Source: Clostridia bacterium
GTDB lineage: Bacteria > Bacillota > Clostridia > TANB77 > UBA1234
Direction: 5' to 3'
Assembly (NCBI GenBank): GCA_017518295.1
Contig: JAFWVJ010000012.1
Location: 338,010-402,009 of the forward strand
Length of the DNA: 64,000 nt
Shown: piece by piece, positions 1 to 64,000 of the stretch
How the letters are laid out: every line of letters starts with the position of its first letter
Numbering within the stretch: the first letter of the stretch is position 1
Position numbers and translations under genes: made by a program
The notes under the pieces: model-generated
What the model was told of the DNA's origin: nothing
What the model saw: the letters and a program-made list of their open reading frames with translations, nothing else
Database searches by the model: none

Positions 1-99
1 TATTTCTACTATTATCTATTTTTAAAAAGAGAACCAATAAAACACCATCTAATGAGATTAAAAGAGCTCAAAAATACTTAAATGATTTTTTGAAAGGAA

Positions 100-387
100 G
101 TGCTGAAGATGAGTAAATATGAAACTTGGCATGAAGTAAAAAAAGAATTACGTATATCTAAAGAACAAGAAGCAGAAATCAAATTAGAAGAAGAACTAAT
201 TGAAGCTACAATTGCTGCAAGAAATAAGAAGCAATTGACTCAAAGAGAACTTAGCAAACGTACTTCAATACCGCAATCAACAATTGCAAGAATTGAATCC
301 GGACTAGTATCCCCTAAAATTCAGACATTAAATAAATTATTAATTGCAATGGGATATAGATTAAAAATAGTTGAAATGGATAAATAG
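100..387 (+). CDS. XRE-family helix-turn-helix DNA-binding protein (HigA/antitoxin-like, ~95 aa)
   Basis: ORF track; HTH core LTQRELSKRTSIPQSTIARIESG; followed by hairpin plus T-run. Confidence 0.6.
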   Translation: MLKMSKYETWHEVKKELRISKEQEAEIKLEEELIEATIAARNKKQLTQRELSKRTSIPQSTIARIESGLVSPKIQTLNKLLIAMGYRLKIVEMDK

Positions 388-395
388 GATATAAA

Positions 396-438
396 AAGCC
401 ACACCCATGCTTTGATGCTTGGGAGTGGCTTTATTATT
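396..438 (+). terminator. rho-independent terminator (also usable on minus strand)
   Basis: agccacaccca...tgggagtggct stem followed by ttattatt. Confidence 0.55.
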
Positions 439-499
439 ATGAAATATCAAAAGGGACTATATTATCTGTCACATTTTCATATGTAATACAACAATAAGT

Positions 500-1084
500 T
501 TATTCATAATACATCACTTTTCCGATTCTTTTAACATATGACTTTTTTGTGTTTTTATCAATATAATATAATTTTTTTGAATTATCCCATTTATAGCCAT
601 ATAATTTAAGTAATAGTTTAACATCATCTTTGCTTATTCTTAAAAGTCCTGCTAATTCGTTATGATTCCATAAATTTCTCTTGTATAAAAAATCCATCAT
701 CGCATGTGGATATGGTTTTTCCTTTTCAAAATATCTCTTAATAAAATCAATAAATGCTATAAAGCCACCAAATACTGATATAGCATTTATTATACTTCCA
801 ACCATTTCCCATACTTTAATCCAATCAATTAGAGTCGGCCCACCAGCTAGTGCAATCCCATATTCGATACAAATACAATTATTCTTTATATTATGTGTTT
901 TTATAAAATCATCAATTAAAATACTATCCAAATTTGCATTAAATCTTAATTGATTATTAATAATAATGTATGGTATTTCATTATTAATGAAGCTATTAGA
1001 ATAATAAACATAGTATCTATCATATGAAATTCCACATTGCGGTGCTCCAATCAACTCTCTAATTTGTTTCAAAGTAGATTTCAT
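500..1084 (-). CDS. hypothetical protein (194 aa), last gene of XRE/ImmA-Fic operon
   Basis: long ORF co-oriented and tightly spaced with upstream genes; hydrophobic segment GSIINAISVFGGFIAFIDFI; no recognisable motif. Confidence 0.4.
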   Translation of the reverse strand: MKSTLKQIRELIGAPQCGISYDRYYVYYSNSFINNEIPYIIINNQLRFNANLDSILIDDFIKTHNIKNNCICIEYGIALAGGPTLIDWIKVWEMVGSIINAISVFGGFIAFIDFIKRYFEKEKPYPHAMMDFLYKRNLWNHNELAGLLRISKDDVKLLLKLYGYKWDNSKKLYYIDKNTKKSYVKRIGKVMYYE

Positions 1085-1175
1085 ATTATATTCAATTTCA
1101 TAACATTCTGGCTTATAGTTTTTATCAATACATGATGATATAACATTTGAAGCCTAAATTAATAATTTCATTAAA

Positions 1176-2084
1176 TCATTCCTTCTTCATCATATCATAA
1201 TTCTCTTTTCCAAATTCACATGTATCGCCACAATCTATTAATCTGGGAATCCTTATCCTATCAAAACCTTCAATATCTAAATATGGTTCATAAATAATAC
1301 TCTTATGTAGCTGAGGATAACATATGGCATAACAGCCATTTACAAAATTGGAAACAATTATTCCATCTCCATATTCTATACTATTTCCAAATATTACACC
1401 TTCTCCAGGCAGCAGTGTTTGTCTTTTGAAAGTTTCAAAAAAGTATTCATTCGAATAAGTAAATCCATCTTTGCCATAATAACAATTAACCATGTTCTTC
1501 CCAACACTATCCGCATCAATATTTTTATTTAATACGTTTGAAAAGCAAAACTTGTCAAAACAAAACATGTTGTCTTCTTCAGACAAATCATTATCATAAT
1601 ACACATCCTTAATATTTTCATCAAGTCGCATGCTTTGAAAAGCTCTAAAACAATCTTTAACCCCTATCCAACATGAATCAACATCATTTAAAGTGCCGTC
1701 TTTAACTAAATACAAACCTTTATTTTTGTTATCAGCAAATGCAATTATAAAGTCAGTATCTTGATTATATTTGTTATTAATATCCAATGCTTTATTTACT
1801 ATTTCAGACAATGTAGATGATCCTCTATTTTCAATATAAGCTAAAAGTTCATTAAAATGTTCAACAATTCCAGCTGCACCAACACATAGATTTCTATTTA
1901 TAATTACATTTTTTATAATTCCATATTTATTGATTAAATTAGCGGTATCTCCAATTTTATTAAGCAACTGATCGGATATTTCACTATAATTAATCTTAGT
2001 ATCGGCCAATATATATAAATAATTATTAGTCTTTCTAGCAAATAAAAAACTCAAGTATTTGACCTCACTTCCTGTAATACTCAT
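1176..2084 (-). CDS. hypothetical protein (302 aa), Cys/Asp-rich C-terminal half
   Basis: long ORF in operon; no family recognised by eye. Confidence 0.45.
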   Translation of the reverse strand: MSITGSEVKYLSFLFARKTNNYLYILADTKINYSEISDQLLNKIGDTANLINKYGIIKNVIINRNLCVGAAGIVEHFNELLAYIENRGSSTLSEIVNKALDINNKYNQDTDFIIAFADNKNKGLYLVKDGTLNDVDSCWIGVKDCFRAFQSMRLDENIKDVYYDNDLSEEDNMFCFDKFCFSNVLNKNIDADSVGKNMVNCYYGKDGFTYSNEYFFETFKRQTLLPGEGVIFGNSIEYGDGIIVSNFVNGCYAICYPQLHKSIIYEPYLDIEGFDRIRIPRLIDCGDTCEFGKENYDMMKKE

Positions 2085-2129
2085 AGTGCAATAGTAATTT
2101 ATAATGCCTATAAAGTATTATAGTATTAA

Positions 2130-2531
2130 TTAATAATAAACTCTTTTAATCATTTCAGCTTCATTTTGATATCCTTTTTCCTCAAGTTTTTTTATAAACA
2201 CATCCCACGGCGGTATATTACTCATATAGGGTTTTCCCGGTCCAGAATACATACCTCCGCCAGGTCCTGTATACAGACCGCCACCTGGCCCTGAATATAA
2301 TCCACCTCCAGGAGCAGTTGATAATCCACCACCTGGTCCTCTATATAAACCACCACCTGGTCCTGTGTATAGGCCTCCGCCTGGTCCTGTGTATAGACCT
2401 CCTCCCGGTCCTGTGTATAAACCACCATTAGGTCCCCTATAAGCTCCACCACTTGGTCCTGTATATAATCCGCCTCCAGGAGCAGTTGATAGTCCACCAC
2501 CTGGTCCTGTATATTTATTTCTAGGCCACAT
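2130..2531 (-). CDS. glycine-rich protein with ~10 tandem GPGGGLYTGP-type decapeptide repeats and a short globular C-terminus
   Basis: translation shows (Y/S)(T/R/S)(G/A)P(G/S/N)GG(L/A/M)Y repeated; underlying 30-nt imperfect tandem DNA repeats; no signal peptide. Confidence 0.55.
   Translation of the reverse strand: MWPRNKYTGPGGGLSTAPGGGLYTGPSGGAYRGPNGGLYTGPGGGLYTGPGGGLYTGPGGGLYRGPGGGLSTAPGGGLYSGPGGGLYTGPGGGMYSGPGKPYMSNIPPWDVFIKKLEEKGYQNEAEMIKRVYY
2222..2521. repeat. 30-bp imperfect tandem repeat array (coding, within Gly-rich protein gene)
   Basis: repeated cctggtcctgtgtata(g/a)(g/a)cc(t/a)cc(g/a/t)cc units visible in sequence. Confidence 0.7.
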
Positions 2532-2543
2532 AATTTATTCCTC

Positions 2544-3899
2544 CTATTCTTCAAAAAACAAGTAGTTGTGTAATTCAGAAAGCGAATGTATTATTCTTTT
2601 TTCAACAAATACAATTAATGGAACATAATCGTTTTCTACATCAATCTTAGAAAGTGCATCCAAGTATTCTGCTTTTGATTCCTTATCCACATAAATCGGA
2701 GGAATTCTTTTAAGTCTAAACATCCAATTAAGCATTGCTCTTGATACTCTTCCATTTCCATCCGAAAAAGGATGAATTTTAATAAATCTATATATAAAAT
2801 ATATTACTCTTTCAATATATTCACTAGTTGAAAATTTATTAATATCCTTTATAAAAAAATCAAATTCTTTATCAAGCTTCTTCAATTCATCATCAATTTG
2901 CGAATATGAAATTGGTTGAATAGTACCACTTAATAATACTGCATCATTAGTTCTATAAAGTCCAGAATACTCAGGATAAGGAACATATGAATATAATAAT
3001 TTGTGTAATTTTTTGCATTTGTTGATTGAAAAACTCTCTTTTGTGGTTAAAACATATTTTTGCATTGTATAGTTTCCTAAAGTAAATACAATGCCTTCGT
3101 CTTCGATTTCAAAAAATTTACTCTTAATTCCATTGTACCTTAAATCCGTAAGTATATAAGGAACATCATTTTCATTTATTCCTTCTATGCGATTGTCATG
3201 ATAAATATAATCATTTAAAAATTTAATACCAGTTATTGAATTAAGATCTATCATACAATAGCTCATACTATTAATTGCATTTCCTATCAATAAGAAATCA
3301 TTAGTTGTTTTTATAAACTGCTTTCTTTTACTTTCCGGTTTATATTTTTTAATTCTATCATTAAGAGTATCATAATCTCCTTCAATGAATTTAAAATCGT
3401 AGGCTAACCTAAAAACACAACTTTGAAAACTTACACCAAAATATTCTGCAATATATGTAATAGATTCAAAAGAAATATATCCATTTTCATTCTTATAATA
3501 GTTATATAATTCTTTAACTTTAAAATCAGGCATTAAAAAGCAAGCTGCAAATCTATCTGCGAACTTTTCAATGCTACTATTAGAGTTTTTGAAACATTGT
3601 ATTTGAGCTATATCATTTTTTGCTTTTTTAATGTCTTTGACAAAATGACATAATTCGTGGGCAGCTGTAAATCTTTGTCTAGTCCATGGTCTATTCTTAT
3701 TAATACCTACAACAGTTACATTATCACTATCATTAATAATAATACCTTCTAAATCATCAAAATCAGAAAATGATATAACAACTTCATTGTCTTTTAAAAC
3801 ATTAAAAGGATCAATAGGGAATGAAATGCTGCCATTTTTCTTTTTAATTTTATTTAATTCATGTTTAGCTAGTTCATTAGGAGTTATAGTACCATTCAT
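2544..3899 (-). CDS. fusion protein: N-terminal ImmA/IrrE-family (COG2856) zinc metallopeptidase domain plus C-terminal Fic/Doc (AMPylation-type) domain
   Basis: HExxH motif AAHELCHFV in N-terminal half; Fic motif HPFSDGNGRVSR near C-terminus; adjacent to XRE regulator gene. Confidence 0.75.
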   Translation of the reverse strand: MNGTITPNELAKHELNKIKKKNGSISFPIDPFNVLKDNEVVISFSDFDDLEGIIINDSDNVTVVGINKNRPWTRQRFTAAHELCHFVKDIKKAKNDIAQIQCFKNSNSSIEKFADRFAACFLMPDFKVKELYNYYKNENGYISFESITYIAEYFGVSFQSCVFRLAYDFKFIEGDYDTLNDRIKKYKPESKRKQFIKTTNDFLLIGNAINSMSYCMIDLNSITGIKFLNDYIYHDNRIEGINENDVPYILTDLRYNGIKSKFFEIEDEGIVFTLGNYTMQKYVLTTKESFSINKCKKLHKLLYSYVPYPEYSGLYRTNDAVLLSGTIQPISYSQIDDELKKLDKEFDFFIKDINKFSTSEYIERVIYFIYRFIKIHPFSDGNGRVSRAMLNWMFRLKRIPPIYVDKESKAEYLDALSKIDVENDYVPLIVFVEKRIIHSLSELHNYLFFEE

Positions 3900-3904
3900 A
3901 TAAA

Positions 3905-4237
3905 TTATTTTTCCTTACTTTTATATTCGTTTTTAAGTTTTATAAGATTTAAAATCTCTTTTTTGTCTTTTTCACTTAGTTTTTTAAATCCTCTAGCAAA
4001 TGCAACCTCATGTTCATCTATCTTTGTATTATTAACTAACTCATCCATGCTAATATTATATAATTTAGAAAAATTCATTAGTTCATTAGCATCGATTTTT
4101 CTATTACCATTTTCAATTCTAAGTATAGCATCTCTACCAATATTAAGAATTTGTGCAACTTGTAATTGTGTAAGACCCAAATACTCTCTAGCATTTCTTA
4201 ATCTAATGCCAATCTTCTTGTAATCTAATTGTTTCAT
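3905..4237 (-). CDS. XRE-family HTH transcriptional regulator (ImmR-like partner of ImmA domain)
   Basis: LTQLQVAQILNIGRDAILRIENGNRKIDANEL HTH; 5 nt upstream of ImmA-Fic gene. Confidence 0.75.
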   Translation of the reverse strand: MKQLDYKKIGIRLRNAREYLGLTQLQVAQILNIGRDAILRIENGNRKIDANELMNFSKLYNISMDELVNNTKIDEHEVAFARGFKKLSEKDKKEILNLIKLKNEYKSKEK

Positions 4238-4360
4238 TTATAAACTCTCCTTTACATAATGCAAATATATTATATAACTATATGTTGAAATAGTCAACAT
4301 CATTTTTACTAATTAAGCCACTCCCTTGCCTCTCAGCAAAGGAATGGCTTTTATATTCTC

Positions 4361-4717
4361 TTATGGCTTACACACCTTACATGGTGTTAATCCCATACTT
4401 ATTGCTTGATCTAAAGTTATTTCAGTACATGAAGTCTTTAGATACCTACATCCTTCTTTATGATATTTCGTCCCTGTTTTCGTTCTATAAACAGTATCAC
4501 CTATAATAATACTCTTAAAATCTGTAACTCGTGAAACATTATTTGATGCACCAAGAAAAACACTACTATTATTAGAAGTGTTACTTCCTTTTACTTCTAA
4601 ATACTCAACCTTATTTTGTAATTCATTAATTATTTTTGAATTGTTGTATTGTAAATAACCTAGTAAGGATACAACAATAACAAATATAGTAATAATAGTC
4701 TTTTTCAAATAAAACAC
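4361..4717 (-). CDS. membrane-anchored small protein with C-terminal Cys motif (KYHKEGCRYL...PCKVCKP)
   Basis: N-terminal TM helix; C-terminal YHx3C...PCxxC putative metal-binding module. Confidence 0.5.
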   Translation of the reverse strand: MFYLKKTIITIFVIVVSLLGYLQYNNSKIINELQNKVEYLEVKGSNTSNNSSVFLGASNNVSRVTDFKSIIIGDTVYRTKTGTKYHKEGCRYLKTSCTEITLDQAISMGLTPCKVCKP

Positions 4718-4728
4718 CTCATTTAAAA

Positions 4729-6225
4729 CTATTTCTTTAGCAAATAATTTTTTAAATATAAAATTTCTTTTTTATAAAAAATCATACTTGAAATAAAATA
4801 GATTAATAAAATAATCAAAGAATATGTAATTCCAGCAATTATCCAGGAAAAAATAGAATAATCAACTGTAGGTATTAAATATAAACTAATGCAAATTCCT
4901 ACTAATGAAGAAACTCCAAATACTATAAATTTCTTTAAAAAAATACTTAATTTTCTATTAAGTATATGATTTTTTAGAAAATATACCTGATATATGGTTC
5001 TATAAGTCATTGCCACCAATGTACCAATTGCAATTCCTAATAATCCTAAATAATTAATTAAAACAATAGATACAGCAATATTTATAACAGCCTCTAAATA
5101 AGCTGGTATTTTCATCTTTTTAAACATATTAGCAGAATAAGCCAATGAAAGATGTGGGCTTTTTAAAACATACATTAATTCTGCTACCACTAAAACTATG
5201 CCAAATAGAGGCTCATAGTAATTAATATCAGTTATATTTTTAGTATATATCATTACAAAAGGCGTAATTAGTAATCCAGCGACAGTAAACAAAAATCCAA
5301 CAGCAAAAAAATTAAAGAATTCATATGTGTTAAATTTTTCATTTAATTCTTCGATATTTCCTTTGGCATATAAGTGTCCAATATTAGGCATTATGGCAGA
5401 GGTAATTGACTTAATAGTTTGTGTTAAGCCATTTACAACTAGCTTATATATTGAATAAACTGATACCAATTTTATGTCAGATAAAACTGTAAGTAGAAAA
5501 ACATCTGTGTTAGCATGTATAAAGTAAGCAATATTAATTGCAAAACCATCCCATCTTTGCTTAATAAGACTATTATCTTCTTTTAAAGATGAATCAATGA
5601 TAAAGTACTTTTTTATAAAATGATTAAATACAATTGGTTGAACAATATATAATAATGCGGAAATCATCTTTATAACATGAATACTTGGATAAATATACAA
5701 TGAAACAATTGCCAAAAATATATTTAAAACAAATATAATACTTTGAGTAAAAGAAACTATGTAAACCTTCTTGTCGGCATTTAATAACAATTTTAATGCA
5801 AGAGAAAAATGATACTGCATAAAAAGACCAAAAGACATTATTAATACCAATGTAATTAAATATATATATGAAAAAGATGTTTTTGCAATTAATGGATATA
5901 CAAAAGCAACAATTAAGCTATAAATTATAAATATATATGCAATTTTTCTAAAGAAATGCTTCGTAGTATTAAGAATTGAACTGATTTTACTATTGTCTTT
6001 ATTAAATAAAGGTTTGTAAAAAGCAGCCATAATAACCCCAGAAATGCCACCTTCTAATAAAGATATATAATTTAAAAATTGACCTACCGAAGAAACAAGG
6101 CCATTTACTTCAGAGCCAAAATTATTAAGTATCAATTTAGGCATAATGAAACCACTTAATATTGTTACGAATTGTAATATAAAATTTGAAATAATATTAA
6201 GTAAAACAACTTTATCTTTTTTCAA
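4729..6225 (-). CDS. wzx: oligosaccharide/polysaccharide flippase (Wzx/MOP family)
   Basis: ~500 aa, 12+ predicted TM segments, context in glycosyltransferase cluster. Confidence 0.7.
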   Translation of the reverse strand: MKKDKVVLLNIISNFILQFVTILSGFIMPKLILNNFGSEVNGLVSSVGQFLNYISLLEGGISGVIMAAFYKPLFNKDNSKISSILNTTKHFFRKIAYIFIIYSLIVAFVYPLIAKTSFSYIYLITLVLIMSFGLFMQYHFSLALKLLLNADKKVYIVSFTQSIIFVLNIFLAIVSLYIYPSIHVIKMISALLYIVQPIVFNHFIKKYFIIDSSLKEDNSLIKQRWDGFAINIAYFIHANTDVFLLTVLSDIKLVSVYSIYKLVVNGLTQTIKSITSAIMPNIGHLYAKGNIEELNEKFNTYEFFNFFAVGFLFTVAGLLITPFVMIYTKNITDINYYEPLFGIVLVVAELMYVLKSPHLSLAYSANMFKKMKIPAYLEAVINIAVSIVLINYLGLLGIAIGTLVAMTYRTIYQVYFLKNHILNRKLSIFLKKFIVFGVSSLVGICISLYLIPTVDYSIFSWIIAGITYSLIILLIYFISSMIFYKKEILYLKNYLLKK

Positions 6226-6242
6226 AACTAATCACCTCAATA

Positions 6243-7241
6243 CTATTTTTCAAAACTACATTTATCTGGAAGAATTGTTTCAAATGCATTAATTAGTTCT
6301 CTTTTAGCCTTATCGAAATCAACATTTGGATCATTATCATTCAAACAAATCATTTTATATTTTTGTTTTATAATTGAATTAATTATCTTTTCGTTATTAT
6401 TCGAGATAATAAATGGTTTACCAATTTTATAACTTCTAGGGGAAAAATTACCACTCAAAAGTTGATATTCTCTAATTAAATATTGATTAATATCAGTTTC
6501 GGTTCTAAATTTATGAGAATAAGTTTTTTCAAAAGTGTCTTTCTCTAAATTATAAAGTTCTTGGAATTTTGATTTAAGAAAAGACTGTGGCAAATGAGTA
6601 TATTTGATTCCCACAAAATTCTTAAAATATGAAAAAACAAAAGTTTTAAGATTGTTCTTGCCATATTTTATATTATAATATTTTCCTTTCAAACTCTTCT
6701 TACATTCGCTCTTCTTAAAATACTTTGACAATATGCATTCATTTTTAAACAAAGTTCCACAAAAAGGATCAATCCCAGGGTAAATAACATCTTCGGAAAA
6801 CGAGTCACATGGCAATCCATCTTTAAAAAAATCACTTTGAATGACCTCTTTAATTACAAACATATCATCATTAAAATAAACAAAATGTTCGCTAAGATCT
6901 TCAATATTATGGAAGTTCAATTCAAGTACTTTAGGATTATAAGTAGGTAAATATTTATTATCTATATAATCCTTATGATTAATTATTTTTAATTTTGGAT
7001 TATTAACATTTAAAAAGGCAGGTAAATGACCATAAGTGATAAAAAACACATTGTTTACCCATGGTGCAAATTTTTCAATGCCTCTAAACCAATATTTTAA
7101 TATATCCCAATCTCTATATCTATTAATTGAATCCGATATATCAAGATCGGGTTTAAATTTCTTTTTTTCTTCAAGCCACACAGGATCGCTTCCATCAACC
7201 CACATTAATAAAAAATCAATTTTATGATCCAAAAAAATCAC
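6243..7241 (-). CDS. Stealth-family capsular polysaccharide phosphotransferase (hexose-1-phosphate transferase)
   Basis: CR1-like LLMWVDGSDPVW and CR2-like NRYRDWDILKYWFRGIEKFAPWVNNVFFITYGH motifs. Confidence 0.7.
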   Translation of the reverse strand: MIFLDHKIDFLLMWVDGSDPVWLEEKKKFKPDLDISDSINRYRDWDILKYWFRGIEKFAPWVNNVFFITYGHLPAFLNVNNPKLKIINHKDYIDNKYLPTYNPKVLELNFHNIEDLSEHFVYFNDDMFVIKEVIQSDFFKDGLPCDSFSEDVIYPGIDPFCGTLFKNECILSKYFKKSECKKSLKGKYYNIKYGKNNLKTFVFSYFKNFVGIKYTHLPQSFLKSKFQELYNLEKDTFEKTYSHKFRTETDINQYLIREYQLLSGNFSPRSYKIGKPFIISNNNEKIINSIIKQKYKMICLNDNDPNVDFDKAKRELINAFETILPDKCSFEK

Positions 7242-7300
7242 CTCAAATTAAAGAAATTTTATATAAAAAATAAACAAAGTATGGTATTATCTCTAAACAA

Positions 7301-8456
7301 TTAAGAATTGCAATAATTCTTATGGTATTTTTCTGCTAAAAATAAAGCCAAAACAATGAATAGAACAATATCTCCACCCCTAAATTGAATTAAACCTATA
7401 ATTAGGTAGGTAATATTAAATGCAATATAAGGATTTGAAAAATAATACTTAATATTTTTAACAATGAAAAGAAATATTAAATAAACATAATATATAAAAC
7501 CAAACACTCCAACATCAAGCAACATTTGAAAATAAATGTTGTGAACATTTTCAACAGAATAATTTATAAAACTAATGTCTCTAACAGAATTAATGGCGTT
7601 ACCGCAAACCATAGCCAAACGGGTTTGTCAAAAATGCTCTAAACACATAAGTCCAAATAGTTGTCCTACCAATAATTCCCTTGTCATCTAAAGTATTTAA
7701 TAAGATAAAACGTTTAATAATATAATTTAAAAATCCAATTTTATACATTACAAATAATAAGACTGTAAATAATAATATTAGTATTAAACAATTAATAATA
7801 TTTTTTTTATTAAAAAATTGACTCAAAATAAATATAAATAACATTAAATTACAAATAATACCAGCACGAGATGTATATATAACAGAAGTAATTATACTGA
7901 AAATAAAATATGGAACTTGTCTTTTATCTCTTAAAAATAAAAATCCCATAAGAGCTATCCAGGTTGCTTCTAGATTTGAACCTCCACCAAAAAGGAAACC
8001 TATTTCTCCGCCAATATGTCCATTAATAGATGGAGATGATAAGAATTGAACTATAGTATTTATATTAAAGCAAAACCTAATAATAGTAAAAAACGCAATT
8101 GTTAATGCTACATATTGAAATATTGATAATAGCACACTAGATTCAATGTCACTTGATATATTTATTATTAAAACAATAATGTATAAACCAAATAAATAAT
8201 TTAATATCAAACTATCGAATCCAAATTTTAAATAAGCAAAAGTTGAAATTAAAGAAATAATTAAAAAGAAAAGCAATATTCTCTTCTCAGGCAAAAAAAC
8301 CTTTTCTCTCTTAAGCAAAAACAATAATCCCAATAATGAAAAAAGATGATATAATTTAAAAGCAAAACCATTTAATTGAATAAGATTAATATTTTGTAAA
8401 CAACACGTTAGTATTAATAGATATATATATGCATATCTTATATTTAGTTTAAACAT
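7301..8456 (-). pseudogene. wzy: Wzy-type oligosaccharide repeat-unit polymerase/O-antigen-ligase-like membrane protein, interrupted by a single-nt frameshift near 7600-7618
   Basis: two overlapping ORFs (7599-8456 and 7301-7618) in adjacent frames; deleting one nt gives continuous ...NPFGYGLGNAINSV...VENVHNIYFQMLLDVGVFGFI (Wzy_C-like). Confidence 0.55.
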
Positions 8457-8501
8457 ACCCTACTCCTTATAAAGCAAATCAAATTTACAATATCCCTTGA
8501 A

Positions 8502-9512
8502 TTAATGTAAATGAAGGCTTCTTTTTATTTTCTTAATCTTATTTCTTATCTTAATATATTTATATATTTTATAATAATTATTTTTTAAAGAATATCTAAA
8601 CAATAAACGTAATTCTCCGTTTAAGCTTACTATATTTTCTATTTTCAATATGTTTGATTCTTTTAAATAGTCAATATAAGAATGAATTAGATTTATTTGA
8701 TTTCTTTTATCATTTATTGTAAAAAAATCCGCAGATAACGCATCTCTATAGACCAACATGTATTTTTTTAATATAAATTTACTATCATAGTTCATTACAT
8801 CAAATAATTCTTTTAATTTTTCAACTAAATAAACTTGATTAAAAAACTCTTTATGTTTATAATCGCTAGAGATTCCAAAAGTATTATCAATATAATTATA
8901 ATAGCAATCGTTTGTAAATATTACATTATTAATATATTTGAAATATTCTATATTAAACAATAGATCCTCACCATTTTGATATTTTAAATTAAATCTAATA
9001 TTATTATCATCTATAATTTTTTTAAAATATATTTTATTACAAAGACTATTAAAAAAATTATTTTCAAGTAAATATTCAACCTTTTTTAAATATTCACAAC
9101 CATTATAAGATTTAATATCTAGCAATTTAATAATATTGAAATTTGAAATATAATTAATGCCACAAACCACAATGCTATTATCTTTCAAATTATTGACCAT
9201 AATTTCAATGTAATTCGGTAAAATATGGTCATCGCTATCAACAAACATGATGTATTCACCTGAAGAATTTGCTATGCCTATATTTCTTGCGTTAGCTACA
9301 CCTTTATTATCTATGTTAATTAATTTAACATTATCTTTATTTTTTACTATTTTTTCACAAATAATCTTTGTATTATCTTTGCTTCCATCGTTAACGATTA
9401 TTATCTCTATATTTTTGTAATTTTGATTTATTATTGACTCAATGCACTTTTTAATAGTATTTTGGCTATTAAAAGCAGGAACAATAATAGAAACTAAAGA
9501 ATTACTATTCAT
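8502..9512 (-). CDS. family 2 glycosyltransferase
   Basis: SIIVPAFNSQNTIKKCIESIINQNYKNIEIIIVNDGS...FVDSDD. Confidence 0.8.
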   Translation of the reverse strand: MNSNSLVSIIVPAFNSQNTIKKCIESIINQNYKNIEIIIVNDGSKDNTKIICEKIVKNKDNVKLINIDNKGVANARNIGIANSSGEYIMFVDSDDHILPNYIEIMVNNLKDNSIVVCGINYISNFNIIKLLDIKSYNGCEYLKKVEYLLENNFFNSLCNKIYFKKIIDDNNIRFNLKYQNGEDLLFNIEYFKYINNVIFTNDCYYNYIDNTFGISSDYKHKEFFNQVYLVEKLKELFDVMNYDSKFILKKYMLVYRDALSADFFTINDKRNQINLIHSYIDYLKESNILKIENIVSLNGELRLLFRYSLKNNYYKIYKYIKIRNKIKKIKRSLHLH

Positions 9513-9542
9513 ATATACTCCTTATTTGACAAATTGCCTTAA

Positions 9543-10334
9543 TTACGATTTTCTCATCTTATTTAATATTCTAATTGGAATAATAGATAAAATTATGGGT
9601 TTAAAAATATATATTAACCCTTTTGGATATAAACCTAATAATCTAAATCCTCTTACTCTAATTAAAAACTCATTAATTCTATATTTAAAAATTTGTCTTC
9701 TTTTATAAGCATCTTTATCCAAACGCCAATTATATAAGCATTCTTCTAAATTATACATTTTTACACCTTTTGCAAACATTCTCATAAATAAATCATAATC
9801 TTCAACTCTACAACAAATTTTCTCTTCATTATAACCATTGACAATATCAAAACAATACTTTTTGGCAACAATAGCTGCATGAGTAATAGGGGAATTTTTC
9901 AAAAAATCTTCCTTGCAAATACTTGATTTTCTTATAATTCTGGAATATATACCTCTATCGTCGAACAAATTAACATTACAAGTAACTAAATCAAAATTAT
10001 TATTCTTTAAAAAGTTCAATTGTTTAGAAAGTCTATCTAAAGAACAAAAATCGTCATCGTCCATCCTAGCTATATATTTTCCACGAGAAACCTTTAAACA
10101 GCAATTTAAAGCATGTGCAAGTCCTTTATTTTCATCACTATGTAAAAATATAACATTATTTCTATTCTTACAAATATCTTTTACCCAATTAAAACAGTCA
10201 TTAGTTGAACCGTCATCATATATTATCAATTCAAAGTCTTGAAATGATTGATTAAAAATTGAACTTAGAGACTTTTTTAAATAATCTTTATTCTTTGTAT
10301 TATAAATACTCATTAAAATACTAATTTCTGGCAT
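9543..10334 (-). CDS. family 2 glycosyltransferase
   Basis: ISILMSIYNTKNKDYLKKSLSSIFNQSFQDFELIIYDDGS...MDDDD. Confidence 0.8.
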   Translation of the reverse strand: MPEISILMSIYNTKNKDYLKKSLSSIFNQSFQDFELIIYDDGSTNDCFNWVKDICKNRNNVIFLHSDENKGLAHALNCCLKVSRGKYIARMDDDDFCSLDRLSKQLNFLKNNNFDLVTCNVNLFDDRGIYSRIIRKSSICKEDFLKNSPITHAAIVAKKYCFDIVNGYNEEKICCRVEDYDLFMRMFAKGVKMYNLEECLYNWRLDKDAYKRRQIFKYRINEFLIRVRGFRLLGLYPKGLIYIFKPIILSIIPIRILNKMRKS

Positions 10335-11446
10335 TTTTTTAACCTTTCCAAATAACTGTCTACAAGCTTATTATTTTCAACCAAAATATCAAAATTGCTA
10401 TTTTGTAATTTTGTTTGCATCATTCTATTTGAATTTTTAATTATTAAAATAGAATTAATCCAATCTTCAATTGGAGCATCTAAAGAAATAAAAAATAAGT
10501 TATCATTATAACAATCTAAAGATGGAACATTACTTGAACAAACACATGGCAAATAAGAGCATTGTGCCTCTAACAAAACATTTCCAAACCCTTCATATAA
10601 TGAAGGAAAAATTAATATATCCATTGCTTGATAAAACCTTTCAACGTCCTCTCTTTGACCTAATAACATTACTTTATTATGAATTTTTAAACTATCAATC
10701 AAGTTTTCTATTTCGCCTTTTAAAGGACCATCACCTATTAAAATCAACTTCGAATTAATACTACTCTTTAGAAATTCATTAAATAATTTAATTATAAATT
10801 TGTGATTTTTAACAGTAACAAACCTTCCGACATGTCCTATTACTAATGTATTCTCATCAATTCCTAATTCATTTCTAACTTTTTTCCTAATATCAGCATT
10901 AAATTTATATTTTCCAACATCAATTGCATTATTGATTATAGTTACTTTTCCACTATCAAACGCCTTATTTCCAAACTGATATCTTCCCGCTTTTTCACTG
11001 CAAGCAAAATAATCTGTAGCATATAATTTTGAAAAATGTTTAAGTACATTTTTCATAATATTTCTTTTAAATTCTTTTGGACTAGTTGTACTATGACTAT
11101 GTGCTATCCTCACTTTTACTCTAGCTTTTTTTGCTGCATATAAAGGAAATACTGAAAGTGTATTTATATTTGAATGTACTATTTGGTAATTATTCTCTTT
11201 AAAGATTCTCTTAAGCTCTTTTATATATCTAGGAAGTTTTTGATAAGGTGGACAAATTATTACTCTTCCGCCCAAAGATTCTATTTCTTCATAAGGTATG
11301 TTTGTTGAATCTTCATCACAAATAAAGTCAAACTGAATTTTGTTTCTATCTATATGACGATAATAATTCATTATTACGGCTTCAACTCCACCGCCTAACC
11401 ATTTACCCATTATTTGCGCTACTCTTATAGGCTCTATTTGTTCCAC
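10313..11446 (-). CDS. family 1 (GT4-type) glycosyltransferase
   Basis: GGVEAVIMNY N-terminus; C-terminal EGFGNVLLEAQ motif. Confidence 0.8.
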   Translation of the reverse strand: MEQIEPIRVAQIMGKWLGGGVEAVIMNYYRHIDRNKIQFDFICDEDSTNIPYEEIESLGGRVIICPPYQKLPRYIKELKRIFKENNYQIVHSNINTLSVFPLYAAKKARVKVRIAHSHSTTSPKEFKRNIMKNVLKHFSKLYATDYFACSEKAGRYQFGNKAFDSGKVTIINNAIDVGKYKFNADIRKKVRNELGIDENTLVIGHVGRFVTVKNHKFIIKLFNEFLKSSINSKLILIGDGPLKGEIENLIDSLKIHNKVMLLGQREDVERFYQAMDILIFPSLYEGFGNVLLEAQCSYLPCVCSSNVPSLDCYNDNLFFISLDAPIEDWINSILIIKNSNRMMQTKLQNSNFDILVENNKLVDSYLERLKKCQKLVF

Positions 11447-11549
11447 TTTCTCACTTCCTTTTCGCTAGTCTCATAGCTTTTGAATTCTATCATAATTATG
11501 TTTACTTTTCAAGCATTTTGTTAACTTTTTATGTTGATTTTATTTGATG

Positions 11550-11592
11550 TTTTTTCATTAAAAAAGGAAGCATCCAATTGCTTCCTTAAATT
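11550..11592 (-). terminator. rho-independent terminator after sugar transferase gene
   Basis: aggaagcatccaattgcttcct hairpin with T-run on minus strand. Confidence 0.45.
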
Positions 11593-11629
11593 CCTATTTA
11601 TTGTGGCGACCAAAGGCACCGATACGTAT

Positions 11630-12355
11630 TTACTGAACCCCTGTCTTTTTAACTACAGCCTTAATTGTCTTCAATATACATTGCATATCTAGGCCTACAG
11701 AGGCATTATCTACGTAGTAATACTCTAAATTTAATCTTTCTTGGTAAGTTGTATCATTTCTTCCGTTACATCCCCACCATCCTGTTATTCCAGGTCTCAT
11801 AGCTTCATATCTTGTATGATCTCCACCATGAGCATCTAACTCGCCATTTACTAGTGGTCTAGGTCCTATTAAGCTCATATCTCCTTTTAGCACGTTAAAG
11901 AATTGTGGTATCTCATCTATTGATGTCTTTCTCAATACATTTCCTATTTTTGTGATTCTTGGGTCATTCTTAAGCTTTTGATTTTCTTGCCATTCTTTAG
12001 CAAGTTCTGGACTTTCTTTAAGTAGTTGATCTAAAACGGCATCTGCGTCAGGGCACATACTACGGAATTTATATATCTTTATTTCCTTACCATCTTTTCC
12101 AACTCTTCTTTGTTTATAAAAGATTGGACAAAAGTCTCCACTTGCCATTGTAGCTATTTTAACTCCTACTGCTACAGGAATTAAAAACGCACATCCAACT
12201 AGTCCGCATGCTATATCAAAGCCTCTTTTTACTGCTTTATAACTTAAATCATCTAATCTGTTATATGCTCTTAGTGCTCTTGTCTTACTTTTCTTTAGTA
12301 ATATCTCTGAAGAATTCTGTTCTTCAGCTTCAATTACTTTAGTATCCGCTTCCAA
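11630..12355 (-). CDS. initiating undecaprenyl-phosphate sugar phosphotransferase (bacterial sugar transferase family, WbaP/CpsE C-terminal type)
   Basis: KRGFDIACGLVGCAFLIPV...KIYKFRSM...SLIGPRP motifs. Confidence 0.8.
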   Translation of the reverse strand: MEADTKVIEAEEQNSSEILLKKSKTRALRAYNRLDDLSYKAVKRGFDIACGLVGCAFLIPVAVGVKIATMASGDFCPIFYKQRRVGKDGKEIKIYKFRSMCPDADAVLDQLLKESPELAKEWQENQKLKNDPRITKIGNVLRKTSIDEIPQFFNVLKGDMSLIGPRPLVNGELDAHGGDHTRYEAMRPGITGWWGCNGRNDTTYQERLNLEYYYVDNASVGLDMQCILKTIKAVVKKTGVQ

Positions 12356-12445
12356 TTTATTACAACTCCTACTTCTTTTTATTTCCTCGCTCTTTTGAGC
12401 AGCTTTTACATTATATATTACAAGTTAACATTTTGCAACTAAAAT

Positions 12446-12490
12446 ATATAAAAAAGCACCTCGCACTATTTAAAGTACGAGGCGCCTTTT
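12446..12490 (-). terminator. rho-independent terminator after gtrA-like gene
   Basis: ggcgcctcgtac...tgcgaggtgc hairpin plus TTTTTT on minus strand. Confidence 0.5.
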
Positions 12491-12493
12491 CTT

Positions 12494-12973
12494 TTACACA
12501 GCTTTTTGAGTCTGTTCTTTTTTGTTGAAAACCAGGAACTTGCTCAAAAAGTAATTGGCGACTATCACCAATACTTGCACAACCAACGTCCAAAAAACAA
12601 CCTCTTTATCGCTATTCATTCCCATTGCTGTAATAAATAGCCACATCAAAGCTGCTTCAAGGCCGAGCGTGCTAAGCCGTGCTCCAAAGAACTTAATGGC
12701 TTCTTTAACCACATTCGCACTCTTGCTCTTAAATACAAATCTACGATTCGTCACATAAGCAAAAGTGCATGCTGCAATCCACGAAAGCACAACTGCGATT
12801 TCCAGCTGAATGCCATCTTTAGCATCGAGCACCGTGAAAAGCAGGCCATACTTTACGAGGATAGATACCAAAGTGGTCAGCCCGCCAAAGATGACGTAGT
12901 TGATCACTTCCTGGTACTTCCAGTAAAGACTCCTGAGGATAATAAGCAGTTCTTCAATTCTGTGCCGTTTCAT
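12494..12973 (-). CDS. GtrA-family membrane protein (polysaccharide biosynthesis, flippase-associated)
   Basis: ~150 aa, 4 TM, VINYVIFGGLTTLVSILVKYGLLFTVL; paralog of 16132-16575. Confidence 0.7.
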   Translation of the reverse strand: MKRHRIEELLIILRSLYWKYQEVINYVIFGGLTTLVSILVKYGLLFTVLDAKDGIQLEIAVVLSWIAACTFAYVTNRRFVFKSKSANVVKEAIKFFGARLSTLGLEAALMWLFITAMGMNSDKEVVFWTLVVQVLVIVANYFLSKFLVFNKKEQTQKAV

Positions 12974-13080
12974 GTTGTTTTTCTCCTTTCTTTATCAAGA
13001 AATACTGTTGCTATAGGCACCATTGCAGGAAATTCCTACACTATAATATTATACCATATTATGTTAATTTCTTCAACCGT

Positions 13081-13127
13081 CGTATCGGCGACCATCGAAC
13101 ATCGTATCGGCGGTCATCGACCGCCAT
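13081..13127. repeat. GC-rich palindromic intergenic repeat (REP-like), 1.5 units
   Basis: cgtatcggcgaccatcgaacatcgtatcggcggtcatcgaccgccat. Confidence 0.7.
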
Positions 13128-13225
13128 TTATAATTGTACAAATAATTATTTTGTATTTATTGTATTGACTCATACTCATTTTATGATATAATTATATCAA
13201 TATAATATCAAAAGGAGAGATTTTT

Positions 13226-13519
13226 ATGATAATTAAAGCTTCTGCAAGTTTAAGAAATAAATATGGTGAGATTTCAAAACTAGCTCATAAGACCAATGAG
13301 CCTATTTTTATTACCAAAAATGGCGAAGGTGATCTTGTGCTAATGTCTATTGAAAAGTATGAGAGGTTGATGTCTGAAATTAAATTAATTCCTCATTTAG
13401 TAAGATCAGAAATAGATATCGAAAATGGTAACTATATTACTTATGAAGATTTCAAAAAAGAATTAAACGAAGAATATGAAGATAAAGTTGCCGAGGATGA
13501 TGAAAAATATGAAGTATAA
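13226..13519 (+). CDS. Phd/YefM-family type II antitoxin
   Basis: IFITKNGEGDLVLMSIEKYERL; overlaps start of RelE/ParE-like gene. Confidence 0.75.
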   Translation: MIIKASASLRNKYGEISKLAHKTNEPIFITKNGEGDLVLMSIEKYERLMSEIKLIPHLVRSEIDIENGNYITYEDFKKELNEEYEDKVAEDDEKYEV

Positions 13520-13802
13520 TGTTATCTTATCTAACTATGCTAAAGATAGTATTAAATCTTCTATTGATTATTATAAAACCATTAGTAACAAATATTCAGA
13601 TAGAATTTTAAACTCTGTTCAAAAATGCATAGAAAGAATATCTGAATTTCCAATGATTTATAGAACATTTGATACTAACCCTATTTATAGGCAAGCTGTT
13701 ATTTTAAAAAAATTCGTATTAATATATACAATTAATAATGATAGTATAATAATACATTATTTTTTGGAAGGTACTAATGACTTTGCACCTTTAATAAAAT
13801 AA
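13510..13802 (+). CDS. RelE/ParE-family type II toxin
   Basis: MKYNVILSNYAKDSI...RQAVILKKFVLIYTINNDSIIIHYFLEG; probable start ATG 13510 rather than ORF-track 13476. Confidence 0.7.
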
Positions 13803-13834
13803 AAAAGTGGCGATTACTCGCCACTTATTTTTTG
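13803..13834 (+). terminator. rho-independent terminator (bidirectional)
   Basis: aagtggcgattactcgccactt hairpin plus tttttt. Confidence 0.6.
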
Positions 13835-14329
13835 TCTTCTATTTTTTATCTTATAACCTATTAAATAAATTATTGCTGCTATGCATCCTCCAAATGTATC
13901 AATTAAACAATCGATTGCTAGTCCGCTTCTTCCTGGTACAAAAGTCTGATGAAGTTCATCAGTTATGCTATATAGTAAGCAAATTACTAGTGCAATCAAA
14001 ATTGCCTTTCCTATTTTCATATTCCATGTATGCTTACTTCTTAATGCTAAGATTAGTATAAATGTAAGTATCATATACTCACTCATGTGAGCAATCTTTC
14101 TTATTATTTGATTTACTCTAAATGCTTTATTCGCAAATAGCTTCTTATTTAATTCATCTGTTGCTTTATCTCTTGATCTCATTCCTGTTGCTGTTTCTAC
14201 TATCTTATCTGCCAAGCCTTGGCTTTGTCCGTCGGACTTATCTCCTTGTGTATTTGAAAATGCAAAGATTATCCCCATCCATAAAAGTATTATTAATATG
14301 TATATTATCTTTCTATTCAAGTTTATCAT
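13814..14329 (-). CDS. VanZ-family membrane protein
   Basis: DELHQTFVPGRSGLAIDCLIDTFG; ORF-track start 14359 is extended into a REP element (MATIGRRYEG), likelier start MINLNRK at 14329. Confidence 0.65.
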   Translation of the reverse strand: MINLNRKIIYILIILLWMGIIFAFSNTQGDKSDGQSQGLADKIVETATGMRSRDKATDELNKKLFANKAFRVNQIIRKIAHMSEYMILTFILILALRSKHTWNMKIGKAILIALVICLLYSITDELHQTFVPGRSGLAIDCLIDTFGGCIAAIIYLIGYKIKNRRQKISGE

Positions 14330-14334
14330 CCCTT

Positions 14335-14363
14335 CGTACCGGCGACCAATGGTCGCCACTACG
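14335..14363. repeat. GC-rich palindromic intergenic repeat (REP-like)
   Basis: cgtaccggcgaccaatggtcgccactacg. Confidence 0.7.
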
Positions 14364-14364
14364 A

Positions 14365-15165
14365 TTATAACATTCTTTCTAATATTGGGAAAGTTTTAAA
14401 AAACTTAACGATCATCTTGTCTCTATTTAGATGCTCTTTTTTAGCTCCTTCATTCATATCTATCTTGATATCTGCTAAAGCTCTGCAAGGATTAGTTTTT
14501 GTTAGTAGTTTAAATTTATCTTCGCCTACTAAATTTTTTAAGATATCAAATCCTTTTCTAGCTTTATAGTATCCTGCAACTGAATGTGCATCACTAGCCA
14601 CAAAACTTACTAAGTCTTTTTCCAAAAGTTCTTTTGTAAATGATTCAACTTCTTCACCATATTGACCAGTTAATGAGTTTGCATTCACTTGTAGCAAAGC
14701 ACCCCTTTTAACTAGCTTTATAAGCTCTTGCTTATTTGTTCTAAATCTTTCATATCTTTCTGGATAAGCAAGAACTGGAACTTTACCCATAGATACCATA
14801 CTATCTACAAGTTCTTCCAAATATGTGATTTCATCATCTTTTGTGAAAGTAAGCAAAACATATCTTGTGTCATTTAAACTTATTACATTATGCATTTTGT
14901 CTGGCATGTTTGGAAAAATTGATACTTCTTCACCCAAGTACAAATGCATATTGATTTTGTTCTTTGTAAGTTCGTTTTTGATTTTTAAGATCTTTTCTAA
15001 AAGTTCTTTTCTTGTTAGTACATTACTCTCATTATTGTAGTGAGGCGTGAAACATATAGCTTCAAACCCAACTGACTTAGCCATCTTGATCATCTTTATA
15101 GATTGCTCCAAAGACCTTGAACCATTGTCCACATCAAATATGGCATGACTATGAATGTCTATCAT
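14365..15165 (-). CDS. cpsB: CpsB/YwqE-type Mn-dependent protein-tyrosine phosphatase (PHP domain), capsule regulation
   Basis: MIDIHSHAIFDVDNGSRSLEQS signature; SD aaggag before ATG 15165. Confidence 0.8.
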   Translation of the reverse strand: MIDIHSHAIFDVDNGSRSLEQSIKMIKMAKSVGFEAICFTPHYNNESNVLTRKELLEKILKIKNELTKNKINMHLYLGEEVSIFPNMPDKMHNVISLNDTRYVLLTFTKDDEITYLEELVDSMVSMGKVPVLAYPERYERFRTNKQELIKLVKRGALLQVNANSLTGQYGEEVESFTKELLEKDLVSFVASDAHSVAGYYKARKGFDILKNLVGEDKFKLLTKTNPCRALADIKIDMNEGAKKEHLNRDKMIVKFFKTFPILERML

Positions 15166-15391
15166 ATATAATCTCCTTTGCTCTTGTCCCAAAAGTGCTG
15201 AAAAATCAGACTTTTTATTTAGAAATGGCTTAAAATAGCCATTCGCGGCAAGGCTTAATCATTATATTACTTTTAAAAAATAAATGCAAGTTTTTAAATA
15301 ATTTGTAACAAAAATGTGCGAACTTTAGTTCTGTATGATTCATAAACAAAAACCTCAAGTGCCTTAATATTGGCATTTGAGGTTTTTATTT

Positions 15392-15916
15392 TTAAATAAT
15401 TGCAAGCTTTCGCGAAAGCCATTTTCTTTTTATCTTCTTAAACCATATATGAGCATAGTAATAAAAATGGGCTCCAAGCGTTGCTCCGAGAGTGTCAATC
15501 AGACAGTCTTTTATATTTCCGCTTCTACCTGGAACAAATAGTTGATGGATCTCATCCGTGATGCTATATAAGAAACAAAATCCAATAGCAACTATTATAA
15601 TAGCCTTAAGTGGAAATCTTATAGTAAAGTTTTTGATTGCAGAAGAAACAAATACTGCCAGTATAAAGTAAATCGTAAAATGACAAAACTTTCTAAATAC
15701 CAAATGATAGTTATTAACAAAGTTATCAATTTGCTCTTGTGAATAAGTCCTGTTTACAAGTCCTATACCTCTTAGTATTTTGATTCCAAAAGTAACTGTC
15801 TTTTCAAAAAGTGCTTTAGTTTGATAAGCAGATAGTGATTCTACCGTGCCTGAATAACTAAAAATTAATCCAAGCCAAAAGATTACAAGTATAAGCACAA
15901 TAATCCGTTTTGCCAA
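15392..15916 (-). CDS. VanZ-family membrane protein (paralog)
   Basis: DEIHQLFVPGRSGNIKDCLIDTLG. Confidence 0.7.
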   Translation of the reverse strand: MAKRIIVLILVIFWLGLIFSYSGTVESLSAYQTKALFEKTVTFGIKILRGIGLVNRTYSQEQIDNFVNNYHLVFRKFCHFTIYFILAVFVSSAIKNFTIRFPLKAIIIVAIGFCFLYSITDEIHQLFVPGRSGNIKDCLIDTLGATLGAHFYYYAHIWFKKIKRKWLSRKLAII

Positions 15917-15935
15917 TTGGCTTCACAGCTCCCTT

Positions 15936-16011
15936 CGTATTGGCGACCAATGGTCGCCGGTACCAACAATCATCGATCACGTGTTTTGTATCGGCGGTCA
16001 TTGACCGCCAC
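15936..16011. repeat. GC-rich palindromic intergenic repeats (REP-like, two units)
   Basis: cgtattggcgaccaatggtcgccgg ... gtatcggcggtcattgaccgccac. Confidence 0.7.
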
Positions 16012-16090
16012 AAAAATAAAAGAATTTCATCTGAATATTTATATCATAGTTTATGTTAACATGCAACAATTTTTTCTTAGCATTAAAAAT

Positions 16091-16136
16091 GGCGACCATT
16101 GGTCGCCGGTACCGGCGATCATAGATCGCCATTATG
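16091..16136. repeat. GC-rich palindromic intergenic repeats (REP-like, two units)
   Basis: ggcgaccattggtcgccggtaccggcgatcatagatcgccat. Confidence 0.7.
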
Positions 16137-16575
16137 ATTTGTCTTCTTTCTTAAATACAAACAATTTACTTAGCACATAGTTTCCTATCATTACTAATGC
16201 TTGTGTAACAAGCGTCCAAATAAATACTTCTATCTTACTATTCATTCCTAAGAAGTTTATAAAAAACCACATACAAAGTGCTTCAAGTCCCAATGTGGCA
16301 ACTCTACCACCCATAAACTTTGCCATTTCTTTTGCTATCTTTTCTGACTTACTTTTAAATACAAATTTTCTATTTGTAAAATAAGCAAATGTACATGCGA
16401 TAAACCAAGATAAAAATACTGCTATTTGCACATGTATTTCATTTTTTGGATCTAATATTGTAAATAGTAGCCCATACTTAACAGCCAAAGATACCATTGC
16501 TGCCAAAACTCCAGCTATTAAATAATTAACTATTTCCTCATATTTAAAATATAATTCTTTAAGTTTGTCTATCAT
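16132..16575 (-). CDS. GtrA-family membrane protein (paralog)
   Basis: IVNYLIAGVLAAMVSLAVKYGLLFTIL; 4 TM. Confidence 0.7.
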   Translation of the reverse strand: MIDKLKELYFKYEEIVNYLIAGVLAAMVSLAVKYGLLFTILDPKNEIHVQIAVFLSWFIACTFAYFTNRKFVFKSKSEKIAKEMAKFMGGRVATLGLEALCMWFFINFLGMNSKIEVFIWTLVTQALVMIGNYVLSKLFVFKKEDKS

Positions 16576-16592
16576 GTTTGCTCCTTATTTTT

Positions 16593-17231
16593 TTATATCT
16601 CGACATCTTCTTTTTTAATATCTCTTTGTAGTTCAAATATGACACTTGGTAATGGAACTGTTTTATTGTTCACAACTTTACCACCACATCTTTGATAAAA
16701 GCCTAATGCTTGTTCGCGCACATCACGTGCTTCTAATTTATCTATATCTAGAGTTTTTAAGTAATCCATTGTTACATTTAATACTTTTTCGCCTAAGTGC
16801 ATTCCTCTATGTTTATCATCTACTAGTATCGCAACATCATTACTTAATGTCAAATAATTATTATCTTTTATATCTAAAGGAAATTCTTCATTTAGCATCA
16901 TATTCTTTAATCTTTCTTGTGTACAAAGCACAGCACTTCTATTTTGATTGTATAACATTACTTCCGAAAATCCTATTATAGTATTTTCTTCTGCTAGTAT
17001 AAAACTCGTTATTCTATCTGGTGCATCTTTAAAAGGTTTTTCACTCGGTGCAAAATCTTTTTCTATATAAAACATTCTCAAATTTTCATTTGGAAGTTCC
17101 ACAATAGCTTGTTTCCAACCTTTTAAATCTGTACTTGGTGATTTAATATGAGCATTTTCATCTATGACTTCTTGATTAACTTTTTTAGATTTAACTCTAC
17201 TTAATAAGTCTCTAATATCTTTTAATCTCAT
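16593..17231 (-). CDS. GNAT-family N-acetyltransferase
   Basis: ILVDDKHRGMHLGEKVLNVTMDYLK...ALGFYQRCGG; ORF-track N-terminus (to 17354) runs through a REP element, likelier start MRLKDIR at 17231 with SD gggagg. Confidence 0.65.
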   Translation of the reverse strand: MRLKDIRDLLSRVKSKKVNQEVIDENAHIKSPSTDLKGWKQAIVELPNENLRMFYIEKDFAPSEKPFKDAPDRITSFILAEENTIIGFSEVMLYNQNRSAVLCTQERLKNMMLNEEFPLDIKDNNYLTLSNDVAILVDDKHRGMHLGEKVLNVTMDYLKTLDIDKLEARDVREQALGFYQRCGGKVVNNKTVPLPSVIFELQRDIKKEDVEI

Positions 17232-17247
17232 ATAAATCACCTCCCAT

Positions 17248-17301
17248 TCGTACCGGCGACCATTGCTCGCCGCTACGTATCGGCGGTCATCGACCGCCAT
17301 C
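17248..17301. repeat. GC-rich palindromic intergenic repeats (REP-like, two units)
   Basis: cgtaccggcgaccattgctcgccgctacgtatcggcggtcatcgaccgccat. Confidence 0.7.
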
Positions 17302-17377
17302 ACAATTATATTATACCATACAATTATGTTAATGACAAAAAAATCCGAGGGCACTTGCCCTCGGTTTTCCTCCTTTT

Positions 17378-18079
17378 TTATTTTTTATCACTATATTCAA
17401 TAACGATATCTTCGCCCACAGAAACTCCATCCGGTGCAATCTTTACAGGCTCATCCGTTGTTACATCATTGTTCTTATTACTGATGTAGACAACATTTGT
17501 GGTGCCGATACGTTCCGTTGCAGGACCGTGGTGAACCGTAGCATCGAGCCATACCGTCAGGAAAATGATCAGAAGTGCCAGAATAATCAGGCCCCATACC
17601 GGAAGTTTGGAATCACTCTGCAACCATTTCTTGATATTTTCGCTGTTGAAACGGCTGGGCTTCTTTTCTTCCCGCTTATCTTCCTGCTTATCGGTCTTCT
17701 GTTCCATATAGATCATCCTTTCTTCAACTCTGCTTACCTTCCTATTAACAGAATCGATAAGCTCACTGTTGTTCTGAGAAAGTTTCAGGATGCGATCGAG
17801 CCGGTCATCTTCCATACGCTCAATCTGCTGGTTCTCAGGCTGCTGAACCGGAGCTTTCTGCTCAGTCATAGCTTTCGTGGCATCCGGAGCCTTCTTAGCA
17901 GGGCGACCTCTCTTGGCCGGTGCTTTCTGTTCAGTCGTAACCTTCTTGGTGGTCGAAGCTTTCCTGGTGGTGGTCTTCTTGGCAGTGGTTTTCTTGGTTG
18001 TAGTGTTCGTGGTGCCTTCCTCCTTTTTGTCCATAACCGGGTTAACAGATTCCACAGGGTTGTCAGGTGTCCTTTTCAT
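17378..18079 (-). CDS. hypothetical membrane protein with Lys/Thr-rich N-terminal tail containing an AT-hook-like KRGRPAKK segment; GC-rich codon usage
   Basis: N-terminal TTKKTTAKKTTTRK...AKRGRPAKKAP; single TM LIILALLIIFLTVWL; composition visibly GC-richer than flanks. Confidence 0.5.
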   Translation of the reverse strand: MKRTPDNPVESVNPVMDKKEEGTTNTTTKKTTAKKTTTRKASTTKKVTTEQKAPAKRGRPAKKAPDATKAMTEQKAPVQQPENQQIERMEDDRLDRILKLSQNNSELIDSVNRKVSRVEERMIYMEQKTDKQEDKREEKKPSRFNSENIKKWLQSDSKLPVWGLIILALLIIFLTVWLDATVHHGPATERIGTTNVVYISNKNNDVTTDEPVKIAPDGVSVGEDIVIEYSDKK

Positions 18080-18290
18080 AGCTTGGACCCTCCTTAATTA
18101 ATAATACGTTTGAAATTATATCACAAATTATGTCTACCGTCAATAAATTATGTAAATTGCAAGAACTTACTTTACTTTTTAGTTTTTACCTAATCTTATG
18201 CTTTTTATTGTATGAATATGCAAAAATTAGCTTTTTGCCAAAAACTTTATGTAAATATTTAAATATTTATGATATAATGCACTCGTTAAT

Positions 18291-18387
18291 GGCGAGCAAT
18301 GCTCGCCGATACGAAATTTGGCGAGCATTGCTCGCCTGTACGGAATTGAATTAAGCATCGTACCGGCGGTCAATGACCGCCACTACG
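18291..18387. repeat. GC-rich palindromic intergenic repeats (REP-like, three units)
   Basis: ggcgagcaatgctcgcc x2 plus cgtaccggcggtcaatgaccgccactacg. Confidence 0.7.
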
Positions 18388-18414
18388 AAAATCTAAAAGA
18401 AAGGAAGTGAATAC

Positions 18415-20106
18415 ATGCTTAGATTCTTAAAAAAAGTCATATTTAGTAGAAGCTTTATGACTGCTTTATTAATAATACTTCAACTTGGCTTTTATGCTTT
18501 AATTGGAAGTGTATTAATTGAATATTCAACAATTATACAAGTCATTGCTTATGTTTTAAGCGTTCTACTTGCTATATACATACTAAGTTTAAAAAATGGA
18601 TCTATAGATGTAAAACTTCCTTGGGTAATAATTATTATTCTATTCCCTGTTTTTGGATCAATCTTTTATTTCTTCTTTAGAAATCAAAGAGTTAGAAAAA
18701 AAGTTAGAAAAAATTTAGAAGCTCAAGCTTATGCTACTAAGAAGATTTCTCACTCGCCAGAAGTTATTTATGAAGAATTAAAAATTAAAAACAAAGATGT
18801 TCACAATCAATCTTATTACATATATAAAAATACAAACATGCCTATTTATAAAAATACTGTAAGCACTTATTTTGAAAGTGGCGAAAAATATTTTGATGCT
18901 TTAGTTGAAGAGTTAAACAAAGCACAAAAATTTATTTTTATGGAATACTTTATAATTAAGCAAGGAAAAATGTGGTCTACAGTTTTCAACATATTAAAAG
19001 AAAAAGCAAAAGAAGGTGTTGAAGTTCGTTTATTATATGATGACTTTGGATGTATCAACGATCTTCCTCAATCTTATAAAAAGCATGTTGAAAAATATGG
19101 AATTAAATGCGAAGTATTTAATCCAATTTATCCTATAACTACTCTTGCTCATAATAATAGAGATCATAGAAAGATTGTTGTTATAGATGGTATAGTTGGT
19201 TTTACAGGTGGCATTAATCTAGCAGATGAATATATAAATGTTATAAATAGATTTGGCCATTGGAAAGATACTGGAATTATGATAAAAGGAGATGCTGTAA
19301 AAAGCTTTTCGCTAATGTTTTTAGAAAGCTGGCATATCTATAGAGATGAAGGCGAAGATTACTCTCCTTATCTTCCAGAACTAGAAATCATAGAGCAAAC
19401 TGCTCCTCAAAAGAAAAAAAGATTTAAGAGAAAAAATAAAAAACAAAGAGAAAAGAAATTAAAAGGAAAGAAAAGCTTTTCTGAAACAATTGATATTGCA
19501 AATATTCCAAAAGCAACATCTAAATTTATCTACAAAAACGATTGGGCAAATTCAGAAGAATTTATCCAACCTTACATGACTACTCCAATGGAAGTAGATG
19601 AAATCGTTGGAAGAAATGTGTATGTAAATATTTTAAATTCAGCCAAAGACTACGTATATATAACTACTCCTTATTTGATTTTAGATCCAGAATTAGAAGA
19701 AGCTATAATAAATGCAGCTAAAAGAAGTGTAGATGTTAGAATAATTACTCCAGGAATTCCAGATAAAAAGATTGTATTTGCTGTAACTAGAAGCGAATAT
19801 ACAAACCTATTAAAACATGGCGTTAGAATCTTTGAATACACTCCTGGGTTTATACATGCAAAAAATGTAGTATCGGATGATACTGTTGCAACAATAGGTT
19901 CAATTAATTTCGATAATAGAAGTTTTTATCATAGCTACGAATGTGGAATATTTTTATATAATTCAGATAATGTAGAAATTATTAGAAAAGATTTTATTAA
20001 ATGCGAAAACTTATCTCAAGAAATCACTCTAAAAAATGCAAATAAGATTCCACTAAGTACAAGGATCAAAACTTCTTTATTTAGATTATTTATACCATTA
20101 ATGTAA
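18415..20106 (+). CDS. cls: cardiolipin synthase (phospholipase D superfamily, two HKD motifs) with Lys-rich insertion
   Basis: N-terminal 2 TM; HRKIVVIDG and HAKNVVSDD HKD motifs; KKKRFKRKNKKQREKKLKGKK insert. Confidence 0.8.
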   Translation: MLRFLKKVIFSRSFMTALLIILQLGFYALIGSVLIEYSTIIQVIAYVLSVLLAIYILSLKNGSIDVKLPWVIIIILFPVFGSIFYFFFRNQRVRKKVRKNLEAQAYATKKISHSPEVIYEELKIKNKDVHNQSYYIYKNTNMPIYKNTVSTYFESGEKYFDALVEELNKAQKFIFMEYFIIKQGKMWSTVFNILKEKAKEGVEVRLLYDDFGCINDLPQSYKKHVEKYGIKCEVFNPIYPITTLAHNNRDHRKIVVIDGIVGFTGGINLADEYINVINRFGHWKDTGIMIKGDAVKSFSLMFLESWHIYRDEGEDYSPYLPELEIIEQTAPQKKKRFKRKNKKQREKKLKGKKSFSETIDIANIPKATSKFIYKNDWANSEEFIQPYMTTPMEVDEIVGRNVYVNILNSAKDYVYITTPYLILDPELEEAIINAAKRSVDVRIITPGIPDKKIVFAVTRSEYTNLLKHGVRIFEYTPGFIHAKNVVSDDTVATIGSINFDNRSFYHSYECGIFLYNSDNVEIIRKDFIKCENLSQEITLKNANKIPLSTRIKTSLFRLFIPLM

Positions 20107-20111
20107 ATGAT

Positions 20112-20157
20112 GGCGAGCAATGCTCGCCGTTACGTAGCGGCGGTCATCGACCGCCAT
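20112..20157. repeat. GC-rich palindromic intergenic repeats (REP-like, two units)
   Basis: ggcgagcaatgctcgccgttacgtagcggcggtcatcgaccgccat. Confidence 0.7.
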
Positions 20158-20162
20158 AAAAA

Positions 20163-20192
20163 AACACGCCTTAATAAGGCGTGCTTTTTATT
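20163..20192 (+). terminator. rho-independent terminator (bidirectional)
   Basis: acacgccttaataaggcgtg hairpin plus ttttt. Confidence 0.55.
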
Positions 20193-21503
20193 TTACTTGA
20201 ACATATCAATCACTGAAGGTTTGTAATTGCAAATAACTTCATAAGCGGTCTTGTTGCTAAGAAGTTTTGCAATCCACTCAAAATCTTTTACAACTTCATG
20301 AGGCTTGCTGGGATTTTCGAAGAAGGACTGCACATAAGAAGCAATAACTACTTCCAAATCATATTCATCGACTCCAAATACAGTAGTATAAAGATCAACT
20401 ACTGCATTCAATGTCTCACCATCAAAGTAGTCGATTGTTTCTGTGATTGCAGATGCATAATCCATCTTGATATCATAGAACAGTTCGCTTCTATAAAGTG
20501 CATTGTCTTTGATCCTCTCAATGAGGCCAATAAATCTTTCTTTAAAATCCATACTATCTTCAAGCATAAAGCTTGTACGCAAAATCATGTTGAAGTAGAA
20601 AGTATAAATCTGAGAAAGATTCTGAGGATAAATCTTGCAAAGTGCATCGATTGCATCGATTGCCATCACATCACATACACCGAAGACAAAATCACAAGCA
20701 TCGATCTTTGCCATCAATTTATCCATAAAGGTATCACTATCTTCACAGTATCTCGTATCAAAATCACGAAGCTCAAAGATATCTTCATCAGTAGCACCAA
20801 TCAAGAATTCATTAAAGTTTTCTTTAAAGATTGCTTTAACATCTTCTGCACAGCTTTCTTTGCCACCGATAGCTTTGAAATTTCCAGTTTTGAGAAGATA
20901 GGTAAAATCAGAAAAAGTCCAACTAAGCAGTCTAGTTTCAACCAAATCTTCTTCGGCCATTTTATGAGATACTGCATTAAGCACTGGGCAATTTTTTACT
21001 TTGCTAAATGCTTCAGGAAATGACACTTCACAAAATTCACAAATCCTATAAAGTGCGTTTACAAATCCCTGTCTAAATTCATTATAATAATCGAATTCAT
21101 ACTCTCCATCTTCTACATAAAAATTTTCTTCGCCGTAAAGCAAAAAGATTCTAGAAGAAATCACATAAAGAAGATTCAGACAGTAATTTGTATTGTAGCC
21201 ACGCGGAAGATAAAGATCAACAATCCTCTTAAAGCAACCATAAATCTGATTACCAGTCTCATCTCCGAAATCATAAATTTCTTCTTTAACAATCTTAGAA
21301 ATCAGAGAGTAGTCAAAGAATACTTTGCTAAAGTCTTGCATCTCTTTTTCCATCCGAGATTTATCCACCTCAGAAAGTTCAGGCACATTTTGAGGCGCAG
21401 GTGAAGTTGAAGATTCAGGAAAATTACCAGGAAGTGAATCATACTTACTTTCACTAGGTCTTCCGTCACGAATCTTGCGATTAAAAAAATCCCTCAAGTT
21501 CAT
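20193..21503 (-). CDS. hypothetical protein (436 aa), acidic, Cys-containing
   Basis: long ORF; no recognisable motif; moderately GC-enriched. Confidence 0.5.
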   Translation of the reverse strand: MNLRDFFNRKIRDGRPSESKYDSLPGNFPESSTSPAPQNVPELSEVDKSRMEKEMQDFSKVFFDYSLISKIVKEEIYDFGDETGNQIYGCFKRIVDLYLPRGYNTNYCLNLLYVISSRIFLLYGEENFYVEDGEYEFDYYNEFRQGFVNALYRICEFCEVSFPEAFSKVKNCPVLNAVSHKMAEEDLVETRLLSWTFSDFTYLLKTGNFKAIGGKESCAEDVKAIFKENFNEFLIGATDEDIFELRDFDTRYCEDSDTFMDKLMAKIDACDFVFGVCDVMAIDAIDALCKIYPQNLSQIYTFYFNMILRTSFMLEDSMDFKERFIGLIERIKDNALYRSELFYDIKMDYASAITETIDYFDGETLNAVVDLYTTVFGVDEYDLEVVIASYVQSFFENPSKPHEVVKDFEWIAKLLSNKTAYEVICNYKPSVIDMFK

Positions 21504-21579
21504 AGTCTTTCCTCCTTAATTGTGTCGGAAATAGTAACCATAGAAACAAGAGAGATTATATATCGTTTACAAAATTATG

Positions 21580-22684
21580 TCAATTGATATTTGCTCTTAA
21601 AAAGCTATCCATAAAATCGTTAATTTCGCCATCCATTACAGCCTGAACGTTTCCAACCTCATAATTAGTACGATGGTCTTTAACTAATGTATATGGGCAA
21701 AATACGTAGCTTCGTATTTGGCTACCCCATGCAATTTCTCTTTGGACACCTTTTAAATCTTCTATCCTTTCTTTATTTTCGCGTTCTTTTAATTCTATAA
21801 GCTTAGAAATAAGCATTTTCATGGCATATTCTCTATTTTGAATCTGAGACCTTTGAGTTTGGCAACTAACAATAATATTAGTAGGAATATGTGTAATTCT
21901 AATAGCAGATTCGGTCTTATTAACGTGTTGTCCGCCTGCGCCAGAGCTTCTATAAGTATCTACTTTTAGGTCTTCTGGATTAATCTCAACATGCACGCTA
22001 TCATCTATTTCGGGAATAACTTCTACGCTAGCAAAAGAAGTATGTCTTCTTCCTCCACTATCAAATGGTGAAATTCTAACTAGTCTATGAACTCCACTTT
22101 CACATTTCATATATCCATAAGCATATGTGCCAATAATTCTAAAAGTCACACTTTTGATACCAGCAACGTCACCATCTAAGTAATCGATTTCTTCTAATTT
22201 AAAACCATTTTTCTCAGCCCACATATTATACATTCTATAAAGCATTTGTGCCCAATCTTGTGATTCAGTGCCACCAGCACCAGGATGAATAGTCACAATT
22301 GCATTATTTTTGTCGTGAGGACCACTTAGTAAATTTTCTGTCTCTAATTTATCTACGCCTTTACTTAGCTTTTTAAATGAGCTTTGTATCTCATGAATTA
22401 AACTTTCATCATTTTCTTCATTAGCAAGTTCTATCATAGCATCTAAATCTTCTGCATCAGAAAATAAACTATTATAGTTAGTTACCTTATCTTTTAAAAG
22501 CTTAATTTCTTGAAGTACTTTACTGCTATTTTCTTGATCGTTCCAAAAGCTAGCATCATTAGTTTGAGCTTCTAGTTCTTTTAACCTAGTCTCTTTAGAA
22601 GCAATGTCAAAGAGACTCACCCATTTCTGTAATTCTTTCCTTCAAAGACTTTAGCTTAGGAGCTAGTTCTTCTAATTCAAGCAT
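21580..22684 (-). CDS. prfB: peptide chain release factor 2 with programmed +1 ribosomal frameshift
   Basis: GGQ motif SGAGGQHVNKTESAIRITHIPT, SPF motif SPFDSGGRRHTSF; frame-0 MLELEELAPKLKSLKERITEMGESL then CTT TGA C at ~22606-22612 shifting into main frame. Confidence 0.85.
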
Positions 22685-22708
22685 TCATCTCACATCCTTT
22701 TTTCAATT

Positions 22709-22737
22709 CGTAACGGCGACCAAAAGGTCGCCGCCAT
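22709..22737. repeat. GC-rich palindromic intergenic repeat (REP-like)
   Basis: cgtaacggcgaccaaaaggtcgccgccat. Confidence 0.65.
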
Positions 22738-22738
22738 A

Positions 22739-24073
22739 TTACCTATATTTGTCTAGGTTTGCAAATTTTGTAAATTGTCCAAGCCATGCAAGTTCAACTG
22801 TTCCTATAGAACCTGCTCTATTTTTAGCAAGTATTATTTCTGCCACATTCTTCTTATCTGTTTCTTGATTATATACTTCATCTCTATATATAAACATTAC
22901 CATGTCAGCATCTTGCTCGATAGAACCAGATTCTCTTAAATCTGCTAGCATAGGTCTATGCTCATCTCTTTGTTCCGGAGCACGGCTTAGCTGTGATGCT
23001 GCAATGATTGGTACACCAATTTCTTTTGCAAGCATTTTTAAAGAACGAGAAATATCTGAGATATCTTGTTGTCTACTACTACTTGCTTTTCCAGCATTCA
23101 TAAGTTGTAAGTAGTCGATAACAATTAATTTAATATCATGTTCCATTTTTAGTCTTCTACATCTTGCTCTTAATTCCATTGGAGAATAACCAACAGAATC
23201 ATCTAATAAAATTTTAGCATTTGCTAAAGTTCCAGTAGCATTAGTAAGACTAATCCAGTCTTCATCATCTAATTTTCCATTTCTAATTTTTTGGCTATCT
23301 ATCAAAGCTTCAGATGCCAAAATTCTTCCAGTTAATTCTTCTTTACTCATCTCCAAGCTAAAATATACTACTGCTGCATCTGCTTTCAAAGCAGCATTTG
23401 TAGCCATATTTAGCATAAAAGCAGATTTACCCATTGCTGGTCTTGCAGCAACAATTATGAGTTGTCCTGGACAAAAACCTAAAGTTTTATCATCTAAATC
23501 TTTAAAACCAGATGTTAAACCAACTAAGTTATCTTTCTTATCTGCCATTTCTTGAATATTATCTATTGCTGCACCAAGAGTATCTTTCAAGAATGAATAT
23601 GTTTTTTCACTCTTTCCTTCACTAATTGCAAATAAATTCTTTTCTGCTTTATCTAAAATATCTATAGCTTCTTCATTTTCTTCATAACTTAATCTTGCTA
23701 TTTCATTTGAACTACTAATTAGTTTTCTTAAAATAGATTTTTCTTCGACAATCTTTGCATAGCTTTCTACATTTGCTATTGAATACATAGGATTATTTAA
23801 AGAAACTAAATATTCAAATCCATTTATAGTATCGTATTTACCTCTTAGTTCTAATTGAGATTTTAAAGTTAAAAGATCAACAGGTTCATTTTTGTAAGTT
23901 AAGTCTAGCATTGCACTATAGATTTCTTGATGCTCTGGTCTATAGAAATCTTCTGGTTTTAAGATATCTATTACAGTAAGAATCGCATCTTTATCTACAA
24001 GCATTGAACCTAATACTGCTTGTTCTGCTTGTGAATCACTAGGAGGCATCCTACTAATTATATTTTCATTCAT
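22739..24073 (-). CDS. dnaB: replicative DNA helicase
   Basis: N-terminal QAEQAVLGSML; Walker A ARPAMGKSAF; full DnaB-length. Confidence 0.9.
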   Translation of the reverse strand: MNENIISRMPPSDSQAEQAVLGSMLVDKDAILTVIDILKPEDFYRPEHQEIYSAMLDLTYKNEPVDLLTLKSQLELRGKYDTINGFEYLVSLNNPMYSIANVESYAKIVEEKSILRKLISSSNEIARLSYEENEEAIDILDKAEKNLFAISEGKSEKTYSFLKDTLGAAIDNIQEMADKKDNLVGLTSGFKDLDDKTLGFCPGQLIIVAARPAMGKSAFMLNMATNAALKADAAVVYFSLEMSKEELTGRILASEALIDSQKIRNGKLDDEDWISLTNATGTLANAKILLDDSVGYSPMELRARCRRLKMEHDIKLIVIDYLQLMNAGKASSSRQQDISDISRSLKMLAKEIGVPIIAASQLSRAPEQRDEHRPMLADLRESGSIEQDADMVMFIYRDEVYNQETDKKNVAEIILAKNRAGSIGTVELAWLGQFTKFANLDKYR

Positions 24074-24093
24074 TACTTTACTACCCCTCGTTT

Positions 24094-24162
24094 GGCGACC
24101 AAAGGTCGCATTTCGTATCGGCGAGCATTGCTCGCCATGGCAATCGATGATCGCCGCTACGA
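24094..24162. repeat. GC-rich palindromic intergenic repeats (REP-like, three units)
   Basis: ggcgaccaaaggtcgc...cgtatcggcgagcattgctcgccatggcaatcgatgatcgccgctacg. Confidence 0.7.
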
Positions 24163-24606
24163 TTCAGCTTCTACGCTTACTTTTAATGTGCCCGAAATTC
24201 CTTCAAATAGTTTTATTTCTACATTGTATGTGCCTAAGTTCTTAATCGCATCATCAAGCATTACTTTCTTTTTATCTACTTCTACAAAGTATTTTTTATT
24301 TAATTCATCTGCTATATCTTTACTAGTAACACTTCCAAAAATCTTTCCATTGTCTCCTGCTTTGATTTTAAATATAAGCTCAAAGTCTTTCATTTTTTCT
24401 TTTAATTCCTTTGCAGCAGCCATGCTCATGTCTTTTTTATATTTGTTTGCTTCTTGTTTAGTCTTAAGAGCATTCATGTTTGCTGCATCTGCTATAACAG
24501 CCATCTTTTTCGGTAATAAAAAGTTTCTTGCATATCCATCTGACGCATCAAGAACTTGACCTTTTTTACCAACTGATTTGATGTCTTGTAATAAAATAAC
24601 TTTCAT
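24157..24606 (-). CDS. rplI: 50S ribosomal protein L9
   Basis: MKVILLQDIKSVGKKGQVLDASDGYARNFLLPKKMAV; ORF-track start extended upstream. Confidence 0.85.
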   Translation of the reverse strand: MKVILLQDIKSVGKKGQVLDASDGYARNFLLPKKMAVIADAANMNALKTKQEANKYKKDMSMAAAKELKEKMKDFELIFKIKAGDNGKIFGSVTSKDIADELNKKYFVEVDKKKVMLDDAIKNLGTYNVEIKLFEGISGTLKVSVEAES

Positions 24607-24638
24607 AAGCACCTCCTGTTGGACAGCAATGCTATCCA

Positions 24639-26630
24639 TTACTTTTCATTGTCTTCTTCGCTTTGCTTAATTGCATCTAATAGTAAATCTCTTGCTTTTT
24701 CCATATTTGCATCATAAACTTGTGCGCCAGCTACTGTTTGATGTCCGCCACCGCCTAGTTTTTCTAATACTACTTGTACGTTCATGCTTCCATTTGATCT
24801 ACCACTTATATTTATATACTCTCCTGTATTTACAAGTACAAAAGATGTCTCAATTCCGTTTAATGATATTAGTTCATCAGCTGCTTGAGCTGCAATTTGC
24901 ATTCCATTTGTAATTTCTGGTGGGCAAAATGCTATAGCTACATCACTACGAACTTTTTCTGCTGTTCTAATAATATCTGCTACTGCTACATAAGTATCTA
25001 TATCGTTATCGAATAACTTCTTAACAGCAAATACATCTACGCCAAGTCTCTTTAAGAAAGCCGCTGCTTCAAAAGTTCTTACACCAGTCTTAAATGTGAA
25101 ATTCTTTGTATCGGTTAATATTCCAGCATATAAAGCCTCTGCCTCTACCAAAGGAATATCCATCTTTGCATCAATATATTGCATAATCTCTGTTACTAAT
25201 TCGCAAGCAGATGATGCATATACTTCGTGGAATGTAAGAGTTGGATCTTGAATAAAATCTGCACTTCTTCTATGGTGATCTATCAAAACAACTTTATTAG
25301 TTTTTTCAAGAATCTCTGGTGCTTCTACATAATCGTTTCTGTGAGTATCTGTTACTACCAAAAGTGTATCTGGAGAAATTATTTTTAGCATTTCTTCAGT
25401 AGAAACAAATACATCATCATATGCTTTATCTTTATTTAGTCTTTTAACTAAACCATCTAAAGCAATTCCTTTGCCATTAAATAATATATAAGCATCTTTT
25501 CCTAATGATTTAGCTATTCTATATATACCAAGTGCAGAGCCTAAGCAGTCAGCATCAGGATTTCTATGTCCTATAATACATACATTTTTACTTTCTGTGA
25601 TTAACTCTTGTAAAGCTCCTGCTATAACTCTTGATTTTACTTTTGTTCTCTTTTCTATTTCTTTTGACTTACCGCCAAAGAATTCATACTTAGCATCTCT
25701 TTTGATAATTGCTTGGTCACCACCACGACCAAGAGCAATGTCTAGTGTAGCAAATGCGTTATGCAATTTTTCTGCTTTAGTAGCATTATCTATTACTAAA
25801 GCGATACTTAATGTAATAGGCATATTGTTACTAAATGTGGTTGTTTTGATGCTATCTAATATATCAAACTTATTATCTACAAATTGTTTTAAGTACTTGT
25901 AATCAAAAGATATTAAAAACTTGTTTCTATCTAATTTTACAAACATACCACCTGTGAATGAAAACCATTCTCTAAGTCTTGTTTCAATTGCAGCAATTAG
26001 TTGAGCTTTTTCACTATCTTGTGAACCTTGGATTACTTCATCATAGTTATCTACTAAAATTAATCCAACTACATCTTGTTCATCTTCATATGCTTGATAT
26101 AGTTCATAGAAATCATCTCTATCTATAAAATAAAGCATTAAGCTTTTTTCAGAATATCCACGTTTTCTAATATTAACCATATTGCCAAGTAGTGAATAAT
26201 GTTTGCCATGAATAGTCACATTTCTATTAATACCTGTAAATGAGTCATCAAAATTTTCATTTAATTCTTTTAGTAAGCTTTCAATATATTTCTCCTTATT
26301 AACCCCTTTGAAAATTTCGTCGACACCATTATTATTCCAAAGTATTTCTCCTTGCTCATTTAGAATAAGCGCAGGAAGTGGAAAATCAAGTATTGATTCA
26401 TCTGTATTTAGTTTAACCATGAAGCTGTTTAAGTTACGAATAATTCTCTCAATTGCACTCTTTCTTTTTCTATAAGTAATGTACAAAATAAAGAAATATA
26501 CAAATACAGCACTAATAATTGTGATTGGATGTGGCTTAATCACACATATAGTCACAAGCATAAGTAAAGTTATCAATAAATAGAATCTGTATTTTGAAAC
26601 AAACACTTCACTAAATTTAACTTTTTTCAT
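24639..26630 (-). CDS. gdpP: membrane-anchored DHH/DHHA1 phosphoesterase, c-di-AMP phosphodiesterase GdpP-like
   Basis: 2 N-terminal TM, central degenerate GGDEF-like region, DHH-family core CIIGHRNPDADCLGS...DTHRND, DHHA1 tail GGGHQTVAGAQ; conserved position upstream of rplI-dnaB. Confidence 0.75.
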   Translation of the reverse strand: MKKVKFSEVFVSKYRFYLLITLLMLVTICVIKPHPITIISAVFVYFFILYITYRKRKSAIERIIRNLNSFMVKLNTDESILDFPLPALILNEQGEILWNNNGVDEIFKGVNKEKYIESLLKELNENFDDSFTGINRNVTIHGKHYSLLGNMVNIRKRGYSEKSLMLYFIDRDDFYELYQAYEDEQDVVGLILVDNYDEVIQGSQDSEKAQLIAAIETRLREWFSFTGGMFVKLDRNKFLISFDYKYLKQFVDNKFDILDSIKTTTFSNNMPITLSIALVIDNATKAEKLHNAFATLDIALGRGGDQAIIKRDAKYEFFGGKSKEIEKRTKVKSRVIAGALQELITESKNVCIIGHRNPDADCLGSALGIYRIAKSLGKDAYILFNGKGIALDGLVKRLNKDKAYDDVFVSTEEMLKIISPDTLLVVTDTHRNDYVEAPEILEKTNKVVLIDHHRRSADFIQDPTLTFHEVYASSACELVTEIMQYIDAKMDIPLVEAEALYAGILTDTKNFTFKTGVRTFEAAAFLKRLGVDVFAVKKLFDNDIDTYVAVADIIRTAEKVRSDVAIAFCPPEITNGMQIAAQAADELISLNGIETSFVLVNTGEYINISGRSNGSMNVQVVLEKLGGGGHQTVAGAQVYDANMEKARDLLLDAIKQSEEDNEK

Positions 26631-26757
26631 AAGTCCTCCATAAACTTGTTCAATTCAATAATATATACTGATATTTCAAGCAAATTTTATTACGATACTT
26701 ATACAATGTCAACACAAGTAGGTTTACGAAAAGCTGTATTTTGACTGCTTTTGTAAA

Positions 26758-27639
26758 CTAAAAATGTCTTCCTCCACCGCCGTGAATTCTGCCACTACTT
26801 GAGTGATGTGTTGAAGATCCGCCAGAAAATCCACCACTTCTGCTACTACCACTACCAGTATTTGCTGGTGGTATATATCTACTAGTTGTGTTTTGACTTA
26901 CCAAATGGTCTTCTTTTACTTGCCAATCTACGTTGCATACATAGTTAGCAGCGTTAGTTGCTTGCTTAACTGTTTTTTGATTTCTTCTAACTGCATTTGT
27001 AAATAACGCAGCAAATACAGTTGATATAATTGCAAGTATTCCCCAATGATGGTCGGCTGTTGGATTTATAAATTCCCAAAAAGAAGGTTGATTTAGCTCA
27101 TCTTCATGTACATATTTTTGATCTGGTGTTATAACATATCCTTCATTACTAGATGGAATACCTTGTTCATAATAATACTTTGCATCATCTATAAAAGCTT
27201 TACAACTTGAAAAATAATTAGCTGAAGCAACACCATCAAAACAATCATCTAAAATCTTATCTATTCTCTCATCATCATAATATAAAATAGCATCTCCACC
27301 TGTTGAAATATAAATCTCACGAGTATCCATGTCTATTAAATACAATATTGCATCATATTTATCGCCAATTCCAAAATTATTTTTATCTACAAAATCATCA
27401 GCATATACCATAGCAGTGCCTTGAGGATTTTGATTGATTGTAACTATTGCCATCCCAATATTTGTATCAGCCACATAGTCTTTTACCAAATCTTTTAACT
27501 CAGATTCTTCGGAATCTAAAAGTAAATCGGCATAATCATATACTTTTAATTCTCTATTTACTTCAGGTACATCTGCAAAGCAAATCGAGAAAGCAAAAAG
27601 AACAAAAATAAATACTAAAACAAAACTTATTTTTCTCAT
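26758..27639 (-). CDS. TPM-domain (TLP18.3/Psb32/MOLO-1 family) protein with signal peptide, C-terminal TM and Gly/Ser-rich tail
   Basis: VYDYADLLLDSEESELKDLVKDYVADTNIGMAIVTI; TM ILAIISTVFAALF. Confidence 0.6.
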   Translation of the reverse strand: MRKISFVLVFIFVLFAFSICFADVPEVNRELKVYDYADLLLDSEESELKDLVKDYVADTNIGMAIVTINQNPQGTAMVYADDFVDKNNFGIGDKYDAILYLIDMDTREIYISTGGDAILYYDDERIDKILDDCFDGVASANYFSSCKAFIDDAKYYYEQGIPSSNEGYVITPDQKYVHEDELNQPSFWEFINPTADHHWGILAIISTVFAALFTNAVRRNQKTVKQATNAANYVCNVDWQVKEDHLVSQNTTSRYIPPANTGSGSSRSGGFSGGSSTHHSSSGRIHGGGGRHF

Positions 27640-28886
27640 TTCTTTTTACCTCCTTTCATGTATCTGCTTGGTTTGATTACAAAGTTATAATAGAACAATA
27701 CCAAAAGGATTATTAAGAAAATCAAATATATAAAAGTTGGTGCAGATACTAATGGAAATCTGCTATTTTCTGTGTAGTTATAAAATGACTCACCTATATA
27801 TAGTAATCCAAATAATATAGCAAATAAGCTAATTAACATTATCAAAACTTTTTTAAAACTAATTGGAAAATTACCAACTACTTTTCCAGATTCACCATTC
27901 ATCGCAAATTGATACATTTTATCGTTATATTTAGTATTTAACATCCAAACTGGTAAAAGCCAATATAATACTTCACCTTTATCTTCACTCATATTAACTG
28001 AAGAAATTCTAGGAGCAGCATAAGGAATTGAACTATCTACTTTTTGATTTGAAGAATTAATCATTCTAAGTTGTGCTCTTTCATAAGCTGCTTCTTTATC
28101 TACATCATATTTTTCTGCCAAGAAACCAGATAGATATCTAGAATCAAATTCTTTTTTCTTTGAATAATCAAAAGGTTCGATTGAATCCATTAAATCATCA
28201 TCAAACTTTTGAGAACCATCCACAGGAACATCATCAAAAGAAACAATTACATCTCTATCGAATTTAAATTCACTAGTTTCTGTATATTCGTAATTTCCAG
28301 ATCTCCAAGTTCTAACTGTTGTGCCATAACCAGATTTTTGGACTCTTAAATCACTATCATATGTCCAAAAAGGAATATATACACCAGTTAGTTTTTCTAT
28401 ATTGTTTGGTGATTTAAAACTATTTGGTACAAAAGTTCTAGAATCTATATATTTCATATACTCAGAAACTGCATCTTCTTTTGTAGTTTGAAAAGGAATT
28501 ATATATTGTGGTTTAAAATTACCAACTAATCTATCTTTAATTAGAGTATATCCACCACAATAAACACAAAATGTTGCAGCTGTATTTTTATCAGCAACTA
28601 TTTGTGCACCACAGTTTTCACAAGTATATAAATCGAACTCATCATTATTTATTTCTGATGAATCATCATCTTTATTTTCTTTTACTTTTACATCATAGTT
28701 ATGCTCAATTTGTTCTTTTTGAGCATTCTCGTTATCTTCGTTTTGGTCCTTGTTATTTTCTTCAAATGATTTAATTTGTTCTGCAGTAAATCTTCCTCCA
28801 CAATAATCGCAAACCCATAATTGAGATTTTGGATCAAAAGGAATTTTGGCAGAGCATGTTGGACACTTAGTAGAAAAAACTTCCAT
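27636..28886 (-). CDS. double zinc-ribbon protein with C-terminal transmembrane helices
   Basis: CPTC...CDYCGG and CENCG...CVYCGG; C-terminal TM; likely start MEVFSTK (SD agggag) rather than ORF-track TTG start. Confidence 0.5.
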   Translation of the reverse strand: MEVFSTKCPTCSAKIPFDPKSQLWVCDYCGGRFTAEQIKSFEENNKDQNEDNENAQKEQIEHNYDVKVKENKDDDSSEINNDEFDLYTCENCGAQIVADKNTAATFCVYCGGYTLIKDRLVGNFKPQYIIPFQTTKEDAVSEYMKYIDSRTFVPNSFKSPNNIEKLTGVYIPFWTYDSDLRVQKSGYGTTVRTWRSGNYEYTETSEFKFDRDVIVSFDDVPVDGSQKFDDDLMDSIEPFDYSKKKEFDSRYLSGFLAEKYDVDKEAAYERAQLRMINSSNQKVDSSIPYAAPRISSVNMSEDKGEVLYWLLPVWMLNTKYNDKMYQFAMNGESGKVVGNFPISFKKVLIMLISLFAILFGLLYIGESFYNYTENSRFPLVSAPTFIYLIFLIILLVLFYYNFVIKPSRYMKGGKKK

Positions 28887-28931
28887 TGGATTTCTCCCTT
28901 CATATTTCCTAAACAATTATATATATCAATC

Positions 28932-29117
28932 TTAATTTATAACTTTTTTAATCATCTTTAATGCTTTAGGTCGTTCTATCATAATAGTGTGACCACAACC
29001 TACGCATTCCATTTTAAAGTCTACTCCAACTCTAGTTATTTTCCATTGTTTGGAGCCACAAGGATGCTGTTTTTTTACTTCAACAATATCGCCTACTTTA
29101 AGGTCAATTTGTTCCAT
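28932..29117 (-). CDS. DUF951-family small protein
   Basis: VGDIVEVKKQHPCGSKQWKITRVGVDFKMECVGCGHTIMIERPKALK. Confidence 0.6.
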   Translation of the reverse strand: MEQIDLKVGDIVEVKKQHPCGSKQWKITRVGVDFKMECVGCGHTIMIERPKALKMIKKVIN

Positions 29118-29333
29118 ATTATGTCACCCATTTTCTACAAATTATTCATTAATATTTTATCTAATTAGCATCAATTATTCAACATTTATTTACCTATTCT
29201 AAAAGCTAAAAATCATAATTCTACATAGCTTTATTTTAGCCAAGTTTGATTGACAAATTTAGTTTAAGTAATATATTATTATCTTATGTTTATAAGTGCA
29301 TTCGCACAAATTTTTATAAAAGGAGATTTAAAG

Positions 29334-29834
29334 ATGGGAGAAAGAAAAGAGAAGTTAAAAAATGCTTCAAAAAAAGGTTTATCTGATTTTAAAGAATTTG
29401 CATTAAAAGGCAACATTGTTGATATGGCTGTCGGTGTTATTATCGGTGGTGCTTTTGGAACTATTGTTTCTTCATTAGTTAGCGATATTATAATGCCATT
29501 AATCAGTAGTATTACTGGTGGAATTGATTTTACTAATAAATTCGTTGTATTAGGTTCAAGTGGAGATACTTATGCTACTTTAGAAGCTGCTAAAGAAGCT
29601 GGTGCAAACACATTAAACTGGGGTACTTTCGTTACAAACATTATTAACTTCTTAATAATTGCAATTGTAATGTTTATTATCATCAAAAAAGTATTTGGTG
29701 CTTTACAAAAAGGAAAGAAAAAGGACGAAGCTCCTGCAGAACCTACAACAAAAGAATGTCCATACTGCTTATCTGAAATTCCAATAAAAGCAACAAGATG
29801 TCCTCATTGTACATCTGAACTAGAGAAAAAATAA
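29334..29834 (+). CDS. mscL: large-conductance mechanosensitive channel MscL with C-terminal zinc-ribbon extension
   Basis: FKEFALKGNIVDMAVGVIIGGAFGTIVSSLVSDIIMP; C-terminal CPYC...CPHC; SD aaaggag before ATG 29334. Confidence 0.8.
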   Translation: MGERKEKLKNASKKGLSDFKEFALKGNIVDMAVGVIIGGAFGTIVSSLVSDIIMPLISSITGGIDFTNKFVVLGSSGDTYATLEAAKEAGANTLNWGTFVTNIINFLIIAIVMFIIIKKVFGALQKGKKKDEAPAEPTTKECPYCLSEIPIKATRCPHCTSELEKK

Positions 29835-29862
29835 AATATTTTAATTAAATTATTATTTTAAG

Positions 29863-29912
29863 ATTTAAAAAGCACTATATTTGTTCGTAAAGAATCAAAT
29901 ATAGTGCTTATT
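29863..29912 (+). terminator. rho-independent terminator
   Basis: agcactatatttg...caaatatagtgct hairpin plus ttttttt. Confidence 0.55.
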
Positions 29913-29945
29913 TTTTTATATTATTTATATAATTCTTTTTATTTA

Positions 29946-31250
29946 TTAACCATTGCTCTTCATTGCTTCGATTGCTTTTATCTTTGTTGCTTTTATAGCT
30001 GGATATAAACCAGATATCATACCTACTACAACAGAAAATCCTAAAGCAGCAAAACAAAGCCATGCTGGAATTACAGAAATATTACTTCCAGAAGAGATTC
30101 CAAGTTGTCCTCCAATTTCTGGTGCATACTTATTCAGTATGAATGAAATTCCATAGCTTATTGCAAGACCTAACAAGCCTCCCAAAAATCCGATTATTCC
30201 TGCTTCAAATAAGAATAGTTTTCTAATATCTGTAACCACACATCCTAATACTTTCATAACGCCTATCTCTTTTGTTCTTTCATAAATAGACATTATCATT
30301 GTATTAGCTATACCTATAGCAGATACTAAAAGTGATACTGCGCCAATTCCACCAAGTACTAATTGAATTGTATTAGATATCTCAGTTACATTATCTAATT
30401 CATCTGCTCTACTATATGAATTAAATCCTAATGCTTTAATTTGATCTTGAACCTCTACTACATGGGCAGTATCATCTACGCTTACTAAAACTGTTGAGTA
30501 AGTAAGTTCTTGACTCTTCTTAGAATCTTTATTATTTTTTTGCTTTTCTTTATACCATTTTTTTACTTGCTCTATAGGAGCATAATTTGCATATCCCATT
30601 TCAGAATTAGATTCTTCCATTACTCCAGAAACTATAAGCTTACTATATTTAGGATTTGCTTTTTCTCCATATATTTCATCGAAAGTAATCTTAATATTAT
30701 CTTCCATCAAGTCAACTGGATTTTCATTCGTATAACCAAATATATTATTAGATCTTGGATTATAAAAATTAACCGTATTTTTACCAAATAATACTGCAGT
30801 TGGATTATCGTTTGAAATCATTTCGCCTTGTTCTACTTTTGGTAAATCAAAATATTGAGCCACATCTGGATCAATTCCTGTTATAGAAGCGTATGCTTGA
30901 TATTTTCCAGATTTTAAATAACATTCTACTTGTAAAAGTGGAGTAACTGCACGTACATGATTTATATTTTTTAATTTAGTAATCATCGTATCGTCTAGTT
31001 TATTTTTCTTTTCTATACCTCTTCCAGTTTCTTCATCATATTCAAAAGAATAACTTTCAATTCTTACTAAAGTTAAGCTTCCCCATTCTTCTAATTGCTT
31101 TGTATAACTATCTCTTAAGGCAATACCTAATGAAAGCATTATAACAATAGAAAAAGCACCAATAGCAACACCAACCATAGTCAAAACTGTACGAAGTTTT
31201 CTTCTCCATAAGTTTTTAAATCCCATAGTAGTAAAATCTATTAACTTCAA
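29946..31250 (-). CDS. ABC transporter permease, FtsX/MacB-like
   Basis: N-terminal TM, large periplasmic loop, C-terminal 3-TM FtsX-like bundle. Confidence 0.75.
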   Translation of the reverse strand: MKLIDFTTMGFKNLWRRKLRTVLTMVGVAIGAFSIVIMLSLGIALRDSYTKQLEEWGSLTLVRIESYSFEYDEETGRGIEKKNKLDDTMITKLKNINHVRAVTPLLQVECYLKSGKYQAYASITGIDPDVAQYFDLPKVEQGEMISNDNPTAVLFGKNTVNFYNPRSNNIFGYTNENPVDLMEDNIKITFDEIYGEKANPKYSKLIVSGVMEESNSEMGYANYAPIEQVKKWYKEKQKNNKDSKKSQELTYSTVLVSVDDTAHVVEVQDQIKALGFNSYSRADELDNVTEISNTIQLVLGGIGAVSLLVSAIGIANTMIMSIYERTKEIGVMKVLGCVVTDIRKLFLFEAGIIGFLGGLLGLAISYGISFILNKYAPEIGGQLGISSGSNISVIPAWLCFAALGFSVVVGMISGLYPAIKATKIKAIEAMKSNG

Positions 31251-31309
31251 AAGATATCACCTTCTTTCTATTAGTTCTTTTTAAACAACATTAATTTACT
31301 TTATAATAA

Positions 31310-31450
31310 TTATTTACTAACAGATTTTTTACCGAAAATAATACCTAGAGTAATACCAACTATTGCACAAACAACTAAAACAATTATAAAAACATGTAAG
31401 TTTCCACCATTTGAAGCATTTTCAGCTTCCATCATCATCATTTCTTCCAT
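31310..31450 (-). CDS. uncalled 46-aa hydrophobic peptide (MEEMMMMEAENASNGGNLHVFIIVLVVCAIVGITLGIIFGKKSVSK)
   Basis: read manually from minus strand between permease and upstream gene; single TM; below ORF-track size cutoff. Confidence 0.35.
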   Translation of the reverse strand: MEEMMMMEAENASNGGNLHVFIIVLVVCAIVGITLGIIFGKKSVSK

Positions 31451-31468
31451 AGTTCATATCCTCCTTTA

Positions 31469-33223
31469 TTAAATATCTTCTTCAAATTTTTTCATCAATA
31501 TCTTTTTTGTAATGATAAATGTCAAAACAAAAGATACTAATAAAGTTCCTATTCCTGAAAGAACTATTTGCCAAGTTTCAAAAGTTGTTCCTTGTTCTTC
31601 TGGTGCAGGTATATCTTCACCTATTGGCATATCTATATCTGTTGGTATTTCTTCAGTAAAAGCTTCTCCTTGGAATTCTTTTTTAACAGAGTTAACTCTA
31701 CCACTTGAATCTTCAAAAGATAGAATTAATGTTCCAACATTTATTCCTTCTTTAGTAGGTTTTACTTCTATATCATAATAATCTGAATTACCAGCTTGAA
31801 TGTTACCTATATAGTTTTGTTCTTGCACACCTTCAAAGTCACCTTCTACAGAAGCTTGTAAATTTGAGATTGTAGCTTTTCCCATATTTACATAGTCAAA
31901 AGATAAGCTTGATGGTTGTCCAACATATCCTTCGCTTATATTAATACCATTTATAACTAGTTTTGAATATTCAGTTACTGGAATATTAATAGTCTCAATT
32001 GAGTTATATTCTGCACCATTGTAATCTTCATATTCAAAATTTAGATTTAATTCATAAGAATTAGAAGTCAAATCTTGTTTTGCTTTTAAATCAATTTTCT
32101 TACTAACTGATTGAGAAGCTCCAACGCTTTCTATATAGAATGTGTTACTTCCTCTAGTAATAATAAAGCAACCTTCTTTACTGCTTACAGTTACTTTAAC
32201 ATTACGAATAGCTTTTTCTCTACTTGTATTTTTGAATGTAAATGAAAATGTAAAATCATCACCTGCGACCAAATTATTTGGATTTATGCTATAAGAACTA
32301 ATTATTGTCTTTGGTTTAGCATATTTAACATCATCATTATCTGTTTCTTTATCTCCAGATGACTTTGGTTTTAATTTTACTCCTGTTATATATATCTTCT
32401 TAGAAGCAGTATACTCTTTATCATCAAATCCTTTATAAGTGATTGTGGCTGTGATTGTATTATCTTTTGTTTCTATATCATCAGAGATTACAAAATTAAA
32501 CTTTTGATTAACTGTATTTCTTCCCTCTATAGTGCCTAAATAGCTGTAGTCTTTTGAATCTAAAGGCATAATTCCAGAATCAGTAAATCCTTCTAATTTT
32601 AATTCTACATCTTTAGCATCACTTTCACCTATATTTGATATATCGAAGCTTGCAATAAATCTATCTCCATATTTAAGATTTTGTGAAGATAAAACTATAT
32701 TTGAAACATTAATAATAGGTTTAGATTTTTCTGTAATAATTTTAAAATAAGTAACATCGTCTCTTGTAAATACTTCATTAGATGCATTTTTATATTCTAA
32801 TTTAAGCTTTAATGCATAAGTACCCATTTTGGCTTCTTCAGAAGTTCTTATTTTAAATGTACAAGTTCCTTCTGAATTTGCTTTTAAAGCAACTGTAGTA
32901 GCATATTCTAAAGGTCTTTCATATATTAATGCTTTATTATCTTCTATTTGAGGAGTAATATGTAAGCTCATTGCTTTATCATTACTCTCATTTTTAAATC
33001 TCAATTTAAATTCTATAATTGCTCCAGGTTCAACTTCTGGAATATCTTCAGATTGTTTTATTTTTACTAATGGAGTTTTGGCTTTTGCACTATTTTTACC
33101 TGCATTATATCCATCATCATATCCATCATTATAAGCATCTTCCACTGTTTTTTCATCTGCAAAAGTTAGTGAACTAACTAAAACCATAGTCACTATAATA
33201 AATATTAATCCAAGCTTTTTCAT
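31469..33223 (-). CDS. exported multi-domain protein (repeated beta-sandwich CARDB/DUF11-like modules) with signal peptide and C-terminal TM anchor
   Basis: signal peptide; repeated ~100-aa modules with KxxxxFxIxNxGxxxAxxVxV-like pattern; C-terminal TM; sits between ABC ATPase and permease. Confidence 0.55.
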   Translation of the reverse strand: MKKLGLIFIIVTMVLVSSLTFADEKTVEDAYNDGYDDGYNAGKNSAKAKTPLVKIKQSEDIPEVEPGAIIEFKLRFKNESNDKAMSLHITPQIEDNKALIYERPLEYATTVALKANSEGTCTFKIRTSEEAKMGTYALKLKLEYKNASNEVFTRDDVTYFKIITEKSKPIINVSNIVLSSQNLKYGDRFIASFDISNIGESDAKDVELKLEGFTDSGIMPLDSKDYSYLGTIEGRNTVNQKFNFVISDDIETKDNTITATITYKGFDDKEYTASKKIYITGVKLKPKSSGDKETDNDDVKYAKPKTIISSYSINPNNLVAGDDFTFSFTFKNTSREKAIRNVKVTVSSKEGCFIITRGSNTFYIESVGASQSVSKKIDLKAKQDLTSNSYELNLNFEYEDYNGAEYNSIETINIPVTEYSKLVINGINISEGYVGQPSSLSFDYVNMGKATISNLQASVEGDFEGVQEQNYIGNIQAGNSDYYDIEVKPTKEGINVGTLILSFEDSSGRVNSVKKEFQGEAFTEEIPTDIDMPIGEDIPAPEEQGTTFETWQIVLSGIGTLLVSFVLTFIITKKILMKKFEEDI

Positions 33224-33972
33224 TAATGTATTTCCCCTTCCTTGATACTAATCAATTTGCCATCATGTATTTCTATTACTTTATTTGCATATCTTGTCAT
33301 AGTTGGATCATGTGTAACCATGACTATAGTTTGATTTTTATCTTTTGCCATCTGTTTTATAATATCCATTATTTCTTCTGAAGTTTTACTATCTAAGTTG
33401 CCAGTTGGTTCATCTGCAAAAACTACTTCCGGATCTGCTACAAACGCACGAGCAATACCTACTCTTTGTTGTTGACCTCCTGACATTTGACTAGGTTTAT
33501 GTTTGATTCTTTCTTTTAAACCAACTTTTATTAGCATCTCTCTTGCTTTTGCAGCTCTTTTTTTACTAGGTATTTCTTTAAATATCATTGGCATTTCAAC
33601 GTTTTCTTGAGCCGTAAGCGAGTTTACTAAGTTATATGCCTGAAAAACGAAGCCTAAGTACTTTTGTCTAAATTTGGCAAGTTTATTTTCGCCCATTTTG
33701 GTGACTTCCTGCCCTTTAATAAATACTTGGCCAGAGGTAATCTTTTCTATTCCTGCCATAATATTTAGTAAAGTAGACTTTCCTGAGCCAGAAGAGCCCA
33801 AAAGGCAGCAAAAATCACCCTTGTTGATAGTAAAACTTACTCCATCAAGGGCTAAAACTTTTTCATTACCTACTTTATATATCTTTCTTGCATCTATAAC
33901 TTCAATTATAGGAGTATTATCTGTGTTTGAAACATTCTCTATAGTAGTATTTTTATTGTTTTCTTGCTTCAA
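33223..33972 (-). CDS. ABC transporter ATP-binding protein (MacB/LolD-like)
   Basis: Walker A GSSGSGKST, signature LSGGQQQRVGIARA, Walker B VVFADEPTGNLD. Confidence 0.85.
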   Translation of the reverse strand: MKQENNKNTTIENVSNTDNTPIIEVIDARKIYKVGNEKVLALDGVSFTINKGDFCCLLGSSGSGKSTLLNIMAGIEKITSGQVFIKGQEVTKMGENKLAKFRQKYLGFVFQAYNLVNSLTAQENVEMPMIFKEIPSKKRAAKAREMLIKVGLKERIKHKPSQMSGGQQQRVGIARAFVADPEVVFADEPTGNLDSKTSEEIMDIIKQMAKDKNQTIVMVTHDPTMTRYANKVIEIHDGKLISIKEGEIH

Positions 33973-34283
33973 TTATAATTCTCCTTTCCAATTTTTTAAG
34001 AACCTAAACTATTATAGTAACATAATGTAAATTATGCAATACCTTAAATCACTATTTTATAAGTATAATTACCTTAAAACACATATACTGATAAAATAGC
34101 CTTAATAAGCCATTTTATTGCATTTTATGTAAATTTGTGATATAATATTTGTAGTTTTCTATATTATTTTAGTGGTTTAACTTTTTTGTTTTTCCACGCT
34201 CACGAGTGGATTAATACAATTGTAGACCACTAATTTTATGGGAAACGAAAAAATTATGGCCATAGGCCAAGGAGGAAATCATC

Positions 34284-34883
34284 ATGAAAAAAGGGTACTT
34301 CAAAAACGGGTTCCGGTCTATTCTAAAAATTTTCTGGTTTATTCTCAATTTTGCTGCAAACTTCATTGGCCTTGCCTTTGTGGTTTGCCCCATCATTTAT
34401 GCTTTTGCAAAGCATGTTGATGTGGAAGCAACTCTTGTATCAGTTTGGGACAAAATCGACTCCATTTCTTCGACAGGAATCCTTCCTGTAGATTATCTTT
34501 ATAGAGCTTTAAAAGAGCTGTGGATAATCATCGGGCAAATTCCTATGGGGAATTGGATCCAGATGGGCATTGTTGTAATTGTTGCAATCGAGTCGATTAG
34601 GTATTTTACAAAGCCTATTCGCACTGGATTTGCAAAGTTTACAAATTTGTTCCATAGAGAAAGTAAGGTATTCCCCAAGCTGAAGGGAACAATGTCAAAA
34701 GGAGCATCTTCTTTTGATCCTGATGCCGAAGGATACAAGAACTGGCATCCCGGTGAAAAAGGTCCCATGGACAATGTTCCTCCTGAGCTAATTGAGAAAA
34801 TCTCTCATAGCTCAGAAGAAAGTAAGCCTGATGAAGAAAAGGGTAATGTCGTGAGCATTGCATCTTTTAGAAAGAAGGCTTAA
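34284..34883 (+). CDS. hypothetical membrane protein (199 aa) with GC-rich codon usage
   Basis: 3 predicted TM; SD ggaggaaatc; composition markedly GC-richer than flanks; followed by hairpin terminator and palindromes. Confidence 0.5.
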   Translation: MKKGYFKNGFRSILKIFWFILNFAANFIGLAFVVCPIIYAFAKHVDVEATLVSVWDKIDSISSTGILPVDYLYRALKELWIIIGQIPMGNWIQMGIVVIVAIESIRYFTKPIRTGFAKFTNLFHRESKVFPKLKGTMSKGASSFDPDAEGYKNWHPGEKGPMDNVPPELIEKISHSSEESKPDEEKGNVVSIASFRKKA

Positions 34884-34889
34884 TTCGTT

Positions 34890-34927
34890 TCCCGAATCCC
34901 TCGTGTGCTACACGGGGGATTTTTTTG
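34890..34927 (+). terminator. rho-independent terminator
   Basis: atccctcgtgtgctacacgggggat hairpin plus ttttttt. Confidence 0.5.
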
Positions 34928-35028
34928 AGACTTGGGGACGTTCCCCAGAAGTCTCACGCACGAAATTTCAAACTTGAAAGTGAGACTTGGAGGGAATGTC
35001 CCCAAGTCTCAGTGTTCGCCGCTACGAA
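34927..35028. repeat. two copies of a ~27-bp perfect palindrome (gagacttggggacgttccccaagtctc-type) plus REP-family tail ...cgccgctacg
   Basis: copies at 34927-34955 and 34981-35012; third copy at 41676-41702. Confidence 0.65.
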
Positions 35029-35051
35029 TTTTTATTACAACAAAAAAAGAA

Positions 35052-35567
35052 TTATACATTAGCAAGATATGAGTTAAATGATGTATCGATTCTTTCATCG
35101 ATCATCTTTTCAACATTTTCCTTGCTTAAATCTTCTGCAAGAACTAATTCAGAAACTAAAATTTGTTTTGCATTTGTAAGCATTTTCTTTTCACCAGTAG
35201 CTAAGCCTTTTTCTTTTTGTTTAAAAGTTAGGTTCCTAACTACTTCTGCAACTTCAAATATGTCTCCTGATTTCATTCTTTCCATGTTATCTCTATATCT
35301 CTTGTTCCAATTGCTTGTAACAACTTGAGTATTATTATTAAATACGTCTAATACTCCTTCGCAGCTTTCATTTCCTATTACATCTCTTACACCGATCATC
35401 TCAGCATTCTTAGTAGGAACCATTACTTTGATATCGCCTACAGGCATCTTCATAACATAATATTTTTGTGTCTCGCCTAGAACTTCTCTTTCCTCTATTG
35501 ATTCAATTGTTCCAGCGCCATGCATTGGGTATACGATATTATCTCCAACTTTAAACACCTTGATCAC
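35052..35567 (-). CDS. CarD/CdnL-family RNA-polymerase-binding transcriptional regulator
   Basis: FKVGDNIVYPMHGAGTIESIEEREVLGETQKYYVM. Confidence 0.8.
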   Translation of the reverse strand: MIKVFKVGDNIVYPMHGAGTIESIEEREVLGETQKYYVMKMPVGDIKVMVPTKNAEMIGVRDVIGNESCEGVLDVFNNNTQVVTSNWNKRYRDNMERMKSGDIFEVAEVVRNLTFKQKEKGLATGEKKMLTNAKQILVSELVLAEDLSKENVEKMIDERIDTSFNSYLANV

Positions 35568-35904
35568 ACTCCTGTCTTTCTTTATTTCTTACGGATTTTA
35601 GCTTTTGTATATAAAAATAGTCCTTTTTAGGGGTAAAATAAGACAAGTAAAGAAAACTTTACATGTCAGTAACATACTTGTAACAATCTATGCAATTAGC
35701 TTACAGACTGTGTTTCGAGGACTATTGATTATCAAAATTTAATGAAATCTTACGGATATACAAGATTTCTTTAAAAAGGGTCTTGACTCACGACCCATAG
35801 TTAGTATAACATATCACGCCAAAATTGTCAAAGAATTTATAAAAAATTATGTCAATTTTAATTTTTTAATCGATTTGATATACTCCATGTTATAAATAAA
35901 AAGC

Positions 35905-35950
35905 GTCTAAAATACTAGAAAATCTAGTAATTTAGACGCTAAATATTTAT
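35905..35950 (-). terminator. rho-independent terminator after helicase gene
   Basis: agcgtctaaa...tttagacgct hairpin plus T-run on minus strand. Confidence 0.55.
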
Positions 35951-35962
35951 TAGAATAATAAA

Positions 35963-37981
35963 CTATTCTGAAATAATTTTTGTAAGCTCTTTAGAATAAA
36001 TCACATCAAGCTTATGCATTGCTCTTGTACATGCCACATAAAGTAAATCTCTATCGGATTCGCTTCTATAGTTGTCTACTTCTGCTCCAACAACAATCAC
36101 ATAGTCAAATTCCAAACCTTTTGAAAGTTGTACTGTTGTGATTTTTGCTTTTGCATTTTTCTTTTCATCAATCATGCAAACGTTAACTTTATTTTCTTTT
36201 AGCTCTTTATAAAGTTCATTTGCTTGTTTGGTGTTTTTGCAAACGATTCCGATGTTTCTATACTTCTTATCCGCTTCTTTTATAGCTTGTCTAATATAGC
36301 TACTTACATCTTCAGCCTTAGCAATTGTTACTTCTTCTCCGTGGCGAACCACAGATTCAATATTTGCTAGTTCAGGCTTAATCTTCTTACTAAATTCAAT
36401 AATTTCGTAAGTAGATCTGTAGCTTTTATTAAGCTCAATTACAGAAGCTCCATCAAAGCAACTAATAACATCACCAATAGATGTTCTAATTCCACTAATC
36501 GATTGTGCAATGTCACCCAAAATAGTCTTATTACAATCATACACAAGATTAATTAGTCCAAAGCATACAGGCGAATAATCTTGCATCTCATCGATGATAA
36601 GATGTTTGATTGGCACAATAGGTTTCTTTCCATTAAACCTTGCCTCAATATAAGCCATCGGGAAAAGATCTGCATACTCAAAGCGATTCTTACCATGGAC
36701 AAAGTATTGTTCTTTTCCTGCCCAGCTAAAGAACTCTTCATAAGTTGTAAGTGCATTCTTAAAGTTAAACATCTGATTAATTCTCTGGCGAAGCTCTCTT
36801 TTCTTTAAAACAAGTCCTTCATCAGCTCCGAGAGAAACTATATCTTCAAAGATTATATTTGCTCTTTCAGTAGGTGTATATTTTGAATACTTTAAGAACT
36901 TTTCATATAAGTAGTCTTTTGTTACTTCATAATTACCAACTTTAAACGGAATCGGATTAAAGCAACTATCAATAGAGTTATCTACAAAATGCTTAAGGTC
37001 TGTAAAGAACTCCATTGAAGATTTGTACTTTGCTCTTGCTACATACTTAGGATCATTTCCATCAATAATCTTTTCTGCTTGTTCCCAAGCAGTTTCAAAG
37101 TGGTAATTATCAGGAAGCAAATCTTCTGCAATCTGGTTTGCTTCACATTGCAAGATATTCTCTTCATCAAGTTCCGGAAGGACTCCAGAAATATACTCAG
37201 AGAAAATCTTGTTAGGCGAAATAACCAAGATTTCTTTTGAAGTAAGCTTTCCTTTATACTTATAAAGTAAGAATGCTGCTCTGTGAAGTGCAATAGAAGT
37301 TTTACCAGAACCTGCAGCTCCCTGAATAACAAGTACATTAGAAGTCACATTTCTGATAACACTATTTTGTTCTTTCTGAATAGTAGAAACAATATTGTGC
37401 ATCTTCTGATCCGAAGTCTGAGCAAGACATTCCATCAAAATGTCATCGCTAATATTCGAACCGCTATCTGCATAATAGATGATTTTATCGTCTTCAATCT
37501 TATAATGTCTTTTTAAGATGATCTCTCCAGTGATATCACAAGACGGTGCTTCATATTTAGCTTTTCCAAGTTCATATTCATAGAACATACTCGAAATAGG
37601 CGCTCTCCAGTCATAAACATAAAAGTCAAGACTGCCTTTTTCAAGTAGTGCTCCCAAGCCAATATAAACATTCGTCACTGTTTTATCTTCGTCATCTATG
37701 AAATCAATTCGTGCAAAATAAGGAGATTTTCTCATCCTTTGATATTTTGCATGATCCTTGACATACATATCCCCAGTCATTACTTGCCCTTCAATTTGTT
37801 CTTGGGCTTGCATGATTTCTACTGGGTCAAGTTCATAGATATTCTCCCAAAGCGATCTCTTATCAGAAAGAATAGATAAGCCGAACTGATCTATTTTCGC
37901 TTTTGTTTCATCAAGAAATTTGTCGATTAGCTTAATTACTTTTCGCAAATAGTTCTTTTCTTCCGAACTTGCACGAAACAT
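35963..37981 (-). CDS. UvrD/Rep-superfamily ATP-dependent DNA helicase, HelD (helicase IV)-like
   Basis: Walker A VIQGAAGSGKTSIALHRAAFLLY ~200 aa from N-terminus; long N-terminal extension typical of HelD. Confidence 0.7.
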   Translation of the reverse strand: MFRASSEEKNYLRKVIKLIDKFLDETKAKIDQFGLSILSDKRSLWENIYELDPVEIMQAQEQIEGQVMTGDMYVKDHAKYQRMRKSPYFARIDFIDDEDKTVTNVYIGLGALLEKGSLDFYVYDWRAPISSMFYEYELGKAKYEAPSCDITGEIILKRHYKIEDDKIIYYADSGSNISDDILMECLAQTSDQKMHNIVSTIQKEQNSVIRNVTSNVLVIQGAAGSGKTSIALHRAAFLLYKYKGKLTSKEILVISPNKIFSEYISGVLPELDEENILQCEANQIAEDLLPDNYHFETAWEQAEKIIDGNDPKYVARAKYKSSMEFFTDLKHFVDNSIDSCFNPIPFKVGNYEVTKDYLYEKFLKYSKYTPTERANIIFEDIVSLGADEGLVLKKRELRQRINQMFNFKNALTTYEEFFSWAGKEQYFVHGKNRFEYADLFPMAYIEARFNGKKPIVPIKHLIIDEMQDYSPVCFGLINLVYDCNKTILGDIAQSISGIRTSIGDVISCFDGASVIELNKSYRSTYEIIEFSKKIKPELANIESVVRHGEEVTIAKAEDVSSYIRQAIKEADKKYRNIGIVCKNTKQANELYKELKENKVNVCMIDEKKNAKAKITTVQLSKGLEFDYVIVVGAEVDNYRSESDRDLLYVACTRAMHKLDVIYSKELTKIISE

Positions 37982-38083
37982 CTCTATACCTCCTTTTAAA
38001 ATTATTTTGAGAAGAATATCTATAAAGCCTATTTACTCGCTTGACATATTATCATCTTTTTTACATAATTTCAAGCATTTTGT

Positions 38084-38112
38084 TGACATTACTGTAAACC
38101 TATGATATTCTT
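38084..38112 (+). promoter_or_regulatory. sigma-A-like promoter (TTGACA-17-TGaTATTCT); second candidate TTGACA...CATAAT at 38040-38068
   Basis: near-consensus -35 and extended -10 about 60 nt upstream of small peptide ORF. Confidence 0.4.
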
Positions 38113-38171
38113 TCGATGTCGAAAATATTTTTCGGCCTCGTATCAATTTTTTTGAAAGGAGGATCCACAAC

Positions 38172-38336
38172 ATGGAAAAGCGCACTTCTTCTTGCTCCGC
38201 TACCATGCGGAACGATCGCGTTGATGGCCTGAAGGCCAAAGTTTCTACTACTGGTAAAAATAAGAAGATTAAACTTTCCTACGCTGGCAAATATGGCCAG
38301 GGTTACGATGGCTGTGGTACCCACACGCACAAGTAA
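38172..38336 (+). CDS. uncalled 54-aa Cys-containing peptide (MEKRTSSCSATMRNDRVDGLKAKVSTTGKNKKIKLSYAGKYGQGYDGCGTHTHK), candidate RiPP precursor
   Basis: strong SD aaaggagga 8 nt before ATG; GC-rich codon usage identical to downstream rSAM gene; below ORF-track size cutoff. Confidence 0.45.
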   Translation: MEKRTSSCSATMRNDRVDGLKAKVSTTGKNKKIKLSYAGKYGQGYDGCGTHTHK

Positions 38337-38396
38337 TATTTTTTGAGATATATCTTGTAAGTGTCCTATAACTATGTGAAAACAAAGTTTCTACAA

Positions 38397-38432
38397 AAGA
38401 AGAATGCCTACCTAAGGCATTCTTCTTTTTAT
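38397..38432 (+). terminator. intercistronic hairpin/partial terminator between peptide gene and rSAM gene
   Basis: agaagaatgcctacctaaggcattcttct plus ttttat. Confidence 0.5.
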
Positions 38433-38471
38433 ACATCAACAGCCACATTATGTTAAGGAGGTATTATACAA

Positions 38472-39824
38472 ATGAGATCACCTTGGATGAGTAGTTCGTA
38501 CAAAAAAATGGATGGACTCAGACGTTTCCAGCGGAACATTGAAGGCCAAACCTTCACTATTCTGCTGAACGAAGAGATCGGCTCCTGGATGGTCTTCACC
38601 GAAGAAGACATCAAGCGTTACGATAACGATCAGCTCAATGAGCTGGAAATGGAATCTCTCTACCTGCGCGGCCTTGCTCTTGATGATCAGGGCGAAATGG
38701 TTGAGTTTGACTTCCCCAAGCCCGAAGAATATCCGAGCGTCGTTGTTGTCAACATCACTACTACCTGTAACCTTAGGTGCAAGTACTGCTTTGCTGACTG
38801 TGGCCCCATTAAGGGCGAGTTTATGAGCGAAGAAGTCATGCGGCTCCTTATCGAGCAGATGTTTCAGATGCCCACTCCTCTGGTCACTTTCGAGCTTCAG
38901 GGCGGAGAACCTCTTTGCTTCAAAGATGGCATCGAGAAGTTCTGTGAAATCTCTGAATCCCTCAAGGACAAGTATGGAAAGCGCGTTCAGTACCGCACTG
39001 TGACCAACTGTACTCTGATCGATGACAGGTTCATTGAACTTGCCAAGAAGTACAATATCATCACTGGCGTGAGCCTGGATGGTCCTAAGAAATGTACTGA
39101 CGAGCTTCGGATTCACGCTGATGGTACTGGCGCTTTCGATGATATCATGGCTGGTATCGCACGTCTTCGTGCTGCTGGTCTGGATGTCGATGGTGCTGTG
39201 TGTACTGTGGGACAGCATAACTGCTCTCACCCCAAGGAAGTCGTTGACTTCTTCGCAGAGCAGGGTATCAGTTTCAAGCCGCGTCCTGCAAACAAGCTCG
39301 GCCGTGAACTCACCAACAACACTACGACAAAAGATGGTGAATGGGCCGAATGCTACAAGCAGATGTATTATCGTAGCAAAGAAAAGGGTATCGAGAACTT
39401 CTCTATTCATATCTACGAAGAGAATATCTACACTCCCATTCGCGACTACATCTGCATGCGCTATCCCTGTGGTGCCGCACGAGAAGTTATCTCTGTGAAT
39501 CCCAATGGTGATGTGTTCCCCTGTGATGGTTTCAAGGGTGAAAAAGAGTTCGTTATCGGCAATCTGCTTCAGGAAACCCTGGTTGATATGCTGAATAAGG
39601 ACTGGGTTATCACCCTTAAGAACCGCACGGCCGCCAGTATCCCGCAGTGCAGCAAGTGCATGTTCCGTTCTATGTGCTGTTCCTGCTGCTACTCTGCTTA
39701 TGGCGAGTTCGGAACTATCTACCGCGAAGACCCCACCTGTGCTGATAGGCGCAAGATTTTCATGTTCCTGTTCGATGAATGGATCAGGCAGAACATTTTG
39801 GGCATCATGCCCAAGACTCCCTAA
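38472..39824 (+). CDS. radical SAM/SPASM-domain peptide-modifying enzyme with ~95-aa N-terminal (RRE-like) extension
   Basis: CNLRCKYCFAD CxxxCxxC motif at ~res 100; C-terminal Cys-rich SPASM-like CSKCMFRSMCCSCCY and CPCDGF; GC-rich codon usage. Confidence 0.8.
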   Translation: MRSPWMSSSYKKMDGLRRFQRNIEGQTFTILLNEEIGSWMVFTEEDIKRYDNDQLNELEMESLYLRGLALDDQGEMVEFDFPKPEEYPSVVVVNITTTCNLRCKYCFADCGPIKGEFMSEEVMRLLIEQMFQMPTPLVTFELQGGEPLCFKDGIEKFCEISESLKDKYGKRVQYRTVTNCTLIDDRFIELAKKYNIITGVSLDGPKKCTDELRIHADGTGAFDDIMAGIARLRAAGLDVDGAVCTVGQHNCSHPKEVVDFFAEQGISFKPRPANKLGRELTNNTTTKDGEWAECYKQMYYRSKEKGIENFSIHIYEENIYTPIRDYICMRYPCGAAREVISVNPNGDVFPCDGFKGEKEFVIGNLLQETLVDMLNKDWVITLKNRTAASIPQCSKCMFRSMCCSCCYSAYGEFGTIYREDPTCADRRKIFMFLFDEWIRQNILGIMPKTP

Positions 39825-39840
39825 ATAAGGAAAAGAAAAA

Positions 39841-39880
39841 GAGGCTGCCATAATTTATGGTAGCCTCTTATCTTTTTATG
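39841..39880 (+). terminator. rho-independent terminator after rSAM gene
   Basis: gaggctgccataatttatggtagcctc hairpin plus T-run. Confidence 0.45.
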
Positions 39881-39891
39881 GAGGTGAAAAA

Positions 39892-40512
39892 ATGGGATAC
39901 TATGCTGGTGATTTTGATAGATTCCTTGAAAGTCCTTATGCAATTATTGGACCAAGAGAATCTGGCAAAACAACTATCTTGAAAAGAGTTTTATCACTTG
40001 CTTATGAACAAGGATATACAATTGCTGTTTTTGATAGTTGCACAGATCATAAAGAAAAATCTATTTTGATACATGCTAAAGAAAATTATCCTGACGCAGT
40101 ATATATTCCATCACCAGAGAAAAAAGAAATATTAAACATGTATGCGATACCAGATTTTAAAAAAGGTTTTTATCCTACATCTATTATTGATAAAAAACAT
40201 GATAAAAGGATTTTTCTTTTTGACGTTGCAAAATATCTAGAAGAAGGTTACGACACAGAAGACTTAGAAGAAAGAGCAAGAATTCGGCTTTATTATAGAT
40301 GTCTCGTTCGTCAAGAGCTTTATGCTTTTGCATATTATATGCTAAGTAAAAAGATTCTTATAATTATGGATGAGATAGAACTTTTAGATACTATGTTTGA
40401 AATCATCAATACACTATATCATAATAATAAGCCAATATTACTTGCACTCCACAGTGAAGTTGCACTTTCTGGATTAAAACCATTCTTCGAGGTGATGCAT
40501 CTTGGAGAATAA
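39892..40512 (+). CDS. P-loop NTPase of unknown function
   Basis: Walker A GPRESGKTT; Walker B-like ILIIMDE; AT-rich codon usage. Confidence 0.5.
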   Translation: MGYYAGDFDRFLESPYAIIGPRESGKTTILKRVLSLAYEQGYTIAVFDSCTDHKEKSILIHAKENYPDAVYIPSPEKKEILNMYAIPDFKKGFYPTSIIDKKHDKRIFLFDVAKYLEEGYDTEDLEERARIRLYYRCLVRQELYAFAYYMLSKKILIIMDEIELLDTMFEIINTLYHNNKPILLALHSEVALSGLKPFFEVMHLGE

Positions 40513-41065
40513 ATCATATCCAAAACCTACTGATATGTTGTGTGGAAGTGCATGTCTATATTATCTTGCAACTCAAGTTTTTAATGTGCCATGTGATGAT
40601 TTGCCAAATGATTATATGTGGATAACTGATATTGCTTCTTATGTGATCAAGCATTTTGATAAAAGAGCAACACTATCCTGCTTTGAAAGTAATCTATATA
40701 ACGATTATAAAAAAGCAAACTTCAATATGATTCCTTGCTTTGAAGGATTCAAAAAAGTAGATGCATTTTTAAAAAGCGGAAAAGAAATCGAAGAAAAAGA
40801 AATTACAGAAAAAGAAATAGATACTCTACTCAAAAGATATAGAATAGCTCTTTTAAATGTATCGTCTGCTGTATTTAATCAAGATGCAAAGATGCGAGGC
40901 GGCCATTATATAATTATAATTGGCGAAAAAAATGATGAATATCTTATTGTAAATCCTTGCAAAACAAGTATTACTGAACTTTGGTATCCAAAAGAAATAA
41001 TATTAGATGCAGCTACTTGTTTTGGAAGCTGGATGATAACAATCTTAAACTATAAAAAGAGATAA
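40502..41065 (+). CDS. papain-like cysteine peptidase, C39-like (bacteriocin-processing-type fold), standalone
   Basis: candidate catalytic Cys in LCGSACLYY and His in GGHYIIIIG; overlaps upstream gene by 11 nt. Confidence 0.45.
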   Translation: MENKSYPKPTDMLCGSACLYYLATQVFNVPCDDLPNDYMWITDIASYVIKHFDKRATLSCFESNLYNDYKKANFNMIPCFEGFKKVDAFLKSGKEIEEKEITEKEIDTLLKRYRIALLNVSSAVFNQDAKMRGGHYIIIIGEKNDEYLIVNPCKTSITELWYPKEIILDAATCFGSWMITILNYKKR

Positions 41066-41089
41066 TCCTTTTGGGGATTATCTCTTTTT

Positions 41090-41638
41090 TTAACCTTCTA
41101 AAAATTCACATACTTTTTTAAATACATTATCTCCTCTATTAATTTTAATTGCATACATACCAGCTTTGATTGCACCATCAACATTTTCTTGATTATCATC
41201 TACAAACAAAAACTCTTCTGGTTTTAATTTATAATATTTTATTATTTCTCTATAGAAGTTTAAATGAGGTTTTACTTTATTCATTTTTGCTGAAACGAAT
41301 ATCTTATCTATATGCTTTATATCTAATGTTTCTTTAATATGTTTTTCAATATATGAAATATGATTTGTGCCAATAGCAAATATAATATCGGGATATTTTT
41401 TATTAAGTCTAGAAAATAAGTCTTTATCTTTTATCTCATATAATATATCTATTATATTTTTTGCAGTTTTTAAAGCCTTTGCAGAGTTTGGTTCTATCTT
41501 GTTAACTTGTTTTGCATATTTTTCGTCACTATAATTTTTGCCAAAGAATCTTTCTAACTTATCTTCTACATCAGTTAACTCAATATCCTTTTCTCTAACT
41601 AAAACACCACCATAATCAAAAACAATAACTTTAATCAT
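41090..41638 (-). CDS. HAD-superfamily hydrolase
   Basis: MIKVIVFDYGGVL DxD motif; SD aaaggag before ATG 41638; ORF-track N-terminal extension runs through repeat. Confidence 0.7.
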   Translation of the reverse strand: MIKVIVFDYGGVLVREKDIELTDVEDKLERFFGKNYSDEKYAKQVNKIEPNSAKALKTAKNIIDILYEIKDKDLFSRLNKKYPDIIFAIGTNHISYIEKHIKETLDIKHIDKIFVSAKMNKVKPHLNFYREIIKYYKLKPEEFLFVDDNQENVDGAIKAGMYAIKINRGDNVFKKVCEFLEG

Positions 41639-41650
41639 ATCTGCTCCTTT

Positions 41651-41702
41651 TGTACCGGCGGTCATCGACTGCCATGAGACTTGGGGACGTTCCCCAAGTC
41701 TC
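41651..41702. repeat. REP-like unit fused to 27-bp perfect palindrome
   Basis: gtaccggcggtcatcgactgccat + gagacttggggacgttccccaagtctc. Confidence 0.7.
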
Positions 41703-43071
41703 ATTTTGAAATTGCAACTTCGATTGCTTCTCTTATAGTTCTAACGCCTGTTACTTTAATATTAGGTTTATACTTGATTTGTTTTAAAGCACTTTGTGGA
41801 ACTATAATTTCTTCAAATCCCATTCTCTCAGCTTCTTTAACTCTTTTTTCTAATTGACTAACCGATCTTATTTCGCCAGTTAATCCGACTTCTCCGACAG
41901 CAACCAAATTTTTACTAATCGGCATATTTTTATAGCTTGATGCAAGCGAAAGAGCAATAGCTAAATCTGCAGCAGGTTCATCTAATTTAATACCTGATAC
42001 TACATTTACATATGCATCTTGATTGCTAAGAGGTAAGTTTGCTCTTTTTTCTAAAACAGCAAGTAATAAAACTAATCTATTAAATTCAACTCCTATTCCT
42101 GTTCTACGAGCCATACCATAAGCAGTAGGAGTAACTAATGCTTGAACTTCAATTAGCATAGTACGAGTGCCTTCTAAAGTTGCGACTATTACAGATCCTG
42201 AAGGATTACCAGCACGATCAGATATCATTATATCCGAAGGATCACTTATCTCGCACATACCTTCTTCACGCATTTCAAAAATTCCAACTTCATTTGTTGA
42301 ACCAAATCTATTTTTTGCTCCTCTTAAAACTCTATAAGAGAAAAATCTTTCACCTTCAATATATAAAACAGCATCAACCATATGTTCCAAAACTCTAGGG
42401 CCAGCAATACTACCGTCTTTTGTAACGTGACCAATTATGATTGTAGTGATGTTTTGCTTTTTGCAAGTCATCATTATTTTGGCAGTTACTTCTCTTACTT
42501 GTGAAACACTTCCAGGAGCTGCTGGAATATCATCACTATAGATTGTTTGAATTGAGTCGATGATTACTAAACCAGGCTTAATATTTTCAATCGCTTCATC
42601 TATAAGACTCATCGACGTTTCACCTAAGAAGAAAATACTATCATTATCAATGTTCAATCTATCGGCACGCATTTTTATTTGTGAGCCAGATTCTTCTCCT
42701 GATACATATAAAATAGGACCATTAACTTTGACTTTATCGCAAATTTGCAAAATTAAAGTAGACTTACCAATACCAGGTTCACCGCCTAATAGAACAAGCG
42801 AACCTTGTACCAAACCACCGCCTAAAACTCTATCTAATTCATCATAACCAGTTTTGTATCTTTCATAATTATTTGTTTCTACATCTTTAAGCTTAAGTAT
42901 ATTTGCTTTAGTCGCAGTAGTTCTTGCTCCTAGACCAGAGGTTACTTTTGAATCTGCTACCTTTTGTTCAAAAAATGAATTCCACTCTCCACACGCTGGA
43001 CACTTACCTAGCCACTTAGTGCTTTCATTTCCACAATTATTACATACAAAAATTACCTTACTTTTAGCCAT
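41701..43071 (-). CDS. radA: DNA repair protein RadA/Sms
   Basis: zinc finger CNNCGNESTKWLGKCPACGEW; Walker A GEPGIGKSTL; KNRFG motif; Lon-like C-terminus. Confidence 0.9.
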   Translation of the reverse strand: MAKSKVIFVCNNCGNESTKWLGKCPACGEWNSFFEQKVADSKVTSGLGARTTATKANILKLKDVETNNYERYKTGYDELDRVLGGGLVQGSLVLLGGEPGIGKSTLILQICDKVKVNGPILYVSGEESGSQIKMRADRLNIDNDSIFFLGETSMSLIDEAIENIKPGLVIIDSIQTIYSDDIPAAPGSVSQVREVTAKIMMTCKKQNITTIIIGHVTKDGSIAGPRVLEHMVDAVLYIEGERFFSYRVLRGAKNRFGSTNEVGIFEMREEGMCEISDPSDIMISDRAGNPSGSVIVATLEGTRTMLIEVQALVTPTAYGMARRTGIGVEFNRLVLLLAVLEKRANLPLSNQDAYVNVVSGIKLDEPAADLAIALSLASSYKNMPISKNLVAVGEVGLTGEIRSVSQLEKRVKEAERMGFEEIIVPQSALKQIKYKPNIKVTGVRTIREAIEVAISK

Positions 43072-43126
43072 TACTACTCCTTACCTAATTCGAAAAGAAG
43101 AATCAATTATTTATATCAATCTCTTC

Positions 43127-43672
43127 TTAAACAAAAGTTGAAATCATCACATTTATTATATTATAAATAATAATTTGATTTGAGACTTTCTCTCTTTCTC
43201 TATCATTTAACTCATTATTTTTAAGTTTCAAAATCGTTTTAACAACAAAATCTAGTGAATAAAGTGCCTTTATAACTAAAATTGCACTAGCTAAATACAT
43301 AAATACTGGATCTTGCGAAAATAAAATTATAAATAATACAACGTCAAAAATTAATGCAAATATTATTCCAGTTGCGAAATCAAAAACCATCATAAAATCA
43401 CTATAATTCTTTTTAATTAAAGCTACTATCGAAAGAACTATTTGAATAATAGCAATAAAAAAAGAAAAAATTACAATAATAAAAAATGGTATCGTATCAT
43501 TACTAAGAGGTTTTACTCTTATATCTGTTAATTTGTAACTTAAATACGCGCATATCATTATTATTCCCAACACAAGAGGAATAATATATACAAATATTTT
43601 GGTAAATAATAAAAATGTTTTAGATCTCATTAGTTTTTTCTTAGGTTCATTTTTTTCCATTTTGTCCTCCAC
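43127..43672 (-). CDS. hypothetical multi-pass membrane protein
   Basis: 4-5 hydrophobic helices; no motif recognised. Confidence 0.45.
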   Translation of the reverse strand: MEDKMEKNEPKKKLMRSKTFLLFTKIFVYIIPLVLGIIMICAYLSYKLTDIRVKPLSNDTIPFFIIVIFSFFIAIIQIVLSIVALIKKNYSDFMMVFDFATGIIFALIFDVVLFIILFSQDPVFMYLASAILVIKALYSLDFVVKTILKLKNNELNDREREKVSNQIIIYNIINVMISTFV

Positions 43673-43724
43673 ACTATTGTCTTAAATAATTAGATTTACT
43701 TCAGAAAAGCATAACTATTTCCTT

Positions 43725-45464
43725 CTAATGTAATTTTTTACCAACTATAATATAAAGTGCATGGCTCCATGAAAGTCCTACAATCCAAGCAGGTTTGTCA
43801 GAGTTTCTATCTATTTGCTCTGCTAAAAATCCTTTATCATCCTGGTGCATAGTAACCCAGTTATATAATTCTCTTGCTTTGTCAAAATTTCCTGCTTCTA
43901 TATAGTAAAGTGCAAGCCAAAGTGAAGAAATAATCCAAGCATTTCCTCCCATATAGCCATCATTTGCATATCTTAAATATCCACCATTTGGAAGTTTAAG
44001 GTCATTTTCAATTTTATTTAAAGTATTAATAGCCACTTGATCATCATAATTAACAACATTAAATGGAGTAACCGCTCCCAAAAGTGAAATATCTGTTTCA
44101 CTGTTAAATTTACTTCTAACAAACATATTGTCTTTTACAAATTCATTTTTGATTGCTTCTAATATTTTTGGTTGAAGAATATCTATTTCACAAATCAAAT
44201 GATTATATTCTGGAAAATCCTTAAGCACATCTCTACCCATTTCTAAAGCATAATAAATGCTTCCCGTTGAATATAAATGGCTATCTTTTCTTTCTTCCCA
44301 AAGATCATAGCAAGGTTTAGAAATAAAGTTTTCATTTAAAAAATTAATCATTCCGACAACTGCTTTTTCTACTATTCTAAAATAATCTTTTTTATTTGAA
44401 AGTTTAGAAATACCTATAACCATGCTTGCTGTTTCATCTATTTGAACTCCCCAAGAAGGAGCAAGCTCACCATTTGAATAATATCTTTGTTCAAATAAGC
44501 CGTTTGAAAGTTGAGTCTTTTCTGCCCAGATAGAATAAAATTTATTAACGTCTTCTTCCATGCCGAGTTCCATCATTGCTTCATTTATAAACAAAGCATC
44601 TCTTGGCCAGCAATAGCCATATCTTCCACATTTAGAAAATCTTTCGTCTACATCTGGACTTGCCAAAACAGCCCCAGTAGATTTATTTGTAAGCAAAGCA
44701 TACATTAAAATTGTTCTTTCAATTATATCTATCTCTCTATTTGTAAACTCTTTATTTTCTATATAATAGTTAAGATGGTCTTCTAAAAATTCTCTCCAAT
44801 ATTTTTTGACATCTGAATATAACTCTTCTTCATTTTGCTTTTTTAAAAATTCAATTTGTGCAAAAGATTTCTTAAGTTCACTTTCCAAAGCAATATATAA
44901 TGTAATTTCTTTTGATTCTTCATAAAGAACTGCAGAATCATCCGACATACCAATATAATCTTCTAACTTTAAATCAGCTCTATCTACATTATCTCTTACA
45001 TTATTAATTTGAGATTTAATAATCTTATGATTTGAAGTAGTAGTCATATAAAAATCTGGTGCATATTGAATAAGACTATTTCCAACGCACATACCAGAAA
45101 CTAGTTTATCTGGAGTAGAATTAACTTTTGAATACACCATCAAAGATAAAGGCTGATTAAACTTTATTTTTCTTACTAAGATATTTTTATCTATTAAAGC
45201 ATAATCTCTAATTAATATATCTACATCATTCATTTTTAACTTAGTATAAATGATATTGCCATCATAATACTGATTAACCAAAAAAGCGTATTTAAACCAT
45301 TCAACATGATCGCCATTTGGGTACACAAATCCAAGGCTATATGTATCTATATTTTGAAAATAGTCAATATATGGATAATATAGTCTTATTAATTCTGCTT
45401 TCTCATCTAAGCAAGCAAGTATATTTCCATTACCAATAATGGCTTTGTTGAAATACTTTTCCAT
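43725..45464 (-). CDS. glycoside hydrolase family 15-like (glucoamylase/trehalase-type (alpha/alpha)6 barrel) protein
   Basis: AIIGNGNILACLDEKAELIRLYYP N-terminus; CWPRDALF and LWEERKDSH segments. Confidence 0.65.
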   Translation of the reverse strand: MEKYFNKAIIGNGNILACLDEKAELIRLYYPYIDYFQNIDTYSLGFVYPNGDHVEWFKYAFLVNQYYDGNIIYTKLKMNDVDILIRDYALIDKNILVRKIKFNQPLSLMVYSKVNSTPDKLVSGMCVGNSLIQYAPDFYMTTTSNHKIIKSQINNVRDNVDRADLKLEDYIGMSDDSAVLYEESKEITLYIALESELKKSFAQIEFLKKQNEEELYSDVKKYWREFLEDHLNYYIENKEFTNREIDIIERTILMYALLTNKSTGAVLASPDVDERFSKCGRYGYCWPRDALFINEAMMELGMEEDVNKFYSIWAEKTQLSNGLFEQRYYSNGELAPSWGVQIDETASMVIGISKLSNKKDYFRIVEKAVVGMINFLNENFISKPCYDLWEERKDSHLYSTGSIYYALEMGRDVLKDFPEYNHLICEIDILQPKILEAIKNEFVKDNMFVRSKFNSETDISLLGAVTPFNVVNYDDQVAINTLNKIENDLKLPNGGYLRYANDGYMGGNAWIISSLWLALYYIEAGNFDKARELYNWVTMHQDDKGFLAEQIDRNSDKPAWIVGLSWSHALYIIVGKKLH

Positions 45465-45490
45465 TTTTTCTCCTTAGTTATTTATAATTA

Positions 45491-46474
45491 TTAAAATTCA
45501 TTACCTAAAGCAAAAAAGCCATACAATAAATATACAATTATAACAAAAAATGCTAATCCAATAAGCCTTTTTGAATGTTCTTTAAAATTTATTGTTTTAA
45601 CATAGTCTTTATATGTTTTTACAAATTCTACTAAAACAAGAATAGATACAATTCCTAATGCTAAATAAATACAGCTTATGCCAATATGCCCATTATTAAT
45701 TAACAATTCACTTATCGATTCTATAAATAAAATAATAATTATAGGTACGGAAGATGTTACCATAAAAATAAGTTCTAAAAGTGCATTTTTCTTTGAATAC
45801 TCTTTAGCAAACAAAAGAATAAAGTTTGATAAAATGTAATAAGCAAACAAGATAGATACAAACAATCCAAGTATAAAGTAAAAAATGTTATTAATTTCTA
45901 ATTTTCTAGTTTTCTCATTTGAAGAAGTAGTATTAAATAGTTTATCATCGTAATTCACTTTAGGTATTGTTCTAGAATAAGAACTAGTAGGATCTTTTTC
46001 TACAATTCTAATTCTACTAATAGAACCATAGTCTTCGTATAAAGATACTATTTCTATGTCATATCTACAAGTATTCTTAATAATATTTGCTGAAATGTTG
46101 TCATATTCAGAATTTATATCTTCACTTGCTTCAAGTCCGTAATAATAAAGTATAATTTTGCCATAATTATCTATTTCTTCTTGATTCATGTTATGATGTG
46201 TTACTTGCGCGATAAGTGCTTTTGTTTCTGAAGGTTTTCTATTTGTTCCCGCAAACATATAATACATTGAATTATATGAGCTAATATAATATGTATTTAG
46301 CTGATGCGTTGAATTACTGCAATTACTGTCTCCAACAGAAATGATAATAAGGATTACGCCAATAAGTAAAGCAATTATTGATAGTAATATCTTTATTATT
46401 ACTGTTATTTTTTCACATTTTCCAAGTATATTATCTTCTTCATCCTGAACTTTAGTATCATTAGTATCTTCCAC
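45491..46474 (-). CDS. hypothetical membrane protein
   Basis: N-terminal TM, C-terminal multi-TM; no motif. Confidence 0.45.
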   Translation of the reverse strand: MEDTNDTKVQDEEDNILGKCEKITVIIKILLSIIALLIGVILIIISVGDSNCSNSTHQLNTYYISSYNSMYYMFAGTNRKPSETKALIAQVTHHNMNQEEIDNYGKIILYYYGLEASEDINSEYDNISANIIKNTCRYDIEIVSLYEDYGSISRIRIVEKDPTSSYSRTIPKVNYDDKLFNTTSSNEKTRKLEINNIFYFILGLFVSILFAYYILSNFILLFAKEYSKKNALLELIFMVTSSVPIIIILFIESISELLINNGHIGISCIYLALGIVSILVLVEFVKTYKDYVKTINFKEHSKRLIGLAFFVIIVYLLYGFFALGNEF

Positions 46475-46486
46475 CTATATGGCCTC

Positions 46487-47419
46487 CTATTTAAAATACT
46501 CCATTCTTTCTTTTCTATTATACTTAACTAACTTCATATGTATTAATACGATTAACAAATTAAATACAAAGAATATGCCAATTAAAAGTAAAAAGTTTGC
46601 AAAATAAACTTGCATAGGCTGCGTTGAATCAAAGTTCATTAATTTCATTACTTTTGATTCAAAATTCATCAATAGAAAAACGCGAATAAGGAAAAACAAA
46701 AAATATACAAAGTACGATGCACCTAACACTATTTTACAAGTTTCTAACTTAATCGAATGTGTGTGCATAATTTCAAATTCTTCTGCCTTTGGATCACCTT
46801 TAATCAGCGATCTAATTAAATAATAAAAATATTCTTCATGGATCCTTTGAGAAATTCTTTTTTCTATTATAATACTTCCAACCATAAGAACTGATGATAA
46901 TATTAAAAATGAAAGACTAATTACAAACATTGTGTTAGATGAAACATCTATAGATAATCCAATATTGGTATTCATTAAAGGATTAAAAAATATAATACTT
47001 GCAATAGACAAAACAATTAAAATTGCTGAAAAAGCGATAAGTAATTTATATAAAATACCAAAGAGCGATCCTGGTTTATCATTTCTAGTTTCTATATTAT
47101 TAAAATTAACCATTTGTCTATTAAATACAGAGTCAATCAACTTTTTGGTTTTATTTATTTCTGGATTTGGATCTTCAGTTTCAAAGTAATCATTAACATC
47201 GCTTATTTGCTTTTTACTCATAAATCTTGCCATCATTTCGTTGAGCTCTGAATTAACCAAATTATAGCTATTAATTAACTTTTCACTATCTTCGCCAGTA
47301 TATTTTGATACTTTTTTTAAATAGTCAATTTCAAAATCTACAGTTTCCTGATTTGGTATTCTATATGATAAAAAAGGATTATATTCTGAATTAACATATC
47401 CATAGTCTTCATAAGCCAT
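46487..47419 (-). CDS. hypothetical membrane protein
   Basis: similar architecture to 45491-46474 (soluble N-domain, C-terminal TM bundle). Confidence 0.45.
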   Translation of the reverse strand: MAYEDYGYVNSEYNPFLSYRIPNQETVDFEIDYLKKVSKYTGEDSEKLINSYNLVNSELNEMMARFMSKKQISDVNDYFETEDPNPEINKTKKLIDSVFNRQMVNFNNIETRNDKPGSLFGILYKLLIAFSAILIVLSIASIIFFNPLMNTNIGLSIDVSSNTMFVISLSFLILSSVLMVGSIIIEKRISQRIHEEYFYYLIRSLIKGDPKAEEFEIMHTHSIKLETCKIVLGASYFVYFLFFLIRVFLLMNFESKVMKLMNFDSTQPMQVYFANFLLLIGIFFVFNLLIVLIHMKLVKYNRKERMEYFK

Positions 47420-47439
47420 ATTAAATAATCATCCTCCAA

Positions 47440-48687
47440 TTATTCTTTTCCTAATAATTTAAACATCTCTTTTTTGTACGCTTCTACTCCTGGTTGATTA
47501 AATGGATTTACTCCAAGCATATAGCCAGAAATTCCGCATGCTCTTTCAAAGAAATAAATTAGCCAACCAATATTAAATTCATCTAATCTATCTATCTTAA
47601 TTCTAATGTTTGGCACATTACCATCAACGTGCGCTTTGATAGTTCCTTCCATAGCCATATGATTAACATCATTTAAAGACTTAGCAGATAAAAAGTCTAA
47701 ATCTTTATCTGATTGAACAGGTATTTTGTAATCTCTATATGGATTTGCTATATCGATTACAGTTTCAAACATCATTCTTTGTCCTTCTTGTATATATTGT
47801 CCCATAGAATGAAGATCAGTAGTATTATCTACACCAGCTGGAAAGATTCCTTTACCATCTTTTCCTTCACTTTCGCCAAAAAGCTGTTTCCACCATTCTG
47901 TAAAATAATGAAGTTTTGGTTCATAATTAACCATTATCTCTATATTTCTTCCCTTTTTAAGAAGAGCATTTCTTAAAATTGCATATGTATATGCTTCATT
48001 ATCTAATAAGTTTTCATATTTTTGCATTGCTTGTGAAGCGCCTAGCATTAATGTATCTATATTTATTCCAGCAACTGCAATTGGAAGAAGTCCAACTGGA
48101 GTAAGCACAGAATATCTACCACCTATATTATCTGGTACAATAAATGTTTCGTAGCCTTCATCCATTGCTTCTCTTTTTAGAATTCCTTTTTCTTTATCTG
48201 TTGTTATATATATTCTTTCTCTTGCACCATCTTTACCATATTTTTGAGTTAATAATTCTTTTAGTATACTAAATGCAATCGCAGGCTCAGTAGTAGTTCC
48301 AGATTTAGAAATAACATTTATAGAAAAATCTCTATCTTTTATAAATTCTACTAAATCATTTATATAATCAGGGCTCATATTGTTTCCCGCAAACAAAACA
48401 TTCTTTTGTCTAAATGTATGTGAAAGAGCTTCTATTACAGCTCTCGCACCCAAATATGATCCACCAATACCTACGACTACTAAATAATCAGAATCTCTTC
48501 TAATCTTCGCTGCCGCTTGTTTTAATCTTTCTATTTCTTCTTTATCATATTCTAAATTAACCCAGCCTAAAAAATCTGATCCTTCGCCAGTTTTATTGGT
48601 TAATTTTTCATGTGCTTCTTGAACTTTTTTTGCATACTTACTAATTTCACTATCTGTAATCATAGAATTTTCGTAAATTAGTTCCAT
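47440..48687 (-). CDS. pgi: glucose-6-phosphate isomerase
   Basis: [19 protein letters not shown] and downstream SIS motifs; start MELIYEN (ORF-track extended). Confidence 0.85.
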
Positions 48688-48862
48688 ACATTTTCGCCCT
48701 TTCTTTCGTACAAAATAATCCAAAATAATTATATCATAATGAGTTACAATAAACACAACTTTTTTAGTTAAAATATGATACATTCTGTTGTGTGTAACTT
48801 TTTAAAAGTAGGAGGTCCCGCAGGGATGGTGAGGCTGGCTTTTAAAAAGTTATACACAATAG

Positions 48863-48896
48863 GATGCAGCAAAAAAGAACCGCTAAAAATAGCGGT
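48863..48896 (-). terminator. rho-independent terminator after DivIVA-like gene
   Basis: agaaccgctatttttagcggttct hairpin plus tttttt on minus strand. Confidence 0.55.
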
Positions 48897-48904
48897 TCTA
48901 GTGA

Positions 48905-49324
48905 TTATTGTAACTTTGTTAAATCATCTGAAAATTTTGTGATTAATTCTTTTGCTTTATCTTTAAGCATTGCAAGTTCTATCTTTGCATCTATAAGCTT
49001 TTCACGTTGTTCTTCTATTAAAACATCAATATCTTGCTTTTCTTTTTCTGATTGTTTTCTAGCATCTTCAATTATTTGCTTTGCTTGTTGCTCAGCTTTC
49101 AATAAAACATCTGAAATGTTTGCTTTTGATGCATCTAGTTCTTTCTTTTCTTTTAAAAGTATTTGAACTTTCTCATTTAACTTAATATTTTCATTCTTCA
49201 TTTCTTGAAGTTGCTTTGTTTGCTCCATAAGCTCTTTTTCATAGTCATCTTTTATAGAAGCTATATAGCTTTCAACTTCTTTTTTATTTAAACCAAATAA
49301 ACCTTTTGGTAGATTTTCATCCAT
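48905..49324 (-). CDS. DivIVA-domain coiled-coil protein
   Basis: N-terminal GLFGLNKKEVESYIASIKDDYEKEL DivIVA-like motif then coiled coil. Confidence 0.65.
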   Translation of the reverse strand: MDENLPKGLFGLNKKEVESYIASIKDDYEKELMEQTKQLQEMKNENIKLNEKVQILLKEKKELDASKANISDVLLKAEQQAKQIIEDARKQSEKEKQDIDVLIEEQREKLIDAKIELAMLKDKAKELITKFSDDLTKLQ

Positions 49325-49363
49325 ATTGTACCTCCTAAAAAACTAAAGGACATAAAACTCTAT

Positions 49364-51694
49364 TTACATTGCTTTTAAAATCTTCTCAATTCCATTATAC
49401 ATAGCTTGAGCTGCGTTCTTTTGGAATGATTTTGTCTTTAGTCTTTCAAGTTCGGCATCATTTGAAATGAAACATACTTCACATAATATAGAAGGACATG
49501 GTGTTTTAGATAATATATGCAAATCGCTTCTATTTACTACGCCTCTATTTACCGTATCTAGCTTGTTTACAAGCTCTTTTACAATAATTTCAGCACATTC
49601 TTTACTAGTTATGTCACCAAAATTACTCTCTGTTTCGTTGTTATAATATAGTACCATTGTACCAGAATAAGATTTATTTTCAAGAGAATTATTGTGAATA
49701 CTTATAATAAAGTCTGGATTTACTTTTGTAGCATATGCAACACGATCTTCTCTATTTAGATAAGTATTATCGTCTTGCCTATCTATGTAAACTTCAATAT
49801 CATCTCTTTCTTTTAATAAATCATATAAATAAAGTGCAATCTTTAAATTATATATTTTTTCTTGTGCATCACCATTGCATGCACCAGGGTCTGATCCACC
49901 ATGACCAACATCTATTAATATCTTCTTTTTAATTTCTGTATCTCCAGATTCTGTTTCTGGCTTTGTAACTTTGTCATCGGTATTTTTTCTAATTGTAATC
50001 ACCACATTATCTATAGATTGACGAACAGCATATTTGCAGTTTCCTGTATCCATAATAGTAATTGTTTTATTTGCCACTACTACATTGTTTACAAAGTCAT
50101 CTTCTGGACTCATTGATCCTTCGCCAAAATCATATTCATCATTGTAAGTAATAACATATTTAAACTTCTTTTCATCTTGCTCAAAAGATAAATCAGAAAT
50201 CTTAACATTTTGAAGTGTAATTTGGCTATTTGATGTATTCTTTTTATATTTTATATTTTTATAAGTGCTCTCTTTAACTTCTATTTGAAGCTCTGATGTT
50301 CTTTTATATATGTTGTAATCACCTTTACTAGCTAAGTCTAATACTATTCTTACAGAAGACTTTGTATATTGAGAAAATCTTACTGATGTTATAATTGAAT
50401 TTTTTAAACTTATTTCTGTTGGTCCAGAAACATTTAACTTAGCATCAGGAATATCTATTACTACCCTATTTGGATTAGTAAGAAGCATATCATCATAAGC
50501 AATCTTGCCAGTGAATTTAATCTTAATTCTTCCAGATGATGTGCTATATTTAATTGAATCTATTGTTACATCATAATTTATTTCTTCATCATCAGTTTCT
50601 TCATACTCATGTTCATTAAATACAACTGTATCATTATTGGTATCTGGATTAGATGGATTTTCATTTACAGTCGTTTCACTTTTTGTTTCTTCTGAATTAC
50701 TAGTAGGTGTCTCAGTCTTAGTTTCATCTGCATTAGGTTCTTCTGTCTTTATATCTTCTTTAACTTCTTCAGAAGTTTTTGGATCCTCTTTTATAGGTTC
50801 TTCAACCTTTGGTTCTTCTTTAACCGGCTCTTCTACTTTTGGCACTTCTTTAATTGGTTCTGGTGTATCATCACCAGGAATCTTAAATTCTTCTGCCATT
50901 GCATAATAAAGTTTAGTTCTATCTTTTGACATTACTACTACATAGTCAGTTTCACTTCTTAAATCTATTACTATCCTATTAGTACCATTTCCTTGATTTC
51001 CAAAACGAACTGCCGAAACCATTCCGGAATCAAACTTAGCATTTGTAGTATCAAAAGTGAAATTGCAGTTTTCAATATCTATTACCAATCTAAAGTCATT
51101 TTGATCATCTTTTGGCAAGCTAAAATATTTATATCCAGTAATCTTTCCACTTGCATACATAATCATACAATTAACGTCATTTACAGTAGCAAAGCCAACG
51201 CTCGTTATATTTGTTTTTTGAAATTTAATATCTACTGTATAAGTTTCTTGATTCCAATCAACTAATAAATTTGCTTGTTCAGATATAAATCTTACTGGAA
51301 CCATTGTTTTATCATTTATTATCTTAGCCGGTACATCTAATGTAATTGCTTTTCCATTTACTTTTGCTTCTTTATTATCTATCCAAAGTGAAATTGTCTT
51401 ATCATCAAAAGTAACATCAACTCTTCTTTCGCTATTTATCCAATCTACTTTGCCACCAAGATATTCAAAAACTTCTCTTACTGGCACCAAAGTTCTATTG
51501 TCTAATATAATTGGAGGCATTTGGCCTTCACTTGGTGTAAATTTATCATTATTAAGCATTAAAGTAATATCTCTCACATTATATTCATGTGGCACACCAT
51601 CATATATTAAATTAGTCACGCTAGCTGCATAACAACTAGAAACCAATAAACTTATAAATATTAAAATAATTATCATTGGTATTTTTTTAATCAT
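49364..51694 (-). CDS. N-acetylmuramoyl-L-alanine amidase (Amidase_3) with N-terminal copper-amine-oxidase-like domain and Pro/Glu/Lys-rich linker
   Basis: C-terminal ILIDVGHGGSDPGA...; N-terminal TLVPVREVFEYLGGKVDW; EEPVKEEPKVEEP linker. Confidence 0.75.
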   Translation of the reverse strand: MIKKIPMIIILIFISLLVSSCYAASVTNLIYDGVPHEYNVRDITLMLNNDKFTPSEGQMPPIILDNRTLVPVREVFEYLGGKVDWINSERRVDVTFDDKTISLWIDNKEAKVNGKAITLDVPAKIINDKTMVPVRFISEQANLLVDWNQETYTVDIKFQKTNITSVGFATVNDVNCMIMYASGKITGYKYFSLPKDDQNDFRLVIDIENCNFTFDTTNAKFDSGMVSAVRFGNQGNGTNRIVIDLRSETDYVVVMSKDRTKLYYAMAEEFKIPGDDTPEPIKEVPKVEEPVKEEPKVEEPIKEDPKTSEEVKEDIKTEEPNADETKTETPTSNSEETKSETTVNENPSNPDTNNDTVVFNEHEYEETDDEEINYDVTIDSIKYSTSSGRIKIKFTGKIAYDDMLLTNPNRVVIDIPDAKLNVSGPTEISLKNSIITSVRFSQYTKSSVRIVLDLASKGDYNIYKRTSELQIEVKESTYKNIKYKKNTSNSQITLQNVKISDLSFEQDEKKFKYVITYNDEYDFGEGSMSPEDDFVNNVVVANKTITIMDTGNCKYAVRQSIDNVVITIRKNTDDKVTKPETESGDTEIKKKILIDVGHGGSDPGACNGDAQEKIYNLKIALYLYDLLKERDDIEVYIDRQDDNTYLNREDRVAYATKVNPDFIISIHNNSLENKSYSGTMVLYYNNETESNFGDITSKECAEIIVKELVNKLDTVNRGVVNRSDLHILSKTPCPSILCEVCFISNDAELERLKTKSFQKNAAQAMYNGIEKILKAM

Positions 51695-51812
51695 TTGTTA
51701 TTTTCCCTTCCAATTTGTATAAATCGACTCTATGACGCATACAAATTCAGTATAATTATATTATAAAAATTGGCTTAATATCAATGTTTGTAACACTTTC
51801 GTAACACAAAAA

Positions 51813-51895
51813 AGTGGCAACCTTTAGGTCGCCACTACTGTTTCGTATCGGTGAGCATCGCTCAACATATGGCGACCGGTGGTCGCCGCTACAGC
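51813..51895. repeat. GC-rich palindromic intergenic repeats (REP-like, three units)
   Basis: agtggcaacctttaggtcgccact ... cgtatcggtgagcatcgctcaacat atggcgaccggtggtcgccgctacag. Confidence 0.7.
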
Positions 51896-53199
51896 TATGG
51901 ATTAACTACTATATTTCCTGAGCTTCCAACTACTTCAATTAAGTCACCACTAGATGTTTCTTCTACTATAGCATCTCCAGATTCACTATTTTCTTGATTT
52001 TGAGCTTCTTCAGCAGCTTTTTTAGCAATTACTCCTGGAAGTTCTTCTAATTTAGCTTTTCTTGCAATTGCCTTATTGCTTACATTTTCGTAATATAATT
52101 CAATATAACAATTTGCTGATTCAATATTAAATACTTCTAAGTCAGTTCCCTCAAAGCCATCTCTCACATCTTCAACATAAATAAATATTGCATAATCATT
52201 TGACATTACTATATCTGAAAATGTTCCTTTGTCTTGATTTAGAACTGCATCTTCAATTGCAGTAGCAAGTTCTGTAGGAATCAATCCAAACATATATGTA
52301 TAAGAACCTTCGATTGCTCTTGTTGCAAACAATTTAGAAAGTGTAGATAGTTCTCCATTTGCTATTTGGCTAAATGAACCAATATAATCTAAGCCTACTG
52401 CATATCTTGTAACTTCTTCATAACCAACGTTTGCAAATGTAAATGCTTCTTCTACTGTTTTTCCTTCTTCAATGCCTTGCTTAATTGAAGCCATTGCTTC
52501 TTGAGCTTTTAATTTAGCATTTAAAGTTGCTGTAACTTCTGGATCAACTACTTCACCAGAAACATCTCCTGAAACATCACCAGAAGTATCTCCTGATGGA
52601 TGTTCAATTGGAACCATAAATACTCTATAATCAACTGTCTTAGCTAAGTCTTCTGCTTTTTGTCCTTCATCTAGTGAAAGAGCATAAGCATTTCTTAAAT
52701 AAGTTGGGCTTTGATTTAAATAACTAAAGTAATAATCTTGTACACCTTCTGGTACTTTACCTAGATTATATGAATCATTACGAAGTTTATCTTTTAGAGC
52801 AATTTCTTTTTGAACTCTATAATATTCATCAGCAGTTAAATTGTAGTCTCTTAATAGAATTTCTTCATCTCCGCTTTCTAGTGGAGCAGGCATTTCGCCT
52901 GATTCTAATTCAACCCCAGCATTTTCAGCCCATTTATTATATAGCTTACTAATATAGAATTGAGAAAGCATTGTGTCATAGCTTTCTGTATATTGGCTAT
53001 TATCTTCGTAATACCAAACTTTTCCATAACTTGCAAAATCAGCTAAATCATATGTGCTTTTGCCGATTGTAAGAACTGTTGTATCATTAGCGTCAGCTGC
53101 AATTAAGGCAATAATTGCACCAACGATAACAAATAATCCAATAATTAGTATAATAATTTTGCTTTTTTCCATAATTTCCTCATTTCCTCCCGAAATCAT
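51895..53199 (-). CDS. membrane-anchored hypothetical protein (possible SurA/PrsA-like chaperone N-domain), with SGDTSGDVSGDVSGEV micro-repeat
   Basis: single N-terminal TM; position immediately downstream of mfd. Confidence 0.4.
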   Translation of the reverse strand: MISGGNEEIMEKSKIIILIIGLFVIVGAIIALIAADANDTTVLTIGKSTYDLADFASYGKVWYYEDNSQYTESYDTMLSQFYISKLYNKWAENAGVELESGEMPAPLESGDEEILLRDYNLTADEYYRVQKEIALKDKLRNDSYNLGKVPEGVQDYYFSYLNQSPTYLRNAYALSLDEGQKAEDLAKTVDYRVFMVPIEHPSGDTSGDVSGDVSGEVVDPEVTATLNAKLKAQEAMASIKQGIEEGKTVEEAFTFANVGYEEVTRYAVGLDYIGSFSQIANGELSTLSKLFATRAIEGSYTYMFGLIPTELATAIEDAVLNQDKGTFSDIVMSNDYAIFIYVEDVRDGFEGTDLEVFNIESANCYIELYYENVSNKAIARKAKLEELPGVIAKKAAEEAQNQENSESGDAIVEETSSGDLIEVVGSSGNIVVNP

Positions 53200-56100
53200 C
53201 TAAGATATCACTATCTTCAAAAATTTTAGCACGTCTTTAAGTGTATCACTTTCAGTTTTTGATTGCAACTTTAAAGTTACTACAGGCGCATTATGGCCTG
53301 AAAAGAATATCTTACTCTTAAAATTGTCTATCAAAATCTGCACTTTTTCGTCAGTAAATATACTATTATCCAAAAACGTAAATACTACTTTATCGTCATT
53401 TTGCATCATCTTGGTAACACCAAGTTTTCTAGCATAAGTCTTTATTCGAGCAATCTCTAATAAATTAAACATCTCTGGTGGCATTTCGCCATATCTATCG
53501 ATTAATTCATCACAAACTTCACTAATTTGCTCTTCTTCGGTGATATTTGCTATATCTTGATAAGCTTCTATCTTTTGGCTATTTATGCTTATATATTCAT
53601 CAGGTATATATGCAGATACTTTTAAATCGATAATAATTTCAAATGGTTTATCAACATCAATGCCTTGTAATTCTTTAACCGCTTCTTCTAAAAGCTGTGT
53701 ATACATCTCATAACCAACTTGTGCCATATGACCTGATTGCTCCGGTCCTAAAATATTTCCAGCACCTCTTATTTCTAAATCACGAAGAGCTATCTTAAAT
53801 CCAGAACCAAACTCAGTAAACTCTTTAATTGCTTTTAGTCTCTTTTCGCTTACTTCAGACAAAACTTTATTCTTTCTATATGTGATATAAGCATATGCAG
53901 TTCTATCTGACCTTCCAACTCTTCCTCTTATTTGATAAAGTTGTGCTAAGCCCAATCTATCTGCATCTTCTATTATCATAGTATTTGCATTTGGTATATC
54001 AATACCAGATTCCATAATAGTTGTACATATTAATACATCGATATTCTTAAGAGCAAAGTCTTCCATGATATTTTCTATTTCTTTACCACTCATCTTACCA
54101 TGAGCAAATGCAACTCTTGCTTCTGGTACTAGTCTACTTATCTCTTGAGCTTTTGCTTCGATATTTTCAACCTTATTATATAGATAAAATACTTGTCCTT
54201 CTCTTTCTAGTTCTTTTATAATTGCTTCTTTAATAACATCGATATCATATTCTAATACATATGTTTGAATTGGCTTTCTATTTTGTGGTGGATCATAAAT
54301 AACACTCATATCTCTTATTCCTACAATACTCATATGAAGTGTTCTAGGAATTGGTGTAGCAGTCATGGTTAATACATCTACATTATTTTTAAGTTCTTTT
54401 ATCTTTTCTTTGTGAGCTACTCCAAAACGATGCTCTTCATCTATTATTAATAAACCTAAATCTTTAAAAGTAACATCATTACTTAATATTCTATGAGTTC
54501 CTATTAATATATCTATACTTCCGGTTTTAAGCTTCTTAACAATATCATTTTTTTGCTTTGTTGTTTTAAATCTATTTAATACTGATACTTCTATAGGATA
54601 ATCTTTCATTCTTTCTTTAAAAGTTTCATATTGTTGCTGTGCAAGTACTGTAGTTGGACAAAGATAAGCAACTTGCTTTCCATCCATTACTGCTTTAAAA
54701 GCTGCTCTTAAAGATACTTCTGTCTTACCATAACCTACATCGCCACATAAAAGTCTATCCATAGGTCTTTCAGATTCCATGTCTTTTTTAACTTCAGCTA
54801 TACATCTTAATTGATCATCTGTTTCTTCAAATGGAAAACTTTCTTCAAAATCATTTTGCCAAACTGTATCTTCACTAAACTTATAACCTACTTGTTTACT
54901 TCTTTTGGCATATAGTTCAATTAAGCCTTTTGCAATATCTCTTAAGCTTTGTTTTACTCTAGATTTAGTCTTTTCAAAATCTTTGCTTCCGAAGTCTATT
55001 TAGCTTTGGCTTACTATCTTCGCCACCGCCCATGTATTTACGTATACAGTCTAATTGGTTAGTTGGTACATATAATACATCTTCATCTTTATATTCAATT
55101 TTTAAATAGTCTTTTCTAATATTATCTATTACTAAAGTATGTATTCCTATATACTTTCCTATACCATGTGATTGATGTACTACGTAGTCTCCTGGTTTTA
55201 AATCAGCAAATACAACTTTACTTCCTTCTTGGAATGCTTTTGTTTTATAAGATTTTTTCTTTTCTTTGATTACATTATTTTCTTCACCAGCTACAATGCA
55301 AAGATTTATATCTTCTAGCATATATCCCGAACTTAAATTACCTTGCATTATCATAACTGGTACTTCTAAAGCATTCGGGTTTTCAATTGCTTCTTCAAAT
55401 AATTTAGTATCGTTATTCTCTAATATAGCAGTATTTATCTTATGCTCCAAAAACATCGTAGCAAGTGATCTACACTTTGATATAACTCCTCCTAAGATTA
55501 AGAGTTTGTTTCCTCTTTCTCGTGATTCTTGAATTTCCTGAAGGAATATATCCAAGCTGCCACGAAAAAAGTTCACCTCCCTACAGTTAAAACTGTATCC
55601 GTTTCTTTTTGCAAGCATATTTTCATCTATTCTAAATAGATTTATTGCATTAATTTCTTCTAAATTAATTGCAACTTCACTAAATGAAGACATTTGGTTT
55701 GTATAACTAGGAACTACTCCATGTTTTTCTAAATAGTCTTCAATTATTTCTTTGTTCTCATATTCTATTGATTGAGCTTTTGATTTTATTCTAACTGGTT
55801 CATCTACAAATATTGCTACATCTTTTGGAAAGAAATCTAAAATTAAAGAAGTCTTATCAAAGAAAAACTCAAAATACTTTTCTATTTTGCTTTGATAATT
55901 TCCACTTCTAATTTCTTCTATATCTTCTAGTATTTCTGGATATCTATCAAGTACATGATTCTTTTTAGCATTATAAGTATCATAAATCTTATCTGCAATT
56001 TCTCCTAAATTGTTTTTATCTACTAAGAATTCTTCAACAGGAAAAATTGAAATACTATTTAATGCACTAATTGATCTTTGAGAAATAGCATCAAATGTAC

Positions 56101-56710
56101 GAATTGAATCTATTTCATCTCCCCAAAATTCAATTCTTATTGGATTTTTTTCTGTAATAGGATATACATCTATTATTCCTCCACGCACTGAAAAAAGACC
56201 TTTACCATCGCAAAGGTCGGCGCGTTCAAATCCAATATTTATTAACTGTTCTTTTATTTTTTCTAGGCCATATTCTTTTCCTACTTCTATATGAAGCACA
56301 TTTTCAAATAGCTTTTGCTTATTTATTGTTTTTTGCATCAATGCTTCTATAGTTGTAAGTATTATTCCATTTTGAGAATTATATAAATCCGAAAAGCATT
56401 TTAGTCTTTCCATAGTCACATCTTTATTCATTGTGTCTATGTCATAATATACTATTTCTCTTTTTGGAAAAACTTGTACAGTTTCATCTTCAAAAAACTC
56501 CAAGTCTTTTTGCATCTTTTTAAGTTCTATTTCATTATATGTTAGAACTATTACTGGCTTTTTTGAATAGAATCTTGTTGCATATATAAAATGTGCTTTT
56601 GCTGATTCAGATAACCCAGAGATGTTTATTGGAAAATTACTTTTATTTACATCTTCGATATAATCTTGAAACTTCTTTAATTTTGGAAGAAGTTTTGCTA
56701 ATTGCTCCAT
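53200..56710 (-). pseudogene. mfd: transcription-repair coupling factor Mfd, split by a +1 frameshift near 54988-54994
   Basis: N-part (54974-56710) and C-part (53200-54780, MESERPMDRLLCGDVGYGKTEV) are contiguous Mfd; removing one nt restores ...KLNRLGSKDFEKTKSRVKQSLRDIA... Confidence 0.8.
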
Positions 56711-57012
56711 AAAGACTCCTTTTTTTATTTTTATGTACTTTTGCTATATATATATGTATTCAAAAATAATTGCGTCGCCCTACAAAGTCACTAATTATCG
56801 AATGCTAATAGCAACTAATAAAAATTTTCGGGACCCGCTTACATTCCGCTTCGCTCATTCGCCCCAAAAATTTTTTAAGTTGATCTATGCATTCAATATT
56901 AAGTGCTTTGTGTTCTTTGGCAGGTTATTTTTTCATACATACATATATAGCAAAAGCTCTATTAAAATAAACAATACAATATTGCTATATTAACATAAAT
57001 ATGCCGAAATTT

Positions 57013-57050
57013 CAATAAAAAAGCCCCCAACTTTAAGTTGAGGGACTTTT
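57013..57050 (-). terminator. rho-independent terminator
   Basis: agcccccaactttaagttgagggact hairpin plus T-run on minus strand. Confidence 0.5.
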
Positions 57051-57053
57051 ATT

Positions 57054-57860
57054 TTACTCGGCCGGAACAAAATATTTGGTCCGAACCCATCCATAGACTT
57101 GCTGACCATTTTCTTTGACGTACAGCACATAGGCAAATTCGCCATCATTTTGGATTACTGTGACAATGTCTCCAGAATGTATGATAGCAAGTTTTTTGGT
57201 CTCAAGATCAGGTTGCTCTCGAATACCTACAGATACCCCATCGTGGTCATACATAACCATCCACCTAGTTCCATAGGTTCCAGGAGAAGTTATATAGCCA
57301 TTACCACCTTCAAACCTGAAATTTTCGCCAAACTGTACCGCACCGTTATAGTCGTACATGCCTACATCAACTTTTTTGACGAAACAGGTGCCAGGGATAC
57401 GTTTCTCGGTATTAAGCTGACATACAAGCCATTCGTTTGTCTCATAGATAACAAACAATGTCTCTCCAGCACTTACCTTTTGACCATTTGTATGCCCTGA
57501 CCATGGATCAGTGTAGACATTCAGGCTTCCACTTGCTATTTGGATTCTGTAGCCATTAAGCACACAAAATGATTTAAGTACATAACCTGTTTGAGGTTCT
57601 GCACTCAATCCACTTTGATAGCAGTCAACTACATACCAATCATAGTATTCACCAGTAATGTAAAGTTCATCCATGTTATTACACTTGTAGAGCCTAGTAG
57701 AACGAGTATCGGGCTGTTCACGAACGCTTACTGTGGTGGAAATGACTGTTGCAGTACCATACCACTGAGTATAAGCATCCGAAAGAGTAGAGTTAATAGG
57801 GAAAAGAACCAAAAGCATGCTTAACAGGATATACGAGATGTACCGTTTCATTTTTTTCAC
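57054..57860 (-). CDS. secreted hypothetical protein (signal peptide; Trp/Tyr/Gly-rich, SH3b-like repeats possible); GC-rich codon usage
   Basis: signal peptide MKKMKRYISYILLSMLLVLFPINSTLSDA; composition GC-richer than flanks. Confidence 0.5.
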   Translation of the reverse strand: MKKMKRYISYILLSMLLVLFPINSTLSDAYTQWYGTATVISTTVSVREQPDTRSTRLYKCNNMDELYITGEYYDWYVVDCYQSGLSAEPQTGYVLKSFCVLNGYRIQIASGSLNVYTDPWSGHTNGQKVSAGETLFVIYETNEWLVCQLNTEKRIPGTCFVKKVDVGMYDYNGAVQFGENFRFEGGNGYITSPGTYGTRWMVMYDHDGVSVGIREQPDLETKKLAIIHSGDIVTVIQNDGEFAYVLYVKENGQQVYGWVRTKYFVPAE

Positions 57861-58008
57861 TCCTTTTAAATATTTATAGTGTAGGAATCGGTGAAATTTT
57901 GGTTACCACTGCTATTTTATCAAAAAATAAGTTATTTTTCAAGTATTATGTCAACTTTTATGTATTATTTAAGCTCCGGCTATGTGTTTTCACCACCGGA
58001 GCTTACTA

Positions 58009-58677
58009 TTATTGCTCATTTAATATTAGCTTTTTTCTATGAATATTATAATCATCTAGCTCTTCTTCTGGTACTACACTTTTTATTACTTGTACCACAT
58101 AATTTGGATTTAAGTTATTTTTGCTTCCTGCCAAACAATGAACTTTTACAATTATTGTATTGTAGTTTAAATCCACAACTTGCAAATCAATTATTAATGG
58201 CTTAATGTCGATTTCTTCTTCCTTACCATTTTTAGCTTGTTTAGTAACTAATACTTGCTCTTTATTAAATGCTTCATTTAGTTTAGCAACTATTTCTTCA
58301 TTATTGTTAGTTGATACTAAAATTGATATTTCATAATTCGCTTCTGTAACTAACGACATTAATCCTTTTGCTTTTTCTAATTTTTCACATGTTAATACTT
58401 TAAATCCATCTGGAAAGTTTTTATTTAGTTCGTCGATAACTTCTTGGCATTCAACATCTCCATTTAATTCCAAATCAAAATATTCACATTCAGAAGTTAC
58501 TCCAACTGCAAGCGGAAGTGCAAATGCTAATTGAACTCTTGGATTGAAGCCACTAGAAAACTTAATTGGTAAATTCGTTTTCTTTATGCATCTTGTAAAA
58601 GTACGCATTGTATCTAAGTGTCCAATATACTTAACTTCATCTCTTTTTTCAAATTTCATTCTATATATCATACACAT
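58009..58677 (-). CDS. TIGR03936-family radical-SAM-linked protein (DUF2344)
   Basis: size, position overlapping 3' end of TIGR03960-type rSAM gene, KYIGHLDTMRTF N-terminus. Confidence 0.6.
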   Translation of the reverse strand: MCMIYRMKFEKRDEVKYIGHLDTMRTFTRCIKKTNLPIKFSSGFNPRVQLAFALPLAVGVTSECEYFDLELNGDVECQEVIDELNKNFPDGFKVLTCEKLEKAKGLMSLVTEANYEISILVSTNNNEEIVAKLNEAFNKEQVLVTKQAKNGKEEEIDIKPLIIDLQVVDLNYNTIIVKVHCLAGSKNNLNPNYVVQVIKSVVPEEELDDYNIHRKKLILNEQ

Positions 58678-60551
58678 ACTCCTTTCGTTTCAAAGCATAC
58701 TCCGCATCCAAATTTAGCTGCTCCACATCCTGCACATTTTGCTCTACAATTTGGTGTTACTTTTTCTGCCATTGCATTATTAAATTCTTTTTTAAAGAAT
58801 TCTTTTGATACCATTATATTTATATGTTCCCATGGAAGTATTTCTTCTAATGGTATTTCTCTTCTTGAATAAAAGAATGGATCTATATTGCAATCTTTAA
58901 ATGCTTGCATCCATTTATCATAATCAAAAAATTCTCCCCACGCATCAAAGTTGCATCCTAATTCATGTGCTCTTAATAGAACTTTGTTTAATTTTCTATC
59001 TCCTTTTGCAAGCACAGCTTCTAACGTAGATGTCTTACTATCATGCCAATTATATTTGATTGCTCTATTTGTTAAATTTGTTTTTAAGAATTCTTGCTTT
59101 TTATTTATTGTCTCTACATCATCTTGCTTGCACCACTGAAATGGTGTAAATGGTTTTGGTACAAATGTAGACGTACTAACTGTTACAATCAATCCTTTTG
59201 TTCTTTCTTGTTTTGGTATAGAATAATATACTTCAACTATTTTATTTGCTAAATCTACTATTCCTTGAAGATCATCGTACGTCTCTGTTGGTAATCCAAT
59301 CATGAAATACAATTTAACATTATTCCATCCGCTTCTAAAAGCTAGTTCGCAACCTTTTAATATATCTTCTTCTGTTATTCCTTTATTTATAACATCTCTT
59401 AATCTTTGAGTACCTGCTTCTGGTGCAAATGTCAATCCAGATTTTCTTACATTATTAACTTCATCTAAAAGTTTTAAACTTACAGAATCTATTCTTAAAG
59501 AAGGTAGTGATAAATTTACATTCTTTGGTTTAAATTCACAAATTAAATCATCTGCTAATTTAAAAAATCCTCTGTAATCAGAAGTTGAAAGTGATGATAA
59601 AGCAAGTTCTTCATATCCCGTATTTTTGATCAAGTTTCTAGCATTTTCTTCTAATACTTCAACTGATTTTTCTCTTACCGGTCTATATAAAAATCCTGCT
59701 TGGCAAAATCTACAACCTCTTATACATCCTCTAAAAATTTCTAGCATTGGTCTATCATGAACAACACTCAAATATGGTACCATCCATTTTTCTGGATAAG
59801 TTACTTTATCTAAATCTTTTATTATTCTTTTTGTAACTATTTCTTTTGCATTTTTATTATTTGGTTTTATTTCTTTTATTGTTCCATCTTCGTTATAACT
59901 TACATCATAAAAGCTTGGAACATACACACCTTCTATATTTGCTATTCTTTCTAAAAACTTTATTCTAGGCTCTTTTGCTTCTTTCCATTTAATCCACTCA
60001 TCAGTTACTTCTAAATTTAATTCTTCACCTTCGCCTAAAACAATAAAATCAAAAAAATCAGATATAGGTTCTGAATTATATGAACAAGGTCCACCTGCCA
60101 TTACAAATGGATCATTTTCACCTCTATCTTTTGATAAAAGTGGTACACCACCTAATTCAAGCATATTTATAATATTTGAATAGCTCATTTCATATTGAAG
60201 AGTAAAACCAATCATATCAAATTCATTTAGATTAGTTTTAGTTTCTAATGAGAAAAGCTTAATATTATTTTCTCTCATTAGTTTTTCCATATCTACCCAT
60301 GGTGCAAATGCTCTTTCACAATATGTATCATTTCTTCTATTATATAAATCATATAAGATTCTTAAACCTAAATGCGACATACCAATCTCATATACATCTG
60401 GAAAACAAAAACAATATCTAAATTTAATATCTTTTAAATCTTTTTTGCACATATTTAATTCTTCACCAGTATAACGAATTGGTTTTTCAACTTGCTTTAA
60501 TAATTTATCTATATTCAAAGAGCTTTCCTCCCTACTTGTAGTGGCGGTCAT
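58668..60551 (-). CDS. TIGR03960-family radical SAM protein (N-terminal B12-binding-like domain)
   Basis: FRGCIRGCRFCQAG CxxxCxxC; ~627 aa. Confidence 0.75.
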   Translation of the reverse strand: MTATTSREESSLNIDKLLKQVEKPIRYTGEELNMCKKDLKDIKFRYCFCFPDVYEIGMSHLGLRILYDLYNRRNDTYCERAFAPWVDMEKLMRENNIKLFSLETKTNLNEFDMIGFTLQYEMSYSNIINMLELGGVPLLSKDRGENDPFVMAGGPCSYNSEPISDFFDFIVLGEGEELNLEVTDEWIKWKEAKEPRIKFLERIANIEGVYVPSFYDVSYNEDGTIKEIKPNNKNAKEIVTKRIIKDLDKVTYPEKWMVPYLSVVHDRPMLEIFRGCIRGCRFCQAGFLYRPVREKSVEVLEENARNLIKNTGYEELALSSLSTSDYRGFFKLADDLICEFKPKNVNLSLPSLRIDSVSLKLLDEVNNVRKSGLTFAPEAGTQRLRDVINKGITEEDILKGCELAFRSGWNNVKLYFMIGLPTETYDDLQGIVDLANKIVEVYYSIPKQERTKGLIVTVSTSTFVPKPFTPFQWCKQDDVETINKKQEFLKTNLTNRAIKYNWHDSKTSTLEAVLAKGDRKLNKVLLRAHELGCNFDAWGEFFDYDKWMQAFKDCNIDPFFYSRREIPLEEILPWEHINIMVSKEFFKKEFNNAMAEKVTPNCRAKCAGCGAAKFGCGVCFETKGVCV

Positions 60552-60594
60552 TGACCGCCATTACGAATTATGATGGTCATTGACCGCTGTTACG
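60539..60594. repeat. GC-rich palindromic intergenic repeats (REP-like, two units)
   Basis: gtggcggtcattgaccgccattacg...atggtcattgaccgctgttacgg. Confidence 0.7.
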
Positions 60595-60673
60595 GTGATT
60601 ATATAATTTTTTTGGCTATTTTTCAATAAAAAAGGCTGGGAATAGCTCCCAGCCTCAAATGAGTGTATACGTT

Positions 60674-60982
60674 TTACAAACTGTAAAAAGTATGAAGTGC
60701 ATTTTCAACATCATGATGAGCAAGACTAGCTTCTCTACGATACTTAATTGCAGCCCATCTTTTGATAACTCTTTCTTCAAGATATACCAGAGCATCTCCT
60801 GAGTAGGTAGCTCTTATCTCAGCAACATAAGCTAAGAGCCGTTTGGAATTTTCATCTACTTTTTGCATCTTTTGCTCATATGCTTTTTTTCTTTCTGCTT
60901 CACTTAATATAGATGCAGCAATCTTATCTCGGCAGATTTTATTTTGCTTATCTTTTTCTTTTTGTGAATTATATTTAATCAT
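60674..60982 (-). CDS. hypothetical small protein (102 aa)
   Basis: ORF in 5-gene co-oriented cluster next to tRNA-Leu. Confidence 0.4.
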   Translation of the reverse strand: MIKYNSQKEKDKQNKICRDKIAASILSEAERKKAYEQKMQKVDENSKRLLAYVAEIRATYSGDALVYLEERVIKRWAAIKYRREASLAHHDVENALHTFYSL

Positions 60983-60994
60983 TTCTCATTCTCC

Positions 60995-61375
60995 TTATAA
61001 TATAAATTCATTAAGAGAATGATTATGATCTTCACAAAAACTAATAAGTGCTTCTTCCCATCTTTTTTCACATTCTTTAGAAGGAAGTGTAGCTAGCATA
61101 TTGCAAATCATTATATTGGCATTGGTAAGATTCTTATTAAAATTCCGGCTTTCCCATGTTTTTATAAGAACTGCAGCAGGTTTTTCAGCAATTGTTCCAT
61201 CAAATGCTCTATGCATATAGTTAATGAACTTAAGCATTTCTGCTTTTCTAGCTTCTAAGTTATTCTGTCTTCTCAAAAAACGTTCACGAGCAGACTGATC
61301 TTTTTCAGCTTCTTCCATAGATATCTTTACACTCCAGCCACCACACGTATGGTAGCCCCCATAAGTTGAACCCAT
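60995..61375 (-). CDS. hypothetical small protein (126 aa)
   Basis: ORF in 5-gene cluster. Confidence 0.4.
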   Translation of the reverse strand: MGSTYGGYHTCGGWSVKISMEEAEKDQSARERFLRRQNNLEARKAEMLKFINYMHRAFDGTIAEKPAAVLIKTWESRNFNKNLTNANIMICNMLATLPSKECEKRWEEALISFCEDHNHSLNEFIL

Positions 61376-61591
61376 TCTTCCTGCATACCTCCTAATCTTA
61401 ATGATGAAAGAATTTTTTAAAGTAGTCGTAGGCTTTTAGAAATTAGAGTTGGTACTAAGCATTCATAAATAGCTTATAAAATCTTTTTGTAGAACCTTGT
61501 TAGTTTATCATTTTATTAAAATTATGTCAATCAATACTTTTACAATAAAAAAATGTCGCACAATTTGTGCGACATTTAATTTAAGGTAAAA

Positions 61592-62014
61592 TCAGTATGT
61601 ATAGAATTTATTCGGATCCGTTTTTTTGGAAATGGTATTCTTCATGGTAGCAATAAATGTCTCCCAAAAACCCGTTTCGACATCAACTCCTGCCTGCCTA
61701 AGTTCTTCAATGCAGCGAATGAGCTTTCCATAAGGATTCATTCTCATTCCAAGTACATTTAACCTAAGCCGTTGCATCAAAGCAGGTGCCCTTTCCCCTT
61801 CAACGCTATAAATGGCGTTTTCAAGCTTTTTGATCATTTCATCTTCAGCTTCTAGGTTAGCTAGCTTTTTGTCGGCCATTTTACCGGCTCGAACTACATT
61901 TTTGTCCTCTTTTAACATTGAAACAGTTCGATCCTCTCTCCAATATCCATAGGTTCTTGAATTTAGCCGGACTTCCATGCTCAACCTCCTTATCCTTTTA
62001 TCTGTTTTATCCAA
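61592..62014 (-). CDS. hypothetical small protein (140 aa)
   Basis: ORF in 5-gene cluster; overlaps next gene by ~25 nt. Confidence 0.4.
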   Translation of the reverse strand: MDKTDKRIRRLSMEVRLNSRTYGYWREDRTVSMLKEDKNVVRAGKMADKKLANLEAEDEMIKKLENAIYSVEGERAPALMQRLRLNVLGMRMNPYGKLIRCIEELRQAGVDVETGFWETFIATMKNTISKKTDPNKFYTY

Positions 62015-62433
62015 TCATTTATAGCATAAGCTACAGATGTAATGGATTCATCAGAACCTTTGACCATCTCTTCGATTGTCTTTGCAGTGTTTTCATCACC
62101 ATTACGCCTAAACACATCAAGCATATTGTAAAGATACTGAAGCCTAAAGATATGGAAGATTCCATCGGGACTTGAAACCTTGATTTCCCAGTCACGGCCG
62201 CCCCACCAGTTATCATGGTACTTAAAAACACCATCAATGGTAAGAACACCGTATCCAGAATACTCGGTTTCGACCCTCTCATAAACTTCGATTTCTTTGG
62301 TACCAATGCCAAATGAATTTGCATATTTTTTAGCAATCAGTTCATAGGCATTTTGCGCTTCTTTAGCAATCCGCTGAAAATCATTGAGCATCAAAAGATC
62401 ATTTACAGAGAGGTTCATAATAATGCTATCCAT
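61990..62433 (-). CDS. hypothetical small protein (147 aa)
   Basis: ORF in 5-gene cluster; abuts upstream gene. Confidence 0.4.
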   Translation of the reverse strand: MDSIIMNLSVNDLLMLNDFQRIAKEAQNAYELIAKKYANSFGIGTKEIEVYERVETEYSGYGVLTIDGVFKYHDNWWGGRDWEIKVSSPDGIFHIFRLQYLYNMLDVFRRNGDENTAKTIEEMVKGSDESITSVAYAINDWIKQIKG

Positions 62434-62790
62434 TTAATATGCCTCCGTTTTCGAATTGTTGTTGTAAAGAACCTCTGGTTTAACACCATAACCACAACTT
62501 ACAGAAACACGCTCACGGTTAAAGTTCATAATAACTTTCCACGGGAAAGCTCTGGGACTAATCCCACAAGATTTTGCTATGTCAGTAAGAAAAGCACAAG
62601 GATAAGTATCGGTAGTAATAGAGAAATAGGGGCATCTTGAAGTCTCCTTCTCGATTGCCTGGGCCAAACTCGTTTCGAACAGGTCGATATTACAGATTCC
62701 GCAATGGAGATTGCGAAGTCCATCGGCCCACCATTTTGCGGCAACCTTAATGTACTCTTTCACCTTGAAAATCCCCTCCATATGAAGCAT
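62434..62790 (-). CDS. hypothetical Cys-containing small protein (118 aa)
   Basis: first gene of 5-gene cluster; CGICN...CPYF...CAF...CGYG cysteines. Confidence 0.4.
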   Translation of the reverse strand: MLHMEGIFKVKEYIKVAAKWWADGLRNLHCGICNIDLFETSLAQAIEKETSRCPYFSITTDTYPCAFLTDIAKSCGISPRAFPWKVIMNFNRERVSVSCGYGVKPEVLYNNNSKTEAY

Positions 62791-62939
62791 TTAGTCAATA
62801 TAATTGCCTACCTAGGGATTAAAAAAATTATATTGCCATTTGATATTGTATCATATGGTTAACATAAATGCAAGGTAAAAAAGCAAAAAAAGAAAGCCCA
62901 AAGACAATTGTGAATTCAACGTCTAAAGACCTTCTATAA

Positions 62940-63027
62940 TGGTGCTCGAGACCGGAATCGAACCGGTACGGTTTATTCAACCGCAGGATTTTAAGTCCTG
63001 TGCGTCTGCCTGTTCCGCCACTCGAGC
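62940..63027 (-). tRNA. tRNA-Leu (anticodon TAA), CCA encoded
   Basis: acceptor GCTCGAG/CTCGAGC, anticodon loop CUUAAAA, long variable arm, T-arm ACCGGTTCGATTCCGGT, ACCA 3' end. Confidence 0.85.
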
Positions 63028-63036
63028 ATATATAAA

Positions 63037-63078
63037 TAAAAGACAAGACTCATAATAACATCTTGTCTTTTAAAAGTC
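63037..63078 (-). terminator. rho-independent terminator after 63110-63424 gene
   Basis: aaagacaagatgttattatgagtcttgtcttt hairpin on minus strand. Confidence 0.4.
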
Positions 63079-63109
63079 AATAAATTTACTAAATATTTGT
63101 TCTTAAAGA

Positions 63110-63424
63110 TTATTTCTTTTTGTACTCAGAACATACCTCTACATGACCATATGTAGGGTTTCCTTCACTAAAAGAATTATATGTGTAATTGCAACCAGCA
63201 TTATTATCCCAGTTTCCATCTTGATCTCTAAAGCAGAAATTTAAATCTGCTCCTGTTGGAATAGTAACTTCTGTTTTATAACAATATTTAAGTTTTCTCA
63301 TTTTGCATTCAGCTACACCTTCCCAAGTTTCACCAATGCCATAGTGTAAATAGATAGTTTTAGCTCCATCTAATGATCCGTTATATTTAAGTGTTAAATT
63401 TTCTTCTTTTGGTCTTCTTCCCAT
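63110..63424 (-). CDS. small protein with CBM25/26-like carbohydrate-binding fold
   Basis: IYLHYGIGETWEGVAECKM...FCFRDQDGNWDNNAGCNY pattern. Confidence 0.4.
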   Translation of the reverse strand: MGRRPKEENLTLKYNGSLDGAKTIYLHYGIGETWEGVAECKMRKLKYCYKTEVTIPTGADLNFCFRDQDGNWDNNAGCNYTYNSFSEGNPTYGHVEVCSEYKKK

Positions 63425-63830
63425 CTTTTTTCTCTCCTTAAAATCGTATAAATTTTAAACTTATTTTAATTTTAATCTAACAAAAAATTTTTTTCAATAT
63501 TTTTTATCTTTTTTATATTAATTTTTTGTTACAAACAAAACTCTTGTTTTTCAACGCTTTGAAGGCAATTGTTATAATAAAAAAAGTCTAAAAAAATAAT
63601 AAATTATAAAATAATTATATTTTTTCTATATAAAATATGTTTTTTTCTATTTATTTGAATTTTTTATTAATTTAGATTTTTTATTATTTAATTTAGTTTT
63701 TTATTTTGTTTTTATTCTTTTTTATATTATTTTTTTAATTTTATTAGTATTGTATTTTTATTTAAATAAATATAGAATTAAAATATCAACAGCACATTAC
63801 TATGGTGCTAAATAAATAGGAGGAATAAAT

Positions 63831-64000
63831 ATGGGAAAATTTGTTATTAAAACATCAGATGCTGGTTGCAAATTTAATCTTGTTGCAGGTAATGGTCAAA
63901 TAATTGGTACTTCTCAAGTTTATAGTTCAATGGATGCTTGTAAAAATGGAATTGAAAGTGTAAAAACTAATGCTCCAGTAGCAGGTATTGAAGATCAAAC
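63831..64000 (+). CDS. YegP/DUF1508-family protein (partial, runs off window)
   Basis: MGKFVIKTSDAGCKFNLVAGNGQIIGTSQVYSSMDACKNGIESVKTNA; SD aggagg at 63816. Confidence 0.6.
   Translation, partial: MGKFVIKTSDAGCKFNLVAGNGQIIGTSQVYSSMDACKNGIESVKTNAPVAGIEDQ

Follow-up and report, generated by a model that had tools for sequence, protein, structure and literature searches.

Palindromes beside a small membrane-protein gene of a Clostridia bacterium are probably a rare module of REP-like hairpin clusters

Introduction

REP sequences and BIME clusters belong to a class thought to be non-autonomous elements. In E. coli, work by Newbury in 1987 and Liang in 2015 is said to show that REP stem-loops stabilise the 3' ends of mRNAs, cause attenuation and modulate translation. 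The same three roles are assigned to them in a preprint (bioRxiv 10.64898/2026.03.23.713779). GTAG-tagged REP sequences and their BIME clusters have been described in detail (Nunvar 2010, PMC2817692; Di Nocera 2013, PMC3733652), as have the REP doublets known as REPINs (Bertels and Rainey 2011, PMC3116915). GTAG repeats are recorded in Proteobacteria, Cyanobacteria, Chloroflexi and PVC, with no Firmicutes listed (Di Nocera 2013, PMC3733652), and the only RAYTs reported in Clostridia belong to Group 1 (Bertels 2017).

The locus considered here lies in the window, the whole 64-kb stretch of DNA that was analysed. Its host is an uncultured rumen/gut Clostridia bacterium of about 30% GC, which sets it apart from the hosts of the GTAG-REP surveys. 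Three copies of a palindrome (PAL A, PAL B and PAL3) occur at two places in the window, one of them beside a gene for a small membrane protein; an earlier note on this DNA had read gene and palindromes as the footprint of a small mobile cassette. The palindromes are compared here with the REP-like hairpins of the same genome, with those of other strains, and with the closest other-species relative.

REP-like hairpins in the window

A REP unit is defined here as a 17-nt GC-rich hairpin, GGCG(A/G)NC-AWNG-NYCGCC, flanked on either side by its GTA..TAC tags and, in many cases, by GAAATTT further out. At least 22 units of the relaxed pattern occur in the 64 kb, all of them extragenic; 100 Markov simulations gave 0.64 on average. 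The 17-nt GGCG..CGCC units have 7-8-bp stems when folded. The half-site consensus is TTCGTAnY-GGCGrnCA; in 32 half-sites the tag bases G, T and A are found 23, 27 and 25 times, respectively, and the fourth base is G in only 7. A further 6 units lie in the 7.9 kb to the left of the window. The density is about 0.3-0.4 units per kb, and about 22% of intergenic regions carry REPs; none was found in about 40 kb from close relatives. Clusters of 2-4 units lie at 13.1, 16.0, 17.3, 18.3, 20.1, 24.1, 51.8 and 60.5 kb, and the main groups are as follows.

11605..22732, unstranded: REP zone, all extragenic, with units at 11605, 13087, 13109, 14341, 15942, 15993, 16091, 16114, 17255, 17282, 20112, 20139 and 22715
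18291..18393, plus strand: REP cluster in the 5' UTR of a PLD-family gene, 3 units with a TAC-GAAAWT flank after every one
24094..24165, minus strand: REP cluster GTAGC-GGCGATCATCGATTGCC-AT-GGCGAGCAATGCTCGCC-GATACGAAAT, with the layout of the PAL3 locus and an ordinary REP hairpin in the position of PAL
51816..51895, minus strand: REP cluster of 3 units, one with compensatory stem changes (TGAGCGATGCTCA)
60538..60593, plus strand: REP cluster of 2 units, one degenerate

These units resemble the GTAG-REP, BIME and REPIN families in being short, GC-rich, imperfect palindromes that are extragenic, dense and strain-variable, and in carrying a short conserved unpaired tag beside the stem. Like BIMEs and REPINs they stand 1-30 nt apart, are often inverted and fold into longer hairpins, and like REPs they occur within operons, downstream of stop codons and where two genes converge. 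They differ from GTAG-REPs in the tag, which is GTA-N on both sides here and GTAG on one side there. Variation between strains is seen against strain L144, which has a 95-nt REP-containing insertion at window position ~58687; at 60.5 kb the same comparison gives the loss of one REP unit.

The family extends beyond this genome. A metagenome scan with the REP pattern gave at least 120 loci; among the 120 matches listed, 74 have all four free pairs complementary, for which the chance expectation is 1/256, and 111 have GTAG on at least one strand. Viral contigs gave 3 single matches, probably by chance. As with described REPs, same-core units flank a RAYT-like gene: on metagenomic contig L076 a RAYT-like ORF is flanked by units whose 17-nt core, GGCGAGCAATGCTCGCC, is that of the window units at 18291, 20112 and 24120. 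This ORF matches the NCBIfam family REP_Tyr_transpos (NF047646) with E 1.4e-16 and 60.6 bits, below the cutoff of 80, and has 1505 homologues, many from Clostridia MAGs. No RAYT-like ORF was found within the window by phmmer with a RAYT consensus. A homologue labelled 'Clostridia bacterium' (P0206 on contig L141) was rejected as the host's own RAYT, being from a different organism of 44% GC.

A link between GC-rich small genes and REP clusters was also considered: 3 of the 5 genes highest in GC3 adjoin a REP cluster, which is not significant because about 22% of gaps carry REPs anyway.

The membrane-protein gene and the palindromes

The earlier note had described a 199-aa ORF with a strong Shine-Dalgarno sequence, followed by a hairpin terminator; all three features are real.

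34269..34275, plus strand: Shine-Dalgarno sequence AAGGAGG, 8 nt before the ATG
34284..34883, plus strand: ORF of the 199-aa small membrane protein
34894..34926, plus strand: intrinsic-terminator-like hairpin of the gene, with a 13-bp stem and a GCU loop, then a T7 run

The hairpin at 34894-34926 fits by eye and was not called by a simple terminator scan, because part of its T-run pairs with the base of the stem. The gene had also been called conspicuously GC-rich, which is true to a degree: its GC content is 0.40 and its GC3 0.39, against window means of 0.31 and 0.22, and with rank 5 among 64 ORFs it is therefore GC-rich yet not unique. Its product has a hydrophobic stretch at residues 12-43 and a weaker one at about 78-105, as judged by hydropathy, and a conserved C-terminal motif, DAEGYKNWHPGxKGPxDNVPxEL, in the alignment of homologues, which is shallow; the protein consists largely of TM helices, with a tail that is probably disordered. 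It has no match in Pfam, PHROG, PADLOC or NCBIfam, a sequence-cluster search returned its own cluster alone, and its four solid remote homologues are 39-46% identical (E 4e-17 to 6e-32).

The closest other-species relative (contigs L009/L010) has neither the gene nor the palindromes. In the gene table of its 99.5-kb contig, carD stands directly beside the ABC ATPase gene and radA directly beside carD, and the gap between carD and the ABC ATPase gene is 129 nt long and contains a plain terminator and neither a gene nor a palindrome. The comparison with an empty site that the earlier note had proposed thus shows the gene to be an insert relative to this genome; the arrangement that would have spoken against the note, the same gene at the same place with matching composition and no palindromes, was not found in the closest relative. 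Beyond the closest relative the carD neighbourhood is not conserved and gives no outgroup polarity, so that only composition and strand speak for insertion here over deletion in the relative. The gene is a separate lineage-specific gene with its own Shine-Dalgarno sequence and terminator, and since the closest relative lacks it, it was probably acquired horizontally.

The palindromes and the spacer of the doublet beside the gene are as follows.

34926..34956, unstranded: PAL A, imperfect, with a 2-nt insertion in the right arm (CCCCAGAAGTCTC); -17.5 kcal/mol
34957..34980, unstranded: spacer CGCACGAAATTTCAAACTTGAAAG, carrying a REP-type 3' flank (C/T)ACGAAATTT and a small TTTCAA/TTGAAA hairpin
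34981..35011, unstranded: PAL B, imperfect, with an altered centre (GAGACTTGGAGGGAATGTCCCCAAGTCTC); -18.1 kcal/mol
41674..41704, unstranded: PAL3, the only perfect copy, with a 14-bp stem and a 3-nt loop; -23.3 kcal/mol

The repeat itself is non-random in the window: allowing up to 2 mismatches, GAGACTTGGGGA has 8 matches where 1.75 would be expected, and none of 100 shuffles gave as many. Three copies of the palindrome lie at two loci in the approximately 81 kb examined. The 27-bp perfect palindromes that the note placed near the gene are not there; both copies at this locus are imperfect, and perfection is confined to the third, whose core at 41676-41702 is an inverted repeat of two 11-nt arms around a centre of 5 nt. 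PAL A and PAL B have 71% direct identity, and PAL B matches PAL A at 20/29 positions and the reverse complement of PAL A at 25/29, the better fit. With the spacer between them the two make one hairpin of about 86 nt, a REPIN-like inverted doublet with 32-nt arms that are 88% complementary, and either strand folds in this way (z-scores -9.3 and -6.9). On the plus strand PAL3 runs into TTTTGAAATT, and on the minus strand PAL B runs into CTTTCAAGTTT, both T-rich; a consensus terminator scan called neither.

Outside this genome, a scan of species-representative genomes for the PAL stem gave 4 matches, in unrelated phyla and with different loops, and the perfect-stem form was not seen elsewhere in the host; the window's own copy was not among the matches either, so that the collection may lack the source genome or have it masked. 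The 4 matches were set aside as chance hairpins, since millions of stems of 11 bp or more should, by a rough estimate, yield a few. The PAL pattern had 0 matches in viral contigs, and no Rfam family matched at gathering thresholds. Matches at relaxed Rfam thresholds were miRNA-precursor-like, involved the long hairpin only and were judged meaningless. A CRISPR-like reading of PAL A and PAL B was also dropped, since cas genes are absent and there are only two repeats, 24 nt apart, both of them degenerate and palindromic throughout.

In one reading, gene and palindromes are one small mobile cassette or MITE, with the palindromes as its ends. The locus resembles MITEs and integron gene cassettes (attC) in having a small non-coding inverted-repeat structure beside one gene of odd composition. 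PAL A and PAL B do form an inverted pair, and the gene, which the closest relative lacks, has a higher GC content than the DNA around it and is encoded on the opposite strand. The palindromes, however, do not bound the gene, because both are on its 3' side; nothing related to PAL was found upstream (33973-34283), and the flanks of the doublet (T7 and GTGTTCGCC) are not direct repeats, so that the supposed cassette is one-sided and shows no target-site duplication. The attC core sites R''/R' (RYYYAAC...GTTRRRY) are absent from the ends of the doublet, no IntI was found among the neighbouring proteins, no DDE transposase at the locus, and no other integrase or transposase was found. The distant identities of the homologues (39-46%) give no sign of recent spread. 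Lastly, strain L147, whose 199-aa protein is 97% identical, keeps the gene without the doublet: PAL A is decayed and PAL B is missing, with a complete REP unit in its stead. The palindromes thus change from strain to strain while the gene stays. The cassette reading is largely refuted by these results and is now scarcely tenable; of the term 'MITE-like' there survives, loosely, that PAL is embedded in strain-variable REP/BIME-like clusters, in the face of the missing terminal repeats and target-site duplication.

Position of the palindromes within the REP layout

PAL is unlike a GTAG-REP in that its stem is different, it lacks a GTA or GTAG tag itself and it is present in three copies only; nor has it any sequence similarity to the GGCG..CGCC hairpins. 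Its association with the REP family lies in its position, since REP sequence adjoins it at both loci.

41652..41673, plus strand: REP unit with tag, GTACC-GGCGGTCATCGACTGCC, 1 nt from PAL3
35012..35033, minus strand: half REP unit with tag and flank, AAAAATTC-GTAGC-GGCGAAC-AC-, the left arm replaced by the spacer and PAL B

The earlier note had observed that the third copy is fused to a REP-like unit, and this holds, the unit at 41652..41673 abutting PAL3. Read on the plus strand from 41652, the PAL3 locus is GTACC-GGCGGTCATCGACTGCC-A-PAL3-TTTTGAAATT, and read on the minus strand from 35033, the PAL B locus is GTAGC-GGCGAAC-AC-PAL B-CTTTCAAGTTTGAAATTTC. Both have the order GTAsC, REP hairpin, 1-2 nt, PAL, T-rich tail, which is the layout of the minus-strand cluster at 24165 and of the L118 cluster, of the form GTAGC-REP-AT-REP-TAC, with PAL as the second hairpin. 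In strain L147 a full REP unit (GGCGACCAGTGGTCGCC) stands where the window has the spacer and PAL B, and the junction between the two versions falls in the REP loop CAGTG. L147 also has the carD terminator AAAAAAGACGACCGTTTGCTGGTCGTCTTTTTT, which the window strain lacks. The PAL3 stretch is identical in two further strains (L148 and L149), both 99.98% identical to the window.

On this evidence the palindromes are not the ends of a cassette; they probably form a rare hairpin module, low in copy number, within REP/BIME-like clusters, and would serve in RNA as a stem-loop at 3' ends or between cistrons. Against this reading count the missing tag of PAL and its dissimilarity to the GGCG..CGCC hairpins, its few copies, the lack of a RAYT gene in the window, the rarity of G as fourth tag base and the failure of the terminator scan to call the PAL hairpins. 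It is unlikely, though worth keeping in view, that PAL is instead an ordinary GC-rich terminator or stabiliser stem, copied between loci by recombination or template switching, and that its adjacency to REPs is incidental. PAL is indeed low in copy number and without a GTA tag, the flanks beyond it are alike at both loci, as expected of a copied segment of about 75 nt, PAL3 is followed by TTTT on the plus strand and PAL B by a U-rich stretch on the minus strand, and with about 22% of intergenic regions carrying REPs some adjacency is to be expected. Set against this, the adjacency is within 1-2 nt, with identical order and orientation at both loci and in a REP-REP layout; a copied segment would take in the REP unit itself; and L147 has a REP hairpin in the position of PAL B, the two versions meeting within the REP loop.

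The module reading allows a bolder version, which is possible and rather doubtful: that a REP/RAYT-type system is active in this low-GC Clostridia lineage, that unrelated hairpins such as PAL are swapped into REP positions through recombination in REP loops, and that the PAL doublet has functionally replaced the deleted carD terminator. The preferred module reading itself takes it that, as with REPs elsewhere, the REP-like hairpins would be made and reshuffled on single-stranded DNA, for which the likely agents would be a RAYT-type HUH transposase and/or template switching together with recombination in hairpin loops.

The segments absent from the closest relative

Two stretches of the carD neighbourhood are extra with respect to the closest relative.

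33973..35051, unstranded: extra segment (i), between carD and the ABC ATPase gene, 1079 nt against the 129 nt of L009/L010
35870..41718 (approximate ends), unstranded: extra segment (ii), absent from the closest relative

The second, of 5.9 kb, contains HelD, a radical-SAM/SPASM peptide-maturase cluster, the HAD hydrolase gene, a REP unit, PAL3 and the last 5 codons of radA; homology to L009 ends at window position 41719 and restarts at the carD promoter (35832-35777). Both PAL loci lie at edges of DNA that the relative lacks, an observation that counts against the REP-module reading and could point to a role in integration.

PAL, with its REP unit, could then be an integration or recombination site for foreign segments. 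REPs are hot spots for insertion and rearrangement, which was counted in favour of this proposal. In the 5.9-kb segment it is the edge next to radA that carries PAL, in the 1.1-kb segment the edge next to carD, and the last 5 radA codons, which differ from those of the relative, resemble the spacer between PAL A and PAL B. Each segment, however, has one PAL site and no matching site at its other edge, the similarity between the flanks is inverted and not direct, and neither segment encodes an integrase or recombinase; arms of 13-14 bp around a 3-nt centre would make a poor tyrosine-recombinase core, and the window and the relative differ by many further gene-level indels that carry no PAL. Integration at PAL is improbable on these grounds.

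Possible roles in the transcripts

The preferred reading, that PAL is a hairpin module of REP-like clusters, would place its effects in RNA. Like the REP stem-loops of E. coli, the palindromes are stable hairpins in 3' UTRs and intercistronic gaps, with the doublet between convergent genes; there are REPs that lie within 15 nt of a stop codon, and PAL3 likewise begins at that of radA, whose TGA (41701-41703, minus strand) is part of the PAL3 stem. The gap between radA and the HAD gene is wholly taken up by PAL3 and the REP unit. The parallel differs from the E. coli case in that function is read here from position and folding energy only. The doublet also resembles the bidirectional intrinsic terminators of low-GC Firmicutes, which are hairpins between convergent genes, and a carD terminator is present in L147 and in relatives and lost in the window. 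The terminators of the relatives are single units of A-tract, stem and T-tract with unrelated sequences, whereas PAL is duplicated, fused to a REP and without a clean U-tract.

A role in DNA, with PAL as the operator of a dimeric protein that regulates the neighbouring genes, is highly improbable. Symmetric half-sites of 11-13 bp, repeated at two loci and of a GC-rich, distinctive sequence in an AT-rich genome, are what such a site would look like, but the idea fits poorly because neither locus is a promoter, one being the 3' UTR that separates two convergent genes and the other an intercistronic gap over the radA stop codon, and because no HTH or other sequence-specific regulator is encoded beside either locus. 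The asymmetric 2-nt insertions in PAL A and PAL B, moreover, keep the pairing of the doublet and break the spacing of half-sites, and PAL A has decayed in L147, in which the gene is kept.

Transcribed REP and PAL hairpins would, from their position and folding energy, be stable RNA stem-loops. Between the convergent 199-aa gene and carD, the doublet probably ends and protects both transcripts, given that it is sited exactly where the carD terminator was lost. On the same two kinds of evidence, PAL3 and its REP unit should stabilise the upstream radA message and should dampen downstream read-through or translation termination.

Implications

The gene cassette bounded by perfect palindromes dissolves on analysis, and as the palindromes neither bound nor move the membrane-protein gene, the locus is for the most part an ordinary one and calls for no mechanism of a new kind. 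What emerges is a host species unusually rich in REP-like hairpins, in which the comparison of strains follows the turnover of REP clusters at single-locus resolution, with a terminator lost, a REP insertion of 95 nt and one hairpin exchanged for another within a REP loop. If the hairpin swap and the replacement of the terminator hold true, they would constitute a documented case of REP-type 3'-end remodelling between near-identical strains of a Firmicute, and the species may offer a natural system for the origin of REP-type repeats and the reshaping of 3' UTRs in Firmicutes.

The 199-aa Gene and Its Palindromes

The feature reported in the earlier note, a GC-rich membrane-protein gene bounded by 27-bp perfect palindromes, is real, although the description was wrong, and fits best as a low-copy hairpin variant in a REP/BIME-like family (BIME, REP cluster) beside a lineage-specific ORF. 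The host is an uncultured Clostridia species found in many ruminant-gut assemblies, with a low GC content (window mean 0.31), and window positions 24284-44883 are matched at 99.98-100% identity by four independent contigs. The palindromes (PAL) and the gene are arranged as follows.

Features of the 199-aa gene and the palindromes (window positions)
8 nt 5' of the ATG of the 199-aa gene, + strand: Shine-Dalgarno sequence AAGGAGG (direct sequence reading)
34284-34883, + strand: 199-aa ORF (ORF reading of the sequence)
34894-34926, + strand: 13-bp hairpin then a T7 run, 3' of the 199-aa gene (sequence, folding)
34926-34956: PAL A, right arm with a 2-nt insertion
34981-35011: PAL B, centre changed
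41674-41704: PAL3, the sole perfect copy (41676-41702), as a 14-bp stem with a 3-nt loop; folds at -23.3 kcal/mol

The strong ribosome-binding site claimed for the gene is present, and so is a terminator-like hairpin. Its GC richness also stands (GC 0.40 against the window mean of 0.31; GC3 0.39 against 0.22), but not as a conspicuous singularity, since the gene ranks 5th among 64 ORFs. "Bounded by perfect palindromes" is wrong because perfection is limited to the 41676-41702 copy, PAL A and PAL B both lie 3' of the gene, and no sequence related to PAL lies 5' of it.

The encoded protein, named by NCBI [quoted passage not shown], has no match in Pfam, PHROGs, PADLOC, or NCBIfam, and a word-indexed protein search returned its own cluster only. 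With phmmer, run exhaustively against 1.84 billion representatives, four solid remote homologues were recovered (39-46% identity, E 4e-17 to 6e-32), which have in common a hydrophobic N-terminal region, a WIQxGI..SLE..GYF segment, and the C-terminal motif DAEGYKNWHPGxKGPxDNVPxEL. The family is genuine and rare, and its members are small membrane proteins with no assigned function.

Clearly raised GC3 (0.36-0.52; mean 0.22) is also found in small genes at 12494-12973, 17378-18079, 57054-57860, and 61592-62790; the group at 60.7-63.4 kb, which may represent an integrated element, adjoins tRNA-Leu (62940-63027). In a more distant relative (L016, 4870-5450), a long inverted repeat stands ahead of a GC-rich mini-gene in an otherwise AT-rich intergenic region.

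The palindrome half-site GAGACTTGGGGA has eight matches at two or fewer mismatches, with 1.75 expected and none of 100 shuffles reaching eight; its recurrence is non-random. PAL B agrees with PAL A at 25/29 positions when PAL A is reverse-complemented and at 20/29 when it is read directly, and PAL A, spacer, and PAL B fold into one hairpin of ~86 nt on either strand (z-scores -9.3 and -6.9); the three form a REPIN-like inverted doublet. In another rumen Bacillota MAG (L002), a hairpin at 2709-2735 has an identical 11-bp PAL stem with a different loop (GAGACTTGGGGTATCTCCCCAAGTCTC), and a REP-like unit, GGCGCACAATGTGCGCC-ACTAC, lies at 1050-1068; the stem there may be due to chance, or the PAL stem may predate the window species.

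A Family of REP-like Hairpins

The REP-like unit described at the third palindrome copy, at 41.66 kb, does belong to a dense family of GTA-tagged hairpins. Its units are 17-nt hairpins, GGCG(A/G)NC-AWNG-NYCGCC, with GTA..TAC on either side, often GAAATTT too, and a half-site consensus of TTCGTAnY-GGCGrnCA. With a relaxed pattern the window holds at least 22 units, against 0.64 in Markov simulations, and six more lie in the 7.9 kb to its left (contig L145, 14108-19740). All are extragenic, after stop codons or in 5' UTRs, in clusters of 1-4.

Locations of REP units (window positions)
11605-24165: REP units
41652-41673: REP unit
51816-51895: REP units
60538-60593: REP units

A hairpin survey of the window found a second palindrome-spacer-palindrome arrangement at 18291-18336, in which the stem GGCGAGCAATGCTCGCC is unrelated to PAL and the spacer motif ACGAAATTT is shared. 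The PAL3 locus reads, on the plus strand from 41652, GTACC-GGCGGTCATCGACTGCC-A-PAL3-TTTTGAAATT; the PAL A/B locus, on the minus strand from 35033, GTAGC-GGCGAAC-AC-PAL B-CTTTCAAGTTTGAAATTTC-GTGCG-PAL A; and an ordinary REP cluster, on the minus strand from 24165, GTAGC-GGCGATCATCGATTGCC-AT-GGCGAGCAATGCTCGCC-GATACGAAAT. Both PAL loci thus have the ordinary two-hairpin cluster layout, with PAL as the second hairpin. An operator, the alternative proposed earlier, is very improbable.

REP units were not found in ~40 kb of close relatives; one unit lies upstream of carD in L070, a carD relative at greater distance. A metagenome scan with the fixed REP positions only (GTANNGGCGNNCANNGNNCGCCNNTAC) gave at least 120 loci, on contigs spanning 33% to 70% GC. 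Because all four unspecified pairs are complementary in 74 of 120 among the matches listed (chance 1/256), and GTAG is present on at least one strand in 111 of these 120 listed matches, the units belong to a genuine, widespread superfamily of GTAG-tagged hairpins. One rumen contig (L118, 33% GC) has REP units and cluster layouts as in the window. One survey lists GTAG repeats for Proteobacteria, Cyanobacteria, Chloroflexi, and PVC only (Di Nocera, 2013; PMC3733652); for Clostridia, Group 1 RAYTs (REP-associated tyrosine transposases) have been noted (Bertels, 2017).

On the metagenomic contig L076, an ORF that contains HUH and tyrosine motifs matches the NCBIfam model "REP-associated tyrosine transposase" (E 1.4e-16; 60.6 bits, under the equivalog cutoff of 80). 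It has REP units on both flanks and in-frame inside, with a core identical to those at window 18291, 20112, and 24120, and 1505 homologues at E <=1e-5, many from Ruminococcaceae, Eubacterium, or Clostridia MAGs and some named RayT by JGI. The window itself holds no RAYT gene. RAYT-like genes on two metagenomic Clostridia contigs (L076, 3761-4348; L141, 1-452) carry in-frame REP units in their own coding sequence, e.g., ...SRASNARPYENGSERASNARPY....

Comparison with Relatives and Strains

The nearest relative with usable data (CarD 95% identical in protein, 86% in DNA) is collinear with the window in the order GH15-radA-carD-ABC ATPase-CARDB-...-FtsX-MscL. Its radA-carD and carD-ABC gaps (205 and 129 nt) each have an ordinary A/T-flanked terminator and contain neither palindrome nor 199-aa gene; the refuting case of the earlier note, this gene at the same position without palindromes, is not seen. 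Homology stops at window 41719, five codons before the radA stop, and restarts at the carD promoter (35832-35777), and the window therefore has two extra segments.

Segments extra to the nearest relative (window positions)
33973-35051: segment (i), 199-aa gene, PAL A, and PAL B
~35870-41718: segment (ii), HelD, radical-SAM/SPASM cluster, HAD gene, REP unit, and PAL3

We infer that these are insertions and not losses in the relative; odd composition and opposite strand are what suggest this polarity, because the carD neighborhoods of more distant relatives are unrelated to that of the window. It is doubtful that PAL marks the edges of islands as a site of integration or recombination.

Within the 5.9-kb segment, positions 38172-41065 (+) encode a 54-aa ORF, a radical-SAM/SPASM peptide maturase (49% GC, GC3 0.59; HxsB/DynA/PapB-like, under family cutoffs), a 206-aa P-loop protein, and a 187-aa protein, and look like a horizontally acquired RiPP-type cluster. 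The "UvrD-like helicase" at 35963-37981 is the RNA-polymerase recycling motor HelD (NCBIfam NF041464, 465 bits, cutoff 419); the closest relative lacks its gene in the radA-carD gap.

One conspecific variant (sample ERZ12289775, 96-98% nucleotide identity) was compared. Opposite window ~58687, its contig L144 has a 95-nt REP-containing insertion (5190-5285) flanked by a TATGAAA direct repeat, which parts two genes (radical SAM and DUF2344) whose counterparts in the window strain overlap; in L144 the 60.5-kb REP cluster has one unit fewer. REP clusters turn over between strains. PAL3 is the same in L148 and L149, but both come from strains 99.98% identical to the window.

Contig L147 keeps the 199-aa gene (97% protein identity) and its terminator, followed by different sequence: a decayed PAL A (GAGACTTGGGGACGCTTCTAAGAAGTCTC), a complete REP unit (GGCGACCAGTGGTCGCC-GCTAC), and the canonical carD terminator (AAAAAAGACGACCGTTTGCTGGTCGTCTTTTTT). 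In the window strain, spacer and PAL B stand where this REP unit has its left arm, joined to it within the REP loop (CAGTG), and the 32-nt carD terminator has been lost between A-runs at 35034-35051 (L147 5985-6033). Palindrome content therefore varies independently of the gene, PAL and REP hairpins are interchangeable at one position, and the PAL doublet now sits at the place of the lost terminator. This comparison shows that the REP/BIME-like clusters are strain-variable and the 199-aa gene independent of PAL; the palindromes probably do not form the ends of a cassette carrying it, and the mobile cassette or MITE first proposed is scarcely credible. That a terminator hairpin was duplicated locally and incidentally is possible, if unlikely. 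PAL is probably a module of REP clusters and not a cassette end.

Between mfd and the upstream gene, 32-nt inverted repeats (56738-56769 and 56925-56956) surround a 155-nt segment that is reversed in L144 (153/155 identical in opposite orientation against 93/135 collinear), a candidate invertible, phase-variable DNA switch. The mfd (TRCF) gene itself (53200-56710), intact in L144 (1169 aa), is split in the window strain into ORFs of 526 and 578 aa, either as a pseudogene made by a frameshift or through an error of assembly.

Possible Origin and Role of the Hairpins

As REP-cluster modules, the hairpins would arise and move by REP-type processes, through RAYT action on single-stranded hairpins or through template switching or recombination in loops. 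Their effect in the cell would be at the RNA level, a role that is plausible. Lying between two convergent genes, the 199-aa gene and carD, the PAL doublet would end the transcripts of both or protect them. PAL3 and its REP unit are predicted to stabilize the radA segment and damp downstream expression, because together they span the 62-nt gap between radA and HAD, take in the radA stop codon, and allow no space for a HAD promoter. In E. coli, REPs reportedly stabilize the upstream segment and reduce downstream expression (Newbury, 1987; Liang, 2015), and PAL3 with its REP unit is predicted to act alike. A 2026 preprint is a further source on the E. coli effects (bioRxiv 10.64898/2026.03.23.713779). 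Of the by-products, the most useful are the REP richness of this genome and the glimpses of REP turnover at strain level.

Follow-up and report, generated by a model that had tools for sequence, protein, structure and literature searches.

A conserved, mobile six-gene cassette combines a short peptide and its radical SAM/SPASM maturase with a HelD-class RNA polymerase recycling motor

The window analysed here is a 64,000-nucleotide stretch of contig JAFWVJ010000012.1 from a Clostridia bacterium (assembly GCA_017518295.1). It holds a conserved, horizontally mobile cassette of six genes, encoding a HelD helicase, a precursor peptide, a radical SAM/SPASM maturase, a small ASCE ATPase, a C39-like peptidase and a HAD hydrolase. 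The cassette is apparently undescribed, and we regard it as very probable that this six-member set serves peptide maturation. The genes and signals, in window coordinates, are:

35963–37981, minus strand: HelD-class RNA polymerase recycling motor, 672 aa, divergent from the peptide gene
38041–38111, plus strand: two tandem predicted sigma-70-like promoter sites, from consensus matches only
38157–38162, plus strand: Shine–Dalgarno sequence AGGAGG, 9 nt ahead of the peptide ATG
38172–38336, plus strand: precursor peptide of 54 aa, two of them Cys, a conserved ORF with homologues
38208–38234, plus strand: leader box RNDRVDGLK (family [RK]ND[RI]V..LK), presumed maturase recognition site
38301–38330, plus strand: core GYDGCGTHTH (family consensus G[YF]DGCGxHxH), presumed modification site
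38395–38435, plus strand: hairpin with a 15-bp stem (38395–38429) and U-tract, attenuator or terminator between the precursor and maturase genes
38472–39824, plus strand: radical SAM/SPASM peptide maturase, 450 aa, from Pfam, NCBIfam and structure matches
39839–39878, plus strand: strong hairpin terminator, adjoining the P-loop gene's ribosome-binding site
39892–40512, plus strand: small ASCE-type P-loop ATPase, 206 aa, with the motif GPRESGKTT
40502–41065, plus strand: predicted free-standing cysteine peptidase of C39-like type, 187 aa, starting at TTG and sharing 11 nt with the ATPase gene
41090–41704, minus strand: hydrolase of the HAD-IA family, 204 aa, facing the peptidase gene in convergent orientation

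The initial annotation had drawn the region from 38040 to 41065, which leaves out two conserved members, the minus-strand HelD (35963–37981) and HAD (41090–41704) genes. Its proposal that the 54-residue frame is a real gene was borne out. The peptide occurs at 65 distinct loci outside the window, all from metagenome-assembled genomes or metagenomes, and a co-occurrence check placed a radical SAM gene beside it in 52 of them; the remaining 13 are mostly truncated contigs. The protein collection contains 27 homologues, and at 50% identity the family forms 38 clusters among 1.84 billion representatives; its peptides are 44–80 aa long. The 30-nt core is present in 29 nucleotide versions over 34 loci, all synonymous except for one Thr-to-Ser change, and the codon pattern indicates that G[YF]DGCGxHxH is kept under selection at the protein level. 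These synonymous versions, together with the homologues, exclude a chance ORF. Residues N14, D15, V17, G19 and L20 of the leader box are invariant or nearly so in the peptide alignment, and Bacilli-type peptides keep the box as KNDIVKNLK; only one Cys is conserved in the family. Neither Pfam nor NCBIfam models match the peptide, which agrees with the earlier remark that it does not resemble SCIFF, mycofactocin or PqqA-type precursors. A 948-aa repeat protein (P0178) returned by the peptide profile search was a false positive.

The peptide gene is preceded by the near-perfect Shine–Dalgarno sequence and near-consensus promoter that had been claimed for it, the latter as consensus matches only. 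The sigma-70-like sites at 38041–38069 (11/12 matches) and 38083–38111 (10/12 plus an extended TG) are the two best in the region, though the AT-rich stretch as a whole contains 9 promoter-like sites against 10.4 in shuffles, a total that is not raised. A minus-strand site (38074–38046) faces HelD and overlaps the first peptide-gene site back to back. This divergent, overlapping arrangement led us to reject a convergent-promoter rifampicin alarm of the kind described in PMC12802891. Downstream of the peptide, the hairpin first described as weak in fact has a 15-bp stem and a U-tract, within a spacer whose folding z-score is −3.3. It lies at the same position in 6/6 Clostridia-type loci, an equivalent of the post-maturase hairpin is found in 7/7, and the precursor–hairpin–maturase layout recurs in other loci as had been proposed. 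A riboswitch or leader RNA was rejected after Rfam returned none over 37500–41500.

The maturase matches Pfam Radical_SAM (PF04055, 62.6 bits against a cutoff of 29.5) and SPASM (PF13186, 37 bits against 21.5), which confirms the earlier assignment of a radical SAM enzyme with a SPASM-like C-terminus. The cluster motif CX3CX2C that places a protein in the radical SAM superfamily occupies residues 99–106 (C99-C103-C106), and the SPASM seven-cysteine motif is complete (C333X13GX4C351, C393X2C396X5C402X3C406 and C423, within residues 328–423). About 95 residues precede the radical SAM core. They contain a β-β-β-α-α domain (residues ~10–71), for which the AF2 model gives strands 17–23, 26–33 and 38–43 and helices 44–51 and 57–65 with pLDDT around 90; residues 1–95 match no Pfam model, PqqD/RRE included, even at E = 10. 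The fold that defines a PqqD-like RiPP recognition element (RRE) is a winged helix in which a three-stranded sheet is combined with helices. The nearest solved structure by sequence is CteB (E = 7.8e-30, alignment starting at residue 49), and the fold comparison with CteB takes in the N-terminal domain too, the best fold match covering 464 alignment columns.

All NCBIfam matches of the maturase are to peptide-maturase or anaerobic sulfatase-maturating enzyme models, and none reaches its cutoff among the curated RiPP, cofactor and defence families. The best is HxsB (TIGR03978), matched over its full length at 180.9 bits against 370, followed by DynA at 164 bits, also under its cutoff. SCIFF maturase (TIGR03974, 114.5 bits against 425) and PapB (NF047865, 155 against 340) fall well short. 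The sulfatase-maturase model gives 148.7 bits against 349, and a dedicated peptide gene adjoins the enzyme in the 52 loci. MftC and PqqE are absent from the 25 best NCBIfam matches. Taken with the CteB-like N-terminal domain and the radical SAM and SPASM regions, the adjacency supports the original view that peptide and enzyme form a genuine precursor–maturase unit. Placement among sactipeptide, ranthipeptide or SCIFF systems did not survive, given the sub-cutoff scores and the single conserved Cys.

The P-loop (GPRESGKTT) and Cys/His genes previously noted downstream are both present, with their 11-nt overlap. The ATPase carries Walker A GKTT, DS(A/C)T(E/D)H, FD.S.YLE.G, Walker B MDEIE and His187 on a generic RecA/FtsK-HerA-like ASCE fold. 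The C39-like label holds at family level. Pfam Peptidase_C39 (PF03412) matches 17/22 family members (best 2.5e-11), and Cys14 and His135 are invariant with Asn151 nearly so; for the window protein itself, the sole match is to Guanylate_cyc_2, a related model (E = 0.0045). The HAD protein matches TIGR01509 (43.4 bits, cutoff 29.4) and retains the Asp nucleophile along with the Thr, Lys and DD motifs, but has Gly or Val in place of the acid/base residue at Asp+2.

By sequence, the cassette helicase belongs to class I, the B. subtilis type of HelD. It passes the NCBIfam HelD_BACSU model (NF041464, 465 bits against 419) and matches B. subtilis HelD (6WVK) at E = 5e-104 over residues 8–362 and 429–669, N-terminal arm included; across 18 cassette HelDs, the Walker A/B and helicase motifs do not vary. 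Relative to B. subtilis HelD, the cassette protein lacks ~100 aa, mainly in the part aligned with B. subtilis residues 380–510. Depending on lineage, its gene stands divergent upstream, between ATPase and peptidase, between peptide and radical SAM gene, or last, and at one locus (L009) stop and start codons overlap. Four gene orders and unrelated flanks led us to reject inherited synteny as the reason for its adjacency.

Among the 38 loci in which the core is fully visible, HelD is found in 34 and HAD in 31; the four complete cassettes that lack HelD are of the candidate-phyla-radiation (CPR) type, and all four retain HAD. The ATPase and C39-like genes are core members of every complete locus, and in the oral-metagenome type (L040) they form a single 389-aa protein, which overturns the earlier suggestion that their link to the pair might be recent or coincidental. 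Pairwise identities co-vary between radical SAM and HelD proteins (r = 0.91) and between HelD and ATPase (r = 0.95). Two lineages have NTP_transf_5 and dTMP-kinase-LRR genes in place of HAD, one of them with CYTH as well, and at one locus (L014) a dTMP-kinase-LRR protein is fused to the C39-like peptidase. The hosts are Firmicutes and Mycoplasmatota. The distribution is sporadic, decay and en-bloc losses leave orphan peptide genes, and the flanks are non-syntenic between lineages; in the window they are housekeeping genes (CarD, RadA), not defence islands. The cassette loci share no conserved exporter or classical immunity gene, and none contains a second radical SAM gene (HxsC) or HxsD. An origin in phages or plasmids was rejected, as all radical SAM matches in those collections lie below 30% identity and the viral-contig scan gave no peptide relatives. 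A known defence system was likewise rejected, PADLOC 2.0 returning only generic pVip-core (radical SAM) and GajB/UvrD matches and none for peptide or peptidase.

The codon usage of the peptide–maturase pair differs sharply from its surroundings, with GC3 of 0.51 and 0.59 against 0.17–0.28 in every neighbouring gene, and the break coincides exactly with the borders of the pair. The anomaly noticed at the outset is therefore real, but it is not plain GC-richness: A-ending codons are depleted (A3 from 0.40 to 0.11) as C3 rises from 0.09 to 0.36, with T3 barely altered. A lack of TTA and CTA codons accounts for a long antisense ORF (38478–39851), which is moreover broken in an orthologous locus (L011) and was rejected as a gene. 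Translational selection is an unlikely cause, since a native ribosomal-protein-like gene is A3-rich. The pair had also been read as recently acquired. Two orthologous pairs (L011 and L012) share the A3-poor usage, and their synonymous sites are near saturation relative to the window (third-position identity 45–54%), so deeply diverged loci have the same anomaly and a simple recent transfer is unsupported.

Several characterised systems resemble parts of the cassette. CteB/SCIFF and PapB thioether systems share a short precursor gene and, behind it, a maturase in which an N-terminal domain of the peptide-binding type is joined to radical SAM and SPASM regions with two auxiliary clusters. The cassette enzyme, however, scores far under the cutoffs of 425 and 340, those systems lack the ATPase, C39-like peptidase, HAD and HelD, and SCIFF and ranthipeptide precursors are marked by six Cys or a CX3D repeat where the cassette peptide has one conserved Cys. 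HXS (HxsA-D; PMC13128918) also uses a radical SAM enzyme to mature a gene-encoded effector with His-x-small-residue motifs. It employs two radical SAM enzymes to the cassette's one, includes HxsD, resides in Proteobacteria, and acts on a periplasmic protein that binds peptidoglycan and has five HxS repeats, whereas the cassette substrate would be a cytosolic peptide with a single HxH. RiPPs with three-residue cross-links follow an aromatic-X-X ring logic. The invariant His-variable-invariant His of the core fits this logic, and DynA is the second-best model; triceptide, darobactin and dynobactin cutoffs are nevertheless missed, and the gene set is different. Mycofactocin and PQQ precursors end in GVY or carry E-x3-Y, in place of G[YF]DGCGxHxH. 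PCATs, the peptidase-containing ABC transporters that export bacteriocins, likewise couple a C39-type leader peptidase to a P-loop ATPase, a coupling that in the cassette is genetic, and physical in one lineage, but the cassette has no membrane domain, its ATPase is not an ABC nucleotide-binding domain, and its leader has no Gly-Gly motif. Finally, HelD of B. subtilis shields RNA polymerase from rifampicin by means of its N-terminal arm (PMC12802891), and actinobacterial HelR protects it likewise (bioRxiv 10.1101/2021.05.10.443488). The cassette helicase keeps the arm to which PMC12802891 attributes protection. Known helD and helR genes stand alone and respond to an external antibiotic, in contrast to a HelD embedded in a peptide-maturation operon.

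The best reading, to which we give a probability of about 0.55, is that the cassette is mobile and of RiPP type, that it makes a product directed at RNA polymerase, and that its HelD protects the producer. The course of events that we infer is the following. The precursor would be transcribed from strong promoters, with the hairpins after the peptide and maturase genes stepping operon expression down. The CteB-like N-terminal domain of the maturase would bind the conserved leader box, and the enzyme would cross-link the core by radical chemistry at one or two places, most likely through a His-x-His ring of three residues, a link from the lone Cys, or both. The C39-like peptidase, together with the ATPase, would then cleave off the leader, and HAD may carry out an additional step, either tailoring or detoxifying and related to phospho groups or nucleotides, for which the NTP_transf_5, dTMP-kinase-LRR and, in one case, CYTH set might stand in. 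The cross-linked product could possibly bear phospho- or nucleotide-derived tailoring; a nucleotide-derived step on a triceptide has precedent (PMC12912966). A HelD copy in nearly all cassettes suggests that the peptide acts on RNA polymerase, in which case the cassette HelD would clear or protect the producer's polymerase much as HelD and HelR do against rifamycins. We hold this target and protection logic tentatively, at somewhat short of even odds.

Several observations sit uneasily with such a product. The lack of a conserved exporter or immunity gene is unusual for a secreted antibiotic, and a core that hardly varies over several phylum-level labels is more typical of cofactor precursors than of bacteriocins. 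The four HelD-less cassettes imply that the product does not need HelD. The N-terminal domain, judged by sequence, has no PqqD/RRE match, and the ATPase fold is generic.

The cassette could instead be an anti-phage or other conflict system, in which the matured peptide is an intracellular effector comparable to HxsA and the HelD, ATPase and peptidase are sensor or effector parts at RNA polymerase. HXS is a proven antiphage system with a radical SAM-matured effector (PMC13128918), its HxsB is the maturase's best model, and the cassette is sporadic, mobile, exporter-less and prone to decay into orphan peptide genes. Extended variants with LRR, CYTH, nucleotidyltransferase and kinase-like genes would suit a defence role, as would the UvrD-like helicases, ATPases and proteases that defence systems often contain. 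We nonetheless consider this reading unlikely: the HxsB score is 181 against 370, HxsC, HxsD and an HxS-repeat protein are missing, and the helicase is a true HelD that is unlike GajB. The generic PADLOC matches, the housekeeping flanks and the want of relatives on phage, plasmid or viral contigs weigh in the same direction.

A near-invariant core over distant lineages and the missing exporter are also what might be expected if the peptide, like the PQQ and mycofactocin precursors, gave rise to an intracellular cofactor or small regulator, one that assists or adjusts HelD and RNA polymerase, or some other enzyme, and is no weapon. The mycofactocin/PQQ layout combines a radical SAM/SPASM enzyme having an N-terminal peptide-binding-type domain with a peptidase, and the cassette matches it in this. 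Yet the family is tiny, its 38 clusters are sporadic, en-bloc losses leave orphan peptide genes amid mobile, non-syntenic flanks, no redox partner enzyme is conserved, and MftC and PqqE are missing from the top NCBIfam matches, which makes the reading improbable. Least credible, to the point of being nearly dismissed, is a two-gene sactipeptide or ranthipeptide pair recently imported beside unrelated native genes by chance. The sharp composition break and the kinship with CteB and PapB speak for it, but the locus census contradicts it, as the neighbours are conserved in every lineage and co-diverge with the radical SAM gene; the codon anomaly is common to diverged orthologues, and the SCIFF and PapB thresholds are not reached.

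Radical SAM peptide pathways are well known, but the combination of HelD, ATPase-coupled soluble C39 and HAD was not found in curated model libraries or the searchable literature, where full-text searches on the core motif, HelD with radical SAM, and SPASM with UvrD gave nothing relevant. Taken to its full extent, the preferred reading of a HelD-protected, RNA polymerase-directed RiPP would describe a new class of ribosomal peptide in uncultured gut and rumen Firmicutes and Mycoplasmatota: about ten residues long, cross-linked by a radical SAM enzyme, targeting RNA polymerase and guarded by an in-operon HelD paralogue. We regard this as possible but doubtful. If HelD does provide self-protection, the product would be a new natural ligand of RNA polymerase, a validated antibiotic target, and the cassette would offer a resistance-guided route to more such ligands. 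The cassette would then represent the first RiPP pathway in which immunity comes from HelD clearing the target, and it would account for one class of the additional HelD copies that many bacteria express for reasons described as unclear (PMC8655204). Were the cassette a defence system instead, it would hold the second radical SAM-matured gene-encoded effector after HXS, here an intracellular one. Either way, the near-invariant G[YF]DGCGxHxH core is a directly testable substrate for new radical SAM chemistry.

The precursor peptide gene lies in a cassette, which comprises the following features in the window:

35963-37981, minus strand: HelD
38041-38069 and 38083-38111, plus strand: two promoter-like sites directed at the peptide gene, both good sequence matches
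38172-38336, plus strand: precursor peptide, 54 aa, with AGGAGG 9 nt upstream
38395-38435, plus strand: hairpin of 15 bp with a U-tract, between the peptide and maturase genes (spacer fold z = -3.3)
38472-39824, plus strand: radical SAM/SPASM maturase, 450 aa, with CX3CX2C and a complete SPASM cysteine pattern
39892-40512, plus strand: ASCE-type P-loop ATPase, overlapping the next gene by 11 nt
40502-41065, plus strand: C39-like Cys/His peptidase, sharing that overlap
41090-41704, minus strand: HAD hydrolase

The initial annotation had proposed a 54-aa ORF with a near-perfect Shine-Dalgarno sequence and a near-consensus promoter, a 450-aa radical SAM enzyme with a Cys-rich, SPASM-like C-terminus, and P-loop and Cys/His genes downstream, and each of these was recovered. 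The terminator hairpin it placed after the peptide gene is also present, but it is not weak.

The peptide family is small, since only 38 clusters emerged when 1.84 billion representatives were searched with a profile; 27 homologues were found in a collection of 5.8 billion proteins, and peptide loci were returned from species-representative genomes (29) and metagenomes (39). Pfam and NCBIfam searches gave no model for the peptide. Two motifs unite its members: the leader box [RK]ND[RI]V..LK, and a core with the widest consensus G[YF]DGCGxHxH. Variable residues lie between the two His and ahead of them (T/S/G and T/S/C/N/V), and the tail beyond the second His varies freely. Among 34 loci, the 30 nt of the core occur in 29 nucleotide versions, with synonymous alternatives at every codon position, and the sole amino-acid change is one Thr-to-Ser, showing that selection acts on the protein sequence. 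The peptide gene is a genuine, conserved gene under strong purifying selection.

Every strong NCBIfam match of the maturase was to a peptide-maturase or anSME model, each far under its cutoff (score/cutoff: HxsB 181/370, DynA 164/450, PapB 155/340, anSME 149/349, SCIFF 114/425); on score, the enzyme falls outside the SCIFF- and anSME-type families considered in the initial annotation. Among solved structures, CteB, the SCIFF maturase, comes closest both in sequence (E = 7.8e-30) and in fold (Foldseek E = 1e-22); next in the fold comparison are anSME, ChlB, SuiB, SkfB and TigE. The protein is a CteB-like rSAM/SPASM maturase. In its AF2 model (pLDDT 82), the first ~70 residues are predicted to form three or four strands and then two helices, an order that matches the layout of the peptide-binding domain in such maturases. 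Because the N-terminus matched no PqqD/RRE profile by sequence, we regard this modelled domain as a likely, rather than proven, RiPP recognition element.

A census by context look-ups and by tblastn across every retrieved locus, covering 20 kb for each, yielded 65 distinct peptide loci. The maturase gene adjoins the peptide gene in 52 of them, most others being contig ends, which bears out the expected conservation of the pair. A core of maturase, ATPase and peptidase is wholly visible in 38 loci, 34 of which carry a HelD-class gene and 31 a HAD hydrolase.

Gene orders of the cassette (L-numbers are peptide loci found elsewhere in genomes and metagenomes)
Clostridia type (the window, L012, L082): HelD divergent upstream; peptide-maturase-ATPase-peptidase; HAD convergent
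Bacilli/Mycoplasmatota-labelled gut MAGs (>20 loci, e.g. L009): peptide-maturase-ATPase-HelD-peptidase-HAD, co-directional, with overlapping stops and starts
HelD-last type (L068, L070, L074): peptide-maturase-ATPase-peptidase-HelD
Human oral type (L040-L042): peptide-HelD-maturase-Aminotran_5-NTP_transf_5-dTMP kinase/LRR-CYTH-[ATPase::peptidase fusion]
CPR-like type (L033, L037, L071, L079): peptide, ATPase, HAD, peptidase, maturase; without HelD

L014 is a near variant of the oral extended set (peptide-maturase-ATPase-HelD-Aminotran_5-NTP_transf_5), whose last gene joins dTMP-kinase/LRR and peptidase domains in one protein. Flanking genes are not alike from locus to locus, and pairwise identity is correlated between cassette proteins (maturase-HelD r = 0.91; HelD-ATPase r = 0.95), indicating that the genes travel together. 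The P-loop and C39-like genes, whose link to the pair had been considered possibly recent or coincidental, therefore belong to the system, given the 38-locus core, the co-varying identities and a fusion. The fused genes encode 389 aa in L040 (13291-14449, ATPase::C39-like peptidase) and 698 aa in L014 (7554-9650, dTMP-kinase-like/LRR::C39-like peptidase); both lineages also gain a class-V, NifS-like aminotransferase and an NTP_transf_5 protein, and L040 has a CYTH protein as well. Elsewhere, the HAD gene comes immediately after the peptide gene (L028 9992-10738; L057 3577-4314), with maturase, ATPase, HelD and peptidase absent and no N run, or the peptide gene stands alone (L061 8992-9126; L077; L078 3690-3830), in one case beside a large putative transposase-like ORF. 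These orphan loci look like decayed cassettes.

Among the partner proteins, the window HelD passed the NCBIfam HelD_BACSU model (465 vs cutoff 419) and aligned, N-terminal arm included, with the B. subtilis HelD of the RNA-polymerase complex 6WVK (E = 5e-104); the region matching residues 380-510 of the B. subtilis protein is shorter. Walker A/B and helicase motifs are invariant in 18 cassette HelDs. Cassette HelD is intact, co-inherited with the other members and apparently dedicated. The ATPase matched only the generic AAA_14 model in Pfam and NCBIfam, and no specific family. The ‘C39-like’ label holds for the Cys/His proteins as a family, since Pfam Peptidase_C39 matches 17 of the 22 (best 2.5e-11), but the window member by itself matches only the related Guanylate_cyc_2 model, and Pfam and NCBIfam searches gave no model for the peptidase as found there. 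The family never varies at C14 or H135 and hardly at N151; the protein is probably a C39-family peptidase and is tied to the ATPase. The HAD protein is an HAD-IA member that keeps the Asp nucleophile, Thr, Lys and DD motifs. In the window protein and 21 orthologues, Gly or Val replaces the Asp+2 general acid/base residue. Such a change may point to a substrate whose leaving group is good, or to chemistry unlike that of a classical phosphatase.

Peptide and maturase genes differ sharply in codon usage from their surroundings. In a window of about 30% G+C, from an uncultured Clostridia bacterium, their GC3 is 0.51 and 0.59, against 0.17-0.28 in all neighbours. The codon anomaly noted at the outset is thus real, but reflects depletion of A-ending codons rather than plain GC-richness: relative to native composition, A3 drops to 0.11 from 0.40, with gains in C3 (0.09 to 0.36) and G3 (0.09 to 0.23); T3 stays near native, and TTA, CTA and CCA are absent. 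The same bias marks the pair in L011 (10001-11627) and L012 (10001-11624), with A3 of 0.05-0.13 over the three pairs, although ATPase, peptidase and HelD in both loci are native in composition. Third-position identity among the three maturase genes is just 45-54%, so they are deeply diverged. Their proteins are 83-87% alike, somewhat more than the Bacilli-type trend would predict from HelD identities of 50-63%. Joint acquisition of the pair, as first proposed, is reasonable; its supposed recency is unsupported, since orthologues at this divergence share the bias. Repeated replacement of the pair alone from A3-poor donors and codon selection both fit. An antisense ORF spanning the whole maturase gene (38478-39851, minus strand, 457 aa) was rejected as a gene: the equivalent L011 frame is broken (251 codons), and the ORF exists because the sense gene lacks TTA and CTA and has only one TCA, a by-product of A3 avoidance.

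Raised GC3 (0.36-0.52; most genome genes, 0.15-0.2) also occurs at 12494-12973, 17378-18079, 34284-34883, 57054-57860 and 61592-62790, which suggests a patchwork of imported genes; the N-terminal sequence encoded by the first resembles that of a native-composition ORF at 16132-16575. Separately, a 133-aa glycine-rich repeat ORF (GGGL.T.PGGG...; 2130-2531, minus strand; GC 0.46, GC3 0.18) is followed by a 451-aa gene and then a ~110-aa ORF.

The peptide-directed promoter-like site at 38041-38069 overlaps, back to back, a HelD-directed one (38074-38046, minus strand), so that polymerase at one could shut out the other. This arrangement (38041-38074) differs from the convergent promoters described for the B. 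subtilis helD alarm (PMC12802891). The peptide-maturase hairpin occurs in 6/6 Clostridia-type loci, and a second, abutting the ATPase ribosome-binding site, lies between maturase and ATPase in 7/7. The latter (spacer 39839-39891 in the window; also L003, L004, L011, L012, L013 and L082) is strong and terminator-like and ends ~13 nt before that site; expression of ATPase and peptidase past it could come from read-through or an internal promoter. As both structures are kept while their sequences differ, they suggest stepwise attenuation. In Bacilli-type loci the spacer is short instead and contains CCUAUGUUGUGUA, a conserved element (L009 6959-7000; L015, L018, L027 and L036), which can pair with the downstream GGAGG of the maturase Shine-Dalgarno sequence. 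It is a candidate sequestering hairpin that would keep translation of the maturase below that of the precursor. The L028 copy (about 10160-10195) stands upstream of the HAD gene instead.

We propose that the maturase cross-links the peptide core, which should lower its mass by 2 or 4 Da. The likeliest sites would be the HxH motif, with its variable residue between two invariant ones, and the D-G-C segment, a choice that presumes analogy with three-residue-ring RiPPs and PapB. The C39-like peptidase would then strip the leader, perhaps by cutting behind a G-x-G and just ahead of Y45, and the HAD protein may act in tailoring or detoxification of a phospho- or nucleotide kind, a step for which NTP_transf_5 and the kinase-LRR protein, with CYTH in one case, may stand in in two lineages. 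An ADP-ribosylated triceptide offers a precedent for nucleotide-type tailoring (PMC12912966). The product would target RNA polymerase, and HelD would protect or recycle the producer's enzyme, as suggested by the tight genetic linkage and by published HelD/HelR biology (bioRxiv 10.1101/2021.05.10.443488; PMC8655204; PMC12802891).

Against the polymerase step speak the lack of any conserved exporter gene across the cassette loci and the absence of HelD from CPR-type cassettes. An intracellular defence system resembling HXS (PMC13128918) is a less likely rival, and PADLOC returned no system corresponding to the cassette. The invariance of the core is cofactor-like and likewise counts against a polymerase-directed product; that the product is itself a cofactor or regulator seems less probable still. 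Full-text literature searches found no paper describing the cassette. Whichever role its product has, the cassette is a variant within the rSAM-RiPP kind, made unusual by its linked HelD and by a soluble C39-like peptidase coupled to an ATPase.
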